From positions 15,327 to 79,326 of the IMG/VR virus record IMGVR_UViG_3300021400_001413: 64,000 nucleotides of DNA; one strand, 5' to 3'. The notes beneath the pieces were generated by a model that was given only the letters and a program-made list of their open reading frames with translations, ran no database searches and was not told the DNA's origin. This document shows, piece after piece, positions 1 through 64,000 of this stretch. Positions within the stretch are counted from its first letter, which is position 1. Every line of letters begins with the position of its first letter. This stretch comes from a virus (Duplodnaviria > Caudoviricetes). The translations under genes and the position numbers were made by a program.

Positions 1-390
1 CTGTTGCCAATCTCTGATTCTAACTCTCAGTTCTCTTGTAGTTTTGGTAAACTTCTTACCTTGAGATGAGGTATTGGTGAAGGTTGCCTCTTTTTTCTGG
101 AATACTTTCTCTGATGCAATCTTACGCAGTAATTGTGAGAATGTAATACTGTCCTTTTTCTCAAGCAAGGAATAAATATCCCCCTTATCACCAGTGGCGT
201 AGTCCTTATAGAGGACTTTCTCGCCATCTGGTGAATAGATGAAAAATGAAGGATGGACATCATCTCTTAAAGGAGAGTTGATGAGCACAGGAAGGGAATT
301 AATACCAAGATAATGTGAAAGCAAGTCAGCATGGCTTACTCTTTCCATAATCTCAGCAACAGATTCGCATTCACTCTTATTTGCCTTCAT
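1..390 (-). CDS. dnaG: DNA primase, N-terminal part (runs off window)
   Basis: Not in the ORF track. Manual translation from ATG 390 is open to position 1: MKANKSECES...INSPLRDDVHPSFFIYSPDGEKVLYKDYATGDKGDIYSLL...LRVRIRDWQQ. SPLRDD.HPSF and YKD..TG..GD resemble crAss-like primase N-termini. Confidence 0.75.
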   Translation of the reverse strand, partial: MKANKSECESVAEIMERVSHADLLSHYLGINSLPVLINSPLRDDVHPSFFIYSPDGEKVLYKDYATGDKGDIYSLLEKKDSITFSQLLRKIASEKVFQKKEATFTNTSSQGKKFTKTTRELRVRIRDWQQ

Positions 391-411
391 AACATCAGGG
401 ACATTTAATAG

Positions 412-1416
412 TTAGTTATTGTTAGCGAAAGGGTCTTCATCAGTAGAATTACCAAATGGCAGATCATCCTCAGGTAAAGCTGCTGCCTTGGCAAAGGGGT
501 CATCAGAAGCTACTGGAGCCGAATTCAGATTAGTCTCCTTGACATTCTCCTTATACTCCTCAATCTCCTTGATAATACCAATGGGGTCATTTGAGAATAC
601 AGTGTTCTTTACATTAGAAGACTGATTGCCATCAATATCATCCTTGATTCTAGTATAACTTCTTGCACCATTTCTCAAAGAGGTACGGGTGTAGACAGTC
701 ATAAACTGTTTTCCCTGGTCATCAGTCTGTACACCTACAGCAAGCTTCACATGGTTACTTGGCATATAGGTACAGAACTCCTTCAGCTCAGATACATTAC
801 CAGTGAAATAGTCCTTAATCTTATCCAGCCTTCCCTCACAATCCTCAGGATGTGCATTGGTTATCCAAGTATTTGTATTGCTGTTATAAGTGTCAATAGG
901 AGTGACATTAAGATAATTGAGAATGAACTGAGTCAAATCATCCTCACCTCTGAATGCAGGACGATAATCAGCATCAATTCTTGCTGGGCCATTGCTATAT
1001 ACAGGAATCTGATGATTCTTACACTGGTCAATAGTAACCCATGCAGTTCTGCCATACTTATCAATCACCTGTACCTTGGTCTTATCCTTGTTATAGTTAT
1101 AACGAGAATCAATGAAGAAGTTAGCCGTAAGCTTCAGATCCTCAGGAAGAGCAGCATTCTCCTTGATAGGCTTGCCATCCTCATACTCCTTATCTGCAAG
1201 TACCATAAAAGATACACGAAGCTGCTTATAAGCCTTATTGTTATCATTCTCATCTACCTTATCCTTAAGATACTCAGGCTCCTTCTGCATCTCCCTGCCA
1301 AAGAACTTCTCAAGTTCTGCCTTTGTAGGATTAACACCGATTACACGGAAAGAAGCAACACCAACATACTTTTTAAACTCACCTCCCTGTGAAGAGGCAT
1401 TTGCTTTAATTGCCAT
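412..1416 (-). CDS. putative single-stranded DNA-binding protein
   Basis: 334 aa with an acidic C-terminal tail (EDDLPF...EDPFANNN) typical of SSBs; lies between the Sak4-like ATPase and primase. Confidence 0.55.
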   Translation of the reverse strand: MAIKANASSQGGEFKKYVGVASFRVIGVNPTKAELEKFFGREMQKEPEYLKDKVDENDNNKAYKQLRVSFMVLADKEYEDGKPIKENAALPEDLKLTANFFIDSRYNYNKDKTKVQVIDKYGRTAWVTIDQCKNHQIPVYSNGPARIDADYRPAFRGEDDLTQFILNYLNVTPIDTYNSNTNTWITNAHPEDCEGRLDKIKDYFTGNVSELKEFCTYMPSNHVKLAVGVQTDDQGKQFMTVYTRTSLRNGARSYTRIKDDIDGNQSSNVKNTVFSNDPIGIIKEIEEYKENVKETNLNSAPVASDDPFAKAAALPEDDLPFGNSTDEDPFANNN

Positions 1417-1543
1417 ATTAAATAACTTTTAATTGTTTATATTATCTAAAAATGAGGAAACTCTAATGACTGCAAGAAATAATATTAGGCAGTAACAGCA
1501 GGGAACTTGTCTCCTCAGAATCAGTTACCTTTAAGAGATTTCC

Positions 1544-2074
1544 TTACTGATTGAATGGGTCTCCCTCAACAGCATTCTCAAATGGGTCTGCATTAGCAGC
1601 CTCCTCAGCTACCTTATCCTGCTCCTTTATAATCTCCTCAGGCATCTCTTCGGAAGCTACCTCTGCATTCTCCTTGTCAATGTCAAAGTCAGAGCCAGGA
1701 TTATCCTCAGTGGTAGGAGGAACAATAGTCTCAGGAATGACAGTCTCAGGATACTTGAGATTATAGACAGTCTTCATAATCTCCTTGCCATTGTCACCAA
1801 TCTGACCAGTGCCTTCCTTGGTAACAACAACCAAATCCTCAGTTGTGTAGCCACCAGTAATCTGCTTTACAGCCTGATTCATAGAATCAATGATAGACTG
1901 ATACCCTGCCTTCTCTGCCTCAAGCTTCTGAAGCTTCTCTTCCAGCATCTTCTGGATTTTCTCCTTGGTTGCAGCAATCTGCTCATCTACCTTAGCCTTC
2001 TTAGTAATGAAGGGTGCTACATTCTTGGCTGTTGACTTAATCACGCTAATTTCAATCTTTGAAAATGTTTTCAT
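1544..2074 (-). CDS. hypothetical protein (coiled coil, acidic tail)
   Basis: 176 aa ORF co-oriented with its neighbours; C-terminus ends DPF like the SSB tail. Confidence 0.6.
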   Translation of the reverse strand: MKTFSKIEISVIKSTAKNVAPFITKKAKVDEQIAATKEKIQKMLEEKLQKLEAEKAGYQSIIDSMNQAVKQITGGYTTEDLVVVTKEGTGQIGDNGKEIMKTVYNLKYPETVIPETIVPPTTEDNPGSDFDIDKENAEVASEEMPEEIIKEQDKVAEEAANADPFENAVEGDPFNQ

Positions 2075-2115
2075 TGTTTAACTTGTTTAAATTGTTAAAA
2101 GATAATATTATTTGT

Positions 2116-2850
2116 TTATTGATAACGCTTGGCAATTTCTGCTACTACTAATCCAAGATCATTAGGAAACTCATCAGGCAACGCATCAAGATATCCTAAA
2201 GAATCCTTTGCAGGAAACTCTCCATCAAACTCCTTAAGGAAAGTCTTACTGGCTTTTTTAGACTGCATATCAAAACTCTGTTTACCAAAGAGAATAATGT
2301 CAAAATTTCCTTCGGGTGTTATGTAGTCATCAACCATCTTACCAGTAGTCTTGAACTTATAAGAGATAGAATCACCGTTTTTATCCTTATACTCTTCATA
2401 ATGAGCACAGCAGATGATATTCTTATTCTCTGGACATCCCTTCATTGCATTGAAGATAAGTCCCATACCATAGCCAATTTGCTTAGGAGTATCCCAGCCG
2501 CCCTTCATAGCATTTGCCATATAGAAATCCTGAGAAAGATAATTGAAATCATCTACAATCAGATTCTTATAAGGATTATTAGGATTCTTAAAAGACTCAA
2601 TGAATTCTGCTACCTTCTTGAATCTATCCAAGCCAGTAATAGTATCTACCTGTACTCTGTTGTACTGGGCAATATACTTAATCTCTGGCTCTGGAGCCAA
2701 TTTAAATTCAGGATTAGGTACTCCTCTTCCAATACACTGAATGACAAAAGTGGTTTTTGGGTCTAACCCTTTAATACCATACTTTTCTCTTCCAGCATAA
2801 GAAGTGGTTTTACCAAAACCTGACTTTGCTAAAACTAAAATCTTTGCCAT
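2116..2850 (-). CDS. AAA ATPase, Sak4-like ssDNA annealing/recombination protein
   Basis: Walker A AKSGFGKTT, Walker B LIVDD, 244 aa, next to SSB. Confidence 0.7.
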   Translation of the reverse strand: MAKILVLAKSGFGKTTSYAGREKYGIKGLDPKTTFVIQCIGRGVPNPEFKLAPEPEIKYIAQYNRVQVDTITGLDRFKKVAEFIESFKNPNNPYKNLIVDDFNYLSQDFYMANAMKGGWDTPKQIGYGMGLIFNAMKGCPENKNIICCAHYEEYKDKNGDSISYKFKTTGKMVDDYITPEGNFDIILFGKQSFDMQSKKASKTFLKEFDGEFPAKDSLGYLDALPDEFPNDLGLVVAEIAKRYQ

Positions 2851-2859
2851 TTGTTTAAC

Positions 2860-4101
2860 TTAATGTTTAAAATTGATGTTTATAAAGTGTTTAATACTAT
2901 TTGCCATAGAGAGAAGTAATACAGGCTTTGTTGTAGTAGAAGGGATCTTAGATGCTGACTTGGCTACCTCCATCTGTTTACAGTTGTCATAGATAACTTT
3001 CATACTAGGTTTGTCATCAGGTTTAGGCAACTCCTTAAAGTCACACACTGCACCATCAAACCAAAGAGGAAGAATACCACCCATCTCACCATTTCTGTGG
3101 ACTATCACCTCTAAGAACCTGATGTGATCCTTTAGAATAGTAATATCATAACCGAGATATTCTGTAATACCAAATCTGAATGGAGAAAACAAACCTAAGA
3201 CTATATCTCCATCGCGGGCTGTGTATTTTGAGTCCCCAAGGCCAACAGCTGAAGGTCTTACTCTTCCAAGTTTAAATGCGTCATTACCCTCAGACTCAAA
3301 TGCCTGCTGCTGAATAACAATAGGAGAGTAGTGATATCTATTTCTAAGATACTTAGCCAAGTACTCTGAGAGTTTATCCATAGACTGCTTAAGAGTCATC
3401 CCTCTTTCAGTATCTATCAGATTAATAGTATCAATAATAATCATACGATACTCATTGGGATTATCCTGTTCATAAGAATCAAATACTTCTATCTCTTGAG
3501 GTTGCCCAAGTTCATCTTTGATAGTTACTTTCTTCTTATTTACAGTGCCATGTTCTTCAGCATATTGCTTACAATACTTATAGATACCAGTTGGATTAGG
3601 GGCTTCATTTGGAAATATGACATGTTCCTCAAAATACTCAAGTATATTCTGAATATCAGTCTGCTTAAGCCTGTCAATAATGCTTTCATCAAGAGCGTCT
3701 GTAGTAGAACGCAATTGTCTGGGACTTATTCTCACAGCCCCCTTTGACATCTTATACAAAAGCCAAGACATAAATCTCTGCATGATTCTCTCCTTAGTCT
3801 CCTCAAGAGGAAAATATATAATCTTAAAATCTACTTGCTCTTTAGCAAACATAGAAAAAATGACTGCCTGGAAGATAAAAGTATAGGATGTAAATTGCGA
3901 TTTTCCTCCTTTACTAAAGCTAGTAATTATATAATAAGTATCTTGTTCAATACCACAGAAATCCTCGGCAAACCTCCTAAACGGTGATGGTATACAGTTT
4001 ACACCACCATCAATGATCCGTTGTCTTTTACCCTCAATTTCTTGCAGAGTCTTTTCTACAAGACTTAAGTTTTGACTCGGAGACTGAAATACTTCATCCA
4101 T
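2860..4101 (-). CDS. dnaB: DnaB-like replicative helicase
   Basis: Walker A FSKGGKSQ, Walker B IIIDTINLI, RecA-like C-terminal motifs; 413 aa. Confidence 0.85.
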   Translation of the reverse strand: MDEVFQSPSQNLSLVEKTLQEIEGKRQRIIDGGVNCIPSPFRRFAEDFCGIEQDTYYIITSFSKGGKSQFTSYTFIFQAVIFSMFAKEQVDFKIIYFPLEETKERIMQRFMSWLLYKMSKGAVRISPRQLRSTTDALDESIIDRLKQTDIQNILEYFEEHVIFPNEAPNPTGIYKYCKQYAEEHGTVNKKKVTIKDELGQPQEIEVFDSYEQDNPNEYRMIIIDTINLIDTERGMTLKQSMDKLSEYLAKYLRNRYHYSPIVIQQQAFESEGNDAFKLGRVRPSAVGLGDSKYTARDGDIVLGLFSPFRFGITEYLGYDITILKDHIRFLEVIVHRNGEMGGILPLWFDGAVCDFKELPKPDDKPSMKVIYDNCKQMEVAKSASKIPSTTTKPVLLLSMANSIKHFININFKH

Positions 4102-4582
4102 TGTCCTTACTTGCTAAGAGTTCTCCAATATGATGTGCCTCACGGATACACAAGCCCTCATACTTCTTCACATCCTTAGCCAAACAACTACCATAGCCTG
4201 TATCTACGACACCAGATTCTCCAAAGAGTATCTTATCATAGTAATCATACAGCTTGTGTGTTAAGTTATAGAAGAACTTGTAGATATCATACTTAGCCCT
4301 TGCCTCTGCCAGCCTCTCTCCAAGAAGCGAGTCATACTTGTCATCAGGTCTGCATTTAGCCACTCCTTCAGAGTATATGAGCAGACAATTATCTACTATG
4401 TCCTCATAAACTTCTATTTTAGTAGTATAACCTATGAAATCAACAACTTCATCAGGAATATGATTCCAGAATGAAGGCAAATCCACAACTCCCTTTAAGA
4501 TGACGGTGGTGGTTTTTCCTACTTTTTTCACAGCTTTACAGGGATTATTCTCTGTTTCCTTAAAACTTACTTTAAAAATCAT
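4094..4582 (-). CDS. hypothetical protein
   Basis: 162 aa; stop overlaps the dnaB start (translational coupling). Confidence 0.6.
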   Translation of the reverse strand: MIFKVSFKETENNPCKAVKKVGKTTTVILKGVVDLPSFWNHIPDEVVDFIGYTTKIEVYEDIVDNCLLIYSEGVAKCRPDDKYDSLLGERLAEARAKYDIYKFFYNLTHKLYDYYDKILFGESGVVDTGYGSCLAKDVKKYEGLCIREAHHIGELLASKDNG

Positions 4583-4595
4583 ACCTTATTATATA

Positions 4596-5222
4596 TTAAC
4601 GTAATTCTATATCCCAATCAGCACTTGTCTTCTTATCAGGAGTATCCTCAATCCAAGCAGCAAGCTGGCTCTGTCTTTCAACTTCACCAACTACTCTTCC
4701 CCTAACTACCTCTTCACCAGTAACCTTGTTCTTCCAGATGAAATATTTAAGAAGCTGCATATAAGTGTAGTTACCATTGAATGATGCAACATAAGCCTTG
4801 GTAGCCTCTATTACCTGTTCATCACTATATTCACCATACTTCATGAAGAACTTCTTAAGTCTGTCTGTAATACAGGAGACACTATCTCTCCATGTATAGG
4901 CATATCCAGGTTTCTTACCAGCAGGGAATATATCCCTAAGTTTCTCTGCAAGCTGTACACACCTCTCCTCTGAAGCTATATTACTGCTACTTGCCATAAT
5001 ACTCTCAGCAAGATGCTCTCCAGTCACATTCAATGAGACATACTCAGGAAACGGTTTTCGGGGATCATACATCTGCTCAAACAACAATAGATTCTGTTGC
5101 CTTGCTTTCTCAAAGGTGTTAGTGGTAATCCTACAGCCAGAGAGGAGAGAGAGAAGATACAGGATAACATCAGCATCCTTACCTTCTTTCTTACATACTT
5201 CTGTGTCTAAAATAATCTTCAT
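4596..5222 (-). CDS. hypothetical protein, possible replication initiator/helicase loader
   Basis: 208 aa, two genes upstream of dnaB; FPAGKKPG..Y.W motif. Function inferred from position only. Confidence 0.35.
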   Translation of the reverse strand: MKIILDTEVCKKEGKDADVILYLLSLLSGCRITTNTFEKARQQNLLLFEQMYDPRKPFPEYVSLNVTGEHLAESIMASSSNIASEERCVQLAEKLRDIFPAGKKPGYAYTWRDSVSCITDRLKKFFMKYGEYSDEQVIEATKAYVASFNGNYTYMQLLKYFIWKNKVTGEEVVRGRVVGEVERQSQLAAWIEDTPDKKTSADWDIELR

Positions 5223-5404
5223 AAGCTATTTAATAAATTTAATCTTACCTTTAGCAGTATATTTATCTCCATTTTTAAGAGTTATCAATACTTTTTCAAC
5301 ACCTCTAGAATCAACATCCTCTATCTCTTCTAAAGAAAAGCAATGTTCTTTATTTGCACTGTCTTCAAATTTGATTCTCATAACTTGATTGTTTTAGATT
5401 GTAT

Positions 5405-5647
5405 CTATTCTCTATAACCATCATATATTTCTATCTCAGGGATGTCAAATCCCCAGTTAGATACAGGGAATACAATAACAGGATGACCTACTTTCTTACT
5501 TAGCATATTCAAATCCTCAAGAGAGTCCAACTCTACAGTGTAAGACTCAGAGAGTCTCCCATCTTTAGGAATTAACTCTTTTTGTGCTCCTGGACACTGG
5601 GGATTCTCTTCCGGATAGCAATTACTTCTGCTTACTACATATTTCAT
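5405..5647 (-). CDS. hypothetical protein
   Basis: 80 aa ORF packed tightly in the operon. Confidence 0.6.
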   Translation of the reverse strand: MKYVVSRSNCYPEENPQCPGAQKELIPKDGRLSESYTVELDSLEDLNMLSKKVGHPVIVFPVSNWGFDIPEIEIYDGYRE

Positions 5648-5654
5648 AATACTT

Positions 5655-6041
5655 CTATCTAATCATTCCTAATTGTCTCATCTCCCTATAATCCATAAAG
5701 AGGGCATTCTTACCTTTATACTCCTCAGGTAAATGCTGATAGAACTCTGAAGCTTTCTTAATGCCTACTAAGTGTCCTGTTCTCCAAGGATTCTTCATAT
5801 CATCAGACTTCTCAGGGTCTATGCCTATAACAAAAAAAGCATCCTGGTCCAGAATCTTCTGACACTCCTTGCAAGGCTTATCAGAGTAACCAATAACCTT
5901 ATCATGCATTTCTTCTACCTTCTTAGCATCTGCCTTAGTTAATCTTGTATTCATGACAATAGCAGAAGCATCTTCATCAACCTGTCCACATATAGGACAT
6001 ACATACTTCACTACTGAAGCAGCAAATTTCTTCTCTTCCAT
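5655..6041 (-). CDS. hypothetical Zn-binding protein
   Basis: Two CxxC motifs (CPIC, CKEC). Confidence 0.6.
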   Translation of the reverse strand: MEEKKFAASVVKYVCPICGQVDEDASAIVMNTRLTKADAKKVEEMHDKVIGYSDKPCKECQKILDQDAFFVIGIDPEKSDDMKNPWRTGHLVGIKKASEFYQHLPEEYKGKNALFMDYREMRQLGMIR

Positions 6042-6052
6042 AATATTTGCTA

Positions 6053-6265
6053 TTAGTTATTCTCTTTTGGCATTGGGGGATAATGAAACTCATTTTCTTT
6101 GCAGGGACTAATAGAGACAGTAACTCTATCTCCTATATTGTATCCACCACAATCTTTTAAAATAAAGTCTCTTATAAGAATAGCACCACCACAATCTGAA
6201 AATATTTTTCGATTTTCTCCATCGGAGTATTCTGTTATTTCTCCAGATATTTTTATTTCTCTCAT
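6053..6265 (-). CDS. hypothetical protein
   Basis: 70 aa, co-oriented, A-rich leader. Confidence 0.5.
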   Translation of the reverse strand: MREIKISGEITEYSDGENRKIFSDCGGAILIRDFILKDCGGYNIGDRVTVSISPCKENEFHYPPMPKENN

Positions 6266-6340
6266 ACTACTTTATATTTATTGTTTATTAATCATTCTAT
6301 CAAGCTTTCTTCTTAAAATTTCTTCTCTTCCATAAGTTGT

Positions 6341-7597
6341 TTATAATGTTTTAGATAAGTTATTATAGTCTATATACTTAACAAACTTAGGGTCTATATT
6401 CTCAAGTGCTCCCTTCAGATAATTCTCATCCTGAGTTCCCTTATAATAGAATATGTAAGTAACAGGGTCTTCAGCACGAAGACTGCGCCCAAATTTTTGA
6501 ATGAAAAGTCTTTCCTTACCATCAAGCTGTACTATAATACCAGTCTGAATATCTGTCAGGTTCATACCTTCAGTAATCATACCAACTGCATAGATACGAT
6601 TTACCTCCTTGTTATTGAATTTATCAATAATCAGCTGATTACTCTTAGCTGGTCTCTTTGAGGATATTGTATTTACAAAGTCAAGAGAATTTGCCTGAGC
6701 TACAGAAGCACAGAAACATACAAACCTGTTATTCCTGGGAAGAGAGTCTATCAGTTTTCTAACTGCTCCAGTCTTGAGCTCACCAAGAAATCTCTTGCGT
6801 TGACTGCCTATATTAACCCACTTGGTTCTCTGGAACTCATTATGAGACCTCTCATATCTCTGTTTCCAGTATTCCATAGTAGAAGTAAGATAGGCGTTCT
6901 TCTGGAACTCAGTACACTGTATGATACAAGGAGTATTATTATAGATATACTTAGCCCTATTCTCCCATTTGACCAAAGGAGCCTTTGGATCATTGCCAAT
7001 CTTAATCTCCTGATGCCTCTTGACATTATCAAGGTGCATTTCTACCACATATACCTTTGGGTCTGGAAGTATGTCTTCCTTGATAGCATCCTTTAAGGTG
7101 ACAGTGGAGGTAGTGAATTTTCCGAAGATACCTGTAATCAAGTCTTCCTTGCCTGAAGATAGGGTAGCAGAGAGGAGATAAATATAAGCATTAGGATACA
7201 AATTCTCTTTTAGCTCCTCTAAAGCTGCCATTCTCTTCTCTGTAAAGCAATGGTGCGCTTCATCAAAGATAACTGCTTCATAGTTATTGTGAACATATTT
7301 TTTTAAGGAAGCATAGCAGCATACATCAGTAGATATGCCAGCTCTGTTTAAATCCCATTTATCAAACTCATCTTCCCAGTTATTAATATGTGCTCTCTCA
7401 GCCACCACAAAAAGAACTTTCATATACAACATATTATTCCTGTCAGGTGGCCATCTTCTTGTTAACTGATAGTTAATAAGGTCAATAACCATCTTGCTCT
7501 TACCACAGCCAGTAGCCCATTTAAGGATAACACGATGTTCCTCCTTAAGAGCCTTAAATTCTCTTTCCTGTAGTTTTTGCTTAAAATCGTTATTCAT
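6341..7597 (-). CDS. superfamily 2 (DEAH-box) helicase
   Basis: WATGCGKS, DEAHH, LSAT, QKFGRSLR. Start moved from 7684 to ATG 7597 (MNNDFK) because a TATCTTTG promoter element lies at 7631-7638. Confidence 0.85.
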   Translation of the reverse strand: MNNDFKQKLQEREFKALKEEHRVILKWATGCGKSKMVIDLINYQLTRRWPPDRNNMLYMKVLFVVAERAHINNWEDEFDKWDLNRAGISTDVCCYASLKKYVHNNYEAVIFDEAHHCFTEKRMAALEELKENLYPNAYIYLLSATLSSGKEDLITGIFGKFTTSTVTLKDAIKEDILPDPKVYVVEMHLDNVKRHQEIKIGNDPKAPLVKWENRAKYIYNNTPCIIQCTEFQKNAYLTSTMEYWKQRYERSHNEFQRTKWVNIGSQRKRFLGELKTGAVRKLIDSLPRNNRFVCFCASVAQANSLDFVNTISSKRPAKSNQLIIDKFNNKEVNRIYAVGMITEGMNLTDIQTGIIVQLDGKERLFIQKFGRSLRAEDPVTYIFYYKGTQDENYLKGALENIDPKFVKYIDYNNLSKTL

Positions 7598-7753
7598 TTT
7601 GAAAATCTCTTTTACTGCCTCTTCTGTTTGCAAAGATATACAAAATATATGCAATATCCAAGTAATTAATGCATAAATATACATTGAATTAACAACTTTA
7701 ACGTATATTTATACAGTAATTACTGGATAGCAACTAAAGGGACAATTATTATA

Positions 7754-7981
7754 TCATTTATTTTTTCCGTAAATTATACCATAGCTCTCCATGTGATTGA
7801 GTGCCCTATATTCACTTGAGAATGAGGTACGAATATTCTTACCAGCAAGGCATAAACATACCTTATATTCTCTCTGGTCATCAGTATGCATCTCTGCTAC
7901 AATATTCTCCTTAGGATTGATATTTGCAACCCTACATACTCTGACAGCCTTTCTAGGCGTTTTGAATAAACCTGTAATCAT
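7754..7981 (-). CDS. hypothetical protein
   Basis: 75 aa; TATTTTTG element upstream at 8034-8041. Confidence 0.5.
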   Translation of the reverse strand: MITGLFKTPRKAVRVCRVANINPKENIVAEMHTDDQREYKVCLCLAGKNIRTSFSSEYRALNHMESYGIIYGKNK

Positions 7982-8118
7982 TGTTGTAAGTATTAAATGT
8001 TAATGAATATTTTCTATATCAGCTCTACAGTTGCAAAAATATCCCCTCCTCCCATATAGCTATACTATACAGAAAGAGGGGCGCGAATCTTACAACAATC
8101 AAGCCAAACAAATTTGGT

Positions 8119-8457
8119 TTATACTATTCCTGTATCATCATCACTGAATATGTCATCAATTCCCATCTTAGAAGTAATGGCACTTACAAGAGTCTCAATG
8201 TCCTTACGTGTTCTGTTTATGTCACTAAGATGCTGCCTTTTTAACCTGTATTCTGCAATAGCAGAATCACAGGAGGGTATGATGACATTATCCATAATGA
8301 CACTTGCATCCTCATCAGGATTATGAAACTTATGCAAGGCATAATCAGCATATACGACATAGAAATCATCAAGTGGGTTAGAGTAGTGCTCTACCACTAC
8401 TCCTAGAATCTTTTCTCCTTCAGAGGAGAACGCAATAATATCATGTAGATCTGCCAT
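8119..8457 (-). CDS. hypothetical protein
   Basis: 112 aa ORF in the small-gene cluster. Confidence 0.55.
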   Translation of the reverse strand: MADLHDIIAFSSEGEKILGVVVEHYSNPLDDFYVVYADYALHKFHNPDEDASVIMDNVIIPSCDSAIAEYRLKRQHLSDINRTRKDIETLVSAITSKMGIDDIFSDDDTGIV

Positions 8458-8548
8458 ATTAGTAAATTATTAGTTAAACATAATACCTTCCTTTTATTGA
8501 AGGTCTGTCTCCCTGTTTGAGCTTGATTACTATGACAGATACATAGGA

Positions 8549-8740
8549 TTACTTGATAGAAAGTCTTTTCTTCTTATCCTTAATCTTATAATTGACCTCT
8601 GCTCCTATCTTCATGGTAGCAGTACCATTGGGAATCTTAAGATGGTAATAAGTATCATCCACACTGAGGACTATCGCATCCTCAAAACCGGTATAACCCT
8701 CAATAGGGGTAAGATAATCGCCTTTTTTAAATTTTGCCAT
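8549..8740 (-). CDS. hypothetical protein (SH3-like MAKFKKGD start)
   Basis: 63 aa; the KFKKGD start is common in small phage beta-barrel proteins. Confidence 0.5.
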   Translation of the reverse strand: MAKFKKGDYLTPIEGYTGFEDAIVLSVDDTYYHLKIPNGTATMKIGAEVNYKIKDKKKRLSIK

Positions 8741-8869
8741 ACTATAATAAATCTACAAGTCCTTTACTACCATCACCTACAACCATAGCAAGGAATGCTA
8801 CAGCCATTATTATTCCTATAATCAGACAAAGTAAGTCTTCTTCTATCATGTCTTTAATCTTCCTCATAG

Positions 8870-9079
8870 TCAGTCTGTTATATTATCCCACATGGTTATC
8901 TTTTCATTAATACTATCTGCATCGAGGGTAGCTTCAGAGAGAGTAAGAACATGTGCAGCCTCTTTACTAGCTATATCATCATTGAATGCCTGACATAACC
9001 TGGTAGCGGATATGACTGTACCACAATATTTCTCTACAGGACAGCCATTACAGTTGTGATACTTATCTGAATAATTCAT
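8870..9079 (-). CDS. hypothetical Cys-rich protein
   Basis: 69 aa, CNGCPVEKYC motif. Confidence 0.5.
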   Translation of the reverse strand: MNYSDKYHNCNGCPVEKYCGTVISATRLCQAFNDDIASKEAAHVLTLSEATLDADSINEKITMWDNITD

Positions 9080-9082
9080 AGG

Positions 9083-9397
9083 CTACAATCTTTCTGCTAT
9101 TTTATATAATTCGTCAAAACTCATATCTCTCAAAGGCATCCAATACTCATGTCTCTCAGTGTGAACATCATCTACTTCTACTACTTGAATATCGGCATAG
9201 AGAGTATTATCATTTTCATTAAACTGAAGACAAGCAACCTCTTCATACATAAGATAAGAACCTTCAGTAGAAGGAAGATGTATCTTAATATGGGGAGAAA
9301 AGACAATCTCTCCTCCCTTAGCCTTAACAGTATCTGCAATCTCAGCTACAAAACTCTCTTTGAGTCTGTTATAAAGATGAAATAATTTCTGTTTCAT
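9083..9397 (-). CDS. hypothetical protein
   Basis: 104 aa, tightly packed. Confidence 0.55.
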   Translation of the reverse strand: MKQKLFHLYNRLKESFVAEIADTVKAKGGEIVFSPHIKIHLPSTEGSYLMYEEVACLQFNENDNTLYADIQVVEVDDVHTERHEYWMPLRDMSFDELYKIAERL

Positions 9398-9409
9398 AAT
9401 CTTGTATTA

Positions 9410-9628
9410 TTATAGTTTATTCTGTACATGCCATATACCATCATAATCTTCACAAAGCCATTGTCCTTTAAGGGCATAGATATTAGAACCTATAGCTACC
9501 ATATAAGGATAAAGCCTTACAAAAAGATTACCATTAAATGTCTTCTCTACACAATATACGCAAGGTAAGCGAAAGATATCCTCTATACACTTACCTTCTA
9601 TGTGTATGCATTGCCTATAGTTGCTCAT
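9410..9628 (-). CDS. hypothetical protein
   Basis: 72 aa, tightly packed. Confidence 0.5.
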   Translation of the reverse strand: MSNYRQCIHIEGKCIEDIFRLPCVYCVEKTFNGNLFVRLYPYMVAIGSNIYALKGQWLCEDYDGIWHVQNKL

Positions 9629-9737
9629 ACTTAATCGTAATTATTATCATTTCAAACTTCCAGTCATAACATCTACATAGAGGTTTTTGCTGTGGTTTTC
9701 CTTATAAATAAGCAGACTCCACATGACTGGAAGAGAA

Positions 9738-9890
9738 TCATATAGTTAGAGCCAATGAAAAGAACCCTACTCCTATAAGAAGAAATACAAAAGTGATACC
9801 AGTGGCTCTCCAGCTGTCCTTAGTTAGAGAACCTATAGCAATACTGATAGCACAGAATAGCATTGCTATAATGACAAGAATATTATTCAT
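9738..9890 (-). CDS. small two-helix membrane protein (50 aa)
   Basis: Manual translation MNNILVIIAMLFCAISIAIGSLTKDSWRATGITFVFLLIGVGFFSLALTI; overlaps the upstream gene stop by 8 nt; below the ORF-track cutoff. Confidence 0.5.
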   Translation of the reverse strand: MNNILVIIAMLFCAISIAIGSLTKDSWRATGITFVFLLIGVGFFSLALTI

Positions 9891-10269
9891 ACCTATCATA
9901 TATTCCTTGAATTTCTTCTTCTAATACCTGCTCCCAAAGAGGATAATCATCGACAATCTCCTCTACAAGCTCCCTGTTATAGATAAACTTAGTAGCATCA
10001 ATATGGTGCCAGTCAGTATCATCCCAATAAGGATACTTCTCAAGAATCCCATCAACTGTTTTCTCCTCAAACACACATTCAGAGTATTCTATATGTCTGA
10101 GGTAATCACAGAATGTAGCATAAAGCTCAGGATTATTCTCAAGCTCCTTAGCATCCACACTCCATCTCTTGAAGATGTAATCATAACATTCTTCCTTAGT
10201 ACCTACAAAAAGAAGTTCATTCTCTATGCAAGGTACACTCCAATCTGTTTCATAATATCTGAGTATCAT
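9883..10269 (-). CDS. hypothetical acidic protein
   Basis: 128 aa. Confidence 0.55.
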   Translation of the reverse strand: MILRYYETDWSVPCIENELLFVGTKEECYDYIFKRWSVDAKELENNPELYATFCDYLRHIEYSECVFEEKTVDGILEKYPYWDDTDWHHIDATKFIYNRELVEEIVDDYPLWEQVLEEEIQGIYDRYE

Positions 10270-10446
10270 AAGCTGAATTGTTTTGTTGTAAGATTAATAG
10301 TAGTCTCAATGAGAATCGAACTCATATCTAAGGTTTAGGAAACCTTTGTTCTATCCATTGAACTATAAGACCAAATGCCTGCCACTGTAGGCTTAACATT
10401 TAAAGAAAAATTTGAAACGAATATGTCGCTCTCTCAGCGAGTAAAG

Positions 10447-11117
10447 TGATTCTGCTGGGGCTCGAACCCAGGACCTACTGCTTAGTTTGCTACTCTATGT
10501 TACCATAGCCAAACAAAGATAGTATCCTTTCTTCCTCCTCCTAAGTTTCCCCAGGCGATACTAAGTTATTTCATAGGGCTAACCCTTTGTTTGTTGTAGT
10601 CTGGAATACATTATTACTATATTGAAATTCTTGCAAGATTAGATTTACTTATATAGTCCTTTCTTTTATTTTTCCGTATCTTGTCCTACAGCTTAACGTA
10701 TTCACCATAGGGGAGCGCAGTTTATTTCACCTGAAAATACTTAAACTAACTTCATAAGTCTAAAATTTCAACTTAGGCATTCTTATCAGATACATCTGAA
10801 TAGAATGTGAGGGTATTCAATATATTTCCCTCATATCTCCTATATACTCTCTACACATTTATGAAGGAAGAAACTCATATTCATTTCTTTGTAGATTGAC
10901 CTTCAATTTAGCACGGTATTATCCTTACACATTATTGGTTAGTGTTGTGGTTCCTCCGCCATACTTAAGCCACACATTATAAATTGCAGGTTTGAAGGGA
11001 AGGACTTTCACCGTTTTAGGGAGATTCTACTATGGGATTTCTCGCCATAGCACTCCTGTTTATTTATTCACAGAAACATTTGAAGGCAGTTGCTCTATCC
11101 AGCTGAGCTACAGAACC
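10447..11117 (-). tRNA. tRNA-Arg(UCU), intron-split (exon 1 11117-11083, exon 2 10485-10447)
   Basis: Joined exons read GGTTCTGTAGCTCAGCTGGATAGAGCAACTGCCTT|CTAAGCAGTAGGTCCTGGGTTCGAGCCCCAGCAGAATCA. This is a full cloverleaf with anticodon stem ACTGC/GCAGT, loop CU-UCU-AA, TTCGA T-loop and the A20 Arg identity base; CCA is not encoded. Confidence 0.9.
10486..11082 (-). mobile_element. group I-like intron (597 nt, no homing endonuclease ORF)
   Basis: Core pairings in canonical order on the minus strand: P3 AUCUCC(C)U 11025-11018 / AGGAGAU 10841-10835; P4 ACGGUG 11014-11009 / UACCGU 10918-10913; P5 GUCCUU / AAGGAU; P7 GAGAGUA 10851-10845 / UAUUCC 10608-10603; GNRA hairpin CUAUG-GUAA-CAUAG 10508-10495. 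Confidence 0.8.
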
Positions 11118-11140
11118 AAAAAATCCCTCCGCTGAGGGAT
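11118..11140 (-). terminator. terminator-like hairpin directly 5' of the tRNA
   Basis: ATCCCTC-AGCG-GAGGGAT followed by TTTTT, then tRNA G1. Confidence 0.5.
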
Positions 11141-11247
11141 GAAATTTAAAACTATAAATATTATAACCTACTATCACAGTAGAATTAATAAAAATGAAAA
11201 ATACCTATAAACCTAAAACAATTATGCAAAAAATGTATTTTCATGTG

Positions 11248-11277
11248 CAAAAGTAAGATATTAATTCTCAATGCAAA
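11248..11277 (-). promoter_or_regulatory. Bacteroidota housekeeping-sigma promoter for the tRNA
   Basis: TTTG (11277-11274), 18 nt spacer, TACTTTTG (11255-11248). Confidence 0.6.
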
Positions 11278-11470
11278 TATAGTTTAGATAAATCCTTAGA
11301 TTTTATTATTTCTACACTATATCTTTGTCTATATCCCAATTACCCCCACCAAGACAGTCATGCCAATTTTCATCTTTATTGATAAGGTCTTTGTGGTAGA
11401 TAGGATAGCCAAAGCGAAGTTTTATATTTCCACTTTTATCCAATATTAATATATATTTCTTTTGTCTCAT
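11268..11470 (-). pseudogene. possible frameshifted small gene
   Basis: MRQKKYILILDKSGNI in one frame; LRFGYPIYHKDLINKDENWHDCLGGGNWDID in another frame after about 11420. Confidence 0.35.
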
Positions 11471-11475
11471 AGCTC

Positions 11476-11937
11476 CTACTCTTTAAATAGTTTAGCAACT
11501 CTATTATTCATCTCTTTATAGGTCATAGATTTTGGCCAATCACCAAATAACATGCCCATGCGGAAATGTTCTTTTTTACCAAAATGAGGAGGATTGAGTT
11601 TTATCTCTTCTCCGGATAATCCCTGAAGTCTGCTAAGTACTAATAGTATGATTGCTCTATTATAAGTGCATTCATAAATATCTGAATACCTATTTACCTC
11701 ATTCCAGAAAGATGCAAAAGAACACAAGTAACCACTGGAGAATTTTTTATCTTGCGCTTCATAGATTCTCTCAAGAATATTAAGCATGAAATAAGCTAAT
11801 TCGTCGTCTCTTTTAGGTGTCCATCCATATATTTTTGATAGAAGGTAACCTAAATCTTCATACAGATCTATCCTTTCATACCATCCTTTTGCGTAAAGGA
11901 CAATATCATTATAAATAAAATCTACAATCTGTTTCAT
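11476..11937 (-). CDS. hypothetical protein
   Basis: 153 aa with an AGGAG-containing, A-rich leader. Confidence 0.6.
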   Translation of the reverse strand: MKQIVDFIYNDIVLYAKGWYERIDLYEDLGYLLSKIYGWTPKRDDELAYFMLNILERIYEAQDKKFSSGYLCSFASFWNEVNRYSDIYECTYNRAIILLVLSRLQGLSGEEIKLNPPHFGKKEHFRMGMLFGDWPKSMTYKEMNNRVAKLFKE

Positions 11938-12161
11938 AATTATGTCTCCTATGTTTTAATTGTTGTAAGTATTTAGTCCCACAATGACTTCGATGTCAAC
12001 CTACTTCACAGTAGAAAGTCTACCTATTTGATACTATCTCATTAGACTGTTGCGGGTATAGCAAATCCTATAAAAAGACAAAAAGTGCTATAGAGTTTGA
12101 TTACAAGGGATTTTGTGATGCATTTGAAAGTTGTTGCAAAAGGGAGAGGGTGTATTGTGTA

Positions 12162-12189
12162 CCAATTACACCCAATTACACCAATTAGA
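12162..12189 (+). repeat. tandem repeat CCAATTAC/GA x3
   Basis: Copies at 12162, 12172 and 12181. Confidence 0.7.
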
Positions 12190-12569
12190 AACACTTTAAA
12201 CACCTGCACTAATTATCTGTTAATCAATGATTTATCACTCATTAAGAAGGTGATGAAGGTTTTCTCTTTCTATTATATAATATGTACACGTACATTATAT
12301 ATTTAAATACAAACCATAAACACACTACCACATTCCCAAATACCATTAGTGATTATAAGGGAACCATTACATCTTTCCTATTCAAAACTTTATTTAATTT
12401 CAGAGTGCTATATACGCATTATACAACCTATTTTTTCTTCAAACTTTGCCTTAAATAGAAGTATAGAAGATAGATTATCATCTATCTTCATTCTCATCTC
12501 TTCTAAAGAAAGAAATATATAAAGAAAGAAAGGTTTCTCTTCTCCTTATAATATTGTAAAGAATTAAGA

Positions 12570-12631
12570 ACTATGCATCCTATTTGAACTATGTGTTCTA
12601 CTTAAACTATGTGTACTATGTGTACTATGTG
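12570..12631 (+). repeat. ACTATG(TGT) repeats on a 9-nt register
   Basis: Copies at 12570, 12588, 12606, 12615 and 12624. Confidence 0.7.
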
Positions 12632-12696
12632 CAATAGACAAGAGAAAACCAAATCCCCTCAGCTCCACTGGGGAGCCAAGGGGTTGAAGACCACTG

Positions 12697-13074
12697 TTAG
12701 AAGCTGGCGGCAGTCTTGGCAAGGTCTTCCTGGTTAGAGAGGCCAACACAAGGAACCCAAGCCTTGGTTTCTGGGTTGAAGCTCTCAAAGAAGCAGAGGT
12801 TGTGCTTCTTCTCAACCAACTCAGAAGGTGACATACCCTGGAGCTTCTTGCCAAGGTAATACCTGCCAACTTCAGCATCACCAGCATTGAAGAGGAAAAG
12901 CACATGCTTCTTCTCATTCTCAACTGTGTTCAGCTTGCAGGCACCTCTGGCATTGGTCTCATCACCAAAGGATACACTCTGTGTCAGGTAGCTGATAGAG
13001 CCATTGTCACTTGTGATTTTGGTCACGTTGTTTCTGTTCTCGAAGCTGTTAAGAGTCTCGCGTATCATAAGCAT
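12697..13074 (-). CDS. hypothetical protein, first gene of the leftward block
   Basis: 125 aa; most plausible of three overlapping frames by orientation. Confidence 0.55.
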   Translation of the reverse strand: MLMIRETLNSFENRNNVTKITSDNGSISYLTQSVSFGDETNARGACKLNTVENEKKHVLFLFNAGDAEVGRYYLGKKLQGMSPSELVEKKHNLCFFESFNPETKAWVPCVGLSNQEDLAKTAASF

Positions 13075-13229
13075 TTGTGGAGAAGGAATACGACTACCTT
13101 TGGGAAGTTAACTAATCAAAGTCTCACCCTGAGACACCTTCCCTAAAGGCAGAGGGGGTAGAACCCACTCCTCCGAAGGCAGGTAGGGGTATGGGGTGGC
13201 TATTCTCCCCTTGCATCACTATGAAACAA

Positions 13230-13339
13230 AAAAATTCTGGGGAAAAATTTTTGGAAAAATTCCTCTCTTGTATACCCACAAAACTTTTTGAAAATCAGAA
13301 AAATTTCCAAAAAATTTTAGAAAAAAATTAGGAAAAATT
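13230..13339 (+). repeat. phased A-tract array (AAAAATT x7)
   Basis: Starts at 13230, 13243, 13255, 13299, 13310, 13323 and 13333. Confidence 0.75.
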
Positions 13340-13614
13340 CCCCAATAATTTCTCTTGTTTTCCCTAAATCTTTTCTTCAAACAACTGGCAGAAAAAAGAA
13401 TAATTTTATATTGGCAAATTACCAGCAAATAGAAACTTATTGATTATCAACAGCTTACTTTCTTTTTGGATTTTCTGCGCAAGTAAAAACAGCACTCGCT
13501 TCTCTATAACCCCTGTCTACTTAACCACTTAATAAAGATTAAACTTTCCCCATAAATAGTATATCGTTAAAGAATTATTATTATCTTTGCAGAAACAATC
13601 TAAAGATAACTATT

Positions 13615-13767
13615 ATGGAAGAGAAAAAAGATCCTTGGTGGCTTAAGCCATTAGTATTATTATTTGTATTATTTGTGCTTTTTGGTATGGTTTCAATGTG
13701 TAATCATAGTCTTAAAGAAAGTAGTGGAGTAGGTATAGAATCTACCATAAAAAGTCATGGAGATTAA
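13615..13767 (+). CDS. small single-pass membrane protein (50 aa)
   Basis: MEEKKDPWWLKPLVLLFVLFVLFGMVSMC...; TATCTTTG promoter element at 13582-13589. Confidence 0.55.
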   Translation: MEEKKDPWWLKPLVLLFVLFVLFGMVSMCNHSLKESSGVGIESTIKSHGD

Positions 13768-13849
13768 AAAGATATTAAAATAAATGTTAATAACTTCATT
13801 TTATATCTATAAAGTCACCTTTATATTATAAATAAGGTGTATTTTTGCA

Positions 13850-14320
13850 CCAGCATCCAGTGAGATGTTGTAGCAAGTACTTATGCCATGCTGGTTAAAA
13901 TTGCTGCTTTATTGAGAGAAGTGTTTCATAGTTGAAGTCTTGATTCTACCAACTTGATTGGAGGTAAAGGACCACAAGAAGGGTACAGGTAAAGAATCCT
14001 AGGGTGTAAAAGAGACAGAGAGCCTATAGTTACTGTTCATCTGGAGACCCGCAAGTCAATGAAGGATGTTCTAGGAGGCAAGACGGGGATGGATGCTAGG
14101 TTACACAGCAAGCGAAAATCTTGCAACCCAGGGCTTAAAGAAGGTTTTGCCCAAGGTCTCTTAATGAAGAATTAACAATTTTAAATTAGTAAATAAGGAA
14201 TGAGGAATGGCATGTCTTGTTTTGAAATATTGCCTTTACCGCCTGGGGTTGAAGACCCAGAAAAACATAGGAGGACACCTGCCAAATCCGTCTAAATCTC
14301 TTGGGTGTCCTCCGTTTTTT
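13850..14320 (+). ncRNA. candidate large structured ncRNA
   Basis: TATTTTTG at 13840-13847; closing hairpin GGAGGACACC 14270-14279 / GGTGTCCTCC 14304-14313 plus T6; several long-range complementarities; no credible ORF. Confidence 0.6.
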
Positions 14321-14403
14321 ATTTTTAGAGATATAATTGTTTTATTTACTAAGAACTGTTATTTGGATTCTTTTGTTTATATTTGCAGCAAAATATATAG
14401 ATT

Positions 14404-15906
14404 ATGAAAGTTTGGAATGAATTATCAATGGCAGAGAAAGCTGATGTGATGAAGCTTGCTATAGAAGGAGGTGTCTATGATTTAGATGCCATCAGGTCTG
14501 GGTATAATGAGTATGCCAAAGGTGGAAAGATACATATTGATCCAAGTAAGAAGGGAACCTTTACAGCAGCTGCCTCTAAACATGGAATGGGAGTACAGCA
14601 GTTTGCCTCTAAAGTATTAGCACATCCAGAGAACTATTCTCCTGCTATGAGAAAGAAAGCCAACTTTGCTAGAAATGCAGCCAAATGGAAGCATGAAGAT
14701 GGAGGAAGTTTGTATGCACATGGAGGAGAATTAGGAAATTATTATGATGGTTGGGGAGATGCTTTGAATTTCTTGAAGAAAGGATGGAATAAAGTTAAAG
14801 ATGCTGTACAAGCATCTGCTGTTTATGAGAATCCTGCTGTTATGATGGCAGCGGGTCAAAAAGTTAACCAACAGGGAAAAGTGGAATATAATCATATAAA
14901 TGATAATGAAGTTAAACAGCTAAGAAATAACCTTGCCACTTTAGGAGAAGGAGCTTTGAGTGCTGTTACAGCTACAGGAGATGTAGAAGCTGCATATAAT
15001 ATGTTAAGACATCCTGTTCAGACTGCAAAGGCAATAAAAGCCAGTTTAAAGCCCGTTTATAATAAAATTGCTAACAAGAGTAAAGCAAAAGTTCTTGAAG
15101 AAGAAAGTTTTATTCCAGACTATATTAAAAGAAAAGTAGGTAGTAACATCACTGAAGAATCCGTAGTAAAGGATATTAATAAAGCTAAGGACTATAAAGA
15201 ATCAGATGGTTATAGAAAGTTAGTTGAATCTTTCATTGCTGAAGCTGGGGATAATAGCATTCCTGTTGATGCCTTTTACAGGAGCAGAAAATCTGTTCCA
15301 GAGATAATATTGGAAAAAAGACCTGACGGACATCTAGGTGGATACAACTATCACGACAACAGATTGTCTGTTGATCCAGCACAAGCCACAGAAGACGTTC
15401 CATTTCACGAGGGCTTACATTGGCAAAGAATAGGAAAGCCTGAGGTAGAAAGAGGAGAAGCTTATGAAGCCTGGGCCAAGGCATTTGATGAGAATGCTCC
15501 TGAAGAAATCCAAGATGCATTATTTAATAAGTATTATAATTCAGAACTTGGAAAGCAGGCAATGAGACAGGAAAAAGCCATTAAAGATTTGTACGATAGA
15601 AAAGTTGAAGATGTTTTGTATTCAGATGTTTCTAAAAACAGTGAAATGCGAAAACATGAAGAATTACTTGCACATACATGGGGAGTTGGAGAATCTTTAG
15701 GATTAGAAGCTTTTCAGGATTATCCAGGAATGGCAAAGGCTTTAGATACAATAGAAAAAGCCAGGAAAAAAGATTCATTTTTGTGGGATGTAAAGGCAGG
15801 AACACAAGATGAAGTTCAAAATTTCTGGAAATTATTAACTGGTAATTATGCACCGTCTGTAATGATTGGAACATCTGCATTAGGATTAGAAGAACTAAAA
15901 AAATAA
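14404..15906 (+). CDS. putative virion cargo protein: AxGG-bounded N-terminal module plus zincin metallopeptidase domain
   Basis: YAKGG, HEDGG and YAHGG flank an IHIDPSKKGTFTA...ANFARNAAKW module recalled from crAss-like proteins; HEGLH with a downstream E (KHEELLA); TATATTTG promoter at 14378-14385. Confidence 0.6.
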   Translation: MKVWNELSMAEKADVMKLAIEGGVYDLDAIRSGYNEYAKGGKIHIDPSKKGTFTAAASKHGMGVQQFASKVLAHPENYSPAMRKKANFARNAAKWKHEDGGSLYAHGGELGNYYDGWGDALNFLKKGWNKVKDAVQASAVYENPAVMMAAGQKVNQQGKVEYNHINDNEVKQLRNNLATLGEGALSAVTATGDVEAAYNMLRHPVQTAKAIKASLKPVYNKIANKSKAKVLEEESFIPDYIKRKVGSNITEESVVKDINKAKDYKESDGYRKLVESFIAEAGDNSIPVDAFYRSRKSVPEIILEKRPDGHLGGYNYHDNRLSVDPAQATEDVPFHEGLHWQRIGKPEVERGEAYEAWAKAFDENAPEEIQDALFNKYYNSELGKQAMRQEKAIKDLYDRKVEDVLYSDVSKNSEMRKHEELLAHTWGVGESLGLEAFQDYPGMAKALDTIEKARKKDSFLWDVKAGTQDEVQNFWKLLTGNYAPSVMIGTSALGLEELKK

Positions 15907-15910
15907 AAAC

Positions 15911-16126
15911 ATGGATAACTGTTTTTCCGGAGACAAGAGGGGTAGAAATGCTTCAGAAAACCATGAAGATAAAATAGCTGCCATAGTAGAGGACAGATAT
16001 AAAAAACTCTGTATTAAATCGGAGAGCAAAAATACCTCTATTGAAACACAGGAAAGAATAGAAAAATATAACGAATACCTCAGGGATTGCATAGAAGAGA
16101 GGGTAAGGAATAATGCAGAAGAATAA
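15911..16126 (+). CDS. hypothetical charged helical protein
   Basis: 71 aa, 4 nt after the preceding stop. Confidence 0.45.
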   Translation: MDNCFSGDKRGRNASENHEDKIAAIVEDRYKKLCIKSESKNTSIETQERIEKYNEYLRDCIEERVRNNAEE

Positions 16127-16228
16127 TCTCTATTCATTACCCCTCTTAAGCTGCCCTTTAAATAAGCACTTTCTTAAAATCGGCAATATTATTAAAGTTT
16201 TACTGCCGATTCTGTAATTATAAACTGC

Positions 16229-17383
16229 TTATTCAAGATTTTGGGCTTTTTCTTTAATAGCATCCACCACAGTCTCATCAAGAAGCTTGGCATATATTTG
16301 CTCTGTTATCTTCAAAGATGAATGTCCACATATCTTAGTGACTATCTTCATATCTATTCCTTCGTTAAGGAGGATAGTTGCTCCAGTATGTCTAGCCCAG
16401 TGTGTAGTTAATCCAACATCTAACCCTGCTGCTTGTGCTACATTCTTCAAGTAGAGATTATATTTCACATTACTTATTATAGGTAATACCCCTCTGTATT
16501 TAGCAAGAATATCAAGAGCAGGCTGGAGTAGGGGAATAGTAGTACTTTTCTTTGTCTTCTTCTGATTGAACTTATAGACTTCTGTACCATTAATGATTAC
16601 TATATTGTTAGGATTGAATCTTGCAAGATCTGAGTATCTCAGGCAAGTATAAGTCTGGAATACAAATAAATCTCTGACTCTTTTAAGACTATCTGTAGGC
16701 ATCTTAGCAATTCTTAATTGATGGAATTCATTTAAAGTCAGACATTTATCCAAACTATTATTGTCCTTTCCTTTATCTATATTTACCCACTTATATGGAT
16801 TTCTTTGCAGTAGCCCGTCATCAATTGCATCTAAGATAAAACTATTAAGAAAGCGGTGGTAGTTCTGCCATTTGCTGTAGTTCTTCATACCTTGGTGTAT
16901 AAGGTATTTGTCATAAGCTATGATATTACTGTCATTGATATCATTGAATGTCTTTATCTTTCCCCAGGAAGTGAATTTCCTGAGAAACCTTTCATATCTC
17001 TGCTGGGTGTCTTTCTCTTTACCGTACTCTCTTACAGCAGCCCTCTGGTTACAAAAATCAATGAATCCGATTTTATCAAGCTCTTTCCTGTTGAGTCTAT
17101 CCTGAATAGTGAATATATCAATATTGTCTTCTTGGATCATATCTATTAGCACCTGTCTTACATTAGATACAAGCTTATCAAGAACCTGACTTATCTGAAG
17201 GATATTATCACAGTTGGTTATCTTGCCATCTTTCCATTGATTAGGATATAACCATATTCCAGTACTGAGGTATTTCTGTTTTCTGTTGTGAGTTACTCTG
17301 ATTTCTACTACAGCTTTGGTCTTTGCATCTGCTTTCTTATACCTATTATATATAAGGTGTATTTGTGGAAATTTGTTATTCAT
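16229..17383 (-). CDS. int: tyrosine integrase, Bacteroidota type with arm-binding N-terminal domain
   Basis: N-terminal VEIRVTHNRKQKYLSTGI arm-binding module; catalytic set intact: CLRYSD (R), KTKK (K), HWARH (HxxR), GHSS (H), QIYAK (Y). Confidence 0.92.
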   Translation of the reverse strand: MNNKFPQIHLIYNRYKKADAKTKAVVEIRVTHNRKQKYLSTGIWLYPNQWKDGKITNCDNILQISQVLDKLVSNVRQVLIDMIQEDNIDIFTIQDRLNRKELDKIGFIDFCNQRAAVREYGKEKDTQQRYERFLRKFTSWGKIKTFNDINDSNIIAYDKYLIHQGMKNYSKWQNYHRFLNSFILDAIDDGLLQRNPYKWVNIDKGKDNNSLDKCLTLNEFHQLRIAKMPTDSLKRVRDLFVFQTYTCLRYSDLARFNPNNIVIINGTEVYKFNQKKTKKSTTIPLLQPALDILAKYRGVLPIISNVKYNLYLKNVAQAAGLDVGLTTHWARHTGATILLNEGIDMKIVTKICGHSSLKITEQIYAKLLDETVVDAIKEKAQNLE

Positions 17384-17491
17384 TGTTAAATTTTTAATTT
17401 GTACGTGAAATGGAGATAAAATGTATTATAGCAGGGGAGAGGAGTGTGAACTCTATAATACATTTATAATACATTAATAGGAGAAAAATAA

Positions 17492-17516
17492 AAAGGGAGA
17501 CCTGAGGACTCCCTTT
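17492..17516 (-). terminator. intrinsic terminator downstream of the att core
   Basis: AAAGGGAG/CTCCCTTT stem followed on the minus strand by TATTTTT. Confidence 0.65.
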
Positions 17517-17573
17517 ATTTACTTGAAAAGCAGAGGGTAAGGGGTTGGGACCCTATAGCCCTATTCTTTTTCC

Positions 17574-17598
17574 TTGCGGAAGGTGAGGGATTCAAACC
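17574..17598 (-). other. attP core: 3' end of a tRNA-Ser-like gene
   Basis: Minus strand GGTTTGAATCCCTCACCTTCCGCAA gives a T-loop-like TTTGAAT, 3' T-stem CCCTC, acceptor strand ACCTTCC and discriminator G (Ser-like); no 5' tRNA half is present. Confidence 0.75.
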
Positions 17599-17725
17599 TT
17601 GTAACCTATTTATACTATATATGTACCAGAGAATCACATATTTATCATTATAATACTATGGAGCATTAATCATAAGCTATAATACTTTTATAATACATTT
17701 GTTCATTTCGGGATTATTTCTGCCG

Positions 17726-17733
17726 CAAAATTA
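17726..17733 (-). promoter_or_regulatory. -7 promoter element pointing across attP toward int
   Basis: TAATTTTG on the minus strand. Confidence 0.45.
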
Positions 17734-17879
17734 AGGTTTTAAATTTGAATTTTGAGTTAAACCTGTGAAAAAGAATGTTAACGGATTCATTATAATGAGT
17801 AAATAATTGATTAGCAAACTAGTTAATAGTATATTTGCAAACAGTTACTCATAGTGTTATACTTAAAACCAAAATTATA

Positions 17880-18116
17880 ATGGGCAGAGATTCTTATGAC
17901 GATGAGCCAGTTTATTACTGCAAAAGATGTCTATCACTAAAGGTACGTCAAATGCCAATGGTTGAAGACCAATGTTACTGTGAAGATTGTGGCACAGTAG
18001 ATATAGGAGTTGCAAGTTTTGAAGAATGGGATGATCTGTATGTAGAGAGGTATGGACATCATTTCTGTGAAAAAGAAGAGAAGAAAGAAGAAAGAAAGTG
18101 GCCTTACTGGTGCTGA
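17880..18116 (+). CDS. small zinc-finger protein
   Basis: YYCKRCL...YCEDCGT; start moved to ATG 17880, after the TATATTTG promoter at 17830-17837. Confidence 0.7.
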   Translation: MGRDSYDDEPVYYCKRCLSLKVRQMPMVEDQCYCEDCGTVDIGVASFEEWDDLYVERYGHHFCEKEEKKEERKWPYWC

Positions 18117-18151
18117 AAGATTTATTGTGAAACTATAATATTTATGGAATT

Positions 18152-18478
18152 ATGGCAAAAGAGAAGAAAACAATTGAGATTAAAGCTACACAGGATGGTA
18201 ATGTGGAGAATCCTGGTCAGAAAGAAAAGCTGAGTTATGAGCAGCTTGAGCAGATTGCTGGTAATCTTAATCAGCAGTGTAGGCAGATGCAGCAGATTAT
18301 TAATAATCAGCAGCAGGCTATTGCTGAATTCAATGAGATTGGTATGCTTCTAGATGTACTTGGTAAGAGTGAACACTTTAGTGAGAAATTTGTTACTCGT
18401 TGCTCAAACAAGATTGAGGAACTGATTACCAAGGCTATGGATGCTTCAGAGAAGCAAGAAGTAGAGTCAAACAATTAA
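18152..18478 (+). CDS. coiled-coil hypothetical protein
   Basis: 108 aa, Q-rich heptads. Confidence 0.65.
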   Translation: MAKEKKTIEIKATQDGNVENPGQKEKLSYEQLEQIAGNLNQQCRQMQQIINNQQQAIAEFNEIGMLLDVLGKSEHFSEKFVTRCSNKIEELITKAMDASEKQEVESNN

Positions 18479-18488
18479 ATCCTGCATT

Positions 18489-18920
18489 ATGGAGAGTATA
18501 ACCAATCTCATTCAAATCAAATCAAATCCCAAACTGAAGATGTCTCCAGACGGAGATTTCTTCAGATATTGGGTGGAATTCCTGAGACCTCTTCATGAAC
18601 TTACAAAAAGGGAAATGGATGTACTGGCAGAGTTTTTAAAGGCTAGATATAACCTTAGCAAGGAAATCATTAATGGGGATAGGCTTGACAGGGTATTAAT
18701 GTCTGAAGAAACAAAGCGTGAAATCAGAAAAACCTGTGGCATTAGTACAAAGCACTTCCAAGTAATCATGACTAAGTTCAGAAAGAATGGAGTAATCAAA
18801 GATGGCAGGATATGTTTGAATCTGATTCCAACTATCACGGATGAAGGTGTAGGACTTATGGTACATTTTAGCTTTAAGGATGAACAACTCGTTAAACTTG
18901 GCTCTCAAAAAAACAGCTAG
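18489..18920 (+). CDS. putative winged-helix DNA-binding protein
   Basis: LTKREMDVLA...ISTKHFQVIMTKFRKNGVI pattern. Confidence 0.45.
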   Translation: MESITNLIQIKSNPKLKMSPDGDFFRYWVEFLRPLHELTKREMDVLAEFLKARYNLSKEIINGDRLDRVLMSEETKREIRKTCGISTKHFQVIMTKFRKNGVIKDGRICLNLIPTITDEGVGLMVHFSFKDEQLVKLGSQKNS

Positions 18921-19185
18921 AAAGCTTTGTGTTGATATCAAGCTAGTTGAAAATGTCTATAAGAGTTACTGGTGTTTCATAAAAGAACATATAGCCAGTC
19001 TGCCTCTTAGAGAAATGACTGAAGAAGAGTTTAATGATACTGTAAGTAACTTTAATCTTCCTTATATTGGGAAGCTCTACGTAGATTATGACAAAATAGA
19101 AAGATACAAAAGACAATTAAAATTTTACCAAGATGTTAAAAGTAAAGGAAATAAAACCAATAGGTTGTCAAATATTAGTGACTGA
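18880..19185 (+). CDS. HU/IHF-like DNA-binding protein
   Basis: Two N-terminal helices followed by an FNLPYIGKLYV strand; basic. Confidence 0.55.
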   Translation: MNNSLNLALKKTARKLCVDIKLVENVYKSYWCFIKEHIASLPLREMTEEEFNDTVSNFNLPYIGKLYVDYDKIERYKRQLKFYQDVKSKGNKTNRLSNISD

Positions 19186-19591
19186 AAATCTCTATGGGTG
19201 GGATGACTTTGATGAAGCAGGTCTGATTATTCATAAGCGTGGTGACCTTAAGACCTATCAGGAAGTTATTGTTGTGGGAGATGACGTAAAGATGGTTAAA
19301 CCAGGGGATGTTGTTGAAATTAATTTATACAAGTATTGCTCTTTTGAGGATGACCCAACCTCTATTAAAGTCAATGGCACAAATAAGATTGTGAACATTC
19401 ATCTTAATGAGGTGGAGATGGTAGGTACTGATGATGAGCCAGTTACTTGTTTCCTTATTGACCAGAGAGATGTTAAGTACATTCTTAAAGATTTTGAAGA
19501 AGTTACTTATGAACAGAATAAGCATAAGCTGATTCAGGTCAAGCAGCCTAAGACAAAACTGATTCTTCCAGATAATAAGATTAAGGTATAA
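19133..19591 (+). CDS. groES: GroES-like co-chaperonin
   Basis: IKPIGCQILV start and EVIVVGDDVKMVKPGDVV motif. Confidence 0.65.
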   Translation: MLKVKEIKPIGCQILVTENLYGWDDFDEAGLIIHKRGDLKTYQEVIVVGDDVKMVKPGDVVEINLYKYCSFEDDPTSIKVNGTNKIVNIHLNEVEMVGTDDEPVTCFLIDQRDVKYILKDFEEVTYEQNKHKLIQVKQPKTKLILPDNKIKV

Positions 19592-20121
19592 TGAAGCTGT
19601 TTAAATATGAAGGTTATGAAGTAAAGGTAGCTCCAGAGGCACTGACTCTGAAGCCTTTTAAGAAACTTTGGAGCAGAGATAAATCCAAAGATAAGGAAAA
19701 GGCCATGATGGAGTTTGGATTTTTATACTTCTACTGTGATCCGAGGTCTGACTATCAGTATATCATTGATGAGGAAGACAGGCTGAATGCAGTAAAGAAT
19801 GGTCAGGGATTTCCTGAAGATTGGAAACCAGATGCCACTTTGAAGGCAGCAATGGAGTTCTATTCTACTTTTGATACCTCTTCTGCTATGCTACTAAGGG
19901 CAGCTATGAAGGCGGTGAAAAAAGTACAAGATACTTTAGACGAATTAAATCCTGACGACACCAAGAGTCTAAAAGAGTACCTTACAGCATTAAAGATGAT
20001 ACCAGAAGTAGCATCAATGATACAGGATGCAGAAAAAGCACTTAATGAAGAGATGGAATATGGTGAAGCAAAAGGTTCGATTGAAAAGACCCTGTTTGAT
20101 GACGGGCTAGATAACATCTGA
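19591..20121 (+). CDS. conserved hypothetical protein (terminase small subunit candidate)
   Basis: 176 aa, helical, upstream of lysis genes and TerL; assignment positional only. Confidence 0.35.
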   Translation: MKLFKYEGYEVKVAPEALTLKPFKKLWSRDKSKDKEKAMMEFGFLYFYCDPRSDYQYIIDEEDRLNAVKNGQGFPEDWKPDATLKAAMEFYSTFDTSSAMLLRAAMKAVKKVQDTLDELNPDDTKSLKEYLTALKMIPEVASMIQDAEKALNEEMEYGEAKGSIEKTLFDDGLDNI

Positions 20122-20235
20122 AAATATATTAAAAGATTTAAGAAAAGTGTGTTTGTGTGCTATAAAATGAGTAACTTTGCAGAGGGATTGGGGAAACTCA
20201 GTTCCTCTTTTCTACTCATTAAAACATTAAGCATT

Positions 20236-20541
20236 ATGGACACTCAACAAGTTATTAATCTCATCAAGGACAGTTTTGAAAGCTGGTACAACAAAGTATT
20301 TACTAAAGCATCTATTGTTATTAACTACAACGATGTACAAACTCTTTCTATTAAAGCATACCATACTATTTCTATGGAAGTAGAAGCCATTAGTATTATA
20401 GAGGGAAAGGCACATAGAAAAAGCCTAATTTCTTTAACAGAAAATTATAATCATGGGGTTACTAGTGAAGACGAGGCTAAATTAGGATTGACAAAGAAAA
20501 TGCTAAAAGAGATGTTTAGTTATCAAGCACGTATTCTATAA
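20236..20541 (+). CDS. hypothetical protein
   Basis: Probable start ATG 20236, after TAACTTTG at 20172-20179. Confidence 0.5.
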   Translation: MDTQQVINLIKDSFESWYNKVFTKASIVINYNDVQTLSIKAYHTISMEVEAISIIEGKAHRKSLISLTENYNHGVTSEDEAKLGLTKKMLKEMFSYQARIL

Positions 20542-20694
20542 TAGAATACAAGTATTTATCAGTGAATTAAATTTAAGAGCAGGTTTTGTTAACTTGCTCT
20601 TTTTTCGTATAGGTATAAGTGAAAAATTAACTCACTTGTAGAGACTTTTATTTCTATCTATTTTTGCATTGAAAATGGTTAAATAGATAGTAAA

Positions 20695-21207
20695 ATGGAA
20701 AAATATTTTGAGTGGATGACATGTGTCATTGGAGGAATTATAGGATGGTTCATAGGTACATTCCAGCCAGCCTTTCCCCTTATTTATGTGGCAGTAGCCT
20801 TCATAGTATATGATTCTTGGACAGCTTATGAGCTGGACAAGAGAGTTAAAAGGCGGTATCCCGATAAAAAGAAGCTACCTGCTGCCTATGTTAGCTACAA
20901 AGCTTGGGGTATGGTTCCTACTATGATTGAAAGCTTCTCTATTATTCTTCTGATGTACTCTGCTCAGAAATGGATATTTGTAGATGTCTATGTACCTTTG
21001 AGTTACATTGCTACAGGTGTTATCTGTGGTGTACAGTTACTGAGTATTGCTGAGAATAAATCTTCTTGTAGGACTCCTCAGGATAAAGGATGGAACTACT
21101 GGAAGATCATGGCTAAGGTTCTTATTGATAAGACGGAAAGACATTTTGATGTCAATCTATCTGATTTGAAGGAGGATTTTGATAAGGAGACTAATACAGA
21201 AGATTAA
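20695..21207 (+). CDS. holin
   Basis: Several TM segments, LSIAEN motif, charged C-terminal tail; stop overlaps the endolysin start. Confidence 0.7.
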   Translation: MEKYFEWMTCVIGGIIGWFIGTFQPAFPLIYVAVAFIVYDSWTAYELDKRVKRRYPDKKKLPAAYVSYKAWGMVPTMIESFSIILLMYSAQKWIFVDVYVPLSYIATGVICGVQLLSIAENKSSCRTPQDKGWNYWKIMAKVLIDKTERHFDVNLSDLKEDFDKETNTED

Positions 21208-21845
21208 TGGAGTTATATAAAAGAGGATCTAGAGGAGAAATAGTTAAGCAGATACAGATAGCACTACATCTGTATCCTGATGGTATATTTGGCATCTTAA
21301 CAGAAGAAGCTGTTAAGGAATTCCAAAAAACTAATGGCTTAATAGTAGATGGCATTGTTGGGCCTGCTACTATAGCTTATCTTATACCTCTGAGGCTGAA
21401 GAAAAGCAAAAGAACTATTGATGAGATAATCATTCATTGCTCTGCAACTCCAGAAGGCAAGGATTATACAGTAGAGGATATCAGAAGAGACCATAAAAAA
21501 CAAGGTTGGAGTGATATTGGCTACCATTATGTTATCTATAGAGATGGTTCTATTCATGAAGGAAGAGATGTAGATTTAGTAGGTGCTCATTGTTCTAAGA
21601 ATGGGCATAATCAACACTCTATAGGAATATGTTATATTGGAGGAGTTGAGAACAAGCCAAATACGCCTTATGCTTTACTGAAAGCTAAGGATACTAGAAC
21701 AGATGCTCAGAAAGGAGCCTTAATATGCTTATTGTACGATTTAAAGAAGCTCTATCCAAAAGCTCAGATATGGGGACATAGAGATTTTGATTCTGGTAAG
21801 GAATGCCCATCATTTGATGCAAGAAATGAATATAGGAGATTTTAA
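21207..21845 (+). CDS. endolysin: peptidoglycan-binding domain plus T7-type N-acetylmuramoyl-L-alanine amidase
   Basis: DGIFG/DGIVGP PG-binding repeats; IIIHCSAT, DIGYHYVI, GHRDF and KECPSFD. Confidence 0.92.
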   Translation: MELYKRGSRGEIVKQIQIALHLYPDGIFGILTEEAVKEFQKTNGLIVDGIVGPATIAYLIPLRLKKSKRTIDEIIIHCSATPEGKDYTVEDIRRDHKKQGWSDIGYHYVIYRDGSIHEGRDVDLVGAHCSKNGHNQHSIGICYIGGVENKPNTPYALLKAKDTRTDAQKGALICLLYDLKKLYPKAQIWGHRDFDSGKECPSFDARNEYRRF

Positions 21846-21906
21846 TATGGGAAAAGGAGAAGAGTATTATTACAGTCAAGTGTATAACAGGAAAGCAGAA
21901 AAAAGT

Positions 21907-22335
21907 ATGAAATCCTGCTTTTTATGTCTTGTAGGAATCATAATAGCTGTTTTACTTTCATTTATATTTTCTGGATGCAGAAGCATTCAGTATGTACCAG
22001 TAGAGAAAGTAGTTACTGAATACAAGACAAATACTGTACATGACAGTGTTTACCTTCAGGTTCTTAAGCATGATAGTGTAGTTATTGAGAAGTCAGGAGA
22101 TACAGTATATGTAAATAAGTGGCATACTCTGTACAAAGATAAATGGAAAGAAATAATCAAAACAGATACTATTATTAAAACAGACTCTATCCAAGTACCT
22201 TACCCGGTAGAGAGAAAACTTACTAAATGGGAACAGACTAAGATGGATGCTGGAGGTATTGCCATTGGGGTTTGTATAGCTACTGTATTAATGGTAATTG
22301 TTGGCTTTATAGTTAAAGCATATAAGAAGACTTGA
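21907..22335 (+). CDS. spanin-like lipoprotein (unimolecular spanin architecture)
   Basis: Signal peptide MKSCFLCLVGIIIAVLLSFIFSG-C plus a C-terminal TM helix (GGIAIGVCIATVLMVIVGFIV); follows the endolysin. Confidence 0.55.
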   Translation: MKSCFLCLVGIIIAVLLSFIFSGCRSIQYVPVEKVVTEYKTNTVHDSVYLQVLKHDSVVIEKSGDTVYVNKWHTLYKDKWKEIIKTDTIIKTDSIQVPYPVERKLTKWEQTKMDAGGIAIGVCIATVLMVIVGFIVKAYKKT

Positions 22336-22382
22336 ATTTGTTGTACGTTGATAATAAATCGTTGAATTGTTAATTAGTGATT

Positions 22383-22416
22383 ATCCCTCTTGTCTGGGAA
22401 GATAGGAGGGATTTTT
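22383..22416 (+). terminator. intrinsic terminator after the lysis cassette
   Basis: ATCCCTC...GAGGGAT followed by TTTT. Confidence 0.65.
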
Positions 22417-22430
22417 AAAGTGGAGAGATT

Positions 22431-24755
22431 ATGGAAGAGGAGAGTAAAATATTATTTGATAACAGTCAGTTAAATGAATTTCAGACCCCAATAACTAAGG
22501 AGTTATTGGAACAATACCCCCAAGAAGTGCAAGAACAATTTTGGGAGTTTATTCTTTCTGTACCTTTTATTAAGAATTTGATTTCAGTTAACAGGCAGAG
22601 AGCAAAAGACAGACCTAGGGATGAAAAAGGTAGGATTATAGTAGATCTTGCCAATCCGCATATCTTAGAAGATATGGATTACTTTAGGCAGGCAGCTATT
22701 AAGTTTGAGAGAGACGGCAGATACACTGATTTGAAACCCAACAGCAATCCTAATTCTCCTTATGGTAAATGGATAAGGAGAGAGATAAAAAGATGTTGGG
22801 AAGGAATGGTAAGACCCTCTGACGGGGAATGGGTAACAGGATATATGTATTTTTATCTGAATTATGTACCAATGATGGTAACTAAGGCAGATAAAGATAC
22901 CAAAAAGAAAAGAGCTTCAAGAACAGAAGGATTTCCTGAAATGTGGGAAGCAACTTATTGGAGATTCCACTATATTGACCAAGCAAGAAATGGAGGAATG
23001 TATAATGATTTTGCTGGTGGTAATCATGCAGTAGAATTAAGTAAGCGTGGCTCTGGTAAGTCATTTTGTCTTGCAGCAATCATGGCTCATAACCTGATTC
23101 TTGGAGAAAATGCAGAAGCACATAAAAGAACAACCACTATCCTGACTGCATACTTAAGAGAATACCTTGCTGAGAAAGATGGTACTTTTTCTAAATTTGT
23201 TCCTATTAAATCTTTCTTGGCTGAACATACTCAATTTCCAAGAAGAATGCTGACTGACTCTCCAAACAAGATGTCTTGGAGGTCAGGTTATAAAGATAGG
23301 CTTACTGGTGCAGAAACAGGAGACCAGAATATTCTACTTGGTCTTTCATCAAAGGATGACGTAGCAAAGATTCGAGGTAAGCGTGGTTATATATTATTTG
23401 AGGAGTTTGGTTCATTCCCTAACCTTATTGAGATATATAATAATGTAAAGGATGGTATGCGTGAGGGTAAATATGTCTATGGACTTGCTTATCTGTTAGG
23501 TACAGCTGGTGATAAAGACTCAGACTTTCACGGTGCTCAGGAGTTGATATATAATCCTAAAGGATATGATGTATATGCTATTCCAAACGTATGGGATAAA
23601 CCCAATCAGGGAAGACCTTGGTTTGCCTTCTTCACTCCAGCATTTGTAAACCTGAAAGGGTACTTCAACAAGGATGGTGTAAGTGATATAGTAGGGGCAA
23701 TGCTCTATAAACTGATGGATAGATATAAGGCTAAATATGAGACTGGAGATCCAAGAACCATCATTAAAGAAGTCAGCAATATGCCTTTTACTCCCTCGGA
23801 AGCTATCATTCAGGGAGGAATCAGCCAATTCCCAGTAGTAGACCTTGAGAACAGGATACTTGAAATAAATTCTAATCCTAATTTCTATGATGATACTTTA
23901 GTAGGCCAGTTGGTTATTACAGATAATAAAGTAGAATTTGTACCTACTTCAGATACTCCTATCAGATTCTATCAACAGAAGGATAACAAGAATATGCCAG
24001 GAGCCATAGAAATATTTGAGAAACCTCAGGTAGATTCTAATGGTGAAGTATATGCTAATAGATATATTGCAGGTGCAGACCCCTATGATAACGATGAGTC
24101 AACTACGACTTCTTTAGGCTCAATTCTTATTCTTGATTTGATGACTGATAGGATTGTAGCAGAGTACACTGGAAGACCTCCTATGGCAGATGATTATTTT
24201 GAGATATGTAGAAGACTTTGTCTTTATTATAATGCAAGGTTAAATTATGAGAACAATAAAAAAGGACTCTTTGGTCATTTCTCTAAAATGAATTCTACAT
24301 ATCTGTTAACAGATGTTCTTGAGATTCTTGTAGATAAACAAATGATGAAACCTGGGGGTGTAGGTAATACCGCTAAAGGAACCAATGCCTCTAATTCTAT
24401 AAATGGTTGGGGAAGACAACTTATTGCAAAATATCTTCTTACCCCACAGACAATAATTGTAGCTCCGGAGGGAGAAGAAAAGGAAATAAAGAAACGTAAT
24501 CTTGATTTTATCAAAAATAAGGCTCTTCTAATAGAATTGTCACAGTGGAATCCATTTGGTAACTTTGACCGAGTATCTGCTATGGGTATGTTGATGCTTC
24601 TTAGAGAGGATAAGCTCAGGTTAATGGGAGGAAGTTATAATGGTAGAGAAGATGATATATCAGATCCAGATGACATCGCAAATGATAGTTATTGGGAGGA
24701 TAATTTTCATGATACAGACAAGGATTCTTGGGAAGAGTTAATGTATAAGGAATAA
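22431..24755 (+). CDS. terL: terminase large subunit
   Basis: Walker A SKRGSGKS, Walker B ILFEEFG, nuclease GADPYD; uninterrupted. Confidence 0.92.
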   Translation: MEEESKILFDNSQLNEFQTPITKELLEQYPQEVQEQFWEFILSVPFIKNLISVNRQRAKDRPRDEKGRIIVDLANPHILEDMDYFRQAAIKFERDGRYTDLKPNSNPNSPYGKWIRREIKRCWEGMVRPSDGEWVTGYMYFYLNYVPMMVTKADKDTKKKRASRTEGFPEMWEATYWRFHYIDQARNGGMYNDFAGGNHAVELSKRGSGKSFCLAAIMAHNLILGENAEAHKRTTTILTAYLREYLAEKDGTFSKFVPIKSFLAEHTQFPRRMLTDSPNKMSWRSGYKDRLTGAETGDQNILLGLSSKDDVAKIRGKRGYILFEEFGSFPNLIEIYNNVKDGMREGKYVYGLAYLLGTAGDKDSDFHGAQELIYNPKGYDVYAIPNVWDKPNQGRPWFAFFTPAFVNLKGYFNKDGVSDIVGAMLYKLMDRYKAKYETGDPRTIIKEVSNMPFTPSEAIIQGGISQFPVVDLENRILEINSNPNFYDDTLVGQLVITDNKVEFVPTSDTPIRFYQQKDNKNMPGAIEIFEKPQVDSNGEVYANRYIAGADPYDNDESTTTSLGSILILDLMTDRIVAEYTGRPPMADDYFEICRRLCLYYNARLNYENNKKGLFGHFSKMNSTYLLTDVLEILVDKQMMKPGGVGNTAKGTNASNSINGWGRQLIAKYLLTPQTIIVAPEGEEKEIKKRNLDFIKNKALLIELSQWNPFGNFDRVSAMGMLMLLREDKLRLMGGSYNGREDDISDPDDIANDSYWEDNFHDTDKDSWEELMYKE

Positions 24756-24787
24756 ATAGGATGATGGTATAATAAAAAAGTAACTAG

Positions 24788-24819
24788 TTTGTAAACGTAG
24801 GTTTATCTACTTACTTTTG
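24788..24819 (+). promoter_or_regulatory. consensus Bacteroidota promoter for the portal gene
   Basis: TTTG 24788-24791, 20 nt spacer, TACTTTTG 24812-24819. Confidence 0.75.
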
Positions 24820-24836
24820 CAGAAAATATATTGAAT

Positions 24837-27257
24837 ATGAGTGTAGCATTATTTACTGGATTTCCAAGACAGATGCTTTCTTACAAGCAGAAAGGTTCCA
24901 AGTGGGGCAAGCAATGTGTTGACTTTGCTGACAACAAGGGAACTTTTATGCATGTGTCTGCTGTGCAGAAATCAGTACTTCACAAGAAAATCAACTATGA
25001 TCTTGTGAATATGAAAATCCATAAGGATGATATTGCTTATGTCCTCAATCCAAATAATCTGAAGGCAAGCTTTATCCCTGATTCTATTCAGCACTATCCA
25101 ACTCTTAATGCCTATATGGAACTGTTAAGAGGAGAAGCTCTTGACAGACCTTTTGAATGGACAGCAGTAGTAACAAACCCAAATGCTATCAGTGATATTG
25201 AGAATCAGAAAAGGAATGCTGTTTTTCAGAGTCTGCAAAGTTTGATTCAAAGTCAGTCTGTTTCTGAGGAAGATTTTCAAAAGAGACTCCAGGAACAGAG
25301 TGATTACTTTACTTATCAGTATCAGGATATGCGTGAAGTAAGGGCCAACAGACTGATGAATCACTATAATATGCAGTATGATTTCCGTAATATCTTTGAT
25401 AGTGAAGGAATCATGGATGCTTTAACTTCTAATGAGGAATACTATGCTGTGGACATTCTTGGAGGAGAACCTTTCATTGAAAGAATAGACCCTCTGGAGC
25501 TGCGTATTTATAGGTCTGGTAATTCAAATAGAGCAGAAGATGCTGATATGATTATATGGGAAACATATAGAAATATTGGCTGGGTTAAGGATAATTACCA
25601 CGATGTTCTAACTAAGAAGGATTGGGAATATCTTAACAAACTGGAATCAGGAAGCATTGAGGACACAAATGAAGATCCTCTGTGGGATGATAAAAATGCC
25701 TGGATGGATCCTGAATTTGGAAATGAAATGGTCAATAATCCACATTTCTTCTCAGCAATGTTGGGAGAATATGGATATGTCTCAGGAGCACTGCCTTTTG
25801 ATGGAGAAGGTAATGTAAGAGTCCTTCGTGTATACTGGAAATCAAGCAGGAAAATTAAGAAAGTCAAAAGTTATAATCCTACAACAGGAGAAGAGGAATT
25901 CCATTTCTATACAGAAGATTATGTTCCTAATAAAGTATTGGGAGAAGAAGAAGAAATATTCTGGGTAAATGAAGCTTGGGAAGGAACAAAGATCGGTACT
26001 GATATTTATGTAAACATCAGACCAAGACCTATTCAATACAACTCTATGAGTAATCCATCAAGGTGCCATTTTGGTATTATTGGACAGATATATAATATAG
26101 GTAAGCATTCTAGCCCATCTATGGTAGATATTCTGAAGCCTTATGTTTATCTGTTTGATGCTACAATGGACAAACTTTACAAGCTACTTGAGTCAAATCT
26201 TGGCAAGCTTGTAGAGATGGATTTTGCTTTTAGTCCTGATTCCTGGAAAATGGAAAAGGTTCTTCACTTTGCCAAGGTTAATCACCTGTGGGTAAAGAAC
26301 TCTTTTAACGAAGGTAAAAAAGGAGCTGCAACAGGAAAGATTGCAGGAGCTATGAATGCCAATACTACTGGTGTTATTGATGCCTCAGTAAATACTGAGA
26401 TTCAATTCAATATTCAGTTATTGGATTGGCTTGATACTCAGATGGGCAAAGCTTGTGGTATTACTCCTCAGAGACTTGGTCAGGTATCTAATAGAGAAAC
26501 AGTTGGTGGTGTGGAAAGAGCTACACTACAAAGTTCTCATATTACAGAGTCTATCTTTGCAAGACATGATAACCTGAAGAAGAGAGTATTGGAAGCATTT
26601 ATTGAAACAGCCAAGATTGCTATTAAAGGAAGAAAGAAGAAGTTTGAGTATATTCTTTCTGATGGAGCAAGGGCTTTAGAGACAATTGATGGTGATGAGT
26701 TTGCAGAGTGTGACTATGGAATTGTAGTTGATAGCTCTCAAGGTACTCGTCTTCTTATGCAGAAGCTTGACACTTTAGCTCAGGCAGGTATTCAGAATCA
26801 GATGTTCAATTTCTCTACACTGATGAAACTGTATTCTACAGACTCTATCTCTGAGAAGGTGAGAATGATGGAAGCAGCAGAAAGACGTGCTGAGGAATTG
26901 CAACAGCAACAACAACAGATTCAGCAGCAAATGCAGCAAGAGCAACTGGAGGCTGAAGCACAACAGAAGCAGCTTGAGATGGAGCAGAAGGAAATCCAGA
27001 ATCAGCGTGATAATGAAACCAAGATTCTTGTTGCTCAGATTCAAGCACAAGCTAATATTGATTCTTCTGTTGCAAGAGCATCCGGATTTACAGAAAACCC
27101 GCAAACTCCTATTTCAGAGAAAGATCGCTTACAGCTTCAGCAACAGATTCAAGAAAGCAAGGAGAAGAATCAGCTGGAAAGAGAAAAGTTGCAGCTTGAG
27201 AGGGAGAAGATAAAAAGCCAGGAAAGAATAGCAAAGAGTAATAATGGTGGAAACTAA
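24837..27257 (+). CDS. portal protein
   Basis: About 806 aa after TerL with a Q-rich coiled-coil barrel at the C-terminus; crAss-like size and position. Confidence 0.85.
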   Translation: MSVALFTGFPRQMLSYKQKGSKWGKQCVDFADNKGTFMHVSAVQKSVLHKKINYDLVNMKIHKDDIAYVLNPNNLKASFIPDSIQHYPTLNAYMELLRGEALDRPFEWTAVVTNPNAISDIENQKRNAVFQSLQSLIQSQSVSEEDFQKRLQEQSDYFTYQYQDMREVRANRLMNHYNMQYDFRNIFDSEGIMDALTSNEEYYAVDILGGEPFIERIDPLELRIYRSGNSNRAEDADMIIWETYRNIGWVKDNYHDVLTKKDWEYLNKLESGSIEDTNEDPLWDDKNAWMDPEFGNEMVNNPHFFSAMLGEYGYVSGALPFDGEGNVRVLRVYWKSSRKIKKVKSYNPTTGEEEFHFYTEDYVPNKVLGEEEEIFWVNEAWEGTKIGTDIYVNIRPRPIQYNSMSNPSRCHFGIIGQIYNIGKHSSPSMVDILKPYVYLFDATMDKLYKLLESNLGKLVEMDFAFSPDSWKMEKVLHFAKVNHLWVKNSFNEGKKGAATGKIAGAMNANTTGVIDASVNTEIQFNIQLLDWLDTQMGKACGITPQRLGQVSNRETVGGVERATLQSSHITESIFARHDNLKKRVLEAFIETAKIAIKGRKKKFEYILSDGARALETIDGDEFAECDYGIVVDSSQGTRLLMQKLDTLAQAGIQNQMFNFSTLMKLYSTDSISEKVRMMEAAERRAEELQQQQQQIQQQMQQEQLEAEAQQKQLEMEQKEIQNQRDNETKILVAQIQAQANIDSSVARASGFTENPQTPISEKDRLQLQQQIQESKEKNQLEREKLQLEREKIKSQERIAKSNNGGN

Positions 27258-27385
27258 AAACCAATAATTTGCAAAAATATATTTATTCAGAAAGAGAACA
27301 GCGGTTTTCAGATATATTGATAAGGGATTGTTCGTTTTTTAGGTTAGTATTAGTATTTATAGTTTTAGGTTTTTAGTTATTCGGA

Positions 27386-27416
27386 AATAAGCTGTCTGAG
27401 AAGATAGCTTATTTTT
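27386..27416 (+). terminator. intrinsic terminator
   Basis: AATAAGCTGTCT-GAGA-AGATAGCTTATT followed by TTT. Confidence 0.7.
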
Positions 27417-27519
27417 GTTTTATTTGTGCCGATATAAGTAGAATATTTACTGGCTTGTAACACCAATTCTTTATCAATACTTTTGCAATAGAATTTTAAC
27501 TAAATATTGTGGAAAAAAT

Positions 27520-28686
27520 ATGGAAGGCATTGGATTAGACAACATGCTGGGAGCTGAAGAAGTGGAGAGAATGTTCAGTAACACAGCAGCTCAGGAGGAA
27601 GAAAGAGAAACTCCTGAAAACACAGGGGAGGAGACTCCTGGAAGTGAGAATAATAATGAGACAGAAGAAACTGCTGAGGTAGATTTTTCAGACCTTTTAG
27701 GTAATCAACCAGAGAGCGTAGGCAGTGGAGAGAATACAGAGGGAAACGGGGGAGCACCCAAGTCATCAGATGGCCAAGGTTCTCCACAAACAAATCTCTT
27801 CTCTTCCATTGCCAAGGCAACTAGAGACGAAGGTGTTTTCCCTGACCTTTCTGATGAAGAATTAGACTCTGTAACAGATGCTGCAACCCTTAGGAAACTA
27901 TTTGATGATCAAGTTAAAAAGATGTTGACTGAGGAACAGCAGAGATTGAAAAAAGCTCTGGATGGAGGTGCAAGCTCAGAAGAGATGCAACAGTACCAGC
28001 AGGCCATTAACCTCTCACAGTATCTTGATAACAAGGATACTTATGATACCTTGGTTAAGGAAGGAGAAGAAGGAGAGAAGCTTCGTAAACAGATGATGTA
28101 CCAGGATTATATTAATCGAGGTTTTAAGCATGAGAGGGCAGTGAAAATGATTCAAAAAAGCTTTGATGACGGTACTGATATTGAAGATGCCAAGGAAGCC
28201 TTCAATGCCTGTAAGGAATTCTACAAGCAACAGATTGATGATTTCCAGCAGGAAATGGAAGAGAGGCAGAAGGCCAACAAAGCCAATGAGCAAAAGCAAT
28301 TCTCAAATCTGAAGAAACATATTCTGGATACAGAAAGTTTCTATGATGGTGTAAAGGTAGATAAGCAGACAAGGCAAAAAGCCTATGATTATATTACCAA
28401 ACCCATTTACAAAGATGAGAATGGAAATCTGATGAATGCATTACAGAAGTATCAAAGAGAACATCCAGTGGAATTTATGGAGAATGTTGCCTTGCTGATG
28501 GCTTTAACAGATGATTTTAAGAATGTTAGCAAGCTTACCAATAAGAAGGTACAACAGGGAATAAAAAAGGGATTTGAAGAAGTGGCCAGTGTTTTGAACT
28601 CTACAAGAAGAAACGGAGATGGTACTTTGAATCTGGCAAACAATGCTCCAGATAATGAAGACAGAGAAAGTTGGACTTTAGCATAA
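27520..28686 (+). CDS. putative capsid scaffolding protein
   Basis: Acidic, helical, directly upstream of the MCP; TACTTTTG at 27478-27485. Confidence 0.6.
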   Translation: MEGIGLDNMLGAEEVERMFSNTAAQEEERETPENTGEETPGSENNNETEETAEVDFSDLLGNQPESVGSGENTEGNGGAPKSSDGQGSPQTNLFSSIAKATRDEGVFPDLSDEELDSVTDAATLRKLFDDQVKKMLTEEQQRLKKALDGGASSEEMQQYQQAINLSQYLDNKDTYDTLVKEGEEGEKLRKQMMYQDYINRGFKHERAVKMIQKSFDDGTDIEDAKEAFNACKEFYKQQIDDFQQEMEERQKANKANEQKQFSNLKKHILDTESFYDGVKVDKQTRQKAYDYITKPIYKDENGNLMNALQKYQREHPVEFMENVALLMALTDDFKNVSKLTNKKVQQGIKKGFEEVASVLNSTRRNGDGTLNLANNAPDNEDRESWTLA

Positions 28687-28745
28687 AGTTGAAATATAAA
28701 ACAGGGAAAATAAAATTGTTTATTAATGCTTAATTTTAGTTGATT

Positions 28746-30281
28746 ATGGCTGGACAAATTGGAAAATTTACAATGCAGCATTTTGATGCTTGGGCTCCAA
28801 ACATCACAAAGAAAACGCATATCAGCTCAATCTTTGGTTCTAAGACCCAGAAGGTTCGTGGTTTGATGGTTGAATTGTTGGCTGCTACTAATGGCCCCAC
28901 TTTTGATACATTGGTATCAAAGCTTCCTACAAAGGAATTTGAGAATGGTGATGACTATGTATGGGATGTTACTGGTTCTACAGACCGAGTAATTGAACTG
29001 CTGGAGTGCCGTGATGAGAATGGTGTTGTAGTTGATGCTAATTACACTGATAATGTAGGTGCAGGTACAGCTCCTTTCTATCTGGTATTTGGAGAGCACT
29101 GGTTCTTTAAGGGAGAGACTATTGAAGGTAACCTTGGTAACAAGTATCCTTTGCGAGTTCTTGAGGATGCACGTGAAGAGGGTTCTCGCTATGTGTATAA
29201 GGTAGAGACTATGGCTGGTATCACTGATGGTGTTCCCGCAGAGCGTCTGATGCCTGGTGAGATGTTTAGTTATGGTGCTGCCTTTGTAGAAGGAGGTCTT
29301 TCTCGTAAGGTTGGTGGTATTCGCCATGCAATTCCTGCAACTCTTCGTAATGAGTTCTCTCATATTCGTATTCATCACAAGGTATCTGGTGATATGATGG
29401 ATGATAAGCTGGCTATCTCTGTTCTGGTGAACAAGGGTCAGGGTGTTAAACCAACTCCAGTTAATTCTTGGATGCTGAATGTGGACTTTGAGCTTGAGAA
29501 GACATTCCGTGATTATAAGACTTATGCTCTTGTTTGGGGTCGCAGTAACCGCAATAAGAATGGTGAGTACACTAACATTGGTGTATCAGGTGATGCTATT
29601 CGCACAGGTGCTGGTCTTTATGAGTTGATGGAGCAAGGCGGTAATACTATTTACTACAATGACTCTCCTCTGAAGATGATTGAGGAAGGTCTCTATGCAT
29701 TGTTTGCAGGAAGAACTGACTTCAAGGATAGAGCTGTAACTGTTAGAGGTGGTGAGCGTGGTATTGCTTGGTTGCAGAAGGAAGCTTCTCAGGAGGGATC
29801 AGGCTGGAAGTCAGCTTATGAGTTTGATGCAGTAGCTCTTGGTTTGGCAAAGAAGGCTTCTGCTGCTCATGCTCCTTATGGTGGTGGCATCTCTGTAGCT
29901 ACTCCTCAGGTTGTTGAGTTTATTGCTCCTATGGGTATTAAGATTACCTTTGAGGTTGACCAGAGCAAGGATAACATCAATCACAGTGGTTACAAGCTTA
30001 CACATCCTCTGGGAGGCCCTGTAAGCTCTTATTGCTTTGATATTCTTGACCTTGGTTCAAGTGTAGAGCCAAATATCCAGAAGTGTAAGATTAAGGGACA
30101 TCCTGATGAGTGGATGGGCTATGAGGCTGGTTTCCGCAATCCTTTCACTGGTGCATGGAACAATGACCACATGAGTAACGATGAGGATGCTGCTGTAATT
30201 CACAAGATGGCAGATGTAGGTATTGTTGTTTGGGATCCTACTCGTACAGTAAGGGTTCTTCCTGACATCCTTTCAGATTAA
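28746..30281 (+). CDS. major capsid protein
   Basis: About 511 aa, crAss-like position, strongly biased codons (Arg mostly CGN), followed by a strong hairpin. Confidence 0.85.
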   Translation: MAGQIGKFTMQHFDAWAPNITKKTHISSIFGSKTQKVRGLMVELLAATNGPTFDTLVSKLPTKEFENGDDYVWDVTGSTDRVIELLECRDENGVVVDANYTDNVGAGTAPFYLVFGEHWFFKGETIEGNLGNKYPLRVLEDAREEGSRYVYKVETMAGITDGVPAERLMPGEMFSYGAAFVEGGLSRKVGGIRHAIPATLRNEFSHIRIHHKVSGDMMDDKLAISVLVNKGQGVKPTPVNSWMLNVDFELEKTFRDYKTYALVWGRSNRNKNGEYTNIGVSGDAIRTGAGLYELMEQGGNTIYYNDSPLKMIEEGLYALFAGRTDFKDRAVTVRGGERGIAWLQKEASQEGSGWKSAYEFDAVALGLAKKASAAHAPYGGGISVATPQVVEFIAPMGIKITFEVDQSKDNINHSGYKLTHPLGGPVSSYCFDILDLGSSVEPNIQKCKIKGHPDEWMGYEAGFRNPFTGAWNNDHMSNDEDAAVIHKMADVGIVVWDPTRTVRVLPDILSD

Positions 30282-30424
30282 GATAATAGGCTAAGGTGGG
30301 GATGAGAAGTTGCAGAGCTTCTTCTCTCCCCTCTGAAGCTTTATAAGTGCTCTTGATTCCTTTGGGTTTCATACAACACTATAAAAGAAAAATAAACAAG
30401 AAGTAAAGATAGGAGATACTAAAA

Positions 30425-31348
30425 ATGGGAGAAGAGAAGAAAGAGATGAAAAGCTGTTTGGTAAATGAGAGAGTAATACTCAGAAAATTACCCAAGCGTA
30501 CTAATTTGGTACAAGATTCTAATCATATCATGGGTGATGGAATGCATGAAAATGCTTTCTACATCTATTGTGTACCTAAGTTACAGAAAAGTAATAACTT
30601 CGTTAATGTTCTTACAAAGGAAGAGAAGGATTACTTGGAGTATGTAATGGGTTTGCCTGAGAATGCATTATCTATTTATCGTCAGCCTAAGGAGGAGAAT
30701 TACTGGAGTAATGCTAATCCAAATGGATTGAGTTCAGTGACTCTTAAGAAACGTGATAATATATTTGATATGTCTAAGCCAACAGACTATATTGCTGTAA
30801 AGATTCTGATGGCTAACAAGGATAAGATTTGTCCTTCTATGGAAGAGTGGGCTGCAAGACCAAAGGAAACTTATGAGTTTGTGATTATTCGTGAGGGCCA
30901 GGAAAGCAAGATGTCTAAGAGTAATACTGATGCAACTATTCAGGCTGTTATGAAGCTTGGTAAGATTGCTGATGACAAGGATGTTTTGAAGCTTGTTGTA
31001 GAGACTATGATGGGCAAAAAATATTCAGATGCCACATCATTGGATTGGTTGCAGACACAGGCTCTTGACCTGATTAAGAACACACCAAAGAATGCAAGGA
31101 TGTTCCTTTCTATTATGGAAGATGAGAGTCTTGATAATAAGGTACTTATTCGTAAATGCATCTCAAAAGGTATTATTGCTGACAGGGGCGGATTCTTGTA
31201 TATCAAGGATGGTAATATTCCTATGTGTGGTGATGGTGAGGAGCCAACTTTAAAGATGGCTGCTAAATGGCTTGGTAAACCTGCAAACCAGGAAAGACTC
31301 TTCAAGCTACAGGCATTACTAAAAGGAGAAACTTTAGAAGAAGAATAA
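30425..31348 (+). CDS. conserved crAss-like protein downstream of the MCP
   Basis: 307 aa; synteny. Confidence 0.6.
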   Translation: MGEEKKEMKSCLVNERVILRKLPKRTNLVQDSNHIMGDGMHENAFYIYCVPKLQKSNNFVNVLTKEEKDYLEYVMGLPENALSIYRQPKEENYWSNANPNGLSSVTLKKRDNIFDMSKPTDYIAVKILMANKDKICPSMEEWAARPKETYEFVIIREGQESKMSKSNTDATIQAVMKLGKIADDKDVLKLVVETMMGKKYSDATSLDWLQTQALDLIKNTPKNARMFLSIMEDESLDNKVLIRKCISKGIIADRGGFLYIKDGNIPMCGDGEEPTLKMAAKWLGKPANQERLFKLQALLKGETLEEE

Positions 31349-31414
31349 ACACATCTGCTTGGGGGCTGGGGTGAAAGCCAGTTCCCTCGCAGTATCAAAA
31401 ATAAAAGAGAAGTT

Positions 31415-32155
31415 ATGACAATTACAGAATTTTCAGACCAGTTTGATGTTCTATATAACAACATCACATCAAATCAAGCCCCAGGCTTGAATGAATATGA
31501 GAAGAGCCTTTTTCTCACTAAGGCCGAAAAAGAGATAGTAAAGAACTATTTTTCTGCCCAAAGTAAAGGCAATAATCTTCAGCAGGGTTTTGATGATTCT
31601 GCTAAGAGGCAGGCAGACTTCTCTGTACTTATGAAAACTGGTGCTTGTACATCAGTAACAATGTCTGACACAAATAAGATTGATGAGAGGAGCGAAGTAT
31701 TCTCATATCCCAATGATGTATATATTGTTATCAATGAGACTGTAAAGATAGGTTCTGCTATTAAGCAGGTTATTCCATTGAGATATGATGAATACACACG
31801 ATTGATGTCTAAGCCTTTCAAGAGACCATTGAAGAATCAGGTATGGAGACTTATTAACTCAGGCTCTGTATCAGGTACTATTGCTACAAAGAGAGTAGAG
31901 ATTATTGCTGGAGTAGGAGAGACTGTAAGCTCTTATTCAGTAAGATATGTAAGAGTTCCAAAGCCTATTATTGTAGCTGATTTGGATGGTCTTACTATTG
32001 ATGGTCAAAGTACTGCCTCTACAGAATGTGAGATTGATCCAATCTTGCATGAGGATATTCTTCAGAGAGCAGTAGAGCTTGCAAAGATTGCTTGGACTGC
32101 AACAGGCAATGATAATATACAAGCAGAATTAGCAGCAGGACAACGCAGTGAATAA
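31415..32155 (+). CDS. tail ring protein
   Basis: MTITEFSDQFDVLYN...EYEKSLFLTKA...LHEDILQRAVELA; paralogous to the next gene; synteny with PhicrAss001 ring proteins. Confidence 0.65.
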   Translation: MTITEFSDQFDVLYNNITSNQAPGLNEYEKSLFLTKAEKEIVKNYFSAQSKGNNLQQGFDDSAKRQADFSVLMKTGACTSVTMSDTNKIDERSEVFSYPNDVYIVINETVKIGSAIKQVIPLRYDEYTRLMSKPFKRPLKNQVWRLINSGSVSGTIATKRVEIIAGVGETVSSYSVRYVRVPKPIIVADLDGLTIDGQSTASTECEIDPILHEDILQRAVELAKIAWTATGNDNIQAELAAGQRSE

Positions 32156-32175
32156 CTCATATAATAATAAAAAGT

Positions 32176-32904
32176 ATGACGAGAGAAGAATTCAGTTCCA
32201 GCTTTGATACCTTACTCAATGGGTATGCCAATACTGCTCAGTTTGGTAATTCAAACGCTAAAACAGATATTGTGCTTGATGAGTATGAGAAGTCGGTATT
32301 CCTAACTCAGGCTCAGGAAGAGGAAGCACTCTCTCTTTATACCGGTAAAAATTTGGATAGAGAAGCCTTTGAAGCTACGGAGGAGATAAGAAGATATCTG
32401 TCTCCGCTTATCAAGGAAGCAGAACTTAATCCTATTACTACTACAAATGGAAACTTTCTTGGGCTTGAATCCAACTCAAAATTCTTCACACTGCCACTAG
32501 ACCTTTGGTTTATAACATTTGAGAGGGTAATTATTACTGATGGTAAATGTGGGGGATCTACTAGCTTAGATGTCTATCCTGTAAGACAGGATGAATATCA
32601 TAAAATTCGCAAGAATCCTTTTAGAGGAGCTAATGACAGAAGAGCACTAAGATTGGATTTGTCGGAAGGTAATGTGGAAATTGTTAGTAAGTATGGAGTC
32701 ACATCTTATTACATAAGATATTTGCGTAAACTGAAGCCTATTGTGCTGACAGATTTTGATGCGGATGTTTCAATTAATGGTATATATACAGCTACTGACT
32801 GTGAACTTCCAGAGATTCTTCATCAGAAAATTTTAGAAAGAGCAGTTAGATTAGCTCTGAGGTCTAAAGGTATCAGAATAGAAAATAACAACGAGAATAG
32901 ATAA
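32176..32904 (+). CDS. tail ring protein (paralogue)
   Basis: MTREEFSSSFDTLLN...EYEKSVFLTQA...LHQKILERAVRLA; shares motifs with 31415. Confidence 0.65.
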   Translation: MTREEFSSSFDTLLNGYANTAQFGNSNAKTDIVLDEYEKSVFLTQAQEEEALSLYTGKNLDREAFEATEEIRRYLSPLIKEAELNPITTTNGNFLGLESNSKFFTLPLDLWFITFERVIITDGKCGGSTSLDVYPVRQDEYHKIRKNPFRGANDRRALRLDLSEGNVEIVSKYGVTSYYIRYLRKLKPIVLTDFDADVSINGIYTATDCELPEILHQKILERAVRLALRSKGIRIENNNENR

Positions 32905-32959
32905 TGCCGATGGTTTGCCATTACCAGAAGCTATGTTTAATTTAATTTAATTTACGATT

Positions 32960-33973
32960 ATGGCAATGTTTACAGAAAATCAGTCACGACAGCTTTATGT
33001 CGTAAACAGTGTAGTAGCAGCCAATGCAGACCCTGTAAATGCTGGTGATATTAAAATGAAGGAAACTGCTGATGGTAAGGAGTTCTTCTTCAATATTATG
33101 GGTGCTACAGATGATGGCCTCCAGAGGTCAGATTTGGTTAACAAGTGTCAGATTATGGATATCAGGGCTACTGCTGCTGATGACATGAAACACAAGATGA
33201 AGAAAGTAGAGCTTGTGCTTGATTCTAATGTAAGTGCAACTCCTATTGTTGGCCAGGATTATCTTGTTAATGTCACCATTAAGAACTATATTGCCAATGG
33301 TGATGATTCTATTAAGGTAAAGTTTGGTGCAGCTAAGGCTTTCAGCACTTCTGCTGATGCTCTCTACAAGTCTCTTGCAATTAATCTGGCTAAGAATTTC
33401 AGCCGTGAATCAGTAAAGTTGGTAAAGATTACTTTGAAGGGTGATGCCAACAATACTGAGATTACTTCTAAGACTAAGGTATCTGACCTGAGTGCTATTA
33501 CTGCTACAGGTATTATCTTTGAGGAAGTTGAGCAGCCTTGGAGACTGGGTTGTGCAAAGGTTGAGTATGTAAACTTTGAGGTACAGCCCTCTACTATCTA
33601 TGCTAATCAGATGGATCAGGTATGGGGTGTTGTAACTGATGTTACTGCTAATAATACCAATGCTCTGCCAAACTCAAAGATTGTTGCTGATATGGAGTAC
33701 TTCTTCCATAAGAATCGTGGTGATATCTATGGTATACAGGATTGGCCTAATAACATTGACACCAAGTATATGGTTAACCCATCTCTGGCTGCTGGTTACA
33801 GCATGTTAGACATTCATTTCTACTATGAGGGTAACAGCCATAATATTGGTCACAGCGAGAAGACCATTACTCTGGTAGGTGAAAAGACTGAGTTGGCTAA
33901 GATTGTTTCAGACCTTGAGAACACTGTTCTTTCAGGTTACAATGTAGTTGTCAAGAAGTCTGCTAATTGGTAA
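32960..33973 (+). CDS. auxiliary capsid protein (putative)
   Basis: 337 aa, MFTENQSRQLYV start, highly biased codons, syntenic position. Confidence 0.55.
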   Translation: MAMFTENQSRQLYVVNSVVAANADPVNAGDIKMKETADGKEFFFNIMGATDDGLQRSDLVNKCQIMDIRATAADDMKHKMKKVELVLDSNVSATPIVGQDYLVNVTIKNYIANGDDSIKVKFGAAKAFSTSADALYKSLAINLAKNFSRESVKLVKITLKGDANNTEITSKTKVSDLSAITATGIIFEEVEQPWRLGCAKVEYVNFEVQPSTIYANQMDQVWGVVTDVTANNTNALPNSKIVADMEYFFHKNRGDIYGIQDWPNNIDTKYMVNPSLAAGYSMLDIHFYYEGNSHNIGHSEKTITLVGEKTELAKIVSDLENTVLSGYNVVVKKSANW

Positions 33974-34046
33974 GAGTGCTACTTTTTTGTCTATAACACG
34001 GGGGATGGAGAGTAATCCCCATTCCCCACTTTAAAGTTCTAAGACT

Positions 34047-34499
34047 ATGATGATATATGACAAAATTGTAGAATCAGTTACTGAGCCTCAGTCAACTAAT
34101 GTCATTTGGCTGAGACCTACTGAAGGAGGCTTTGCCTTCTACAGATATAAGAATGGTAAGTGGGATGCCCTGAGAATCATGAATACTAAGGATTCTACAA
34201 CTCCAGAGGATGATGAGCCTTATGATCTTGATGGTGTTGGTGCAAAGAGACTTGCAGACCTTGAGGATGTAACACTGTCTTCTGTAGAGGATGGACAGAT
34301 ACTGAAATATAAGGGTGCTGGTTGGGAGAATGAGGATGATGATTCTGGTACACCAGGTCCTGACACAGTAGGTACTGAGCAGATTATTGATAACTCAGTT
34401 GAGATGGGGGACTTGAATGATAGTGTGAAGAATAAGATTCAGAAGACTTATGATATAAGTGATGAGTCTCTTTCTATGGATTATGATGTACAACCTTAA
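34047..34499 (+). CDS. hypothetical structural protein
   Basis: 150 aa; LADLEDV and IIDNSVEMGDL fibre-like motifs. Confidence 0.5.
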   Translation: MMIYDKIVESVTEPQSTNVIWLRPTEGGFAFYRYKNGKWDALRIMNTKDSTTPEDDEPYDLDGVGAKRLADLEDVTLSSVEDGQILKYKGAGWENEDDDSGTPGPDTVGTEQIIDNSVEMGDLNDSVKNKIQKTYDISDESLSMDYDVQP

Positions 34500-34503
34500 G
34501 AGT

Positions 34504-34734
34504 ATGGCAAAGTCAGCATTACAAGATTATGAGTTCCTTCAGTGTGAGGATGGAATTTACTTTGGAAGAGCATTGAAGAATGGTTCAATCTCCAAGGATG
34601 CCCGCAAGATAACTGATGAGGAGATAGTACAGATGTTCTCAGAGTTTTTGCAGGACTACTGCCTAAGAACAAAGAAACCTTTGGTTCTTGAGAGAAATGG
34701 CAAACCATTTATTCAGGCTCAGATAATAATCTAA
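34504..34734 (+). CDS. hypothetical protein
   Basis: Probable start ATG 34504. Confidence 0.5.
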   Translation: MAKSALQDYEFLQCEDGIYFGRALKNGSISKDARKITDEEIVQMFSEFLQDYCLRTKKPLVLERNGKPFIQAQIII

Positions 34735-34836
34735 TAGGTTTTGATACCTGTTAACACAAGATTCTGATTTGCGGGATAACTACCCGCCACAGATATATAG
34801 TTTAATTTATGTTTAACACTTTAAAGATTTAGTTTT

Positions 34837-35991
34837 ATGCCAGATCCAAAAAAGTATCTTAGTAAAATTGTTAAGGGTACAGATACCCTTTGGTTGAAGG
34901 ATGCAGAGGCTCGTGAGTCTATTGAGGACATCTATTCAAAAATATCAGGTGGTCTTCACTACCTTGGTAAGTCTACAACTCCTATTGCTGATGGTGATGC
35001 TACAGGCCCTTGGGTGATTGACGGTGTTACCTATGTAGTAAGCAATCCTTCTGAGGGTCAGAAGGTTCTTTCTGCTGGTGATATTGCCATCTATGGTGAG
35101 TCTGAGTTCATTTGGTCAGGTGCTTCTGGTAAGTGGCAGGAGTTTGGTTCTACTGGTTCACTTGGTGCTTTGGCATTCAAGGATAGTGCAAGTGGCACTT
35201 ACACCCCTGCTGGTACAAATGCTGCTTCTACAGTATCTTTCACAGGTACAGCTGATGGTGACTTTGTAACTGGTTACAATAATGACGGTGTAGCTCCTAG
35301 CTTTGTTGAGGGTACATTCAGTGCAGGTAGTCTGCCTACATTCCAGGAGGGTGCATTTACTGCTGCTTCTCTGGGTACAGGTTTCTACACTCCTGGTACT
35401 GCTCCTTCATTCTCTGAGGGTGCTTTCAGCGCAGGTTCACTTCCATCAAAGGAGGCTGACACTTTTGATGCTGGATCACTCCCATCAAAGGCTGCTGATA
35501 CCTTTACACAGGGTACACTTCCTTCACTGGGTGCAGAGACTAAGAGTGCCTTCGCTACTGAGGGTGAGGTTTCTACCTATGATGAGGATAATGAGACTCT
35601 GACTCTGAGTGCTGCTTCTACTTCTGATGCTGTTACTGCTCAGGGTACATTTGCTGCTGGTTCTCTGCCAACCTTTACAGAGGGTGCCTTCTCAGCTGGT
35701 TCACTGCCTTCTTACACTGAAGGTGCATTTGATGCAGGCTCTCTGCCTAGCAAGGCAGCTGATACATGGAATGCAGGTTCTATGGCTGCTATTGATGTTA
35801 CCAAGTTTGACGGTGGTTCTAAGGCTGCTGACAGCTTCACTGCTGGTACTCTGCCTTCTAAGGATGCAGATACCTTCAATGCTGGTTCTGCTGCTACTCT
35901 TGCTACATCTAAGGCTATTACAGACCTTGGTACTGCAGAGGCTGCTGCTCAGACCTTCACTGGTACTCAGGCTACTATTACTGTTGAGTAA
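34837..35991 (+). CDS. fibre protein with 13-aa repeats
   Basis: About ten repeats of PS(F/K)x(E/A)(G/D)xFxAGSL; rich in A, G, S and T. Confidence 0.65.
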   Translation: MPDPKKYLSKIVKGTDTLWLKDAEARESIEDIYSKISGGLHYLGKSTTPIADGDATGPWVIDGVTYVVSNPSEGQKVLSAGDIAIYGESEFIWSGASGKWQEFGSTGSLGALAFKDSASGTYTPAGTNAASTVSFTGTADGDFVTGYNNDGVAPSFVEGTFSAGSLPTFQEGAFTAASLGTGFYTPGTAPSFSEGAFSAGSLPSKEADTFDAGSLPSKAADTFTQGTLPSLGAETKSAFATEGEVSTYDEDNETLTLSAASTSDAVTAQGTFAAGSLPTFTEGAFSAGSLPSYTEGAFDAGSLPSKAADTWNAGSMAAIDVTKFDGGSKAADSFTAGTLPSKDADTFNAGSAATLATSKAITDLGTAEAAAQTFTGTQATITVE

Positions 35992-36081
35992 TAAGTCCAC
36001 TATTATAGGGAAGGGGAGGGGTTTAAATCCTCCCTCTCCCTTTCCTTTTAATTCTTTAATCAGAATAAAACATAAAGGATT

Positions 36082-36447
36082 ATGGCAAAGAAATATCTTT
36101 CAATAATAAATAAAGGTAGTAATGATATTTTCATAAAGGACTCAGAGGCTCAGGAAGCTGTGTTCTATAAAGATATATATGTTGGTGCAGCCACTCAGTC
36201 AACAACTATCAAAACTGCTACCTATCATCATGATATACTAGTTAAGGGAAGCTTGGTAGCTATTACTGCAAATAGCCAGAAAATATGGCTTATATTCCCA
36301 GAAGCTATGGAAGTACCAAGTGTGTTCATGAGTGGTATGGAGGTTGCAATGACTTTGCATGGAACCACTACAATAAATGAAGCTACCTATAAGGTGTATA
36401 AGAGTGAATCGCCTTTTACTGGCACATTCAACATTCAATTATTTTAA
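36082..36447 (+). CDS. small fibre/decoration protein
   Basis: Its N-terminus (KKYLSII.KG...IKDSEAQE) matches that of 34837. Confidence 0.5.
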   Translation: MAKKYLSIINKGSNDIFIKDSEAQEAVFYKDIYVGAATQSTTIKTATYHHDILVKGSLVAITANSQKIWLIFPEAMEVPSVFMSGMEVAMTLHGTTTINEATYKVYKSESPFTGTFNIQLF

Positions 36448-36462
36448 GAGAGGAGGTGGTTT

Positions 36463-37053
36463 ATGAGTGTTATATTTGACCAGTTGCGCATTTCAGATGA
36501 TGGCAAGAAGATGTACATTAATCTACATGTCAATAAAGCAGAATACTTTGATGACATCTATCTTGACAGTATTACTATTATGACTGCTGACAAGGTATCA
36601 GAGACTAATCCTAATATGCCAACATCTGACTATATATATAATAAGGTATTTGAGGGTAATCAAAAAGAAGCTGATTTGGTATTGCTACCATCAGATTTCA
36701 ATGAGCACTTTGCAAAGTCTGACTTTAGCAGTGACCTCTTCTTTGTGTTTGTTAAGATTAAAGGAACACCCTCAGAGTGTACTCCATGCAGACTGGATGA
36801 AGAAATTACTCTCGGAGTAACTTTTGATGATAATATGTTGTATCAGAAAGTAATGCAGTTCACTAGAGATCTTGCGGACTCTTGTACCATCTCAAAAGGA
36901 TTTATTGATATGATACTTCTTTGGAATGGATTCAAGGCTGCTGTAAACACAGAGCATTATCTGCCTGCTATTGACTTTTGGAAAAAGATGTTCTATGGGC
37001 ATCATGGTATAAATGGATTGAGTAGTTCTAAACCTTGTGGGTGTCATGGATAA
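36463..37053 (+). CDS. tail hub-like protein
   Basis: 196 aa ending KPCGCHG; synteny. Confidence 0.5.
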   Translation: MSVIFDQLRISDDGKKMYINLHVNKAEYFDDIYLDSITIMTADKVSETNPNMPTSDYIYNKVFEGNQKEADLVLLPSDFNEHFAKSDFSSDLFFVFVKIKGTPSECTPCRLDEEITLGVTFDDNMLYQKVMQFTRDLADSCTISKGFIDMILLWNGFKAAVNTEHYLPAIDFWKKMFYGHHGINGLSSSKPCGCHG

Positions 37054-37423
37054 ATTTATATATACTTCTATTACCCAATATTATGATGCCCTAAGTAGAT
37101 TAGGGTATCATAAATATGGGGATGTATTTAGTCTCTTAATACTAGGTTTCCTTAGAGATTTTGTCTATGAAGATTATAGAGCAAGACTTAGTAGAGAAGA
37201 CTACCATGAGATAGAGAAGGCACTTAATTGCCTATTTGGTTCAAGTTGTTTAATTCCTTATCCAGATTATTTGAAAATGGGAAAATTACATATTGGTGAG
37301 ATGACAGAGATGGCCCATAGGGTTAAGACTCTGGAAAATACAGAGGTATTAAAAGCCTTTGATGGTGACGATGAGAATTCTGACATTATGATTTTGTCAG
37401 AGAATAGTGAAGAATCAGAATAA
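37037..37423 (+). CDS. tail hub-like protein
   Basis: 128 aa, overlapping the previous gene; synteny. Confidence 0.45.
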   Translation: MGVMDKFIYTSITQYYDALSRLGYHKYGDVFSLLILGFLRDFVYEDYRARLSREDYHEIEKALNCLFGSSCLIPYPDYLKMGKLHIGEMTEMAHRVKTLENTEVLKAFDGDDENSDIMILSENSEESE

Positions 37424-37431
37424 TTCATACT

Positions 37432-38139
37432 ATGGCAAAGTATAAGGAAATAGTAAGCATGGTGCTGGATGAGCTGAAGATAACCAGTGATGATAGCATC
37501 TTTACAGAAGAACATATCATCTTTTTGGCGGGTAGGTATAGGAGTTTCTTGTTAAAGCAACGTTATTATACAGACCTGAAAAAACAGATACCAGAGAGTA
37601 ACTATCAGACTCTATGTCTCTCTCTTGAGAGAGTAGAGGCTATAGAAGGACTTCCTTGTATTGGAGGCTACTATCTCCGTACTACAAAGCCAGTGCCTAA
37701 TTTGTTACCTTTTGGTAATTCTCGTTTTTATACTTCTGCCAGTTATTTTAAAGGAGATATTACTATGGTTAGCAAGGATAGATTCAAGTATGTAGGCAGT
37801 AATAAATACATGCAGAACATCCTTTATGCTTGCCTTGGCCCAGATTCCTATGTTTACATTACAAGTAGTAATCCTCAGTTCCTTTATCTTGAAGGGGAGA
37901 ATAAGCTTAAAGTGACTGGTATCTTTGAGAATGCAGAAGAAGCCTCTAATCTTGAATGTGATAATCAGGGAAACCCTGAAACGTGTGATATACTTGACAG
38001 GGACTTTCCTATGGAAGATGCTCTCATAGCCCCACTCATAGAACTTATTACTAAGGAATTATCTCCATCTGTTGCTGCCCCAGAAGATAAAGAGAATAAT
38101 GCCAATGACAATTTAAGTCCTGAATCTCAAGCGAGGTAA
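37432..38139 (+). CDS. tail ring protein (putative)
   Basis: 235 aa; synteny. Confidence 0.5.
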   Translation: MAKYKEIVSMVLDELKITSDDSIFTEEHIIFLAGRYRSFLLKQRYYTDLKKQIPESNYQTLCLSLERVEAIEGLPCIGGYYLRTTKPVPNLLPFGNSRFYTSASYFKGDITMVSKDRFKYVGSNKYMQNILYACLGPDSYVYITSSNPQFLYLEGENKLKVTGIFENAEEASNLECDNQGNPETCDILDRDFPMEDALIAPLIELITKELSPSVAAPEDKENNANDNLSPESQAR

Positions 38140-38142
38140 AAT

Positions 38143-38676
38143 ATGGAACAATACCAGGAATTTGTAGGAAAACTGCAAAAGAGAGGATCCAAACCCCATA
38201 AAATTGCCCACTGTTTTGGAGCAAGAGATGCTTTTCATTGGGTAAGGGCTAATCATTGGAAAGCTACTGGAGGAAAAACTGTTGATAAGTTATTGTATAG
38301 CCAGATTATATCTGAGGTACACAAAGAGCTTGCAGGTATGTTACTTGAAGGACATGAAATAGAATTTCCATATAAAATGGGCTGCTTAGTCCTTACACGT
38401 ACTCCAGCTAAAGTTACTTATGAAAAGGGAGAATTGAAAACAAATTATAGAACTGACTGGAAAAAGACTCTTGAATATCGTTATAATGAAGATCCTGAGG
38501 GGCATAAACGTATTAAGAGAGTGCAGCCTTTTATTTATAGCATTCGTTATCATAAGAAGAAAGCGACATACCATAATCGTAGATTCTATATGTTCAGAAT
38601 CAACAGAAGTTTGATAAAGACACTAGGAGCAGCTATAGAGAGACAGGGAATAAAGGCAGAAACAGTAGATATTTAA
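38143..38676 (+). CDS. IHF/HU-like protein
   Basis: IISEVHKELAGMLLEGHEIEFPYKMGCLVL pattern, basic arm. Confidence 0.6.
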   Translation: MEQYQEFVGKLQKRGSKPHKIAHCFGARDAFHWVRANHWKATGGKTVDKLLYSQIISEVHKELAGMLLEGHEIEFPYKMGCLVLTRTPAKVTYEKGELKTNYRTDWKKTLEYRYNEDPEGHKRIKRVQPFIYSIRYHKKKATYHNRRFYMFRINRSLIKTLGAAIERQGIKAETVDI

Positions 38677-38693
38677 AATAAAAGTTAACAGCT

Positions 38694-39389
38694 ATGGTAA
38701 AAGAGATAGAGTACATTAGCATTAAGGAGTTACTTTCAAGAGTACTTCGTCATAAGCTGCTTCAGGAATTTACTCTTGAGCAAGCTATTCAATACACCAT
38801 TGACTTTATTGGTATCTTTGGATTCCCTGAGTTATATGAGGATAAACAGGCAGAAGTTGATATATGTGACTTTAGAGGAAAGTTACCTTGTGATCTCATT
38901 CAGATTAATATGGTAAAAGATTGCAAGACTGATATTCCACTAAGGTCTATGACAGCTGCTTTTAATCCTGGAGGCAAGTATTATAATCATCTGAGGCAGG
39001 AACCACAATTCAAAACTCAGAATAGGACTATTATTACATCATTTCCAGAAGGTAGGGTAATTATCGCCTATAAAGCCATACCAGTTGATGATGAAGGTCT
39101 TCCTCTACTTGTTAACAATACAAAGTACCTTAAAGCACTTGAATTATATGTAAAATGTCAGATGTTTACCATGCTCTTTGAGGAGGGAAAGATTACTCAG
39201 CAAGTATTAAATCATACAGAGCAAGAATACTGCTGGGCAGCAGGACAGCTTGAGGAAGAGGTCAAAACTCCTTCTGAATCAGAGATGCAGACAATTACCA
39301 ATATATTGCATCAGATAATTCCGAGACATGATGACTTCTATAACAGATATGAAGCATTAGGAAACAAGGAATTCAGAAAAATACATTAA
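38694..39389 (+). CDS. tail tubular/ring protein
   Basis: 231 aa; IAYKAIPVDDEGLPL motif; synteny. Confidence 0.6.
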   Translation: MVKEIEYISIKELLSRVLRHKLLQEFTLEQAIQYTIDFIGIFGFPELYEDKQAEVDICDFRGKLPCDLIQINMVKDCKTDIPLRSMTAAFNPGGKYYNHLRQEPQFKTQNRTIITSFPEGRVIIAYKAIPVDDEGLPLLVNNTKYLKALELYVKCQMFTMLFEEGKITQQVLNHTEQEYCWAAGQLEEEVKTPSESEMQTITNILHQIIPRHDDFYNRYEALGNKEFRKIH

Positions 39390-39409
39390 CTCCATATATA
39401 TACAAATTA

Positions 39410-39442
39410 AAAAGGGAACTGCCTCCACAGGTGGTTCCCTTC
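39410..39442. terminator. bidirectional terminator between convergent genes
   Basis: AAGGGAACTGCC-TCCACA-GGTGGTTCCCTT with an A-run on the left. Confidence 0.65.
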
Positions 39443-39472
39443 AACTTACTAAAAACAATATCGCTTATGGAA

Positions 39473-42400
39473 CTATTTATAATCTTTTGCGTAATACTTA
39501 GTACCTGTATCAAGATCCTCGACAAACTTATCAATTTGTCTAAATTGTGTAAATGGAGGCAAAGGTAATTCAGCCCATCTCTTATACAGATAACTGTGCC
39601 CCTCATATCTTCCACTCTGAATCAACTCATCATCATCTGGGAACCAGTTGGCAGGATTAATGGTAGTTACCATAGCCTGAGCTAGCTTATTTGCAGCACT
39701 TGCAGCTACAAATGGAGAAGTGACTGTCTTATAACCTTCAGTCAACATCATTGGGCCTGGAGTCAGGAATCCTAATTCATGTACTTCTCTATGCAACATA
39801 TACTCAGCAAACTTCATAGCCCAACTTCTGTCTGGATCCTTGATTCCACTTCCAAGACAAGTACACAGAACCCACAAAGCATAAGTTTGAGCCATTTCAG
39901 TAAGAGCCCTTCTTACATTGGCTTTTTCACTCTCATTAAGTTTTTCCCATTCAGTAGTCAGCTTGAATCCTCCTTTCCATAAATCCTTAGCTAATCTACC
40001 AGCAGTTCTGTAATAACCCTCTTCTTCCCTGCCAATGTCAAGTATCATTCTCTTACCCTGGAATCTGCGCATCATCTGAGGTATAATCCACTTACGCATC
40101 TGCATAGCCAACCTGCCAAGCATTACTCTATTGGCTGCATTTTGGTCATCATCATTATAGATACCTGCTATTACGTGGTTAATATGAGCTATTTCTCTTG
40201 AAAACTGTCCAGAATCAAACACATTTCCATCAAGATTCTTTGTACCCTTCTTAGGCTGCATATACTTATAACCATTCTTATCAGTTACAATCTCAAGAGC
40301 ATCCCATACAGACATCTCCCTACCATTAACTTTAACTCGCTTTTTCTTAGCCATAGCAATAGCAGTTCTATTGTAAATCCAGTGGTCTCCTAATCCCTGT
40401 TGAACAAATAACCAGTTGTTACCAAAGAACCTTCTGAAGATACTCTTCATCTGAGTATTATGTAACTTATCCTTAGCATTCTGTCTCACATCAAAGAGCT
40501 CATCAAACAGAGCCAATTTACTTTGTTTCTCTCTGCTACCAAGCTCTGCAATAAACTCAGGAATCATAGCAGCATATTCCTTATCTGCTAATGCTAATTC
40601 TTTGGCTCCAAAAAACTCTCCAGCAGCAGCTTCTATATTCTGCATACCAGCAGCTGTTGCAACGTTAGCAACACCAGCAAGATAGTTACATCCAAGGTAT
40701 GCCATAGAAGTGAGTTTTTGGAATACATTAAGAGTTTTCTGTGCGTTTACTCCAAGCACATCATCTTCTTTCATGTACCTTCCGTATACCTGACATTCCA
40801 GATAATCTCTTAACTTTTTAGCAAAATTAGTATTACTTCCGACCTTAATACTCTTATGAGTAACTCTGCCTAGTACATTTAGTACCTCTTCTTTGGTCTT
40901 AGAGCCTGCATTCTTCACAAATTCTTTCTGAGCAGTTACACTTACACCAACCTCTAATGGGTCATATACCTTACTCATTTGGTCATAGGTATTAGTAGCA
41001 TAAGCATAAGCCATCAAGTCTGAGAACACATCAGTACTCAAAGTATCAGGATTCTTTAACCTATTAGTATATAGCACTGGAAGAGTCATGTACTCCTGTC
41101 CAGTAAAATCAGTCAATCCCTTAGTTGTCTCTCCATACAATAAATCATCATCTTCACTCTTGCTAAAGGCACTCTTTAAATCTTCCTTAATAGCAGCAAA
41201 AGCATTTGTTGGATTAGTAGCAGAGTCTATCAGTCTCTGAGTACCACTTCTTCTCCTCTGAATAGCCCTAACTCTATTCCTTCTGTCAGCAGGTAGTTGC
41301 ATTTCAAGTTGATCCTTGTATTTTAAAATTTCATTCAAAGTTTCTAACTGTGCCTGACTCAATTTACTATATTCAGGATTTTTATACCTATCTCCAGGGA
41401 AACTATTACCGAACATATCCTTGGTAGCATGAGTCTCATACCAAGCCTTTCTTTCAAGAAAAGCCTTTTTGAAATCTTCTCCTATAGGCTGTTTGCCATA
41501 TTTCTCAATCAATTTCCTTTGCATCTCCTCCTCATCTTTCTTAAATTGGCCATGATTATAGGGAGAGATGTAATTACCAGTCTTATGTCCTGCATTATCT
41601 TTTTCAAACATCCATTCAAATGAAGTGATACCTCTCTTTTCAGCATTCTCTCTTAATTTCCAGATATCCCTTACATTATGAATAGTACTGAGTCTCACTT
41701 TATCTTTGGCATTTTTCACAACCTTATCAAACAACTGTAGTAATACAGAACTTGACTCACCCATAGAAGTACACCATCTGTCAAACTCTGATATATCAAA
41801 ATCCTCACCGGCTAACACTTCTTTAAGTTTCTTGATACTTCCATCCGGATTCCTTAATGGAGATTTCTCGTAGATAGGAGCCAAGAAATCACTAAATGCA
41901 GCAAATGCCTGATTCTTAAAGGCAGAATCACATGACTTATAGAGATCATCTATCTCCCTCCAGAGCTCTCTCAGATTCACATCCTGACCATTGATAGTTA
42001 TAATGAAGTCTTCTCCCATGTCATCCAATACCTCATGGAAGTCAGAAATAAATCCTTCATAACTATCAAGCACACTCTTGATATGTCTGAGCATAGTGAA
42101 ATTCTGCTGATTAAGAGTACCACTGATATCAAGTTTATCCATAGCATCCTGTAAATCATTCAATGCCCACTTAGCATAGGTATGCAATCCTTCCATCTTT
42201 TTAGTATCAGTCATCAGAGCCTCTAGTTTAACAATATTATCTCTGATATCTTTCCGCTGCTCTTTTGGAGCTATTTTACTCCTCTTACGCTCTATTTCAT
42301 TGGCTTTCTTAAGAAGAGACAGTACTTTGTCATTAGCATCCCTTAGATGATTGAATCTGGCGTTTCTTCTATTCTTAATCAATTCCTCTGTTTTCAGTTG

Positions 42401-43444
42401 CTGAGTTCCACTAAGTACATTCTTAGCAAGTTCTCCCATTGTAGCACTTACATCATTCCTTGCTTTCTGTATATCATCCGAGTTTCTACCTTTGAATATT
42501 CTTTTAATATAGCTTAAGAGGCGATTAATAAGAGAAGCAAGAGGGCTAGAATCTGAAGTATTCCCATCATTAGTCTTCAGTTTATCCTGAAGAATTCTTC
42601 CTAAAGCTTCTTCAGCCAATGTTTCCTCTAAAGGAATCTCATTACCAAAGGCATCATAGTTAGGATTCTGCTCATAATAAGCTCTATTCTGTTCATACTC
42701 ATCACCAAGAACCTCCTGTACTAAAGTATCATTGTTCATCAATTGTGCAAGACTTCTCTGTACTAATGGAGTATCTCTGAACATACCTATCAGCAGATGA
42801 GCAAACTCTTCACTCAATGCCAGTTCACCTTGCATACCATTGGCAATGTTTATCAATCCCTCAAAGCCTTGTGCTATGCCATCAGCCTTACTAAAATCTA
42901 CAAAACCATTGGTTTGTTCATAATCTTCAAGTAATTCAACAGTTACTCCAAGATCTCCAAGCAACCCCTCAAGTTTCTGATTTAGTAACTGAGTACTGTA
43001 TTGGCTCTCATACTCATTTACATTCTGTTCATTCCTTTCTCTAATTTCAACCTGAAGCATACTATCAGGAGTCTGAGTAACAATAGCTACAAGGTTATTT
43101 CTATTATCACTACTCTGATTATAATTATGAGCAGATAATATCAACCTCTGATAGTTTTCTCTACTATTTTCTACCTTAGGAAACTTTTTTTGATCAACTG
43201 ATATTAGTTTATCATTACCTATCAATTTCTTAATATATTCAGTTTTTGCAGCACTTTCATAAGTAGGTACACCTTGAGCATCGAGTACTAAAGTTTTTTC
43301 ATGTTGTTTCTTAAAACTTGGACTCAATACTGCAGTGAATACCTTAGTAGCTGTTTGATATCCTAATTCCTTTTTATAGGTTTGGAAACCCTTGAGCTCT
43401 TCTCCCTTTTTATTACGGGGAATATAACTACAACTTAATGCCAT
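39473..43444 (-). CDS. large internal virion (cargo)-like protein, inverted orientation
   Basis: About 1323 aa, mostly helical, with a degenerate zincin-like LSEEFAH; start moved to ATG 43444, after TATTTTTG at 43476-43469. Confidence 0.6.
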   Translation of the reverse strand: MALSCSYIPRNKKGEELKGFQTYKKELGYQTATKVFTAVLSPSFKKQHEKTLVLDAQGVPTYESAAKTEYIKKLIGNDKLISVDQKKFPKVENSRENYQRLILSAHNYNQSSDNRNNLVAIVTQTPDSMLQVEIRERNEQNVNEYESQYSTQLLNQKLEGLLGDLGVTVELLEDYEQTNGFVDFSKADGIAQGFEGLINIANGMQGELALSEEFAHLLIGMFRDTPLVQRSLAQLMNNDTLVQEVLGDEYEQNRAYYEQNPNYDAFGNEIPLEETLAEEALGRILQDKLKTNDGNTSDSSPLASLINRLLSYIKRIFKGRNSDDIQKARNDVSATMGELAKNVLSGTQQLKTEELIKNRRNARFNHLRDANDKVLSLLKKANEIERKRSKIAPKEQRKDIRDNIVKLEALMTDTKKMEGLHTYAKWALNDLQDAMDKLDISGTLNQQNFTMLRHIKSVLDSYEGFISDFHEVLDDMGEDFIITINGQDVNLRELWREIDDLYKSCDSAFKNQAFAAFSDFLAPIYEKSPLRNPDGSIKKLKEVLAGEDFDISEFDRWCTSMGESSSVLLQLFDKVVKNAKDKVRLSTIHNVRDIWKLRENAEKRGITSFEWMFEKDNAGHKTGNYISPYNHGQFKKDEEEMQRKLIEKYGKQPIGEDFKKAFLERKAWYETHATKDMFGNSFPGDRYKNPEYSKLSQAQLETLNEILKYKDQLEMQLPADRRNRVRAIQRRRSGTQRLIDSATNPTNAFAAIKEDLKSAFSKSEDDDLLYGETTKGLTDFTGQEYMTLPVLYTNRLKNPDTLSTDVFSDLMAYAYATNTYDQMSKVYDPLEVGVSVTAQKEFVKNAGSKTKEEVLNVLGRVTHKSIKVGSNTNFAKKLRDYLECQVYGRYMKEDDVLGVNAQKTLNVFQKLTSMAYLGCNYLAGVANVATAAGMQNIEAAAGEFFGAKELALADKEYAAMIPEFIAELGSREKQSKLALFDELFDVRQNAKDKLHNTQMKSIFRRFFGNNWLFVQQGLGDHWIYNRTAIAMAKKKRVKVNGREMSVWDALEIVTDKNGYKYMQPKKGTKNLDGNVFDSGQFSREIAHINHVIAGIYNDDDQNAANRVMLGRLAMQMRKWIIPQMMRRFQGKRMILDIGREEEGYYRTAGRLAKDLWKGGFKLTTEWEKLNESEKANVRRALTEMAQTYALWVLCTCLGSGIKDPDRSWAMKFAEYMLHREVHELGFLTPGPMMLTEGYKTVTSPFVAASAANKLAQAMVTTINPANWFPDDDELIQSGRYEGHSYLYKRWAELPLPPFTQFRQIDKFVEDLDTGTKYYAKDYK

Positions 43445-43767
43445 ATTCGTTTTCTTTTTTAATTGCTGCAAAAATAAACATATTATTATGTTAGACATAA
43501 TAGGTAAATCAATTATTTTCTGTTAGACAAGTAATAAATTAAGTGCTTTCTAAAGAAATAAATATATGAGTACATTTGCACAGAAAATATAAATAATAAA
43601 AGAAGGAATTATATTATGGCAAGAACTCAATACCAAGTAACTACATTTCTCTGTCTCAGAGATGGAGTCTCTTGCTAATATTTTCAATACCATGCTACCA
43701 AGTATGCATACTTTCAGGCAAGGTTTTAAATTCAATGGTACGAAGGAATATTTAAAAAAGCATTAAT

Positions 43768-45789
43768 ATGGCAAGTCCTATAGATCAGATGTTGGCAATA
43801 GCCTCACAGATTAAAGAGGCTACTAAAAGAGGAGAGAATACTGCTAGTAAGGTTGGAGGTCTGCTAGTAGATATTATAGAGTATTTGTCTATACTAAGAG
43901 TGGATGATGTAGAGTTGGGACCATTCCTTACTGCTCTAAAGAATTCAGAACTCTTAGACCCTGTTGATGGACAAACTCTTGCCTTTAGTGTTTTAGAGGA
44001 TAAGTGGACTTTCTCTTCTGCTATTACTCAGCTAAAATTATCACAGAACCATATAGAAGAAGCTGTGGCCTCAAACTATACAGCACTTCAGGAGACAAAG
44101 AGCTTGCTTCAGGGAGAGCTGCAGCAGGTAGCATCACAAATGGATGATAAGTACGATAGTCTGGTTACTTGGAGAGACCAGACTGACTCTTATATAGGGC
44201 AGTATGCAACAGCATATGATGAGGAGGGGAATTTAGTATCTATGTCCAGCATCTTTCAAACTACTGAAGATGTAACTCAGCATGTGGAAAAGTTGGAGTC
44301 TGAGCTTATTGACCTGGCTAATTATGATGCATGGGAACAGGGAAATACTCAGAATGAGGAAGCAGGAAAAACCTATGAGGAGACCAAGGTAAATGATTCT
44401 AAGTGTCTTAGAATGAGGAATATGCTTCCTGTAACCAAGAATTCCTATATAACTTTTATTCCCAATGATAGCAGATTTTCTTTATGCCTGCTTTACTTTA
44501 ATCAGGAAAGAACATATAGCAACTCCACACAATGGAGTAGGGGATGGGTAGATCTTGATTCAGAAGAAGCAAAGGAAGGAAGACTGAAGATTACAGATGA
44601 TTCTGATGTGCAGTTTGTTGCCATTAAGCTAAAAAGAAAGAATGGGGATAATATTACTGTAGAGGAAGACATCAAAGAAAGCAGTCTGGCTATTGTAAAC
44701 AATAAGGTAGCTACTTCTTCGGAAGTTAAGCAGACTGCTGATAGTATTATGTCAGTAGTTTCTAATAACAAGGAGGCTGCTGATGAAGCTTTTAAAAACA
44801 TTGATGAGGTAGTTATACCTGGAATTAATGATAGACTTGATGATGTAGAAGAGGAGTCTGGTAATAGTGCAAGTTGGATATCTCAGAATAAAGACAGAAT
44901 AATATTAATATCTGCCCAGTTTGATGGGGAAGGGAACCTGACAAATACCTCAGGCCTTGTTACAACTGCAGGATTCTCAGAATTGTTTGCCCAGGAAGTA
45001 GACTCTGAAGGCATAGCCCATTCTGCTGACTTAGGTGTTTTTGTAGAGAAAGACCAAAATGGCAAAATTGTTACTGGTATAAGCTTAGATGCTGACCAGA
45101 TTAATATGACCAGTTCTGTGTTTGAAGGTTGGTTCAGAGATGCAACTATTCATTCTGAAGATATAACTTTTGATGCAGACACTCTGAGGATGATTTCAGA
45201 TAATGTATCTCTTAAGGCCAGCCAGCTTTCATTTGAAGGAGATGACAGCTTTGATTGGACAATAACATCTGAAGGTGTTACCATATTCCATCTGGACCAT
45301 AATGGTAATCTTGAGATAGCTGGTCAGTTAAAGCAATGCCAGATTATTGATAATGTTACAATAGGAGAGTCATCTAAAAAGATAGTAATAGAGCCTGATA
45401 ACAGTGGTGCAAAACTTGTTGGTTATAATGATAATGTAGAGGTGTTCTCCCTTGGTTTCAACACTTATGGGGATAGTGTTAAACCGGGCTTAAACTTGGG
45501 CAGCTCTTCTATTACTGATACAAATGGTCAGTTCTACAGGAGTGATGGTATGGGTCATTTAAGTACTATAGAGTATAGAATGTGGGATAATCTATCAGAG
45601 CTCCATCTTTATAACCATGAAAATGGTAACTATGTTACTAATCTTAGGATGGCTACCGACAATGGTAAAGTAATTATTGCGGCTTATGACTATGGAGGAG
45701 ATAATCATAAATGGCCTACCTCTTCTCAGAGTGTGCCCATAGGAGGTTTATTTGTTGATCAGGGGTATCTTAAAGTACGAACATCCTAA
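43768..45789 (+). CDS. tail fibre/spike-like protein
   Basis: 673 aa: N-terminal coiled coil, then a beta-rich C-terminal region; TACATTTG at 43571-43578. Confidence 0.5.
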   Translation: MASPIDQMLAIASQIKEATKRGENTASKVGGLLVDIIEYLSILRVDDVELGPFLTALKNSELLDPVDGQTLAFSVLEDKWTFSSAITQLKLSQNHIEEAVASNYTALQETKSLLQGELQQVASQMDDKYDSLVTWRDQTDSYIGQYATAYDEEGNLVSMSSIFQTTEDVTQHVEKLESELIDLANYDAWEQGNTQNEEAGKTYEETKVNDSKCLRMRNMLPVTKNSYITFIPNDSRFSLCLLYFNQERTYSNSTQWSRGWVDLDSEEAKEGRLKITDDSDVQFVAIKLKRKNGDNITVEEDIKESSLAIVNNKVATSSEVKQTADSIMSVVSNNKEAADEAFKNIDEVVIPGINDRLDDVEEESGNSASWISQNKDRIILISAQFDGEGNLTNTSGLVTTAGFSELFAQEVDSEGIAHSADLGVFVEKDQNGKIVTGISLDADQINMTSSVFEGWFRDATIHSEDITFDADTLRMISDNVSLKASQLSFEGDDSFDWTITSEGVTIFHLDHNGNLEIAGQLKQCQIIDNVTIGESSKKIVIEPDNSGAKLVGYNDNVEVFSLGFNTYGDSVKPGLNLGSSSITDTNGQFYRSDGMGHLSTIEYRMWDNLSELHLYNHENGNYVTNLRMATDNGKVIIAAYDYGGDNHKWPTSSQSVPIGGLFVDQGYLKVRTS

Positions 45790-45800
45790 ATATTAGAACT

Positions 45801-46154
45801 ATGATAAAGCTTAAGAGAGTTTATAATCAGATTATCCCAGTATCAGGGTATATAGCAATAACGCTATTCCCCTTGGTATTTGTCAGAAATGACAATAAGC
45901 AGAAGTTTACTCCTACTGTAAATCGGCATGAAGTAACACATGCCTATCAACAGTTAGAGTGCCTATGGCTGATTTTCTTTGTCTGGTATCTAGTAGAATG
46001 GGTTATAAAGATTCCACTTTGTTATTTCACTGGTAAGGATGCATATAGGTCTATCAGTTTTGAGCAAGAGGCTTATGCCAATCAAGGAAAGGTAAACTAT
46101 AACAAAGAGAGAAAGCACTATGCTTGGATAAAGTATGTTTTTAAACTAAAATAG
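45801..46154 (+). CDS. small membrane-associated zincin-like protein
   Basis: RHEVTHAYQQLE (HExxH plus E) and SFEQEAY; hydrophobic segments. Confidence 0.6.
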   Translation: MIKLKRVYNQIIPVSGYIAITLFPLVFVRNDNKQKFTPTVNRHEVTHAYQQLECLWLIFFVWYLVEWVIKIPLCYFTGKDAYRSISFEQEAYANQGKVNYNKERKHYAWIKYVFKLK

Positions 46155-46161
46155 GAAGAGT

Positions 46162-46629
46162 ATGAAGGAAGTTACACTAAAGATTGCAGAAATCAAAGAG
46201 GCATATGATCTTCTTGAAAATCCAAAAGATGAATGCCTTAGTGACTTAGATAAGATTAAAGTTTGGAGGATATCAAGAAAGCTGAGTCCCTTTGTGAAAA
46301 AATATAAGGAAGAACAAGTTGAGGCTAATAAGAAGTTTTTCCCACAAACTAAGGAGTTTGCTGATAGGCTAAAAAAGGCTATTAAGTATGAACTTGCCAA
46401 ACAGAATAAGTTAGAACAGAATGCCTCAATGACAGAAGATGAATATTCCTCATTCAAAGAGGAGTACTTTAAGTACCAGAAACTTGTAGAAGAGGCACTA
46501 TATGATATAAAGAATACCGAGGAGACTATTGAGATAGAACCATTATCTGATGAAGCTCTTGGAGGCTTGAAAACAGCAAATAAATGGTCCTTTGAGCAGT
46601 TGGATAAGGTTAGCTTTGTTTTAGAGTAG
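46162..46629 (+). CDS. hypothetical helical protein
   Basis: 155 aa. Confidence 0.55.
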   Translation: MKEVTLKIAEIKEAYDLLENPKDECLSDLDKIKVWRISRKLSPFVKKYKEEQVEANKKFFPQTKEFADRLKKAIKYELAKQNKLEQNASMTEDEYSSFKEEYFKYQKLVEEALYDIKNTEETIEIEPLSDEALGGLKTANKWSFEQLDKVSFVLE

Positions 46630-46653
46630 GTAAGGATTAAAAGCAGTAAACAG

Positions 46654-49600
46654 ATGAGTAAGAAATTTATGGGCTGGAAAACTAGGGGCATGAACAGAGA
46701 CCTTTCTGTTACTGCCTTTAATCCAGAGTTTGCATTTGAAAATAGGAACTTAAGGCTGTCCACAAATGAAGCTAATACGCTTTTAAGTTGGGTAAATGAA
46801 AGAGGGACAGCAAAGATGGAACTGGTTAGTATGGATTCTCGGGGAGAGTATCATACTGCCCAGTTATCAGGCATTCCTATAGGAACAGCTGTCATTAATC
46901 ATCAGCTTATAGTATTCACAACTAATTATGACGTAAGTCAGAACAAGCAGGCAGACTACATTTACAAGCTGCACTATAAAGACAATACAAAGACATCTAT
47001 GGTAGTTGAGATACTATTTGGTGAGAATGGAGATAGCTTGAACTTTGATGTAGAACACCCACTGGAGACTCTGGTCAACTATGAGTCAGAGAGTATTCAG
47101 AAAATATACTGGACTGATGGAAAGAACCAGCCAAGAGTTATCAATATAGCAAAGAAGACTGCTCAGAATGATGCATCTCAATTTGATTTTGTTCCTGAAC
47201 TTAGTCTGAATGAAGAGATTAAGGTAGAAAAGATGCTTGGTGCCAATGGAATGTTTGCTCCAGGTGTCATACAGTATGCCTTTACTTATTATAGAAAAAA
47301 TGGACAGGAGAGTAATATCTTCTACACTACACCCTTGCATTATATTTCTTATAGGGATAGGGGGGCTTCACCAGAAGATAAGGTAGAGAATGCCTTTAGG
47401 ATTACCATCACTAATCCTGATGCTCACTTTGACTATCTGAGAATCTACTCTATTCAAAGAACATCCATTGATAGTACTCCTATAGTTAAAAGAATCCAGG
47501 ATCTTTCCTTGGCAGATGCTCAGTCAAAGACCATACAGAGTGATTACTTTGCCCTATCCATAAACAAGCCCACATGGTCTCTTAATGGAAGCATTCTTTC
47601 TCCTGAGGATATGAGCTATAGTGAGTTTAAGAATCCATTTGGAGATGGAAGCATCAGATGCTTTGGTACAGACCAGTTTGACTATATTATTGCTGATGGT
47701 ACACATGTAGAATTCAAGGAAGCACAGGCTCAAGGATGTATGTGGATTACAGAAAATCCTATTACTCATGATGATATCACAGGCTATTGGATATTCGCTA
47801 CAGATGGTATTAGCTCTGATACATTAATACCTATAGAGGTTACAGGAGAGAAGGACGTCATTCAGCTATCTTATATAGATACAGGCACATCAGGTGATTC
47901 TATTGATCCGACAGAGCTACTCTATAAAGGAGGGGAAACTATTGTTGCTGAAACAATGGAACAGAAGGATGGAACTCTATTCTTGGGAAATATTAGTATC
48001 AAAAGAGACCAGTTAAAGTCCTATACTGACACTGTTAAGGCTGTAACTGATATTACACAAAGTAGCAGAAAGTTCAAACCAGAACTTATATCAGAAGGAA
48101 ATTATCAGTATGCTAACCAACTTACTTCTTATAAAGTAACTAGTGCAGGACAAACTAAGGAAAGTGTGCCTTGTGGAGGCTTTAAGACACTTGATACTTA
48201 CCGTCTTGGTGTACAGTTCCAACATAAGAGTGGAAAATGGAGTGAGCCTCTATGGATAGGAGATGAGACTATATATAACAGGCCTCATTATGATAAAATC
48301 AATAATATAATAACAGTACCTACATTAAAAGCTGATATTGGTAAGGGAAGAAAAGGACAGGATTTCCTTAATAATTTGAAGAAGGCAAACTACACAAAAC
48401 TCAGACCTGTAGTTGTCTTTCCTAAAATTCAAGACAGACGTGTTATCTGCCAAGGAATAGTCAATCCAACATTATTTACCAGTGAACATAGAAATACGCA
48501 GAAGGATATTTATGCTCAGGCATCATGGTTCTTTAGAGCCTCTAATGGAGGTAAGGTTGACTTGAATACAGGTGCTGTAAGTCCTTTTAGTTATAATTCA
48601 AGTGGAGATAGAACATTACCTTATACATGGAAGGGCATCAGTGCAGACACAGGAGGTTCTTTTGACCCAGATAGATACTCTGTAAGTCCAAGTATTGCTC
48701 CTATCAGTATAAGACAGGTAGAGATTCAGGGAGATTATGATGTAAAGAACAAATTTCAGATTGATAATGAGTTTGTTACGTTCAATTCTCCAGACATAGA
48801 ATTTGATGAGCAGTTGTCCTTGATGGACTTTAGCAATACCCAGTTTAAGCAAGTAGGCTGCTCTGTATTCAAAAGTACCCTGTCTGATATTGATATCCAG
48901 ACAGTCACTCCTACATGTAGTAATAATGGCTCTGGCTTTGTACATAACTCCTTCTCTATGAAGGACAATGGAGACCCAACTACTGATAGTAAGGGTAATC
49001 ATGGTATTGTATCAGGACTATTCTATGATGACTTTGTTGTGGAAGACTGGGGTGAGTATGCAGGAGAGAAAAATGTTATCAGGTCTATGGTAGAGCAGTC
49101 CTCATCTGCTAAGTGGATGGTGTATCTATGGAATAAGACTGGGGCCTTGAATAATGACATTATCAGACCCGCCAATAAAGGTAACATGACTTCTGAGCTT
49201 AAGAAGAAGGTTATCTCTAACCTGAGATACTCAGAGACAAAGTTCTATGATAGACCAGACGGTGGTCAGGAAGATTTTATCCAGACTAAGGAGTTTATAC
49301 TTAAACCCCAGCTATACTCAACAGACCAGACAGGTATCTTAAAGTTTGGAGATAATGTTTATAAGGGAAATGTAGATGCGTTGCTTATTCCAGATAATAG
49401 TGATGGGCAATACTTTGCACATGCAAACAGCAGTATTACAAGGGCTGCTAATACACCATTTAATTCAACTCATAATTGGTGGAAGACTTTTGCTGTACTT
49501 AATACAAACAATAGGATTAAATGGCCTGGACTTTATAGAAAGAGTCTTACAGGTGACAAGAGCTGGAGAGTTCCAGATGATGGGGAGTCTTATACTGTCG

Positions 49601-51429
49601 GAAATCAATATAATGACATAGTGCTTAAAAAGGAAGGTGTCAGAATGAAGTATAAGTCTACACCACACCTCGCCTTTAAGACTTCAAGTATCCTATGGAA
49701 GAAGTATAACACCAGTGTCCTTGATGACACACATAATTGTATTCTGCCTATACTAGAGGTTATTCAGGAGCCTACATTGCCATTTGGAGGAAGTTCCAAT
49801 GATGCTTTAAAGGAAAATGTATGGATTCCATGTGGAGAGCCAGTAAGACTTGACCACACAACATCAGTAGTTACTACATGGGAAGACGAAGAGGGAAATC
49901 CATTCCCTGTTGTTGAGGAACATGTTATCTTTGATTACAGCTATGGTGATACTTATTACCAGAGGTGGGATTGCTTGAAGACATATCCATTCACAAGAGA
50001 AGATCCTAACCAGCTTGTTGAGATAGGAAGCTTCATGCTGGAGACAAGGACTAATATTGATGGAAGATATGATAGGAATAGAGGCCAGATTAACAACCTC
50101 AATATGAGTCCTCAAAACTTTAATCTGTTTAATCCTGTATATAGTCAGATAAACAACTTCTTCTCATATAAGATTATGGATGAGGATTTCTACAAAGATA
50201 GTAAGTATCCAAGTCAAGTTACATGGAGTAAGACTAAGAGCTCAGAAGCTGATGTTGACTTGTGGACAAATGTTACACTTGCTTCTATCCTGGAGCTGGA
50301 TGGAGATAAAGGACCTATCAGTAAAATAATAAGGTTTAATGACCAACTATTGGCTTTTCAAGATAGTGGAGTATCACAGATACTGTATAATGAGAGGGCA
50401 CAGCTTTCAACAGAACAGGGAGTGCCTATTGAACTGGGTAATTCAGGCAAAGTTACTGGAAAGAGTTATATATCCAATGTAGTTGGCTGCTCTAATAAAT
50501 GGAGTATTGTGCAGACACCTTCAGGCATCTACTTTATGGATTCAAATGAGAAGAGCATCTATCTGTTTAACGGGCAGATGCAGAACCTTTCTACACAGGG
50601 AGGAGTTAATACCTTCTGCAAGAAATTTATCACATCAAGCGCAGTAAGTTGGAACCCAAACTTCCCTGTAGCAGATCCTCAGCATGAAAACCATTCAGCT
50701 TTTGTAGCCTATTATGATAGGTTAAATCAGGACGTGCAGTTTATTAATAACTCTATCTCACTGGCTTACTCTGAAAAGCTCAATGCCTTTACATCTTTCT
50801 ATGACTATGGAGGAGCTTCTTTCTTCTGTAATCTGGATGATACAGGCATATGGATAAAGGATAATACTTTATGGAAGCATCAGTCAGGAGATTATTGTAG
50901 ATTCTTCGGGGTAAATAAATCCTACTCTACTATCCTGATAGCTAATCAGGAGCCTCAAATTAGTAAGATATTTACCAATATGGAGTTTAGGGCTTGTGTG
51001 GACTATGATATGTGGCTTGATGAGGCTACAGGAAAATACTATCCATACTTACCATTTGACTCTCTTGAGGTTTGGGATGAGTATCAGCATGGTATAGGCT
51101 ACCTTAAAAACAATAAGAATATGAAGCCCTCCTCTCACCACACTTTGGATAATGAGGCAAGTCTCATCAGGAAGTTTAGGATTTGGAGAACTGATGTTCC
51201 TAGGGATAATGCTGGAGATGAAGATGTATTTGATGAAACATTTGACCAGTCTTTCTTTCCTACTGCAAGAATCAAGAAGCACCCAATGGATAGAATGAGG
51301 AATCCTTGGTTATACATAAAACTGAAAAAGGAGGCTGAACAGGATGACTTGACTGATCCAGATAATCCTAAATATAGAAGTTTGAATAGGACTGAAGTTC
51401 ACGATGTTATTGTGACATATTTTGATTAG
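46654..51429 (+). CDS. tail stabilisation/muzzle protein
   Basis: 1591 aa, beta-rich (KIYWTDGKNQPRVINI), ending with the RMRNPWLYIKL motif, directly before the cargo genes. Confidence 0.7.
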   Translation: MSKKFMGWKTRGMNRDLSVTAFNPEFAFENRNLRLSTNEANTLLSWVNERGTAKMELVSMDSRGEYHTAQLSGIPIGTAVINHQLIVFTTNYDVSQNKQADYIYKLHYKDNTKTSMVVEILFGENGDSLNFDVEHPLETLVNYESESIQKIYWTDGKNQPRVINIAKKTAQNDASQFDFVPELSLNEEIKVEKMLGANGMFAPGVIQYAFTYYRKNGQESNIFYTTPLHYISYRDRGASPEDKVENAFRITITNPDAHFDYLRIYSIQRTSIDSTPIVKRIQDLSLADAQSKTIQSDYFALSINKPTWSLNGSILSPEDMSYSEFKNPFGDGSIRCFGTDQFDYIIADGTHVEFKEAQAQGCMWITENPITHDDITGYWIFATDGISSDTLIPIEVTGEKDVIQLSYIDTGTSGDSIDPTELLYKGGETIVAETMEQKDGTLFLGNISIKRDQLKSYTDTVKAVTDITQSSRKFKPELISEGNYQYANQLTSYKVTSAGQTKESVPCGGFKTLDTYRLGVQFQHKSGKWSEPLWIGDETIYNRPHYDKINNIITVPTLKADIGKGRKGQDFLNNLKKANYTKLRPVVVFPKIQDRRVICQGIVNPTLFTSEHRNTQKDIYAQASWFFRASNGGKVDLNTGAVSPFSYNSSGDRTLPYTWKGISADTGGSFDPDRYSVSPSIAPISIRQVEIQGDYDVKNKFQIDNEFVTFNSPDIEFDEQLSLMDFSNTQFKQVGCSVFKSTLSDIDIQTVTPTCSNNGSGFVHNSFSMKDNGDPTTDSKGNHGIVSGLFYDDFVVEDWGEYAGEKNVIRSMVEQSSSAKWMVYLWNKTGALNNDIIRPANKGNMTSELKKKVISNLRYSETKFYDRPDGGQEDFIQTKEFILKPQLYSTDQTGILKFGDNVYKGNVDALLIPDNSDGQYFAHANSSITRAANTPFNSTHNWWKTFAVLNTNNRIKWPGLYRKSLTGDKSWRVPDDGESYTVGNQYNDIVLKKEGVRMKYKSTPHLAFKTSSILWKKYNTSVLDDTHNCILPILEVIQEPTLPFGGSSNDALKENVWIPCGEPVRLDHTTSVVTTWEDEEGNPFPVVEEHVIFDYSYGDTYYQRWDCLKTYPFTREDPNQLVEIGSFMLETRTNIDGRYDRNRGQINNLNMSPQNFNLFNPVYSQINNFFSYKIMDEDFYKDSKYPSQVTWSKTKSSEADVDLWTNVTLASILELDGDKGPISKIIRFNDQLLAFQDSGVSQILYNERAQLSTEQGVPIELGNSGKVTGKSYISNVVGCSNKWSIVQTPSGIYFMDSNEKSIYLFNGQMQNLSTQGGVNTFCKKFITSSAVSWNPNFPVADPQHENHSAFVAYYDRLNQDVQFINNSISLAYSEKLNAFTSFYDYGGASFFCNLDDTGIWIKDNTLWKHQSGDYCRFFGVNKSYSTILIANQEPQISKIFTNMEFRACVDYDMWLDEATGKYYPYLPFDSLEVWDEYQHGIGYLKNNKNMKPSSHHTLDNEASLIRKFRIWRTDVPRDNAGDEDVFDETFDQSFFPTARIKKHPMDRMRNPWLYIKLKKEAEQDDLTDPDNPKYRSLNRTEVHDVIVTYFD

Positions 51430-51461
51430 TGTTTAGTAGTTACGTTTATTAGTTATTTTGG

Positions 51462-51498
51462 GGTAAGGAAGTCCTTAATGATTTCCTTACCTTTTTTA
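51462..51498 (+). terminator. intrinsic terminator
   Basis: GGTAAGGAAGTC...GATTTCCTTACC followed by a T-run. Confidence 0.7.
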
Positions 51499-51604
51499 TG
51501 TTCAAAGGATAATAAAAAGTTGGTATAGGACTACAATAAAATTATCTTGCTTTCTATGTTATGACTAAAGACTTATCTTTGCAATCAAAATAAAACGTTT
51601 TATT

Positions 51605-54600
51605 ATGAGACAAAAGAATAGACTATATACAGTCAATAAGTTCAATAAACCTCTCTTTGCTCCTGAAGGGAATTTGTTTCTCAATGGGGGCAATGCTAAT
51701 GCATTAGCACAAGCTGATTACCAGAAAAACCCCTGGAATTACACTCAAGACTATATGTATGGTAATGGTCCTAGTATTACAGACCAATATTTGAATTCTA
51801 AAAATGCTTTTGGTATCTCTAAAGCACAAAACCCATTTAGTAAAGCTAACTTAGGCATTGCCCCAGGAGGCTCTGCTCTAAAAGGTGTAGGAAGTGCAAT
51901 GGGTTCTGCTCTAATTGGGGGTGTTGCAGGAATGGGAGCTCAAATAATTGGTGATACTATTGGTGGTATAGCAGGAGCTATAGGTAATGGAGTCGGCAAT
52001 CTTCTAGGAGGGGGAAAGAAAAGTGGTGCAGGAAATGCAGTACAGAGTGTTACAGGAGGACTTGGCAATATTGTAGGAGGTGTTCCTATTGTAGGTGGAC
52101 TTGCAAAAGGTGCTCTCAATCTAGTTGGAGGTGTTGTTGGTGGAGGCATTAATGCTCTAGTAGGAACCAAAATAGACCAAGAAAAGCTAAATGCTGCAAA
52201 AGAGGGAACTACTGCTTTAAACAATTTCTCTTCTACAGCATCTTCCCTGGATGATATTAAGGGTCCTCAAGCACAGCTGAATGTGCAAGATGCATATAAA
52301 GGAGGAGTGTTCAAAAAAGGATGGGCAAGAAAAAGAAATGAGCAACTGAAAGAAGCAAGAACTGATGCCAGTCTTTTAGCTCAGAGAGGCATACTTAATA
52401 ATGCAGAGAACTTGATGGCAGATTCTTTAAATGAGGAACTTGCTAATTATTCTGCTTATGGAGGACCACTTAGTTTTGGTGGAGGAGCTTTGGGTTTAAT
52501 GCAGCAGAACAGATACTTTGACACTATTGATAAAAGAAGTGAGGCTATTGCTGGTAAAGGACAAACTATGCAAACTGGATTTACTGGTGGTGCAAAGACT
52601 TTTGCAGATGGAGGACTAAAGTCTGCTTTCTTAGATGAGTTTGGTTCAGACCCTATTGGTGCTGCTGTAAGATATAATAGAGGACTTGAAGCTCTGGCAG
52701 CTCAAGAGGAGGCAAAACAGATAGAGGCTCAGAGAGAAGCAGAGTATGCTGATATGCAAAAGAAACTATCTTCTTTGGAAACAGAGAACCAAGGACTTCA
52801 AGCATTAATGACTGCAAATCCTTCAGTAAATCCTCTACCTGTAGTACCGGAAATCCCCACATCTTCACATACTCCCTCTAGAGCTACCTCAAAGAGAAGT
52901 TTTGGCAATAGCAACTGGGACTATATTGAAGACCAATTAAGAAGAAGTGGTAAATTCAATGATACACAAATACAAGGTATCAAGTATAATCTTCAGAGAG
53001 AATCTTCTATTGACCCTACTGTTGTTGGTGATGGAGGTTCTGCTTTTGGTTTAGGACAGTGGCATGGTAGCCGTAAACCAAAGGATATGAGTCTTGAAGG
53101 ACAGACAAGACATCTGATAGATACATTGAGTGCTTTTGATGGTAAGGAACATTGGATTAACAAGAAAGACTACGAGGGATTCTTGAATGCCAGAACTCCA
53201 GAAGAAGCACATTACTATTTAGCTAAAGGTTATGAAAGGCCAAGGGCTAATATTGTAGCAAAAGTAAAACGAGATAGTGATATGAGTTTAAAGAATTTAA
53301 GTGCATTTGGTGGAGAATTAGGGACCAATATCACAGATTGGACTAATGGACTTTTATATATTGATAAGGGAGGATCACATGAAGAAAATCCTTTGGATGG
53401 AGTTCCTATGGGCTTAGATCCTCAAGGAATTCCTAATCTTGTGGAGGAAGGAGAGACTGTATACGATGACTATGTATTCTCAGATAGAATGAAAGTTCCA
53501 TTCTTTATGTATAAGGAATTAGGACTTGGTGGAGTAATGAAGAAGAAAGGAAAGGAAATGAGCTTTGCTGATGCTAGTAAGAAGTTGGCTCAAGAAAGTG
53601 AAAAGAGACCTAATGATCCAATTAGCAGAGACAGTCTTCAAGCAAGTCTTGCTAAATTGGCTGAGATACAGGAAACTGAGAGAATGAAGAAACAGGCTGA
53701 GGAGTATATGGGATTAGAAGGGTATGCTTGTGGAGGAAAACTAGGACATAAATATAAATTAGGTTCTGGTCTTCATTCTCGTAAGGTAGTAAAGAATAGT
53801 TCTAATATGAACTATGATGGTGCTCATGCAGATGGCATAACATGGAACTTTAATCCACATGAAGACGAAGTAAGGGAGCAGATGGGATTTGGGAATACCT
53901 CTCCTGTCACTGAAGCAGCTAGGCAAGCTATAGCTATGGAGGGTTATATTCCAGAGTATAATGATGAGAGTGCAGATGCTGTAGATTTCTTGACTAATGG
54001 AATAGACAGCAGGTTAGCAAGGGAAAATGGACCTAAGACCTATGGTACTTGGATGAGGTATGCTCCAGCTGTAGGTGCTGGTGTAATGACTCTTACAGAT
54101 GCTTTAGGACTGACTAATAAGCCTGATTATACTTATGCAGCTGGAATAGAAGCTGCTGCAAGAGCTGCTGGATATGCTCCAGATATATCTTATAAGCCTA
54201 TTGGTGATTATATGAGATATACTCCTTTGGATAGACAGTATTACATTAATCAGTTGATGGCTAATTCAAGAGCCACTGACAGAGCCCTTTCCAATTCACC
54301 CTCTCCCTCTAGAGCTGCTGGATTGCTAGCTAATAGTTATAATACTACTTTGTCACTTGGAAATCTTGCAAGACAGGCTGAAGAATATAATAGAGCACAA
54401 TATGAGAGAACTAAGGAGTTTAATCGTAAGACTAATATGTTTAACTCTCAAATGGATCTGGAGGCAGCAATGGCTAATGCAAGATACCAACAGGCTGCAA
54501 AACAAATGGGCTTAAGTGGTTTGGCTCAGGCAGCAGCACTTAGAGAACAGATTGATGCCAGGACTGGTGCAGCTAAGAGTGCTAACTTAAGTAACTTCCT

Positions 54601-54751
54601 GACTTCACTTGGTAACATTGGCAGAGAAAACTTTGCTATGAATCAGATTAATACTGATAGAAGCCGTCATTACTATGGAAACCTTAGTGGTAATGTAGGT
54701 GGATATAAGAGTAAGAAAAAGTCTTGCGGAGGTAAGTTAAATCGTAAATAA
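51605..54751 (+). CDS. virion cargo protein 1 with Gly-rich TM region and phage-tail-lysozyme domain
   Basis: Gly-rich hydrophobic segment; GIKYNLQRESS...GDGGSAFGLGQWHGSR lysozyme-like motif bounded by AxGG motifs; TATCTTTG at 51574-51581. Confidence 0.7.
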   Translation: MRQKNRLYTVNKFNKPLFAPEGNLFLNGGNANALAQADYQKNPWNYTQDYMYGNGPSITDQYLNSKNAFGISKAQNPFSKANLGIAPGGSALKGVGSAMGSALIGGVAGMGAQIIGDTIGGIAGAIGNGVGNLLGGGKKSGAGNAVQSVTGGLGNIVGGVPIVGGLAKGALNLVGGVVGGGINALVGTKIDQEKLNAAKEGTTALNNFSSTASSLDDIKGPQAQLNVQDAYKGGVFKKGWARKRNEQLKEARTDASLLAQRGILNNAENLMADSLNEELANYSAYGGPLSFGGGALGLMQQNRYFDTIDKRSEAIAGKGQTMQTGFTGGAKTFADGGLKSAFLDEFGSDPIGAAVRYNRGLEALAAQEEAKQIEAQREAEYADMQKKLSSLETENQGLQALMTANPSVNPLPVVPEIPTSSHTPSRATSKRSFGNSNWDYIEDQLRRSGKFNDTQIQGIKYNLQRESSIDPTVVGDGGSAFGLGQWHGSRKPKDMSLEGQTRHLIDTLSAFDGKEHWINKKDYEGFLNARTPEEAHYYLAKGYERPRANIVAKVKRDSDMSLKNLSAFGGELGTNITDWTNGLLYIDKGGSHEENPLDGVPMGLDPQGIPNLVEEGETVYDDYVFSDRMKVPFFMYKELGLGGVMKKKGKEMSFADASKKLAQESEKRPNDPISRDSLQASLAKLAEIQETERMKKQAEEYMGLEGYACGGKLGHKYKLGSGLHSRKVVKNSSNMNYDGAHADGITWNFNPHEDEVREQMGFGNTSPVTEAARQAIAMEGYIPEYNDESADAVDFLTNGIDSRLARENGPKTYGTWMRYAPAVGAGVMTLTDALGLTNKPDYTYAAGIEAAARAAGYAPDISYKPIGDYMRYTPLDRQYYINQLMANSRATDRALSNSPSPSRAAGLLANSYNTTLSLGNLARQAEEYNRAQYERTKEFNRKTNMFNSQMDLEAAMANARYQQAAKQMGLSGLAQAAALREQIDARTGAAKSANLSNFLTSLGNIGRENFAMNQINTDRSRHYYGNLSGNVGGYKSKKKSCGGKLNRK

Positions 54752-54764
54752 TAGGAGAAGAGAT

Positions 54765-56501
54765 ATGAAAAACTATTCGCTAACTGTTAATAGTACCTTC
54801 CAACCCTTTACTTATCAGGAGTTGGCAGCACCTCTAGACAGACAGGAACTCTATCATGAGAAACTGGCTGATGAGTACGATAAGCTTTCTTCTCAGGCTG
54901 ATGTGCTTGAAGCAATGGGAGCTAATGATAGGGATAAAAACTCTGGAGCCTATAGTAGATATAAGGCTTATAGTGATAAATTGAGGCAAGAAGCTGATGA
55001 CTTATATAAGTTTGGTCTTAACACAGAAAGCAGACAAAGACTTTCTGATTTACGCAGGATGTATAACACAGAAATAGTGCCTATACAGAATGCTTGGAGT
55101 AAGAGAGAAAAAGAAGCCGATGACCAAATGAAAGCAAGTTTGCAGAATCCTTCTCTGATGTTTACCAGGGATGCAAGAAGCACAACTTTGGATGACTATA
55201 TAAGAAATCCTACTGGTGGTTATGGTGTTATTAACGGTGCTAATATCACAGCACAGATGGCTGGTATGGCTAAGAACTTAGCCAAGCAGGTAAGAAGCGG
55301 TAATAGGCAGAACATTGATGCCTATACCTATAATTATATAGAGAAATATGGATTGGATGAGAATCTGATTAGAAACTGGCAGGATTCACCAACTCTCAGT
55401 GCCATGTATAAACAGGTAATGGAGAGCAATGGTGTTACTCCTGAGGCTCTTAACGGCAGTTCTAATATGCAGAGCATTGTAGACAAGAGTACTGGCTATG
55501 CTGAAATGGGTATGTGGAATGCTATGGGTGAGGATAAGAGCCACATTGTTGAAGATTATGGAGCAAGACTTGAAGCACAAGCTCAGAAGGAGATTGCTGT
55601 GGCACAAGCCAAAGAAGCAGCTAAACAGGAAGGAGGTATATCAGATATTCCTAATTGGGCTGAAGAAAGAGCTGGAATCAAAACTTCTGATGGTTATATA
55701 ACCAATGCTCCTGAAGTTCTAAATAGTCTTAAAGTGGGTTATGATGGATTAAAGGCAAGTGTGTTTGGAAGATACACGAACTCTGTTAATCCAATGGCTA
55801 TCTATGAAGACTACCAGAATGAGTTGAAGAAGCATACTAAGAAAGAGCATGTGTATGAAAATGGTACAGATATGATAAAAAGTGTGCCAGATGAAAATGC
55901 TGCTAAGAGAGCTACTCTGAATAAATACCGTAAGTATGGTGTATCTGATATTCTAAGTAAGGATCAATATGATATCCTTAAAGGAATGGGATATACTAAT
56001 ACTAGTAAGTTTGGTAATCGGTTTAGTGTTCTTGAAAAAGGCCTTGATAAGTTAGCTACACAATATACAAGATACTCTACTAAGATGTCTGGGTATGACT
56101 TACCAAGTGATGCTGTAAGAACAAATATACTTAGGATGCCAGATGCTCAGTTCAAGAGTGGAAAAATGTGGGATATGAAAGATGATGGTAGCCTAGGAAG
56201 CCCTGTAACAAACAAAAATGATTTGAATCTAAAGACAAATGATAATACAAAGGGTAACGAGGTTACTGATATTCAGTATGATCCACAGCACAAGGGAAAA
56301 ATCTTGATTACATTCAGTGATGGTACTAGAAAGATTGCTAGCCCTGATATAATTGATGCACAGCTTACAAGAGCACTTAACACGTGGGAAACTGCTGGCA
56401 GAGACAAAAATGGATATGACCCAAGAATCATTACTGGAATGATTAGCAAATGGCTGAATACATATAATAAGACACAAGGTAAAACAAGTAGTAAAGAGTA
56501 A
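54765..56501 (+). CDS. virion cargo protein 2
   Basis: 578 aa; NSTFQPFTYQELAAP start typical of crAss-like ejected proteins; synteny. Confidence 0.6.
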   Translation: MKNYSLTVNSTFQPFTYQELAAPLDRQELYHEKLADEYDKLSSQADVLEAMGANDRDKNSGAYSRYKAYSDKLRQEADDLYKFGLNTESRQRLSDLRRMYNTEIVPIQNAWSKREKEADDQMKASLQNPSLMFTRDARSTTLDDYIRNPTGGYGVINGANITAQMAGMAKNLAKQVRSGNRQNIDAYTYNYIEKYGLDENLIRNWQDSPTLSAMYKQVMESNGVTPEALNGSSNMQSIVDKSTGYAEMGMWNAMGEDKSHIVEDYGARLEAQAQKEIAVAQAKEAAKQEGGISDIPNWAEERAGIKTSDGYITNAPEVLNSLKVGYDGLKASVFGRYTNSVNPMAIYEDYQNELKKHTKKEHVYENGTDMIKSVPDENAAKRATLNKYRKYGVSDILSKDQYDILKGMGYTNTSKFGNRFSVLEKGLDKLATQYTRYSTKMSGYDLPSDAVRTNILRMPDAQFKSGKMWDMKDDGSLGSPVTNKNDLNLKTNDNTKGNEVTDIQYDPQHKGKILITFSDGTRKIASPDIIDAQLTRALNTWETAGRDKNGYDPRIITGMISKWLNTYNKTQGKTSSKE

Positions 56502-56503
56502 CT

Positions 56504-59500
56504 ATGGCAGATATTAGAGAAACTGGACCTGTAGGACTCAAAGGCCTTAAGGGTATTAATCAGCAGAAAGATATAAGTGAAATGTCTTTGGAAGAGCAAT
56601 GGAAGTCTATCAACTCCATTCCGAAGATTACATATAGTGCAGCCCCAGAGGAGTCTGTAGGACTAGCTGCTATGCAAGCTGGGTATGGAGATTCTCAATA
56701 TGATGAAGGAATAACTTCAGCTTCTCAGTTTGAAGATATAGGAGATATCAGGTATGCAAATCAACCTTGGTATGATACTCTTGCAAATGGTTTGGGTAAG
56801 ATGCTAGGTACTGCAGGTACTACCTTTGTATCTTCTCTTGTAGGATTACCCTATGGTTTATACCAGGCAGCTAACCAAGGTAGATGGTCTGCCCTTTGGG
56901 ACAATGATGTAACCCAGGGATTAGCAGAAGCAGATAAGTGGCTTGAGGAAAACATGACTAATTATCGCTCTCAAGTTCAGCAGAACTCCCCTTGGTATGA
57001 CCCTGAGAATCTTTTCTCAATGAACTTTATTGCTGATGATGTCATCAAGAATATGGGATTTACACTTGGTGCTGCTGCTTCTATGGCAGTAGGCTCAGGT
57101 TCACTTGGTCTTCTGAGTAAGTCTCTTGGTTTTGTAAATGACATAGGCAAAGGAACAAAAATGGGACAGGCAGCTCTTTCTGCTCTATTCTCTGCTACAG
57201 GTGAAGGTATGATAGAAGCCAGACAGGGTGTAGAAGAAAGAAATAAGCTTGAGATGCAGAGGCTTGATGATGCCTTGTTGCCACAGAAGCAGGCTCTTGA
57301 ATTAGAGTTCCAGCAAGTAGAGCAAGAGTATGCAGCCAATAGAGGAAAGACGCTAGTAATGGGGCCTGATGGTAATGCTATTGACCCTGCCTATGAGCAG
57401 TATAGGGAAAAAATGGCAGACCTTCAGGAGCAAAGGGATGCTTTGCAACAGAAATATGAAGCAGGCAAACAGCAGATTATGGAGAGTGGTCAGGAGATGG
57501 GTAACAAGATTCTTCTGGCTAACCAAGGTTTGCTGACTCTTGGAAATCTGATTCAGTTTGGTAAGGGAATGGTGAAAAGTTTTGATTCTGCCAGACATGC
57601 TGCTGAAATAAGTTCTAAGACTATAAAGCCTACTCTTGTTGGTGCTGAAAAACTTGCAGATGGAACATATAAAGTTGTAGGCAAAAATGCAGGAAGAGCT
57701 TTGGCTGCTACTAAAGGCATATTCACTGAAGGTTCTGAAGAAATGAACCAACAGTGGATTCAGTCATCTTCTGGAGCTTCAGTAAATGAGGCAGATGTAA
57801 ATGACTATTGGAAAGCAAAACTTGACCCTGAGGCATACAGAGAAACAACTCAGGGACTCTACACTGTAGGCAGTATCCTTGACAGAGGTTTCCAAGAGTC
57901 TTGGGGTGATGTAGACCAATGGGAACAGTTTGTCATTGGTGGTCTTACTGGTATGGCTGGTAGCTATTCTCCAACAAAGATATTCAATCAAGATAAAACC
58001 AAGGCTGCTTGGGATCCACGCAGATATGGTTCTTGGGAAGGCGGAGCTATCAATGAATTGAGAGACTTCAATAGAGAATATAACCAATATCAGGAAAATA
58101 TTGATGACCTAAATAAGATACTCCAGAGTGAGGATTTCCCTGCAAGAATCAAGAGTGCTGTAGGTCATACATATACCCAAGGTCAAAAAGATACAGCTGT
58201 AGAGGGTGATGATAAGAAGGCTTGGAAGGATGCTGATGATAAACAGATGATACACGATATTCAGGCATTCCTGAGAGCAGGAAAGCTTGATGACTTGAGG
58301 ACTATCTATAATGAGTTAGGTACACAGCTCTCTAATGAAGATGTGCAGAATATCATCAAGAGCACTACCAAGGAGATTACTGCTGAGGAAGATAAGCAGA
58401 ATTCTGACAAATGGCACGATGAACAAATTGCTGCTCACCAAAGGAAGATTACAGAACTTCAGCAGAGAGCACAGGATATTGGGGACTCTCAAGATATGCT
58501 TGAGGGAGCTGAGAGAGTAGATTATCAAGCTGCTGTAACTCCAGAGTTAGAAAAGATATTTGCAGAAATAGATAGAGAGTATGATCTCATTAGTGGCTTG
58601 GAACACATGAAAGAAGTGTATGTTCCAAAGAAATACTATGAAGGGGCTTATGTTGATAGGGATGGTAATCAAATAGTCAGCAATGATGAAATCAGGGAAA
58701 CTGTAAAGCATAACTCTGAAGAGTTGAATAGAAAGCTGGATAGCTATCTGAATTCTATTGATTATGTGAACAGGAGAACCAATGGTGCTTTGACAAAAGA
58801 CCAGGAAGATAACTTGGCTTATCTACACAACTTGGGTAAAGAGAGTAATGTAAGAATGCAGAAGATTATGGCAGATGTTAGAAAGCAACTGCCTAAGACT
58901 TTTTTGCTTAAGACTTCAAAGACTCCAGAGCAACTAACTAAGGAGAATGCATCTTCAGACTTGGTATTTAATAGAGACGAGAACACAAAAGAAGGATACG
59001 TAGAAGTAGATACTTCTATGATGAATGATGCTGCCTTTGCAGATTTCTTCCAAAGAGAAGTAATGAGAGGTGGTAATATCAGACCTGAGTTTGGTGAAAC
59101 TGCTGATGAAAAGGCTGCAAAGGAGGAGGAAGAGAAGAATCTACCTGAAGCTGAAAAGAAAAAGAAGGCAAGAGAAAGAGCTTCTAAGAAATGGCAAGAT
59201 GCTATTCAGAAAATGCAGGATGATGCCAATGAACAGTGGGATACTAACTGGAGAATGTTGGTAGACAACTTTATGGATAATTACAAGAAGAACAACAATG
59301 CTACTCTTGATGAAACCATAGAAGCTTTTCAGCAGGTAAAGCAGAATCTTCAGGATGCATCAAACCTCTTTGACCAAGCAGGTGAGTACCAGAGAACTTT
59401 GATGGAATACATGGCTAATCCATCTAAGGTAGATGAAGACAGAGCTAAAGCGGAGAATACAGCACAGAAAGCAGCGGATGAACAGCAAGCTAAGAATGAA

Positions 59501-62500
59501 TTTGCAGGCAAGGACGCAAGTGAGATTAAACAAGGTCTTGCTGATGGTAGTATTGACTTTGAGGACTTTGATGACTTTGCTAATGCTGACTTGAGTGATG
59601 TTACTGATGATGATGTAAAAGCAGCACAGCAAGAGGTAAAGAAGGCTCAGGAAGGAAATCAGAAAGCTTCAGCTCTGAAGCAGCATATTCAGGAACAACT
59701 TGGTGATAATCCTAGTCAGCAAGAATTAAATGCAGCACAAGCAGCTATGCAAATGGTTGACCAAGCTAATCTGGCTACTGATAATCCTGAGGAATTAAAT
59801 ATTGATATGCCAGAACTGAATCAGATTCCACTTGATGCAATAGACCCAAATGCTAGCATAGAAGATGTGGATGCTCTGAATATGGAAGTACAACAGATGC
59901 TGGCTGATGCATTCAATGCCTTTGAGGAAGATAAGAATGCTCAGGATGATATTCCTGAGACTGCTCCTGCTGGTGCTTTGGAAGATGTGGAAGCTCCTGA
60001 AACTGGACATGATGCCACTACTAAGACTAAACCTGAAGTAGTAGCACCTTCTGTTCAATCTCCCTCTGAAGCTGCCAATGATCCACTCCCAAAGAACCCT
60101 TTAACTGAAGGAGCTATAACTACAATCATTGAGGAGACAAGAAAAGTGTATGATAAGCCAAATACCAATGGTACATGGAGAAGTACTACTACACGTCATC
60201 CTTATGGAGAGAGTACTGGTACTTATCATGAAAATCTTTCAGACAAAGATTCTATTCAGTATAAGAGAAGTAAGGCTATTTGGGAGTATCTGAACAATGA
60301 AGGAACTTTTGACAGACAAGATAATGCCTCTGCTGACAGACTAAAAAGTGGGGATGTAGTCCACTTTATGATAAAATATTTACCTGAAGTATTTGGCTCA
60401 AGACTTGAAGAAGTAAGTGATGAGAACAAGCCTTATGCTTTGGTGATTCTTATGCTTAATGATAATGGAGAAGTTATAGGAGACTTACCTCTTGCAGAAT
60501 TAGAGCCCAGCTTTAAGTCTGGCAATCCATCACTACAAGTAAAAGATCTTATATCTCTTCAGGAGAAAGTATTTAAAGCATTCTTAGATAACTATAAGAA
60601 GAATGGTGGTAATGAGGCTATAGTAGATAGTTTGCTACAAAAACCAAATACTGAGAATCTGAATCTTACTTTTGATAATAGTAAGAAACCTTTGGTATCT
60701 AAAGTTAAGCAGGTAATGAAGGGAGTTGTTCCTTATAGATTTGGCGAAATCAATACTTTGAATGAAGTAGCTAATGAGCAACCTTTTGAATTAGGTGTTG
60801 CTGTTACTGGAACTACTGTAGCTAAGAAGAGAGGGGATAAAAGTCAACATAAAGAGATTGTAATGCCCCATGTAGGTACTACAGGACAGCCCTATCTTCT
60901 TCTTCCTACTCCTTCTGGAGAACAGATAGCAGTGCCTTTCTATATGAAGCCTTTTGATGCTAATAATCACAGAAACACAGAGTTCTACAAGATTCTGAAT
61001 AATGCTATGAATACTTTGTTGGTTAATAATACCTACTCTACAACAGAGCAAAAAGAAGCATTTAATAAAGCGATGGATGTTATTGAAGGACTGCTGCAGA
61101 TTAAAGCTCAAGAGGGAGTAAGAACAGTAGTAGTTGGTAAGGATAATACTACATTCTATTTTCAGAGTCTGACAGATCCAAATAGGAAGATTAACGTAAC
61201 AGTATCTAATTCTTCAGGAAATACTTTTGATATTGTTAAAATGGCTGTTGACCAATTAAGTGGTATTCCTATCAATGTTAGTCTTCAGTTCCTTAATGAT
61301 ACTATTGAGGCTGGTGGAAGAAAGGCTAATTACAACAATGTGATTGGAGAAATAGCAGATATTAATCTGCCTAAGGCTACTAATCACACTGTTAATGGTT
61401 GGTTTACTGTAGAACTTGCCCCATCAGCAGGTATCAAGCCTTCTAAGAGAGTAACTCCGAAGACTACTGGTGTTATTTCAGAGAATATAGGAGACAGAAA
61501 TATAGAGATTAATACTGATACTCTGGTAGCATATGACCCAACTACAGGTGAGGTTATAGAGAATAACGAGGAAGTAAATCTCAGATTAGCACAGATTAAA
61601 GCTGCAAAACCTCAGTACCAAGGTAAAGACAGGATTCAAGTTTCTATAAATGGAGAACTCAGAACTTATGATGTTAAGGAGAATAAGTTTGTGAAGAATG
61701 CTCCTATAAAGAAAGAGACTCCTGCTACTACACAACCTGCTGCTAAGGAAACTCCAGATGTATCTGCTGTTACACCTCCTACTTCTGGAGCTGTATCATT
61801 TGCAGAGCCTCAAACCCCAGCACAACCTCAGACTCAATCTAAGACTCTTGAGCAGATTGAGAATGAGATGAAGCAAAAGAAGATTGTAGGAAGACAGACC
61901 AAGGATGCCTGGGCTGCAATACCTGATGACTTGAAGATGAAACTGGTGAATGAAGGACAATCCCTCCAATTATCCTTTAATGGGAAGACGATGGTGGTTT
62001 CTCTTTCTGATAGAGAAGGTTTAATTCAAGGTCTTACTCAGGCAAACATGGCTGCAAAAGCTGGTAATATGAAAGTATCTGAAGCTGCAAAGCCAATGGA
62101 GAAATCTGGTACTGCTATTCAGAAAGAAAAGGAACAAGCAGCAAGAAGATGGCTGGCTAAGAATCTTCCATCATTATCTTCTGAAGAGAGAACACAGTTT
62201 GTTGATAAACTATCTAGAATGGGAAATGATGCAGGTAAATATTGGGGTAGCTATAGAAGTGGAGTAATACAGATTCAAAATAATGCTCCTATGGGTACTG
62301 TATATCATGAAGCTTTCCACTATGTATTGGACATGGTTCTAAGCCCTGAGGAAAGACAGCAGATACTCGATATTGCCAAAGAGGAATATGGCCTTAATGA
62401 CAACTGGATGGCAGAGGAGAAATTGGCTAATGATTTTAGAAGGTATGCTATGGATGAAAATGCTGAAGGATTCTCTGGTAAGTTGAGAAGATTCTTCAGA

Positions 62501-62794
62501 AAGCTAATGGATAAGATAACAAGATACAATAAAATATCTGATGCTACTATTAATCAGTTATTCTGGAAGATCAATAATGGGGAATTAGCTCAAAAGGCAA
62601 TTCAAGTAGAATCATTTGAGGACAACCAGCAAAGAGTGTTGAGAGAAATCAGAAATGTACAAAAAGAAAAGATGGCATGGAGAAACTTACCAACAGACAC
62701 CAGAAAAGCCCTATTATCATCTGGTCTCTCTGAAGCTGTATATGAACAGATGTCATTAGAGGAAAAGAATCAATATGTAAAATGTAGAGGGTAG
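56504..62794 (+). CDS. giant virion cargo protein with C-terminal zincin domain
   Basis: 2096 aa; hydrophobic N-terminal helices; GTVYHEAFHYV...EEKLANDF; no RNAP DxDxD motif found. Confidence 0.7.
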   Translation: MADIRETGPVGLKGLKGINQQKDISEMSLEEQWKSINSIPKITYSAAPEESVGLAAMQAGYGDSQYDEGITSASQFEDIGDIRYANQPWYDTLANGLGKMLGTAGTTFVSSLVGLPYGLYQAANQGRWSALWDNDVTQGLAEADKWLEENMTNYRSQVQQNSPWYDPENLFSMNFIADDVIKNMGFTLGAAASMAVGSGSLGLLSKSLGFVNDIGKGTKMGQAALSALFSATGEGMIEARQGVEERNKLEMQRLDDALLPQKQALELEFQQVEQEYAANRGKTLVMGPDGNAIDPAYEQYREKMADLQEQRDALQQKYEAGKQQIMESGQEMGNKILLANQGLLTLGNLIQFGKGMVKSFDSARHAAEISSKTIKPTLVGAEKLADGTYKVVGKNAGRALAATKGIFTEGSEEMNQQWIQSSSGASVNEADVNDYWKAKLDPEAYRETTQGLYTVGSILDRGFQESWGDVDQWEQFVIGGLTGMAGSYSPTKIFNQDKTKAAWDPRRYGSWEGGAINELRDFNREYNQYQENIDDLNKILQSEDFPARIKSAVGHTYTQGQKDTAVEGDDKKAWKDADDKQMIHDIQAFLRAGKLDDLRTIYNELGTQLSNEDVQNIIKSTTKEITAEEDKQNSDKWHDEQIAAHQRKITELQQRAQDIGDSQDMLEGAERVDYQAAVTPELEKIFAEIDREYDLISGLEHMKEVYVPKKYYEGAYVDRDGNQIVSNDEIRETVKHNSEELNRKLDSYLNSIDYVNRRTNGALTKDQEDNLAYLHNLGKESNVRMQKIMADVRKQLPKTFLLKTSKTPEQLTKENASSDLVFNRDENTKEGYVEVDTSMMNDAAFADFFQREVMRGGNIRPEFGETADEKAAKEEEEKNLPEAEKKKKARERASKKWQDAIQKMQDDANEQWDTNWRMLVDNFMDNYKKNNNATLDETIEAFQQVKQNLQDASNLFDQAGEYQRTLMEYMANPSKVDEDRAKAENTAQKAADEQQAKNEFAGKDASEIKQGLADGSIDFEDFDDFANADLSDVTDDDVKAAQQEVKKAQEGNQKASALKQHIQEQLGDNPSQQELNAAQAAMQMVDQANLATDNPEELNIDMPELNQIPLDAIDPNASIEDVDALNMEVQQMLADAFNAFEEDKNAQDDIPETAPAGALEDVEAPETGHDATTKTKPEVVAPSVQSPSEAANDPLPKNPLTEGAITTIIEETRKVYDKPNTNGTWRSTTTRHPYGESTGTYHENLSDKDSIQYKRSKAIWEYLNNEGTFDRQDNASADRLKSGDVVHFMIKYLPEVFGSRLEEVSDENKPYALVILMLNDNGEVIGDLPLAELEPSFKSGNPSLQVKDLISLQEKVFKAFLDNYKKNGGNEAIVDSLLQKPNTENLNLTFDNSKKPLVSKVKQVMKGVVPYRFGEINTLNEVANEQPFELGVAVTGTTVAKKRGDKSQHKEIVMPHVGTTGQPYLLLPTPSGEQIAVPFYMKPFDANNHRNTEFYKILNNAMNTLLVNNTYSTTEQKEAFNKAMDVIEGLLQIKAQEGVRTVVVGKDNTTFYFQSLTDPNRKINVTVSNSSGNTFDIVKMAVDQLSGIPINVSLQFLNDTIEAGGRKANYNNVIGEIADINLPKATNHTVNGWFTVELAPSAGIKPSKRVTPKTTGVISENIGDRNIEINTDTLVAYDPTTGEVIENNEEVNLRLAQIKAAKPQYQGKDRIQVSINGELRTYDVKENKFVKNAPIKKETPATTQPAAKETPDVSAVTPPTSGAVSFAEPQTPAQPQTQSKTLEQIENEMKQKKIVGRQTKDAWAAIPDDLKMKLVNEGQSLQLSFNGKTMVVSLSDREGLIQGLTQANMAAKAGNMKVSEAAKPMEKSGTAIQKEKEQAARRWLAKNLPSLSSEERTQFVDKLSRMGNDAGKYWGSYRSGVIQIQNNAPMGTVYHEAFHYVLDMVLSPEERQQILDIAKEEYGLNDNWMAEEKLANDFRRYAMDENAEGFSGKLRRFFRKLMDKITRYNKISDATINQLFWKINNGELAQKAIQVESFEDNQQRVLREIRNVQKEKMAWRNLPTDTRKALLSSGLSEAVYEQMSLEEKNQYVKCRG

Positions 62795-62812
62795 TATTTA
62801 ATTATAAAGGAT

Positions 62813-62941
62813 ATGAGAACTATAAGTAAGAAAGCAAATGGGGGCTCAGTAAGAAGAGCAAAACCAATGACATCCAAGATTAGTGTATCAAGAAGCGGTA
62901 AACGTAGATATGGATGTGGAGGTAGTATTAAGAAAAAGTGA
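62813..62941 (+). CDS. 42-aa highly basic peptide with two xxGG motifs
   Basis: MRTISKKANGGSVRRAKPMTSKISVSRSGKRRYGCGGSIKKK; between the cargo gene stop and a terminator hairpin at about 62959-62990. Confidence 0.65.
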   Translation: MRTISKKANGGSVRRAKPMTSKISVSRSGKRRYGCGGSIKKK

Positions 62942-63003
62942 AACTAATTTAATTAATTGGGATAGGATGTACAACCTATCTCAATTTTTTGTATATTTGC
63001 AAT

Positions 63004-63387
63004 ATGGGAGATACTAATGATAGATTACTACTACACAAGACATTAATACTGTTTATAAAAATAATACCAATGGTGTTAGCGATGTTAGCAGTATTAAATA
63101 CTACATTATCTTATTTTTACATAGATCTGCCTATACTATCTTATATAGGAGGAGTATCTGTGTTGTCTTTAGTTTTCTTTTACTTGGCAAGTTATGTATT
63201 TAAGTTTTGTGAATATCATAGACTGTTTTTGCACTACATAACTATTAATTGGATACTTAATATTATAGATTATTATTTTGGAATTCCTGTATCTGGTAAA
63301 GGAATGTTTCTTATTTATATGGCAGTCACTGGAATATTCATGTTTGTAATTCTATATCTATACTTGAAAGCAAGGAAAAAGAAATAA
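63004..63387 (+). CDS. multi-pass membrane protein
   Basis: About four TM helices with a basic C-terminal tail; TATATTTG at 62992-62999. Confidence 0.65.
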   Translation: MGDTNDRLLLHKTLILFIKIIPMVLAMLAVLNTTLSYFYIDLPILSYIGGVSVLSLVFFYLASYVFKFCEYHRLFLHYITINWILNIIDYYFGIPVSGKGMFLIYMAVTGIFMFVILYLYLKARKKK

Positions 63388-63509
63388 TCTCCTACAATAT
63401 ACACTATACTATACAGCTAATAAAATAATTAGGCATTTGCCACTAATTAATTTATTGGTTTTGACTCCATGTTTTTTATAAATATCTTTGCCAAAAAATA
63501 AGCAAAGAT

Positions 63510-63803
63510 ATGAAACTGTCTCTTGTGCGGATGATAACAAGGCTACTTAGAGAAACCGCAGATAAACTAGATGCTGGTAACTCTGAGATTTCAGAGACTG
63601 AAGCAATGGATATTGCAGAAGCTTTATGTCATCATGTAATGAGCAAGGATACTGCTTGTAGGTATCTTAACATGTCAAGAAGCCGCTTTGATGATTTAAT
63701 CAGAATGAAAAAACTTCCAAAAGGAAGAAAGAGAATTGGTTTTAAAGAGCTTGTTTGGTTTCAAGATGAACTTGATAATTGTGTTAAAAAGTTAAAGAAA
63801 TAA
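63510..63803 (+). CDS. AlpA/excisionase-like HTH protein
   Basis: MSKDTACRYLNMSRSRFDDLIRMKKLPKG...ELVW; promoter TTTG 63460-63463, 19 nt spacer, TATCTTTG 63483-63490. Confidence 0.65.
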   Translation: MKLSLVRMITRLLRETADKLDAGNSEISETEAMDIAEALCHHVMSKDTACRYLNMSRSRFDDLIRMKKLPKGRKRIGFKELVWFQDELDNCVKKLKK

Positions 63804-63806
63804 GAT

Positions 63807-64000
63807 ATGGCTGAAAAAGAAACACAGATAGGAAAGGCAAAAATGAATCAGGCACCTCAAAAGCCTATTTCATTCAAGCTGAAAGATAAAGCCGTCAAGA
63901 ACAAGCATCTTGATGATGGCTCTGTAGATACAAGAGTCCTAAAAGATAAAGCAGTAACTCCAGAGAAGAGATCTGACAACTTTGATAATGAGGTTATCAA
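63807..64000 (+). CDS. partial fibre-like protein (runs off window)
   Basis: MAEKETQIG...LKDKAVKNKHLDDGSV...LKDKAVTPEK, a short repeat typical of fibre proteins. Confidence 0.45.
   Translation, partial: MAEKETQIGKAKMNQAPQKPISFKLKDKAVKNKHLDDGSVDTRVLKDKAVTPEKRSDNFDNEVI

Follow-up and report, generated by a model that had tools for sequence, protein, structure and literature searches.

The window, by which we mean the whole 64,000-nt stretch of phage DNA analysed here, carries on its minus strand a tRNA-Arg(UCU) gene that is interrupted within its anticodon. When introns were allowed, ARAGORN called tRNA-Arg(tct) at c[10446..11117] with a 597-nt insert. The 5' exon (11083..11117, 35 nt, minus strand; ARAGORN -i) contains the acceptor 5' strand, the D arm, the 5' strand of the anticodon stem, and C32, U33 and U34. 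The 3' exon (10447..10485, 39 nt, minus strand; ARAGORN -i) starts with C35, U36, A37 and A38, continues through the 3' strand of the anticodon stem and the variable loop, and ends with the T arm, the acceptor 3' strand and a discriminator A. The joined exons give a cloverleaf with a 7-bp acceptor stem, a D arm and a T arm, and both ARAGORN and the sequence itself yield a 5-bp anticodon stem (ACUGC/GCAGU) closing the loop CUUCUAA. The split anticodon and the full two-exon cloverleaf reported in the preliminary description are thus reproduced by a program that permits long introns, which had been recommended as a check.

Between the exons lies an ORF-less group I-type intron (10486..11082, 597 nt, minus strand), defined by ARAGORN -i and by the family alignment described below. 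Under the U(-1)/omega rule of that family the splice junction is U34|C35, inside the anticodon. ARAGORN placed the junction at C35|U36, and the product is identical because a C stands at both ends of the intron. An opal-suppressor interpretation, with the loop CUUCAAA and the anticodon UCA, was rejected, since the window reads well in code 11 and the U(-1)/omega rule gives UCU; one relative (L033) is labelled 'SeC' by ARAGORN. No ORF of at least 40 aa occurs within the 597-nt insert, in agreement with the earlier remark that it lacks an endonuclease ORF. One 47-aa ORF with a TTG start, on the opposite strand, clips the edge of the insert.

An intact tRNA-Arg(CCU) (10300..10372, minus strand) lies 74 nt downstream on the same strand and was found by both ARAGORN and Rfam (69 bits). 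Default ARAGORN and the Rfam tRNA model saw this gene only, as had been anticipated for standard scanners, and the split tRNA-Arg(UCU) reached 17 bits in a permissive Rfam search. These two tRNA-Arg genes are the only tRNAs in the whole 79-kb IMG/VR record. Because default tRNA scanners and Rfam overlook the whole intron family, the tRNA complements of many large rumen phages are underestimated. Immediately upstream, at window positions 11123-11140 (minus strand), a 7-bp GC-rich hairpin is followed by UUUUU and ends 1 base before the tRNA 5' end. With a terminator-like hairpin in this position, transcription of the tRNA pair must either read through it or start at a promoter lying before it. 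By eye, TAnnTTTG strings are visible about 100-150 nt upstream, and we take these to be of the Bacteroidetes -7 promoter type.

The head module of the phage matches PHROG families for the major head protein, the portal and the large terminase that appear to be crAss-like. A tyrosine-integrase-like gene at 16229-17383 (minus strand; phrog_1, E 1.6e-37) suggests a temperate lifestyle.

A td-like string in the insert prompted a search for relatives. A core motif with 23 specified bases matched 54 IMG/VR loci, and a 3'-junction motif of the Arg site added 5 viral and 21 metagenome contigs. Among 185,579 prokaryote genomes there was a single match, in a ruminal Paludibacteraceae MAG. The family therefore appears to be carried almost entirely by phages, and that one named record points to an association with the rumen. 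Its introns are ORF-less and approximately 435-830 nt long. About 37 of 47 distinct copies are located in anticodon loops, in tRNA-Arg, Leu, Met, Ser, Lys and Tyr; ARAGORN -i alone puts about half of the copies there. The Arg(UCU) U34|C35 site holds 27 copies, the window copy included. Several large phage contigs (L029, L039, L064, L093 and IMGVR_UViG_3300021399_003927) carry 2-3 intron copies in different tRNAs of a single tRNA cluster.

In three relatives (L063; L064:804-1367, minus strand; L075:10764-11353, plus strand), ARAGORN reports a tRNA-Arg(UCU) of 82 nt and an intron copy follows about 40 nt further on. Only the 3' half of a tRNA-Arg comes after that copy, and a pseudo-P1 (AUCC/GGAU) replaces the 5' exon. 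This arrangement resembles a partial duplication that a moving intron left behind. Other searches around the locus returned little: exact searches of IMG/VR with the exon-intron junction and with the 3' exon gave no match, blastn of the region against cultured phages matched the tRNA parts only, and no tRNA lies close to the relatives of the flanking 153-aa gene (L002-L005), which left synteny uninformative.

We aligned 48 distinct copies (alignment A1) and wrote out a group I core consisting of P2, P3, P4, P5, P5a, P6, P7, P8, P9.0 and P9. Across the 59 proposed pairs, 97.6% of cells are paired and 24 pairs change on both sides. None of 500 shuffles reached any of these measures, and slid-partner controls paired at 36-49%. 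The elements follow the order P3-P4-P5-P6-P7-P3'-P8-P7', including the P3/P7 pseudoknot. Covariation across 48 homologues thus upholds the earlier reading of P3, P4, P5 and P7 in canonical order with a long P8.

All elements of the window copy are on the minus strand. Upstream of P2, a P1-extension hairpin with a GUGA loop (11062..11077) was recognised by eye; it contains a C.U mismatch (U at 11066) that is C-G in seven relatives. The P2 hairpin, UGCUAUGG / CCAUAGUA (11028..11052), has 8 pairs that are 100% paired, 5 of them changed on both sides. P3 joins AUCUCC (11020..11025) to GGAGAU (10835..10840) and is 100% paired in the 48 copies. The P4-P5 domain (10913..11014) comprises P4 (ACGGU/ACCGU), P5 (UCCUU/AAGGA), a conserved P5a (ACAC/GUGU) and a variable extension, and within P4 an A-U pair in 25 copies is U-A in 23. 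In the P6 hairpin (UGAAGG / CCUUCA, 10862..10905), 5 of 6 pairs are changed on both sides. P7 is formed by GAGUAUA (10843..10849) and UGUAUUC (10604..10610) in A1, and its first pair, G10849-C10604, is G-C in 45 of 48 copies, so that the P7 G-C pair noted earlier is indeed intact. Three of the next 4 pairs covary. Only UA (2 nt) separates P7 from P3' in the window intron.

The long P8 (10617..10777) has a CC/GG base (C.A in the window copy, with A at 10618), a stem GUUGAAAUU/AAUUUCAAU and a large variable loop. The 5' strand of P9.0, CUAC (10596..10599), pairs with GUAG (10490-10493), and one of its pairs is C-G in 34 copies and U-A in 11. The P9 hairpin, CUAUG GUAA CAUAG (10495..10508), is invariant in the family. 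Two initial placements were discarded. An ACUAUC close to the 3' end, chosen for P7' on the model of td, is not conserved in the family alignment; P8 had been read as UGAGGG/CCCUCA, which the alignment puts in an optional module. That module, a 56-nt pair of hairpins between P3' and P8 (10778..10833; A1 columns 616-671), is present in about 9 of the 48 copies. Its carriers have near-identical versions of it in otherwise different introns, as though the module were spreading by itself.

The internal guide sequence is GGAG (11053..11056, minus strand). P1 pairs exon CUU with GAG of the guide at 3 of 3 positions, namely C(-3)-G, U(-2)-A and the U(-1).G wobble (U34.G11055) at the 5' splice site, and C(+1) pairs in addition with G11056. 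A possible P10 would be only 2 bp, C35-G and U36-A, formed with G11056 and the A at 11057, and the omega position falls 3 nt after P9.0. The 3' end was set from within the intron, at the third base past the 3' strand of P9.0, and the 5' end was placed so that the exons form a normal tRNA. In 33 copies the three bases before P2 give U(-1).G and 3 of 3 P1 pairs. The guide tracks the exon from site to site (exon/guide UCU/GGA, CAU/GUG, CUU/GAG, ACU/GGU and UGU/GCA). Such covariation is the behaviour expected of a true P1 with an internal guide sequence, and the family would be a clean natural case of one ribozyme, carried by phages and not by bacteria, that is retargeted to many tRNAs by changes in three guide bases. 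Two copies (L038:1221-1734 and L061:4941-5504, both minus strand) differ in that C apparently replaces U before the 5' splice site, so that CUC/GAG is all Watson-Crick. They resemble the unusual Leu.3Cg type (Williams 2020), and their 3' boundary is shifted.

The covariance model result needs to be read against its control. Rfam RF00028 (Intron_gpI) gave no match, at gathering or at permissive (E<=10) thresholds, in the window or in the whole record, and none in 8 relatives. A missing group I hit had been named beforehand among the grounds for giving up the assignment. The search did come back empty, but under the same conditions (Rfam 15 cmscan, permissive filters) RF00028 also missed a T4-type td intron (L007) and the intron of L006, which makes that refutation invalid. 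Since the td control was missed, the Rfam negative carries no weight, and 'No Rfam hit' is an unfit ground for dismissing phage group I introns. The L006 intron (5330-6159) has a LAGLIDADG-like ORF and sits in a ribonucleotide-reductase-like gene.

In the window copy, the terminal omega G, a hallmark of group I introns, is absent (A at 10486), and P1, the core and the G-C pocket are present. A compromised ribozyme route and the lack of an Rfam match would suit a non-ribozyme insert that is removed by proteins (an endonuclease and a ligase), a route that has been put forward for other unusual phage tRNA inserts. We regard this as very improbable, given a complete covarying group I core together with a guide sequence. 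The 59-pair core and a guide that covaries with the exon support the original designation as a group I-type intron, and from this evidence the insert is almost certainly a group I intron by descent.

At the omega position (10486..10486, minus strand) the window copy has A, and every one of the 26 other copies at the Arg site has G. Before the exon sequence CUAAGC, sister introns end in ...AGG|, ...AAG| or ...AUG|, and the window copy reads ...CAAA|CUAAGC; the terminal A change is the reason why the intron has 'CAAA at both ends'. Across the family as a whole, 40 of 47 distinct copies have G at the corresponding fixed position. The terminal A was found in no other viral or metagenome contig, in a search whose 3'-junction pattern left two bases there free. 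Two alternative terminal G positions were examined and rejected: GUAG|CAAAC falls inside P9.0 and would leave a loop of 11 nt, and CUAAG|CAGU would delete half of the anticodon loop. The rest of the intron is well preserved. Of the 156 columns conserved across the family, one differs in the window copy, a G to A change at 10618 that produces the C.A mismatch at the P8 base. Among the 194 columns conserved within the Arg site-3 subgroup the window copy differs at 3, fewer than most sisters do.

Guanosine is recognised through a base triple with the P7 G-C pair, via its N1 and 2-amino groups (PMC2588497, PMC13168695), and in Azoarcus the guanosine pocket is G129-C176 and the omega nucleotide is G205 (PMC13168695). 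By analogy with G129-C176, G10849-C10604 would be the guanosine-binding pair of the window intron. Adenosine is without the N1-H and 2-amino groups that the pocket reads. In Tetrahymena, the G414A change reportedly blocks exon ligation unless the pocket is also changed (Price and Cech 1988; Michel et al. 1989).

These features suggest a mechanism in which the two steps of splicing fare differently. What the first step requires is in place (P1 with its U.G, the core and the G pocket), and exogenous G could cut after U34. For ligation, the terminal nucleotide must occupy the guanosine pocket; A is ill-suited to this because it offers neither the N1-H nor the 2-amino group, and we infer that exon ligation would be strongly impaired. 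If the A is neither an assembly error nor a minor variant, the gene would yield hardly any mature tRNA-Arg(UCU), or none. Taken as a whole, we consider it probable that the insert is a group I intron by descent in which 5' cleavage may occur and ligation would be strongly impaired unless the A is an artefact. As for the base itself, the balance tips towards a real inactivating change. An assembly error or minor variant is an unlikely source of the A, and a tolerated A is unlikelier again. With exons and core intact, the change would be recent, tolerated, or an artefact of assembly or of a minor variant. The perfect exons and near-perfect core fit a gene still under selection.

Codon usage bears on the idea that splicing gates translation. 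As claimed before, AGA is common in this phage, accounting for 61% of Arg codons in 48 ORFs (AGG, 23%), and the major head protein (28746-30281) does use mostly CGN, CGT and CGC making up 16 of its 22 Arg codons. Of all Arg codons, 85% are matched by one or other of the two phage tRNAs. The avoidance of AGA by the head protein, together with this match, perfect exons and a core deviating at a single conserved column, would agree with a fully self-splicing intron whose removal sets how much tRNA-Arg(UCU) is available to AGA-rich genes, the A being tolerated or absent from the phage population. We consider this rather unlikely, because the omega nucleotide is A while the pocket, with its P7 G-C pair unchanged, stays G-specific, and because the G is kept in every sister copy. 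Moreover, constitutive self-splicing would gate nothing, and a gating role, for which codon usage is the one piece of support, presupposes an intron that splices.

There is also a slim chance that splicing completes without a terminal guanosine, or that the RNA is a one-step ribozyme cutting the pre-tRNA at U34 without rejoining it. If so, P9.0/P10 geometry and not the omega G would pick the 3' splice site, or the phage would keep a tRNA-cleaving RNA for some other purpose. On the reading that we favour, impaired ligation, the phage's own supply of tRNA(UCU) hangs on base 10486. Nature has here replaced the omega G by A in a core that is otherwise intact, and the window copy thus offers a ready test of how strictly a tRNA group I intron depends on its terminal G.

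Free-standing relatives between genes raise the question of whether excision is the point at all. One (L008:1185-1638, plus strand) lies between a complete tRNA-His and a complete tRNA-Lys, with a 10-bp helix closing it. Others (L035:11549-12053 and L036:180-780, both minus strand, and L052) are outside any tRNA and are followed by a hairpin and a U-run. Two of these relatives, L008 and L035, are also without a terminal G. Such copies would be expected if the insert were a structured RNA with its own job, for which the tRNA is merely a carrier. For the window copy we find this hard to credit, although not quite as hard as protein-mediated removal: it has a full P1 with the U.G matched to its own exon, and it shares the exact Arg site-3 layout of the 26 G-ending copies. 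The simplest account is an intron with one changed base. A shared TCTTTGAAA string precedes the free-standing L008, L035 and L036 and also L106, and L035 and L036 retain the guide GUG of the tRNA-Met(CAU) copies. The free-standing copies may be domesticated or trans-acting derivatives.

Among phage introns, the T4 td intron (IA2) has strings in P3-J3/4-P4 and P4'-P6 that are strikingly like those of the window intron, for example AAUNCCGUGCUAAAUUGNAGG. However, td lies in a protein gene, has an endonuclease ORF in P6 and possesses P7.1/P7.2. The 'enigmatic' tRNA introns of Lak megaphages are likewise in phage tRNA genes, with gut or rumen-type hosts; they are unclassified, one looking tRNA-shaped, and are likened here by description alone (PMC6784885). 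The authors of that study described phage tRNA introns as previously unreported (Devoto et al. 2019, PMC6784885).

The bacterial tRNA introns provide the closer comparison. Williams (2020) catalogued 21 bacterial tRNA intron settings, with U(-1)/omega G in 98.5% of calls, and we compared by eye the rows of the seed alignment in the supplement of that work (bioRxiv 10.1101/2020.01.27.920355). The rows Rba190.Arg.3Ug and Aol6.Ile2.5Ug share with the window intron, in the same order, CUUC..GGAG.UGC, AAAUUCGG.GAAA.CCUU, GU.GUAGAGACU..C.GG, CACC.UAA and A.AGUCCAG. From these strings, compared by eye and unscored, the family appears to be related to the bacterial IC3 tRNA introns. These are approximately 200-250 nt long, whereas members of the phage family span about 435-830 nt and have large arms in P5, P6, P8 and P9, with the 56-nt module as an optional extra. 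The Azoarcus tRNA-Ile(CAU) intron (IC3) resembles the window copy in being an anticodon-loop intron with a 3-bp exon part of P1, in its GUGUAGAGACU and CCUAAG..UAUGG strings, and in its P7 G-C pocket and P9.0. It is shorter (approximately 205 vs. 597 nt), is inserted after the third and not the first anticodon base, and has its terminal G. The tRNA-Leu(UAA) intron of cyanobacteria and plastids ('Leu.3Ug') follows U34 as in the window but interrupts a different tRNA; the phage family has 10 copies in tRNA-Leu(UAA), 8 at the exact Leu.3Ug site and 2 one base upstream.

The nearest counterpart is Rba190.Arg.3Ug. Like the window intron, it is inserted at CUU|C in the anticodon loop, and its P1 pairs CUUC with GGAG and is followed by the UGC of P2. 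The order of elements is the same, with near-identical strings in J3/4-P4, J6/7-P7-P3' and J8/7-P7'. In contrast, the window intron is carried by a phage, is approximately 600 nt long with large additions in P5, P6, P8 and P9 and the 56-nt module, has P7 GAGUAUA/UGUAUUC in place of GACUA/UAGUC, and ends in A, not G. The 'Arg.3Ug' insertion setting is thus already catalogued for bacteria, and the window copy is a phage-borne member of it.

Follow-up and report, generated by a model that had tools for sequence, protein, structure and literature searches.

An A at the omega position of a group I intron that splits a tRNA-Arg(UCU) gene in a crAss-like phage

The window analyzed here, a 64,000-nucleotide stretch of DNA belonging to a 79-kb IMG/VR virus record, contains a tRNA-Arg(UCU) gene (coordinates 11117–10447 on the minus strand, as are all window features described below) that is split between U34 and C35 by a 597 nt, ORF-less insert (10486–11082). 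An nhmmer profile, a subfamily alignment, and the predicted pairing identify this insert as a canonical group I intron, and its last nucleotide is A10486 at a position where all of the aligned relatives have G. We consider it probable that this private G-to-A change at the omega position blocks or slows exon ligation, such that the locus would represent a dispensable phage tRNA gene in an allele that has recently lost its function. The intron is of a known kind, the tRNA anticodon-loop group I introns of bacteria and phages, here in a crAss-like phage.

The split gene is reported by ARAGORN as tRNA-Arg(tct) when introns are allowed, and without the intron option only the neighboring tRNA-Arg(CCU) gene is found, which is intact, adjacent to and downstream of the split gene (10300–10372), and also recognized by Rfam (69 bits). 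The 5′ exon (11083–11117) provides the acceptor, the D arm with A20, the 5′ strand of the anticodon stem, and C32, U33, and U34; the 3′ exon (10447–10485) provides C35, U36, A37, A38, the 3′ strand of the anticodon stem, the variable loop, the T arm, the acceptor, and a discriminator A. Both exons are intact, and the anticodon stem is ACUGC/GCAGU. Annotated cyanophage tRNA-Arg genes are 89–93% identical to the 5′ half (11117–11083), and the 3′ exon (10485–10447) is close to that of the relative L056. Among the proteins encoded by the virus record are a terminase, a portal protein, and a major head protein, the last of these being ~48% identical to head proteins of crAss-like Bacteroides phages. 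Group I introns have been reported in protein genes of crAss-like phages, in an account that does not mention tRNA introns (PMC7886860).

A synteny search using the neighboring 153-aa protein, for which the contig search found no exact copy, identified four related phages with no tRNA at the locus. One close phage relative, G001 (95% complete, with a neighboring protein that is 82% identical), lacks the tRNA-Arg(UCU) gene and its intron altogether, and the gene is therefore probably dispensable for the phage, its loss being tolerable.

The insert has no ORF of at least 40 aa on its own strand, and searches of the window with Rfam, both at gathering thresholds and at E-values up to 10, gave no match to group I, group II, ROOL, or GOLLD RNAs. 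The RF00028 model misses this copy because of the long peripheral inserts; the relative L047 does pass, scoring 50.3 bits where the gathering cutoff is 50, and the register of P3, P4–P6, J6/7, P7, P8, and J8/7 was taken from its RF00028 alignment. An nhmmer profile built from 12 short family members, none of them from the long subfamily to which the window copy belongs, yields three colinear matches, all of them inside the insert (E = 3.7e-8, 0.0018, and 0.0035). We wrote out the structure as P1–P9 with a P3/P7 pseudoknot and counted pairs explicitly on these same 12 family sequences; 86% of the cells are paired compared to 34–44% when the partners are slid, none of 500 shuffles attains the observed score, and 30 pairs vary on both sides. 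In the pairing check the window copy forms every helix of the proposed structure, and the conserved group I core (P3–P8, the P3/P7 pseudoknot, the P4–P6 domain, and J8/7) can be recognized in it.

Reading from the 5′ end, a first CAAA is followed by a P1-loop extension hairpin, CUGU/ACAG (11059–11073), which is common to the relatives L056 and L058; in L058 the ACAG strand is AUAG, with the pairing kept as a G.U. Beyond the internal guide is the P2 hairpin GCUAUGG...CCAUAGU (11029–11051), a conserved block in the 12-member subfamily whose pairing was checked, and then the 5′ strand of P3, AUCUCC(C)UA (11017–11025), which pairs with 10842–10835; four of the P3 pairs are altered on both sides in the family. 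The P4–P5 domain (10913–11014) includes P4 (11014–11009 / 10918–10913), P5 (11005–11000 / 10926–10921), and an extended L5, with the profile, covariation, and pairing all bearing on its placement, and is followed by P6, UGAAGG/CCUUCA (10862–10905), which covaries in the family. The 5′ strand of P7, G-A(bulge)-G-A-G-U-A-U, is at 10844–10851 by the RF00028 alignment of L047. Two extra hairpins at the P7.1/P7.2 position (10778–10834), placed using the aligned subfamily, lie between the 3′ strand of P3 and P8, and P8 itself has a long peripheral extension (10617–10777; subfamily alignment and pairing check). J8/7 (UAAUAAUG) and the 3′ strand of P7, UAUUCC, occupy 10603–10616, again in the L047 register. 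The 3′ domain (10489–10600) is closed by the helix (A)CUAC/GUAG(C) (10600–10596 / 10493–10489) and contains P9a, CAAACAAAG/CUUUGUUUG (10593–10585 / 10518–10510), and a GNRA hairpin, CUAUG-GUAA-CAUAG (10508–10495), all by pairing check. The closing helix is present in all members, and its fifth pair covaries in L054 and L059 (CCUAC with GUAGG). The segment GUGUAGAGAGUAUAUAGGAG was first read as J8/7 and the 3′ strand of P7, and the Rfam alignment of L047 assigns it to J6/7, the 5′ strand of P7, and the 3′ strand of P3.

The earlier note on this DNA saw no clear U.G P1 helix, but such a helix is present. The internal guide AGGAG (11053–11057) pairs through its GAG with exon CUU in P1 and through its AG with C35 and U36 of the 3′ exon in P10, and as a whole is complementary to the sequence of the joined exons, CUU|CU. 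P1 is formed by exon C32-U33-U34 and intron C1 with G11056-G11055-A11054-G11053 (CUUC/GGAG), and the U.G wobble at the 5′ splice site is between U34 (coordinate 11083) and G11055. P10, made up of the pairs C35–G11056 and U36–A11057 in antiparallel order, is only 2 bp, and there is an analogous P10 pairing (AA/UU) in the tRNA-Leu copies and in the tRNA-Arg copies at 36/37. Six of the seven relatives in tRNA-Arg(UCU) at 34/35 that have a readable 5′ junction share the AGGAG guide, the other (L059) having UGGAG, while at the tRNA-Leu junction ACUU|AA the guide is UUGAGU and at the tRNA-Arg 36/37 junction UCU|AA it is UUGGAU. The guide sequence, as read from these alignments, tracks the exon context over three insertion sites. 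Within the P1 loop, UUUCUGU...ACAGGAG (11053–11076) can also be drawn as a possible 7-bp hairpin, conserved in L056 and L058, whose internal UUUC mimics exon CUUC on the guide GGAG; this hairpin could compete with formation of P1.

To restore the 7-nt anticodon loop CUUCUAA, the segment 11082–10486, which ends in A, must be removed, or a segment shifted by one in register and ending in AC, as was recognized previously. The P10 pairing, the match of the guide to its exon context, and the nine homologous introns inserted at this site together establish A10486|C10485 as the 3′ splice site. The intron thus ends in A rather than G, 4 nt past its last G (G10490). The observation in the earlier note that this G follows GUA, and that splicing at it would give an 11-nt loop (CUUCAAACUAA), is confirmed, as is the pairing of GUAG with CUAC (10599–10596) directly past P7; G10490 is not omega but a structural base in the conserved CUAC/GUAG helix.

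On sequence grounds, the insert belongs to a large family of group I introns whose members occupy the anticodon loops of tRNA genes in phages and in bacteria of the gut or rumen. A 21-mer of its 3′ hairpin, GGCTATGGTAACATAGAGTAG, recurs in 37 other viral contigs and, among bacterial genomes, in 33 contigs, most of them from Ruminococcus and Oscillospiraceae; in every case the match falls within a tRNA gene. Family inserts range in length from 207 to 1109 nt, and the majority are tRNA-Leu(UAA) introns located after U34, with a few in tRNA-Arg(UCU) after U36 (L026 and L032). A metagenome scan (motif, NNNN, then CTAAGC) identified nine tRNA-Arg(UCU) genes that are interrupted, like the window gene, between U34 and C35, and pattern scans of viral contigs with the exact 5′ junction and with the Arg-type 3′ junction gave no match. 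The closest relatives, L056 and L058, agree with the window in their exons, in the AGGAG guide, and in having the P1-loop hairpin. Other parts of the intron have their nearest counterparts elsewhere: the L5 extension (P4–P5 domain, 10921–11005) is nearly identical to that of L015, a tRNA-Leu intron, the P8 extension (10617–10777) is nearly identical to that of L032, a tRNA-Arg 36/37 intron, and the two hairpins at 10778–10834 are shared, within the aligned subfamily, by the window, L050, and L027 and by no other member. The window intron is in this respect a mosaic, and its makeup suggests recombination between copies in different tRNA genes and phages.

Several family members have additional features. 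L048 and L050 have an extra element within the 3′ strand of P7, between GUAUU and CC; in L048 (4275–4790, plus strand) it encodes a 171-aa I-HmuI-like HNH homing endonuclease (NUMOD4, HNH_3, and NUMOD1), and in L050 just the flanking hairpin sequences are present. Two members occur in one tRNA cluster in the metagenome contig L066 (JAEEGL016694362.1), a 282-nt copy in tRNA-Arg(UCU) and a 243-nt copy in tRNA-Leu(UAA), both at 34/35. L082 (JAFRFD010000017.1), from a MAG labelled Methanobrevibacter, contains a copy of the 3′ motif, after which come UAUG and the 3′ half of what resembles a tRNA; the contig is probably of phage or bacterial origin and was mis-binned. Similar archaeal-labelled cases have been suspected of mis-binning (Williams 2020, doi 10.1101/2020.01.27.920355). 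G003 (IMGVR_UViG_3300028833_000001), a 361-kb phage record related through the neighboring protein, has short matches to blocks of the window intron at 340077–340394, and these probably correspond to another member of the family.

The window intron shares with the tRNA-Leu(UAA) intron of cyanobacteria and plastids (Leu.3Ug; Williams 2020) its site after U34 (CUU|), the GAG that reads CUU in P1, and the core. It differs in its host gene (the tRNA-Arg(UCU) of a crAss-like phage), in having A at omega, in being missed by RF00028, and in its 597 nt length, with large extensions in L1, L5, P8, and P9 in addition to the two extra hairpins between P3 and P8. The tRNA-Leu(UAA) intron and bacterial tRNA introns are marked as subgroup IC3 in the group I database, according to Williams 2020 (doi 10.1101/2020.01.27.920355). 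The introns of Agrobacterium tRNA-Arg(CCU) and Azoarcus tRNA-Ile(CAU) (Arg.5Ug and Ile2.5Ug; Williams 2020) are, like that of the window, bacterial-type group I introns of the anticodon loop; L026 and L032 occupy the site equivalent to theirs, 36/37 of tRNA-Arg(UCU), whereas the window intron is at 34/35, where its AGGAG guide fits.

The sequence CAAA is present at both ends of the insert (11082–11079 and 10489–10486), as was noted earlier, but it does not constitute a meaningful duplication. Identical 4-mers at the two ends have a ~0.6% likelihood of arising by chance at the given base composition. The 5′ CAAA is the start of the P1-loop hairpin segment that is common to L058 (CAAAU) and L056 (CAAU), and the 3′ CAAA stands where the relatives have their NNNG tail in the alignment; because the two have separate origins there is no target-site duplication. 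The repeated CAAA, together with similar hairpins near both ends (GCUAUGG...CAUAG), could be taken to indicate a transposon-like element or MITE with a CAAA target-site duplication, or else a UCA suppressor tRNA with the loop CUUCAAA. We find these readings scarcely credible, as retaining one restored copy of CAAA would make the loop 11 nt long, each CAAA has its own, different homologue in the relatives, the insert follows group I introns colinearly and is present in a single copy in the 79-kb record, and the relatives are tRNA-Arg(UCU) genes with CUU|CUAA. Moreover, the long ORFs of the phage, of up to 2096 aa, are open in the standard code, and no UGA suppressor is called for. An IS605-like element or a non-intron RNA had been suspected from the subterminal hairpins and was dropped once the tRNA-intron homologues were found; membership of the IS200/IS605 type or of MITEs is likewise not indicated for a single-copy insert that has a ribozyme core and whose homologues are all in tRNA anticodon loops.

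Omega is G in more than 80 relatives. This includes 36 of 36 viral members with a readable tail (a count from which L037, with a longer tail than the other viral members, was left out), 33 of 33 bacterial members, and all nine of the tRNA-Arg(UCU) copies at 34/35. A direct viral scan gave 40 Leu-type viral copies with G and no true non-G; the single viral non-G match, preceding AAAATC in L103, is outside any tRNA and is a chance match. The tails that follow the 3′ motif are 4 nt long (5 in a few) and end in G (UAAG, CAGG, UAGG, UACG, CAAG, UAUG, GAAG, and UGAAG), L056 and L058 ending in UAAG| and UAUG|, respectively, and among the relatives with a readable tail the CAAA of the window copy has no counterpart. 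The earlier note had allowed that relatives might have a normal U/G boundary with CAAA as a private mutation, and this is the situation that we observe.

There is little to suggest that the A is an artefact. It is repeated in the Logan contig L102 (run SRR873599), which was found through an exact match to the 128-aa downstream protein and does not differ from the window anywhere in a 549-nt overlap that takes in both of the sites with private G-to-A changes described below, although the sample is possibly not independent. An assembly error at the junction, which the earlier note had raised, could be entertained for a single-base difference in a metagenome-assembled contig, as could a minority variant in a phage population that truly has omega-G. 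However, L102 was built with a different assembler and has the same 549 nt, which makes an assembler artefact unlikely, and we regard error and minority variation together as very unlikely explanations.

The guanosine-binding pocket in P7 shows no sign of having been rewired to accommodate the A. G10849, by the register taken from Rfam, is the counterpart of the guanosine-binding base G264 of Tetrahymena and pairs with C10604, next to the bulged A10850 and a flanking G10851-C10603 pair. Both of these P7 G-C pairs are constant in 12 of 12 family members while neighboring P7 pairs covary, and both P7 strands are letter-for-letter the same in the window and in omega-G relatives such as L050, L056, and L058. 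In L026, the tRNA-Arg(UCU) copy with its intron at 36/37, there is a U in place of the G-binding G in the 5′ strand of P7 (GUAGAUAGUAU compared to GUAGAGAGUAU) with omega-G kept, and this is possibly another crippled copy of the family.

A switch in nucleoside specificity, with adenosine or omega-A being used, would make sense of an intron ending in A. There is an engineered precedent in a Tetrahymena ribozyme reportedly made by Been and Perrotta (1991, Science 252:434; cited in PMC2588497), in which G414A, giving omega-A, was combined with a change of G264:C311 to A:U; omega-A is said in that work to need this compensating P7 change, the A-U pair creating an A-specific pocket. The last base is A in both, but the window intron lacks the compensating A-U pair and its pocket stays G-C, with the usual bulged A and flanking G-C pair and with P7 strands no different from those of omega-G relatives. 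A rewired chemistry is thus highly improbable, and by this comparison the window copy resembles an uncompensated, ligation-defective single mutant rather than the rewired ribozyme. Similarly, the non-canonical splice-site chemistry that the earlier note proposed is not supported for an intron whose core, P7 G-binding pair, P1, and P10 are canonical and as in the omega-G relatives, and its alternative of a second processing step is without support. Its third suggestion, an inactivated intron with a 4-nt duplication, fares better in part, inactivation being the best reading, with a single omega G-to-A change and not a duplication as the cause.

The window copy otherwise has few changes of its own. 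We counted private changes at those columns of the intron alignment where the remaining 11 members of the subfamily do not vary (161–169 columns, 163 for the window), and the window has two, both G-to-A, one at omega (10486) and one at 10618, where the inner C-G pair (with C10776) that lies at the base of P8 becomes C x A. The other subfamily members have from 0 to 8 private changes each, and the two in the window are within this range. The pattern of substitutions thus argues against any general or long-term decay of this intron copy, and as the exons are also intact, either the mutation is recent or the intron has kept some of its activity.

The second of these possibilities would be realized if omega-A were tolerated, with ligation at A10486|C10485 proceeding more slowly at a site placed by P10 and the 3′ helix, and with some tRNA-Arg(UCU) being made. 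The intact exons and core, the formation of all of the helices, the ordinary load of private substitutions, and an allele dominant enough to be recovered in two assemblies are all consistent with this. However, the invariance of omega-G in the relatives, the unchanged G-specific pocket, and the weakening of P8 by the second change at 10618 are difficult to reconcile with tolerance, as is the finding among 5292 bacterial tRNA introns, which have U-1/G-omega in 98.5% of raw calls, that the sole sizeable exception class alters the -1 base and not omega (Williams 2020, doi 10.1101/2020.01.27.920355). We consider tolerance unlikely, though not far-fetched. Because the copy shows no other damage to speak of and was recovered by two assemblies, a broader form of the idea can also be entertained, in which omega-A is recurrent, and tolerated or exploited, in phage tRNA genes, for example with slow or conditional ligation throttling the phage tRNA; we think this distinctly improbable.

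The reading that we favor is that of a canonical intron disabled at its last base. A single guanosine site serves both steps of splicing, and omega-G must fill it for exon ligation (PMC2588497). From such work on other group I introns we infer a splicing defect here, in which free guanosine would still cut the 5′ splice site, A10486 would dock poorly in the G-specific pocket, and exon ligation would be blocked or very slow, this last step being the one expected to fail because there is an A at omega and an unchanged pocket. The gene would then give rise to little or no mature tRNA-Arg(UCU), and the locus would presumably be a recently inactivated allele that the phage can afford.

The apparent non-canonical splicing at this locus can thus be accounted for by the mutation of one base in a group I intron of the ordinary kind, and no new chemistry is needed. 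The intron family to which it belongs is large and modular, is found in tRNA genes of phages and of rumen and gut Firmicutes, and is mostly missed by the standard Rfam model. It has been retargeted between tRNA-Leu and two tRNA-Arg(UCU) sites, with the guide sequence changing to match. The window copy is an omega-A allele found in nature, with no compensating change and with a core that is otherwise intact, and it offers a ready-made test of how stringent the need for omega-G is in the ligation of exons by a tRNA intron.

Follow-up and report, generated by a model that had tools for sequence, protein, structure and literature searches.

A large pseudoknotted RNA, very probably of a new family, upstream of TerL in crAss-like phages

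Positions 13848-14320 on the plus strand of the window (the whole 64,000-nt stretch of phage DNA analysed here) very probably encode a real and new structured RNA family. The ends of the RNA, about 470 nt in all, were placed from a promoter and a terminator. Members of the family are found in some of the crAss-like phages sampled from the rumen and from human and rodent guts. Common to all members are helices P3, P4 and P5, the P6 domain and a pseudoknot that joins the junction following P6 to the strand just 5' of the P3 3' strand. The initial, sequence-only reading had taken the segment for a large, structured and pseudoknotted new phage RNA, which is supported by the homologues, the covariation, the conservation of promoter and terminator and the lack of an Rfam match; most of the long-range helices it proposed were wrong, and the RNA is not an orphan, since it belongs to a family that extends across several Crassvirales lineages. 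Taken together, a conserved pseudoknotted RNA family and a mechanism of action in cis are in our view slightly favoured over the alternatives.

Homologues in crAss-like phages

The window, part of a 79-kb IMG/VR record, comes from a crAss-like phage with a TerL that shares 52-57% identity with the TerL proteins of three Crassvirales, cr85_1, IAS virus and crAss001. The RNA was present at 91-92% identity in three contigs from IMG/VR that also have the downstream ORF (integrase gene 73%, other flanks 78-80%), and the spacers immediately beside the RNA on these contigs had diverged much more than the RNA itself. Protein-anchored look-ups and a metagenome scan with an invariant 19-mer yielded a set of 14 distinct sequences with identities down to 67%, here called type 1. 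The locus of P0013 in GCA_024712465.1 represents an integrated copy. Matches to the 19-mer outside the family were located in an unrelated coding context (KKGTGK) and in two unrelated genomes, and the extra matches obtained in pattern scans with AAGACGGGGATGGATGC were attributed to chance only. Searches of INPHARED by blastn with the window RNA, the neighbouring GC-rich region and the cr85_1 RNA returned nothing beyond the query.

A 66-nt nhmmer match in the loci L085, L094 and L095 defined type 2a, found in phages with a TerL 45% identical to that of the window. These loci share the layout of promoter, RNA and terminator, placed upstream of an Amidase_3 endolysin gene. Type 2a retains P3, P5, P6a-d and the pseudoknot with altered but paired sequences, is without P7-P9, and has identical unpaired CCAACUU and AAGAAGGGUACAGGUAAAG strings. 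Amidase-anchored look-ups added type 2b, in which the equivalent of P4 has changed from CAUGAGA/UCUCAUG, as in type 2a, to CAUGGAA/UUCCAUG.

More distant members were collected with a covariance model built from P5-P6 (R1) and a version rebuilt with a corrected P6b register (R2), the matches of which span E-values from 1e-29 to 1e-11; the window scored 117 bits against R1. R1 matched two GenBank genomes, at 192-286 in cr85_1 (Kahnovirus oralis, human faeces) and at 92408-92508 in bajarodcaudo virus 1 (rodent faeces), and both RNAs are unannotated and located on the TerL strand, 6-7.6 kb upstream of TerL. Inspection of cr85_1 by eye revealed P3, P4 (9 bp), P5 (7 bp), P6, the pseudoknot and the type-1 motif GUAGCAAGUACUU. 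The RNA of cr85_1 overlaps the start of an annotated "hypothetical protein".

With R2, 12 of 80 TerL-anchored crAss-like loci in IMG/VR were positive. No match to R2 was obtained in 10 Asinivirinae genomes (IAS virus, cr111_1, PhiCrAssBcn9, crAss001, DAC15, cr112_1, cr108_1, cr126_1, cr128_1 and cr116_1), among which crAss001 and DAC15 are cultured phages, indicating that the family is patchy and not essential to the order. Integrase-anchored loci at 48-60% identity were likewise without the RNA. The family was defined by P6a-d with CCAAC and the AAGGG(U/C)ACAGG(U/C)AA strand, P3, P5, the pseudoknot and a position upstream of TerL, all of which were found in the window.

Limits and coding potential of the RNA gene

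Directly 5' of the RNA is a -7 box, TATTTTTG, at 13840-13847 (+), of the TAnnTTTG type that is the -7 promoter consensus in Bacteroidota, and this box places the probable transcription start at about 13848-13851 (+). TAnnTTTG and an upstream block, in which GTTAAT is followed by TATATTATAAATAAGG, are kept in 14/14 type-1 homologues, and TAnnTTTG also in type 2 and in the other lineages. The 3' end is set by an intrinsic terminator at 14270-14320 (+), consisting of a G+C-rich 10-bp stem (GGAGGACACC at 14270-79 and GGTGTCCTCC at 14304-13), a 24-nt loop and U6 (T6 at 14315-20), for which a hairpin energy of -20.1 kcal/mol was scored by script. The terminator was missed by a consensus scanner because its loop is 24 nt long. 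The stem covaries and the sequence of the 24-nt loop is conserved; types 1, 2a and 2b all have the terminator, which the other lineages lack. Both the promoter box and the closing hairpin with its T6 had been noticed in the sequence-only reading, and both were confirmed.

The stretch between these signals has a G+C content of 0.40-0.44 versus about 0.28 in the flanks, and its full length is covered by nhmmer and covariance-model homologues. The absence of a plausible ORF, also remarked on at the outset, was upheld: each frame contains 7-12 stop codons, reassignment of stop codons opened no frame, no ORF was conserved in any frame across the 14 homologues, and the indels that separate the homologues are not multiples of three. 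The RNA is probably transcribed by the host RNA polymerase and would, in the window phage, be released at the terminator as a transcript of about 470 nt.

Covariation and fold

The minimum free energy of the single sequence was not above chance in comparison with dinucleotide shuffles (z = -0.55 for the plus strand and -0.87 for the minus strand), a result that by itself speaks against a functional RNA, and the evidence for structure must therefore be comparative. RNAalifold predicted 74 pairs from the 14 sequences, of which 32 were compensated. The final model, which covers the 5' half and the core, is the RNAalifold structure refined by hand with the pseudoknot added, using alignment A5 (window 13849-14178). 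In this model, 97.0% of the cells form standard pairs and 31 of the 74 pairs have changed on both sides, as compared to 13.7±2.3 in column shuffles, none of which reached 31 in 500 trials. When the 3' partners were slid by 1-3 columns, a control that preserves the relatedness of the sequences, which column shuffles do not, only 3-9 pairs had changed on both sides. At least one compensated pair was present in 12/12 helices. Within P6, 13 of the 16 pairs covary among 18 sequences, and 14 of 16 covary with 96% of cells paired in 12 further loci, although the model-fitted alignment of the latter leans towards the structure. The G-U pairs 13940-14087, 13941-14086 and 13932-14095 are invariant and would be A-C on the opposite strand, so that the RNA could be assigned to the plus strand, to which all coordinates below refer.

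In the covariation-derived model, P1 and P2 are followed by the long-range helix P3, which encloses P4 to P11 in the topology P3[P4(P5(P6, PK5', P7-9))P10 P11 PK3']. P1 (13851-13870) is a hairpin formed by CAGCAUC and GAUGUUG with both-sided changes in 5 of its 7 pairs. All five complementarities that the sequence-only reading had listed do occur where it placed them, and the first of them, AGCATCCA with TGGATGCT, stays compatible with the alignment, but the covariation belongs to P1, with which it competes; an alternative 5' hairpin, CCAGCAT/ATGCTGG, was unconserved. P2 (13871-13906) pairs UAGCA at 13871-75 with UGCUG at 13902-06, is UAACA/UGUUA in L064 and was recovered in constrained folds. 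The loop that it closes contains an invariant palindrome, AAGUACUU, at 13876-83 together with a small variable hairpin, and CAAGUACU is retained in cr85_1, bajarodcaudo virus 1, L155 and L174.

The core is closed by P3 (13907-14169), in which CUUUAUU at 13907-13 pairs with AAUGAAG at 14163-69. This helix has been wholly replaced yet is paired in type 2a (AACUUAUCAAG/CUUGAUAAGUU) and type 2b (GUAGUAAAAG/CUUUUACUAC), and its equivalent in cr85_1 is CUUAAAA/UUUUAAG. Inside P3, P4 and P5 enclose two arms, the P6 domain at 13942-98 and P7-P8-P9 at 14022-79. P4 (13921-14106) is composed of GUGU 13921-24 with ACAC 14103-06, the pair C13927-G14100, and UAGU 13929-32 with GCUA 14095-98, and its pair 13923-14104 occurs as G-C, U-A and C-G. 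P5 (13937-14090), GUCUU 13937-41 with GGGAU 14086-90, is 100% paired, has U-A, G-C, A-U and C-G at 13938-14089, and is kept also in type 2, cr85_1 and L191. The second of the listed complementarities, GTCTTG with CAAGAC, is refuted by this helix, as 13937-41 pairs with 14086-90.

The hallmark of the family is the P6 domain (13942-13998), which is built from P6a (GAUUCU 13942-47 / AGAAUC 13993-98), P6b (ACC 13948-50 / GGU 13982-84), P6c (CUUG 13953-56 / CAAG 13975-78) and P6d (UGG 13959-61 / CCA 13972-74), a terminal loop at 13962-71 and an invariant 8-nt 3' bulge, ACAGGUAA, at 13985-92. Its invariant strings are CCAAC and, further on, AAGGG(U/C)ACAGG(U/C)AA. The register of P6b was settled by cr85_1, which has AGC/GCU, and type 2b, which has GCC/GGC; it replaced a first register (ACC with GGU at 13988-90) used in R1.

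The pseudoknot (14010-14162) pairs AAGAGA at 14010-15 with UCUCUU at 14157-62 and crosses P4 and P5. Its 5' strand is located in the P6-P7 junction and its 3' strand between P11 and the 3' strand of P3, contiguous with both. Three pairs have changed on both sides; the helix is AAGGGG/CCCCUU in L063, L064 and L077, and the equivalents are GGGAC/GUCCC in type 2 and AAGAGG/UCUCUU in cr85_1. The fifth complementarity, AAGAGAC/GTCTCTT, corresponds to this true pseudoknot, with two A-U positions turned into G-C in L063, L064 and L077.

The arm at 14022-14079 is specific to type 1 and missing from type 2 and the cr85_1-like RNAs. It comprises P7 (GCCU 14022-25 / AGGC 14076-79 and UAG 14027-29 / CUA 14071-73), P8 (CAUCU 14038-42 / GGAUG 14064-68) and P9 (GAC 14046-48 / GUC 14055-57). 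The third complementarity, TCCTAG with CTAGGA, was discarded, as CUAGGAGG pairs with ACCUAUAG at 14022-29 (ACCU...UAG); in both this and the second complementarity the 3' strands are invariant and the changes in the 5' strands uncompensated. P10 (14108-14124) is a GCAAG/CUUGC hairpin with a 7-nt loop, YGAAAHU, and three pairs changed on both sides. P11 (14127-14156) combines CC 14127-28 / GG 14155-56 with GGGC 14131-34 / GCCC 14149-52 below a conserved 14-nt loop, and its GGGC/GCCC becomes CCUC/GAGG and ACCG/CGGU in other sequences. Two helices from an early alifold of four sequences, 13890-903/14177-91 and GUCUU/AAGGAC, were lost with wider sampling.

A variable 3' domain (14170-14269) follows the core and holds a hairpin at 14243-47 / 14256-60 that covaries (CUGAG/CUCAG in L080). 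It also contains CCUUUACCGCC at 14233-43, which in the window's clade pairs with the P6 terminal loop at 13960-70 (PK2). This is the fourth complementarity, GGAGGTAAAGG with CCTTTACCGCC, which is valid for that clade, where it is compensated in L068 (G-C to U-A), L074 and L080 (A-U to G-C), but is not kept in L063, L064 and L083. The RNAduplex z-scores of PK2 were -2.0 for the window, -5.3 for L074 (14 bp) and -2.4 for L068. The best partner of the P6 loop in L063, L064 and L077 is instead the loop of the terminator.

Genomic setting and candidate roles

In 12/12 R2 matches, the RNA and TerL share a strand, with the RNA 4.3-9.9 kb upstream. It is the first unit on the TerL-ward strand after a divergent, A-tract-rich switch region, and its gene probably opens the rightward block of genes that contains TerL. 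The next gene in the window, a 500-aa ORF at 14404-15906, is served by a promoter of its own, TATATTTG, at 14378-14385 (+), and in 11/12 rumen loci a TAnnTTTG motif follows the terminator and precedes the next ATG. The motif also precedes the small ORF at 13615-13767. The presence of the motif before each of these units indicates one host-type promoter per unit, with the RNA as a unit of its own. Further downstream, a tyrosine integrase gene on the minus strand (16229-17383) separates the RNA from the next block on the plus strand. The upstream neighbour, a small membrane-protein gene that had come into question as a partner in antisense or type I toxin-antitoxin pairing, is inconstant among the loci, and a GC-rich block at 12590-13230, considered as a second RNA, is a conserved minus-strand ORF.

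Two layouts were observed. The rumen types 1, 2a and 2b have a strong terminator immediately after the RNA, and beyond it the next gene has a promoter of its own. In 9 non-rumen lineages, the RNA is the 5' leader of the next ORF, from which it is separated by no terminator and in most cases by no promoter. The original description of a stand-alone unit is thus appropriate for the window phage but not for the lineages in which the RNA leads into the next gene. This gene varies, encoding an N-domain hydrolase, an amidase (type 2), a PI-PLC-like protein (cr85_1 and bajarodcaudo virus 1) or other products, often a peptidoglycan hydrolase. A WNxLSxAxK N-terminal module is present in the next gene of 8 of the 11 type-1 loci with downstream sequence, and also in L155 and L174; in the protein database this module is fused to varied C-terminal domains, including those of lysozymes and transglycosylases.

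Since the constant feature is the position, upstream on the TerL strand, despite the varying next gene, we favour a role in cis as a leader or antitermination element, if tentatively and with somewhat less than even confidence. All matches are located as an antitermination RNA would be, at the 5' start of the operon, after the promoter and on the operon strand, including the RNAs of cr85_1 and bajarodcaudo virus 1. The leaders without a terminator in the 9 non-rumen lineages argue for such a role, as does the strong terminator immediately after the RNA in the rumen lineages. As an operon leader, the RNA would decide whether the polymerase enters the downstream late module, either through processive antitermination exerted on the transcribing polymerase itself or through attenuation, dependent on a factor or ligand, at the terminator downstream of the RNA. 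The invariant bulge and loop of P6 would serve as the recognition surface.

Processive antitermination RNAs are exemplified by putL and putR of HK022 and by EAR of Bacillus, which are about 65-120 nt in size, and EAR has a pseudoknot. Like these, the crAss RNA is structured, is encoded in cis and heads a long operon of co-directional genes, after the promoter and before terminators. Unlike these, to which it is structurally unrelated, it is 4-6 times larger, and downstream of it in the window are another promoter and an integrase gene in convergent orientation. A conserved promoter dedicated to the downstream gene, present in the window and in related rumen loci, and the integrase that splits the RNA from the next plus-strand block both weaken the case for a cis effect in the window and fit a stand-alone RNA that acts in trans. 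Further points against a cis role are the heterogeneity of the downstream gene and the failure to find, by eye, any conserved anti-terminator pairing.

A stable trans-acting RNA, whether a part of an RNP, a ribozyme or a self-assembling molecule, that is released at the terminator or processed from a leader, is a serious contender to which we assign a minority share of the probability. It would be of the same general kind as ROOL, GOLLD or OLE. Besides the own promoter, strong terminator and separate next-gene promoter of the rumen loci, it is favoured by neighbours that vary as around a moron-like cassette, other units replacing the RNA in L067, L101 and L103, and by unpaired stretches of 19-21 nt that are invariant across phages with a TerL identity of 45%. 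Such an RNA could dimerise through its palindromic loop; the 8-nt palindrome is present in the loop in 12/14 type-1 sequences and in cr85_1, but is missing from type 2 and from L191/L192. The recurrent adjacency to a lysine-rich protein with the WNxLSxAxK N-domain (type 1, L155 and L174) is consistent with a function in trans, yet the protein has many homologues, and no match to the RNA was obtained at 47 of the 50 viral loci encoding one. At least 9 lineages are without a terminator, the RNA being simply a 5' leader, which speaks against this reading, and neither a catalytic motif nor one known to bind proteins was recognised.

A special case of the role in cis, and an unlikely one, is a riboswitch-like sensor in which the core of P3-P6 and the pseudoknot binds a metabolite or second messenger and would set the termination (rumen) or translation (other lineages) of lysis and virion genes. 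The RNA shares with riboswitches and attenuators a conserved core of covarying helices, invariant junction and bulge nucleotides, a pseudoknot and a variable expression platform with a terminator in some lineages, and the downstream genes are often peptidoglycan hydrolases. The partners of the P6 loop are lineage-dependent, being sequences either in the 3' domain or in the terminator loop. However, the core of 230-260 nt exceeds almost all aptamers, no ligand, switching helix or conserved anti-terminator alternative pairing was identified, the separate promoter bypasses the terminator in the rumen loci, and the regulated genes are heterogeneous.

It is very improbable that the RNA is a diverged member of a known large class, such as group I or II introns, RNase P, tmRNA, ROOL, GOLLD, HEARO or omega RNA. 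The 3' strand of P6, AAGGGUACAGGUAAAG, bears what we take to be a superficial resemblance to the P5abc region of the Tetrahymena group I intron, but the P6b register of cr85_1 differs from the P5a-like pairing. The helix order also differs from the P3-P4-P5-P6-P7-P3'-P8-P7' of group I introns, a promoter and a terminator, rather than exons, flank the RNA, RF00028 was not matched, and a P7-like pairing, GACUCUA/UAUAGUC, was ruled out since GACUCU covaries with AGAGUC. The comparison with Rfam advised in the sequence-only reading matched no known family. Using the 4227 covariance models of Rfam 15, only a tRNA at 10301-10372 was found in the whole window at gathering score, and at E<=10 no match overlapped the body of the RNA, the sole match at its end being a minus-strand BTnc060 across the terminator with 17 bits versus a threshold of 229 bits. 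Scattered, inconsistent weak matches only (mir-143, ROSE_3) were obtained at E<=5 for 8 homologue loci. ROOL, GOLLD, OLE, raiA and HEARO matched neither the window at E<=10 nor the homologues, and cmscan was negative for RNase P RNA, tmRNA, SRP RNA and 6S RNA. The helix topology differs from that of RNase P, and no tmRNA was found by ARAGORN.

The closest parallels are ROOL and GOLLD, large ornate RNAs with unknown functions that are frequent in phages and prophages, the former first found in rumen metagenomes (PMC5737381, PMC12286853). The crAss RNA is likewise large (300-470 nt), multi-helix, pseudoknotted and phage-borne, from the rumen and gut, with a palindromic loop that may mediate self-association. 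It differs in that it matches no Rfam model, is carried by crAss-like phages of Bacteroidota rather than found in Firmicutes, and is fixed upstream of TerL, as a leader in many lineages. The catalogue of structured-RNA candidates from IMG/VR by Fremin et al. 2023 (PMC10690425), with about 10,000 unnamed entries, is drawn from the same source and contains the same kind of object, and the crAss RNA could be among its unnamed candidates; the text of that paper mentions no crAss-, rumen- or Bacteroid-related motif. No such RNA was described in the literature examined in full text, including PMC7886860 on crAss-like genomes and PMC10690425, and the family appears to be undescribed.

Hardly credible is a DNA-level element (origin, packaging site or operator) or a missed short coding gene, since, for all that the segment adjoins a strand-switch region with G-runs, A-tracts and a minimum in cumulative GC skew and that AAGTACTT could be an operator, the compensatory changes preserve Watson-Crick and G-U pairs for the plus strand alone, indels are non-triplet with stops in every frame of all homologues, and promoter and terminator are conserved.

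Large pseudoknotted RNAs proven by covariation are rare and have historically been ribozymes, RNP cores or sophisticated regulators. It is conceivable, if rather doubtful, that the RNA represents an unrecognised class of large functional RNAs specific to crAss-like phages, either a polymerase-modifying antitermination RNA, several times as elaborate as put or EAR, or a new ribozyme or ligand sensor that gates the late programme. If true, this would be a class conserved from rumen to human-gut Crassvirales that gates the virion and lysis programme. In members of the Crassvirales, a prominent group of phages in the gut, the RNA has a fixed and strategic site at the head of the TerL-side module, and the alignment and model permit systematic annotation of crAss-like genomes. 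Gene regulation in Crassvirales is poorly understood, and the RNA offers a testable handle on the control of late and lysis functions.

Switch region and the GC-rich block upstream

In every lineage, the DNA directly 5' of the promoter of the RNA contains a G-run/C-run hairpin and, after it, long A-tracts (window 13150-13560; 1390-1520 in L104, 1-80 in L117 and 1660-1770 in L103, all loci of relatives), and the record of cr85_1, a human-gut crAss-like phage with the RNA, starts at this site. The hairpin and A-tracts mark the divergent switch region, where the cumulative GC skew also has its minimum, so this site may represent an origin or terminus.

Upstream of the switch region, at window 12564-13074 on the minus strand, a block with a G+C content of 0.45-0.50 contains an ORF of 125 aa, with a terminator on the same strand (window 12683..12655). 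The ORF is kept in L002, L003, L009 and L064 (MLMTRETLNSFEN...) and had no match in Pfam or PHROG. The same place in L063 and L080 is occupied by a different ORF of 110 aa.

Genes and transcription units around the RNA

Most loci with RNAs of the window's own type (type 1) contain, 5' of the RNA, a gene for a small single-pass membrane protein of 45-70 aa (window 13615-13767, plus strand), which comes in two sequence versions unrelated to each other. This protein could act together with the downstream hydrolase, as a partner that is holin-like or related to lysis. In the downstream protein (window 14404-15906; homologues P0002-P0120), the first ~110 residues form a module, joined in the window to a zincin domain and in other phages to many C-terminal partners, including GH24 lysozyme, SLT, PF18013 and PG-binding domains. 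Within the part of the ORF that encodes this module, L003 has an insert of ~800 nt relative to the window (4123-4934), past which the match to window 14506-14736 picks up again at L003 4934.

In cr85_1 (NC_055883.1), the hypothetical CDS gp001 (400-1086) is annotated to begin within the RNA, such that the 3' strands of the pseudoknot and of helix P3, at about 421-447, fall inside it; the real start of gp001 is probably downstream of the annotated one. Amidase-linked relatives without the RNA have one or two short units in its place (L101 1640-1830; L103 1890-1995), each consisting of a TAnnTTTG promoter, a stretch of 40-60 nt and a terminator whose loop reads UGUGAAA/UGCGAAAG. Such units may encode small RNAs.

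Terminase insert and an integrated copy

The gene for the large terminase, TerL, is interrupted in several relatives by an in-frame insert of ~1.1 kb (G003:C1:8313-11780 in the record of L002; L181, L176 and L178; MT074136.1 9432-12620 in the cultured crAss-like phage DAC15). The insert-bearing gene is an open frame of 1166 aa with zero stops, in which the matches are split into two pieces, and the insert looks like an intein.

At the locus of the homologue P0013 (GCA_024712465.1), a gene with a related N-terminal module and an integrase gene adjoin the host genes for Impact_N and carbamoyl-phosphate synthase. This locus is an integrated prophage copy, and it gives a lead to the host.

Follow-up and report, generated by a model that had tools for sequence, protein, structure and literature searches.

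The 64-kb stretch of DNA analyzed here (hereafter the window), which lies within a 79-kb IMG/VR virus record and is crAss-like and of rumen type, very probably comes from a temperate crAss-like phage that infects rumen Prevotellaceae and is related to Steigviridae, and it represents the excised or virion (attP) state of that phage. We also regard it as likely that the lineage to which it belongs, of crAss-like phages that are related to Steigviridae and infect rumen Prevotellaceae, is truly temperate throughout, with a horizontally exchanged int-attP cassette common to unrelated Prevotella phages and to another crAss-like lineage (no more than 45-48% identical in TerL and MCP), with a core that varies in step with the acceptor stem of tRNA-Ser(CGA) in the host, and with natural host populations polymorphic for occupied and empty sites.

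The virus and its integrase

The window encodes the Crassvirales gene set, comprising major capsid, portal, TerL, ring, muzzle, and cargo proteins. Among the structural proteins, Pfam matches included Crass_capsid (2.4e-128), CrAss_Ring_3_4 (two genes), and crAss_AuxCP, and further matches were obtained for crAss_MUZ (1.6e-292), crAss_CARG1, and crAss_CARGO2. TerL shows 57% identity to its counterpart from Kahnovirus oralis (Steigviridae), and no DNA near-identical to the window was found among deposited phages. The virion and packaging gene set is shared with cultured Steigviridae (PhiCrAss001, crAssBcn phages, IAS virus, and cr85_1), to which the window TerL is up to 57% and the MCP about 48% identical. 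In contrast to the window, which carries int and attP and has a close relative found integrated, PhiCrAss001 lacks obvious lysogeny genes, as stated in the bioRxiv abstract describing it.

The int gene (16229..17383, minus strand) encodes a tyrosine integrase of 384 amino acids, recognized by both Pfam and PHROGs (PHROG 1, integrase), which is composed of an arm-DNA-binding N-terminus (Arm-DNA-bind_5, PF17293; 37.5 bits, cutoff 22.6), a SAM-like core-binding domain (Phage_int_SAM_5, PF13102; 33.8 bits, cutoff 22.3), and a catalytic domain (Phage_integrase, PF00589; 5.5e-17, 62.5 bits, cutoff 27.1). The original prediction that all catalytic residues are present was borne out, as the intact reading frame contains R249, K276, H328-x-x-R331, H354, and Y364, that is, the complete R...K...H-x-x-R...H/W...Y set. 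K276, H328, R331, H354, and Y364 are invariant across 13 integrase homologs; the position of R249 is occupied by serine or alanine in distant homologs only (<=67% identity), and the window keeps the arginine. Compared with relatives from window-like genomes, int shows a dN/dS of 0.07-0.20, and purifying selection thus acts on the gene. The HP1 integrase was among the best matches with a solved structure, and the closest integrases in deposited phage records (LoVEphage, BI-TP1, and PV4-TP1) share 36% identity over 97% of the protein.

The attachment site and its match to host tRNA-Ser(CGA)

The common core of attP (17574..17598, minus strand) lies about 190 nt upstream of int and consists of the T-loop, 3' T-stem, 3' acceptor strand, discriminator G, and CAA of tRNA-Ser(CGA). 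Its sequence, GGTTTGAATCCCTCACCTTCCGCA (17575-17598, minus strand; 23-25 nt), agrees at every position with the 3'-terminal 23-25 nt of tRNA-Ser(CGA) from Prevotella/Prevotellaceae, including the unusual TTTGAAT T-loop; the rare T56 T-loop is absent from non-Prevotellaceae matches to the core. Both the proposed 25-nt tRNA 3' end with discriminator G (17598-17574) and the comparison with host tRNA-Ser genes, suggested as a check at that time, are thereby settled in favor of a Prevotellaceae tRNA-Ser(CGA), with an exact match of 23-25 nt. The core occurs once in the window, as had been noted before, and also once in the whole 79-kb record, even with 2-3 mismatches allowed (0 expected by chance).

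On each side, the core is flanked by an arm with three arm-type repeats, TATAATAC / GTATTATA. In the int-proximal arm (17423..17472) these are located at 17423-17430 (inverted), 17454-17461, and 17465-17472, and in the int-distal arm (17649..17696) at 17649-17656, 17678-17685, and 17689-17696. The arrangement agrees with the anticipated three repeats to the left, one of them inverted, and three to the right, and all six copies are exact. Exact copies of TATAATAC number 11 in the window, six of them inside 17423-17696, with about 3.5 expected per whole 64 kb; in addition, a 23-nt direct repeat is common to both arms. Measured from the core in tRNA orientation, the int-proximal repeats lie at +121, +132, and +163, offsets that are the same in the related phage L158 and shifted by 1 nt in L159, and the int-distal repeats lie at -63, -92, and -103, offsets conserved in both. 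Repeats resembling the int-proximal ones are also present in L135 and in attL of the L131 prophage, and a homologue of the int-distal arm adjoins attR in a prophage (L139/L142). The offsets of the arm repeats are conserved among relatives, in attP as well as in attL and attR, and attB carries no such repeats. A core identical to attB with three plus three exact flanking repeats corresponds to the layout of a lambda-type attP.

An intrinsic terminator (17481..17516, minus strand), composed of a 12-bp hairpin and a T-run, is located about 60 nt downstream of the tRNA 3' end, where the original prediction had placed a terminator following the restored host tRNA. The hairpin (17492-17516), followed on the minus strand by the T-run, has a folding energy of -14.9 kcal/mol (z = -3.8), and it was not among the calls of a simple terminator scan. 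Non-homologous terminators occupy the same place in attP or attL of three relatives (L131, L135, and L127).

The core also varies among related phages. In L159 (integrase 90% identical) and L122 (MCP 89% identical), it carries the acceptor strand ACTCTCC, and this variant matches the tRNA-Ser(CGA) with the 5' strand GGAGAGT found in other species of the same family. If the phage copy is incorporated into the tRNA, compensatory tracking of the host in this manner is to be expected.

An integrated relative and competing interpretations

A close relative of the window was found as a crAss-like prophage of ~101 kb on contig ERZ27298211:k141_335387 (110,563 bp, rumen metagenome), with 97% identity to the window in the capsid protein (MCP), 92% in portal, 88% in TerL, and 78% in integrase. 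A complete tRNA-Ser(CGA) (attL) marks one end of the prophage and a partial copy of 46 nt (attR) the other, and the genes beyond either end are those of Prevotellaceae; more of the contig was recovered through exact-protein look-ups of the flanking genes. At the attL end, the order is carB, Impact_N, the complete tRNA-Ser(CGA), a terminator, arm repeats, and int (78%), followed by a replication module that is syntenic with the window from 17391 to 6356 and includes tRNA-Arg(CCT). At the attR end, portal, TerL, small genes, arm repeats, and the 46-nt partial tRNA precede the host genes (a 146-aa gene, an esterase, and AzlC). Pfam matches in the prophage include the crAss capsid, ring, auxiliary-capsid, and tail-hub-A (crAss_THA) proteins. 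The same layout was observed in about six further contigs of 110-115 kb, and the attR layout is common to seven contigs of 50-200 kb. An empty attB between the same flanking proteins was identified in at least four contigs (L144, L145, L148, and L155), in which the left flank equals the left flank of attL at 121/121 positions and the right flank equals the right flank of attR at 151/152 positions. Prophage copies in a host, which had been proposed as a check, thus exist for the close relative (MCP 97%), with attL and attR on one contig and with empty sites alongside. No attP-form contig of the integrated strain was found, all seven contigs with its attR-side gene being lysogen contigs (7/7); two contigs, L132 and L134, have the attL form and begin within the core or just ahead of it.

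The window-like species itself, with integrase relatives at 95%, 90%, and 84%, was encountered in attP form only, and junction-specific patterns retrieved no lysogen from genome, viral, and metagenome collections, with no match to the core plus int-side arm among genome and viral contigs. The core of the window (23-25 nt) is shorter than the 46 nt of the integrated relative and is eroded further in L158 (about 20 nt), and no repressor, antirepressor, or excisionase was recognized by Pfam or PHROG matches in about 20 small ORFs around attP. These observations would fit an int-attP cassette that works in relatives and is a decaying or unused relic in the window's phage, which would then lead a lytic or episomal life. 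We consider this unlikely, because the full-length integrase retains all catalytic residues and the low dN/dS among window-like genomes, the six arm repeats are all exact, with the offsets unchanged in L158 and differing by at most 1 nt in L159, and the core still follows the acceptor-stem variants of the hosts. Moreover, a core of 20-25 nt exceeds what related Bacteroidetes integrases, those of the NBU elements, need. The earlier proposal of true lysogeny in a crAss-like lineage stands for the close relative, integrated at tRNA-Ser(CGA), whereas the window's own species is represented by the attP form alone; the window's own phage probably integrates as well.

Unrelated phages of 51-53 kb encode homologous integrases and share the tRNA core, and other homologs (48-54% identity) adjoin the same tRNA-Ser in five Prevotella MAGs. 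No crAss capsid gene was detected in these five MAGs or among 401 sampled genomes of the host family, and the integrases in the MAGs thus belong to other elements; taken together, these occurrences indicate that the cassette is horizontally mobile. They could also suggest that int and att form a separate small integrative element or satellite inserted in the phage, with a second att elsewhere, as the original prediction had itself considered. This is very improbable, as the core is single-copy in the 79-kb record with two mismatches allowed, all close relatives carry the cassette at the same place, where the replication module meets the packaging module, and the direct repeats of the lysogen enclose the entire ~101-kb crAss genome and no small island.

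The lysogen contigs are metagenome assemblies, several from one study series (TONG22-1), so the evidence is at contig level, and some break exactly at the core (L132); even so, assembly chimeras joining phage and host through the shared tRNA-derived repeat are the least credible explanation, given that both junctions lie on one contig, about seven contigs, obtained from different samples and under two assembly naming schemes, show this layout, the repeat is only 46 nt against a final k-mer of 141 suggested by the 'k141' names, attL is also present on short independent contigs (L133 and L134), and the flanks equal the empty sites base for base.

Proposed model of integration and comparison with known systems

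Under the temperate reading, the N-terminal arm-binding domain of the integrase is predicted to bind the TATAATAC arm-type repeats and the SAM-like and catalytic domains to bind the core. Recombination by the integrase would take place between the 23-25 nt core and the 3' end of the host gene for tRNA-Ser(CGA), which is identical in sequence. The tRNA would remain intact, as its 5' part, from the host, would be joined to a 3' end contributed by the phage. After integration, attL would consist of the restored tRNA, the phage terminator in place of the host tRNA terminator, and then int, and attR would place the partial tRNA copy at the far end of the ~100-kb prophage, by the zinc-ribbon gene and the packaging/structural module.

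The first gene beyond attP (17880..18116, plus strand; listed ORF start 17835) encodes a zinc-ribbon protein of 78 amino acids, and a homologous 78-aa gene adjoins attR in L139/L168. The protein gave no Pfam or PHROG match; it grouped with viral clusters annotated as 'putative transcription factor, zinc-finger fold' (Atlas feature search, 0.95), which offers a lead toward a candidate regulator. A 125-aa ORF returned nothing in Atlas.

The window shares with lambda-type systems that integrate into tRNA 3' ends (HP1, P4, and P22) a tRNA-identical core lying between two sets of arm-type repeats, an integrase with its arm-binding domain set apart at the N-terminus, int adjoining attP, and restoration of the tRNA by the phage copy. 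It differs from them in that the arm-binding domain is of the Bacteroidetes type (PF17293), the virus is a ~100-kb crAss-like podovirus, and no equivalents of Xis or IHF sites were identified. The domain set (Arm-DNA-bind_5, Phage_int_SAM_5, and Phage_integrase) and the Bacteroidota host are common to the window and the IntDOT/NBU-type integrases of Bacteroidetes. For integration, NBU2 IntN2 uses tRNA-Ser genes of Bacteroides at their 3' ends, the same kind of target as in the window. In IntDOT, serine replaces the first catalytic arginine, a position at which the distant homologs of the window enzyme likewise have serine or alanine, and overlap heterology is tolerated; by contrast, the window enzyme keeps the canonical R249 and is borne by a phage, not by a mobilizable or conjugative element. 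LoVEphage, Bacteroides phage BI-TP1, and Phocaeicola phage PV4-TP1, the sources of the 36% identical integrases, are temperate and infect gut Bacteroidota, but they are ~71 kb in size and, unlike the window phage, not crAss-like.

How crAss-like phages persist at high abundance without eliminating their hosts is an old question. To our knowledge, cultured crAss-like isolates carry no lysogeny genes, and for these isolates the earlier view that crAss-like phages have no known integration holds. It does not extend to the catalogues, which report integrase-bearing genomes with host flanks as rare cases: 48 of 9,395 crAss-like genomes in MGV (Nayfach 2021, PMC8241571) and 12 crAss-like among 1,282 pig-gut prophages (PMC12454387). 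Epsilon crAss-like prophage-like regions have also been described in Parabacteroides (PMC11054128), and the crAss prototype was recently proposed to be a phage-plasmid (PMC10983915). The present phage is thus not the first integrating crAss-like phage, as catalogues had already counted such genomes, and it is a well-resolved further case. In their passages on 'lysogenic' crAss-like genomes, the catalogues present counts or incomplete prophages but no att sites, no target gene, and no controls from empty sites, whereas attP, attB, attL, and attR are resolved here in a rumen Prevotellaceae host.

Resolving the target gene, the probable host clade, all four att forms, and both empty and occupied alleles in nature makes integrative lysogeny in Crassvirales directly testable. 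If the lineage is temperate as a whole, this would be the first fully resolved attP/attB/attL/attR system for Crassvirales and would provide a handle for obtaining lysogens or integrating vectors in Prevotella. Members of this genus are hard to manipulate genetically, and the integrase/att pair is a candidate genetic tool for them. Since the core tracks the acceptor stem of the host tRNA, it also supplies a rule for host assignment.

A pattern combining the host left side with 10 nt of the phage arm gave one metagenome match, a contig of a rumen MAG (L130) in which identity with the core runs on to 17566 (33 nt). We rejected it as a lysogen, as it is an empty host site whose own downstream sequence extends the identity to that length, and we regard it as a candidate host.

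Phage identity and genome layout

Searches of the window with Pfam identified Crass_capsid (2.4e-128), CrAss_Ring_3_4 in two proteins, crAss_AuxCP, a muzzle protein (1.6e-292), and cargo proteins 1 and 2, while PHROGs added terminase, portal, and major head protein; judged by these markers, the phage is crAss-like. Among deposited phages, members of Steigviridae come closest, with TerL 57% identical to that of Kahnovirus oralis cr85_1 and 56% to that of IAS virus; the MCP is ~48% identical to those of several deposited crAss phages, and the phage collection contained no near-identical DNA. The parent record, of which the window covers bases 15327-79326, is linear, comprises 79,326 bp, and has an estimated completeness of 78% (IMG/VR). 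The integrase gene (int) and att region occupy a strand switch, with leftward replication genes, including helicases (2860-4101 and 6341-7684), on one side and the rightward packaging and structural module (from ~17880) on the other.

A phage tRNA-Arg(CCT) gene (10300-10372, minus strand) keeps its position in relatives and in a prophage (10126-10200 in L135, a relative in attP form; 14095-14167 in L131, part of a lysogen contig). Many TerL homologs of the phage group are 1,107-1,154 aa long and contain homing-endonuclease or intein-type domains PF05204, PF14528, and PF14890 (P0125, P0129, P0172, P0176, P0188, P0198, P0206, P0211, and others in the homolog listing), which indicates putative insertions of inteins or endonucleases that the 774-aa TerL of the window lacks.

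Integrase, attP, and target tRNA

The original prediction described an intact integrase with a complete attP for a host tRNA-Ser. The 384-aa protein (16229-17383, minus strand) comprises Arm-DNA-bind_5, Phage_int_SAM_5, and Phage_integrase domains, each above the Pfam cutoff. Alignment with solved recombinases (XerC-like 4a8e and HP1 integrase 1aih) and 12 homologs located the full catalytic set, R249, K276, H328, R331, H354, and Y364, the last five being unchanged in 13/13 aligned sequences. Residue 249 is arginine in the window and close relatives, but serine or alanine in homologs of ≤67% identity, including the integrase of a second crAss-like lineage (L127). Serine or alanine at the first catalytic arginine is a trait of IntDOT-type Bacteroidetes integrases, from which the window protein differs in retaining the canonical residue. 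In comparisons with relatives whose integrases are 95%, 90%, and 84% identical at the protein level, dN/dS is 0.20, 0.07, and 0.07, respectively, so that int is under purifying selection in exactly this phage group.

The predicted anatomy of attP was also borne out. The 24-mer of the core (17575-17598, minus strand) is present once, whether the window or the full record is scanned, even allowing 2-3 mismatches. Of the arm motif TATAATAC, the 64 kb contain 11 copies against 3.5 expected, and 6 of the 11 lie inside 17423-17696, three per side of the core, the int-nearest inverted; a 23-nt direct repeat (22/23 identical) joins the two arms. At the place expected for a terminator following the restored tRNA lies a hairpin with a minus-strand T-run (17492-17516; -14.9 kcal/mol, z = -3.8), not picked up by a generic terminator scan. 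Six exact arm repeats are located at -103, -92, -63, +121, +132, and +163 from the core in both the window and L158, a relative in attP form; in another, L159, all three int-side offsets are smaller by 1 nt, and positions are similar in L135 and in attL and attR of the prophage. No arm repeats were found in attB. Arm sequences differ where integrases are ≤74% identical to that of the window. The pattern as a whole would fit an arm-binding domain that recognizes these repeats and diverges together with them.

A scan of 185,579 species genomes with the 3' portion of the core matched at least 120 loci. Among the matches listed, at least about 57 contain a tRNA-Ser(CGA) ending in ...GGGGGTTTGAATCCCTCACCTTCCGC, labeled nearly all Prevotella or Prevotellaceae and mostly of ruminant source. 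The host tRNA-Ser was thus found: the core reproduces exactly 23 nt of this tRNA-Ser(CGA), from T-stem G52 to the discriminator G and the next C, or 25 nt where AA comes next in the host. Both share the T-loop TTTGAAT, with T where the near-universal C56 is expected, whereas the other-phyla matches listed have TTCGAAT; the core is therefore a specific pointer to Prevotellaceae. It is shorter than the 46-nt core of the integrated relative, and in L158 identity decreases to ~20 nt (GAATCC...CGCAA), which suggests that strand exchange may occur within the T-stem/acceptor part.

An integrated relative and its empty site

Among 2,159 integrase homologs, P0008 (78% identical) was found on contigs as long as 114,785 bp, as was a TerL (P0123) 88% identical to that of the window. 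At the attL end of ERZ27298211:k141_335387 (110,563 bp; bases 1-17,506), genes for the large subunit of carbamoyl-phosphate synthase and for an Impact_N protein precede a complete tRNA-Ser(CGA) (6071-6159), followed by a terminator, three GTATTATA repeats, and int. The first 6 kb show no similarity to the window; beyond int, synteny extends from window position 17391 down to 6356 (protein identity 55-91%), including the phage tRNA-Arg(CCT) and helicase. The attR end (99,670-110,563) comprises portal, TerL, lysis and small genes, a 78-aa zinc-ribbon gene, and arm repeats, then, outward, a 46-nt partial tRNA and a host 146-aa gene, esterase, and AzlC. The 46-nt repeat (6115-6160 and, by calculation, ~107,472-107,517) encloses ~101.3 kb, the size implied by the completeness estimate of the window record. 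The same layout is present in contigs of 111,730, 112,713, and 114,785 bp, and all seven contigs carrying the attR-side gene are of the lysogen type. Pfam Crass_capsid, ring, auxiliary-capsid, and tail-hub-A (crAss_THA) proteins mark the prophage as crAss-like; its MCP is 97% and its portal 92% identical to those of the window.

Four contigs from at least two further studies (L144, L145, L148, L155) encode identical Impact_N and 146-aa proteins with only the tRNA between them. Left flanks of attB and attL match at 121/121 positions and right flanks of attB and attR at 151/152, compared with 27/121 and 45/152 in the unrelated cross comparisons. The host flank shares 91% DNA identity with a Prevotellaceae MAG (L109).

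The proposal of true lysogeny in a crAss-like lineage therefore stands for this close relative, found with attL, attR, and empty attB. The window's own species (Int 95%, 90%, 84%) was seen in attP form only; patterns specific for core/arm or host/arm junctions revealed no lysogen of it in the genome, viral, and metagenome collections searched. The window very probably represents, in its phage form, a temperate crAss-like phage that has rumen Prevotellaceae as hosts and integrates at tRNA-Ser(CGA); such integration is demonstrated for the relative and extended by us to the window.

A single metagenome junction match was rejected as a lysogen, being an unoccupied host site in JAEEGK010000877 with host sequence past the tRNA. 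On this rumen MAG contig (JAEEGK010000877.1), AAGGAAAAAG downstream of the unoccupied tRNA-Ser(CGA) lengthens the attP identity to 33 nt; its organism is possibly a natural-host candidate for the window phage, or the match may be a coincidence.

No repressor, antirepressor, or excisionase was recognized among small ORFs near attP using Pfam, PHROGs, and Atlas. The zinc-ribbon gene adjoining attP is a candidate regulator, offered only as a lead. A 125-aa ORF (12697-13074, minus strand) at a divergent-transcription point, 91% identical in the prophage and without Pfam, PHROG, or Atlas match, is by its position another candidate lysogeny regulator.

Previous reports and distribution of the cassette

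Earlier sources describe cultured crAss-like phages without lysogeny modules (PMC9980608; PhiCrAss001 abstract), propose the prototype crAssphage to be a non-integrating phage-plasmid, and give very low rates of integrative lysogeny in Crassvirales (PMC10983915). Other reports include integrase and host flank in 48/9,395 putative crAss-like genomes (0.51%; Nayfach et al., PMC8241571), 12 crAss-like prophages in pig gut (PMC12454387), repressor and antirepressor genes in epsilon crAss phages together with two prophage-like but incomplete regions of Parabacteroides genomes (PMC11054128), and a temperate crAss-like phage credited to Fujimoto 2020 in a review (PMC8776839). In the literature searched, no crAss-like phage was found to have its att sites, tRNA target, or empty-site controls described, which is not proof of absence. 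The window phage is a tyrosine-integrase, tRNA-targeting temperate phage of a kind already known, here well resolved; it is one of the rare integrase-bearing crAss-like genomes, which have been counted before but, as far as the literature searched shows, not dissected.

IMG/VR contains six related integrases. The cassette (int and attP) is present in G406, a 36.6-kb fragment (MCP 89%, Int 74% identical), whose core has the acceptor strand ACTCTCC, as does L159 (Int 90%), versus ACCTTCC in the window. The ACTCTCC core corresponds to tRNA-Ser(CGA) of other host-family species with 5' acceptor strand GGAGAGT, a variant found in 5/401 host-family genomes (complete tRNA in 4). Such compensatory tracking of the host acceptor stem is what one would predict for a phage copy that supplies the 3' half of a functional tRNA. 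The crAss-like G410 (IMG/VR 3300031992_000055; 93.7 kb, 91% complete; TerL 45%, MCP 48% identical), the source of L127, encodes a 60% identical integrase and a 46-nt tRNA-Ser(CGA) core (variable arm to 3' end) ~20 kb from TerL, which suggests independent acquisition or relocation. Two complete non-crAss phages of 51-53 kb have the same core and 50-52% identical integrases; Prevotella phages, at least two crAss-like lineages among them, therefore share the cassette by horizontal exchange. In addition, at least five of the loci listed have an Int homolog (48-54% identical) directly downstream of tRNA-Ser(CGA), and no crAss capsid gene was found in those five genomes, so the integrase family uses the site in other elements too.

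Contigs encoding the identical Impact_N host protein have other content after the same tRNA, namely a fragment of a different Arm-DNA-bind_5 integrase (L154, 3515-3820) or unrelated genes (L151, 8586-8800; L157), and this tRNA site looks like a hotspot common to several elements or strains. A host-family genome also contains a tRNA-Ser(CGA) copy lacking the 5' acceptor strand, with ~80 nt kept (G323:C17:4786-4808), probably an att remnant of another, long-core element.
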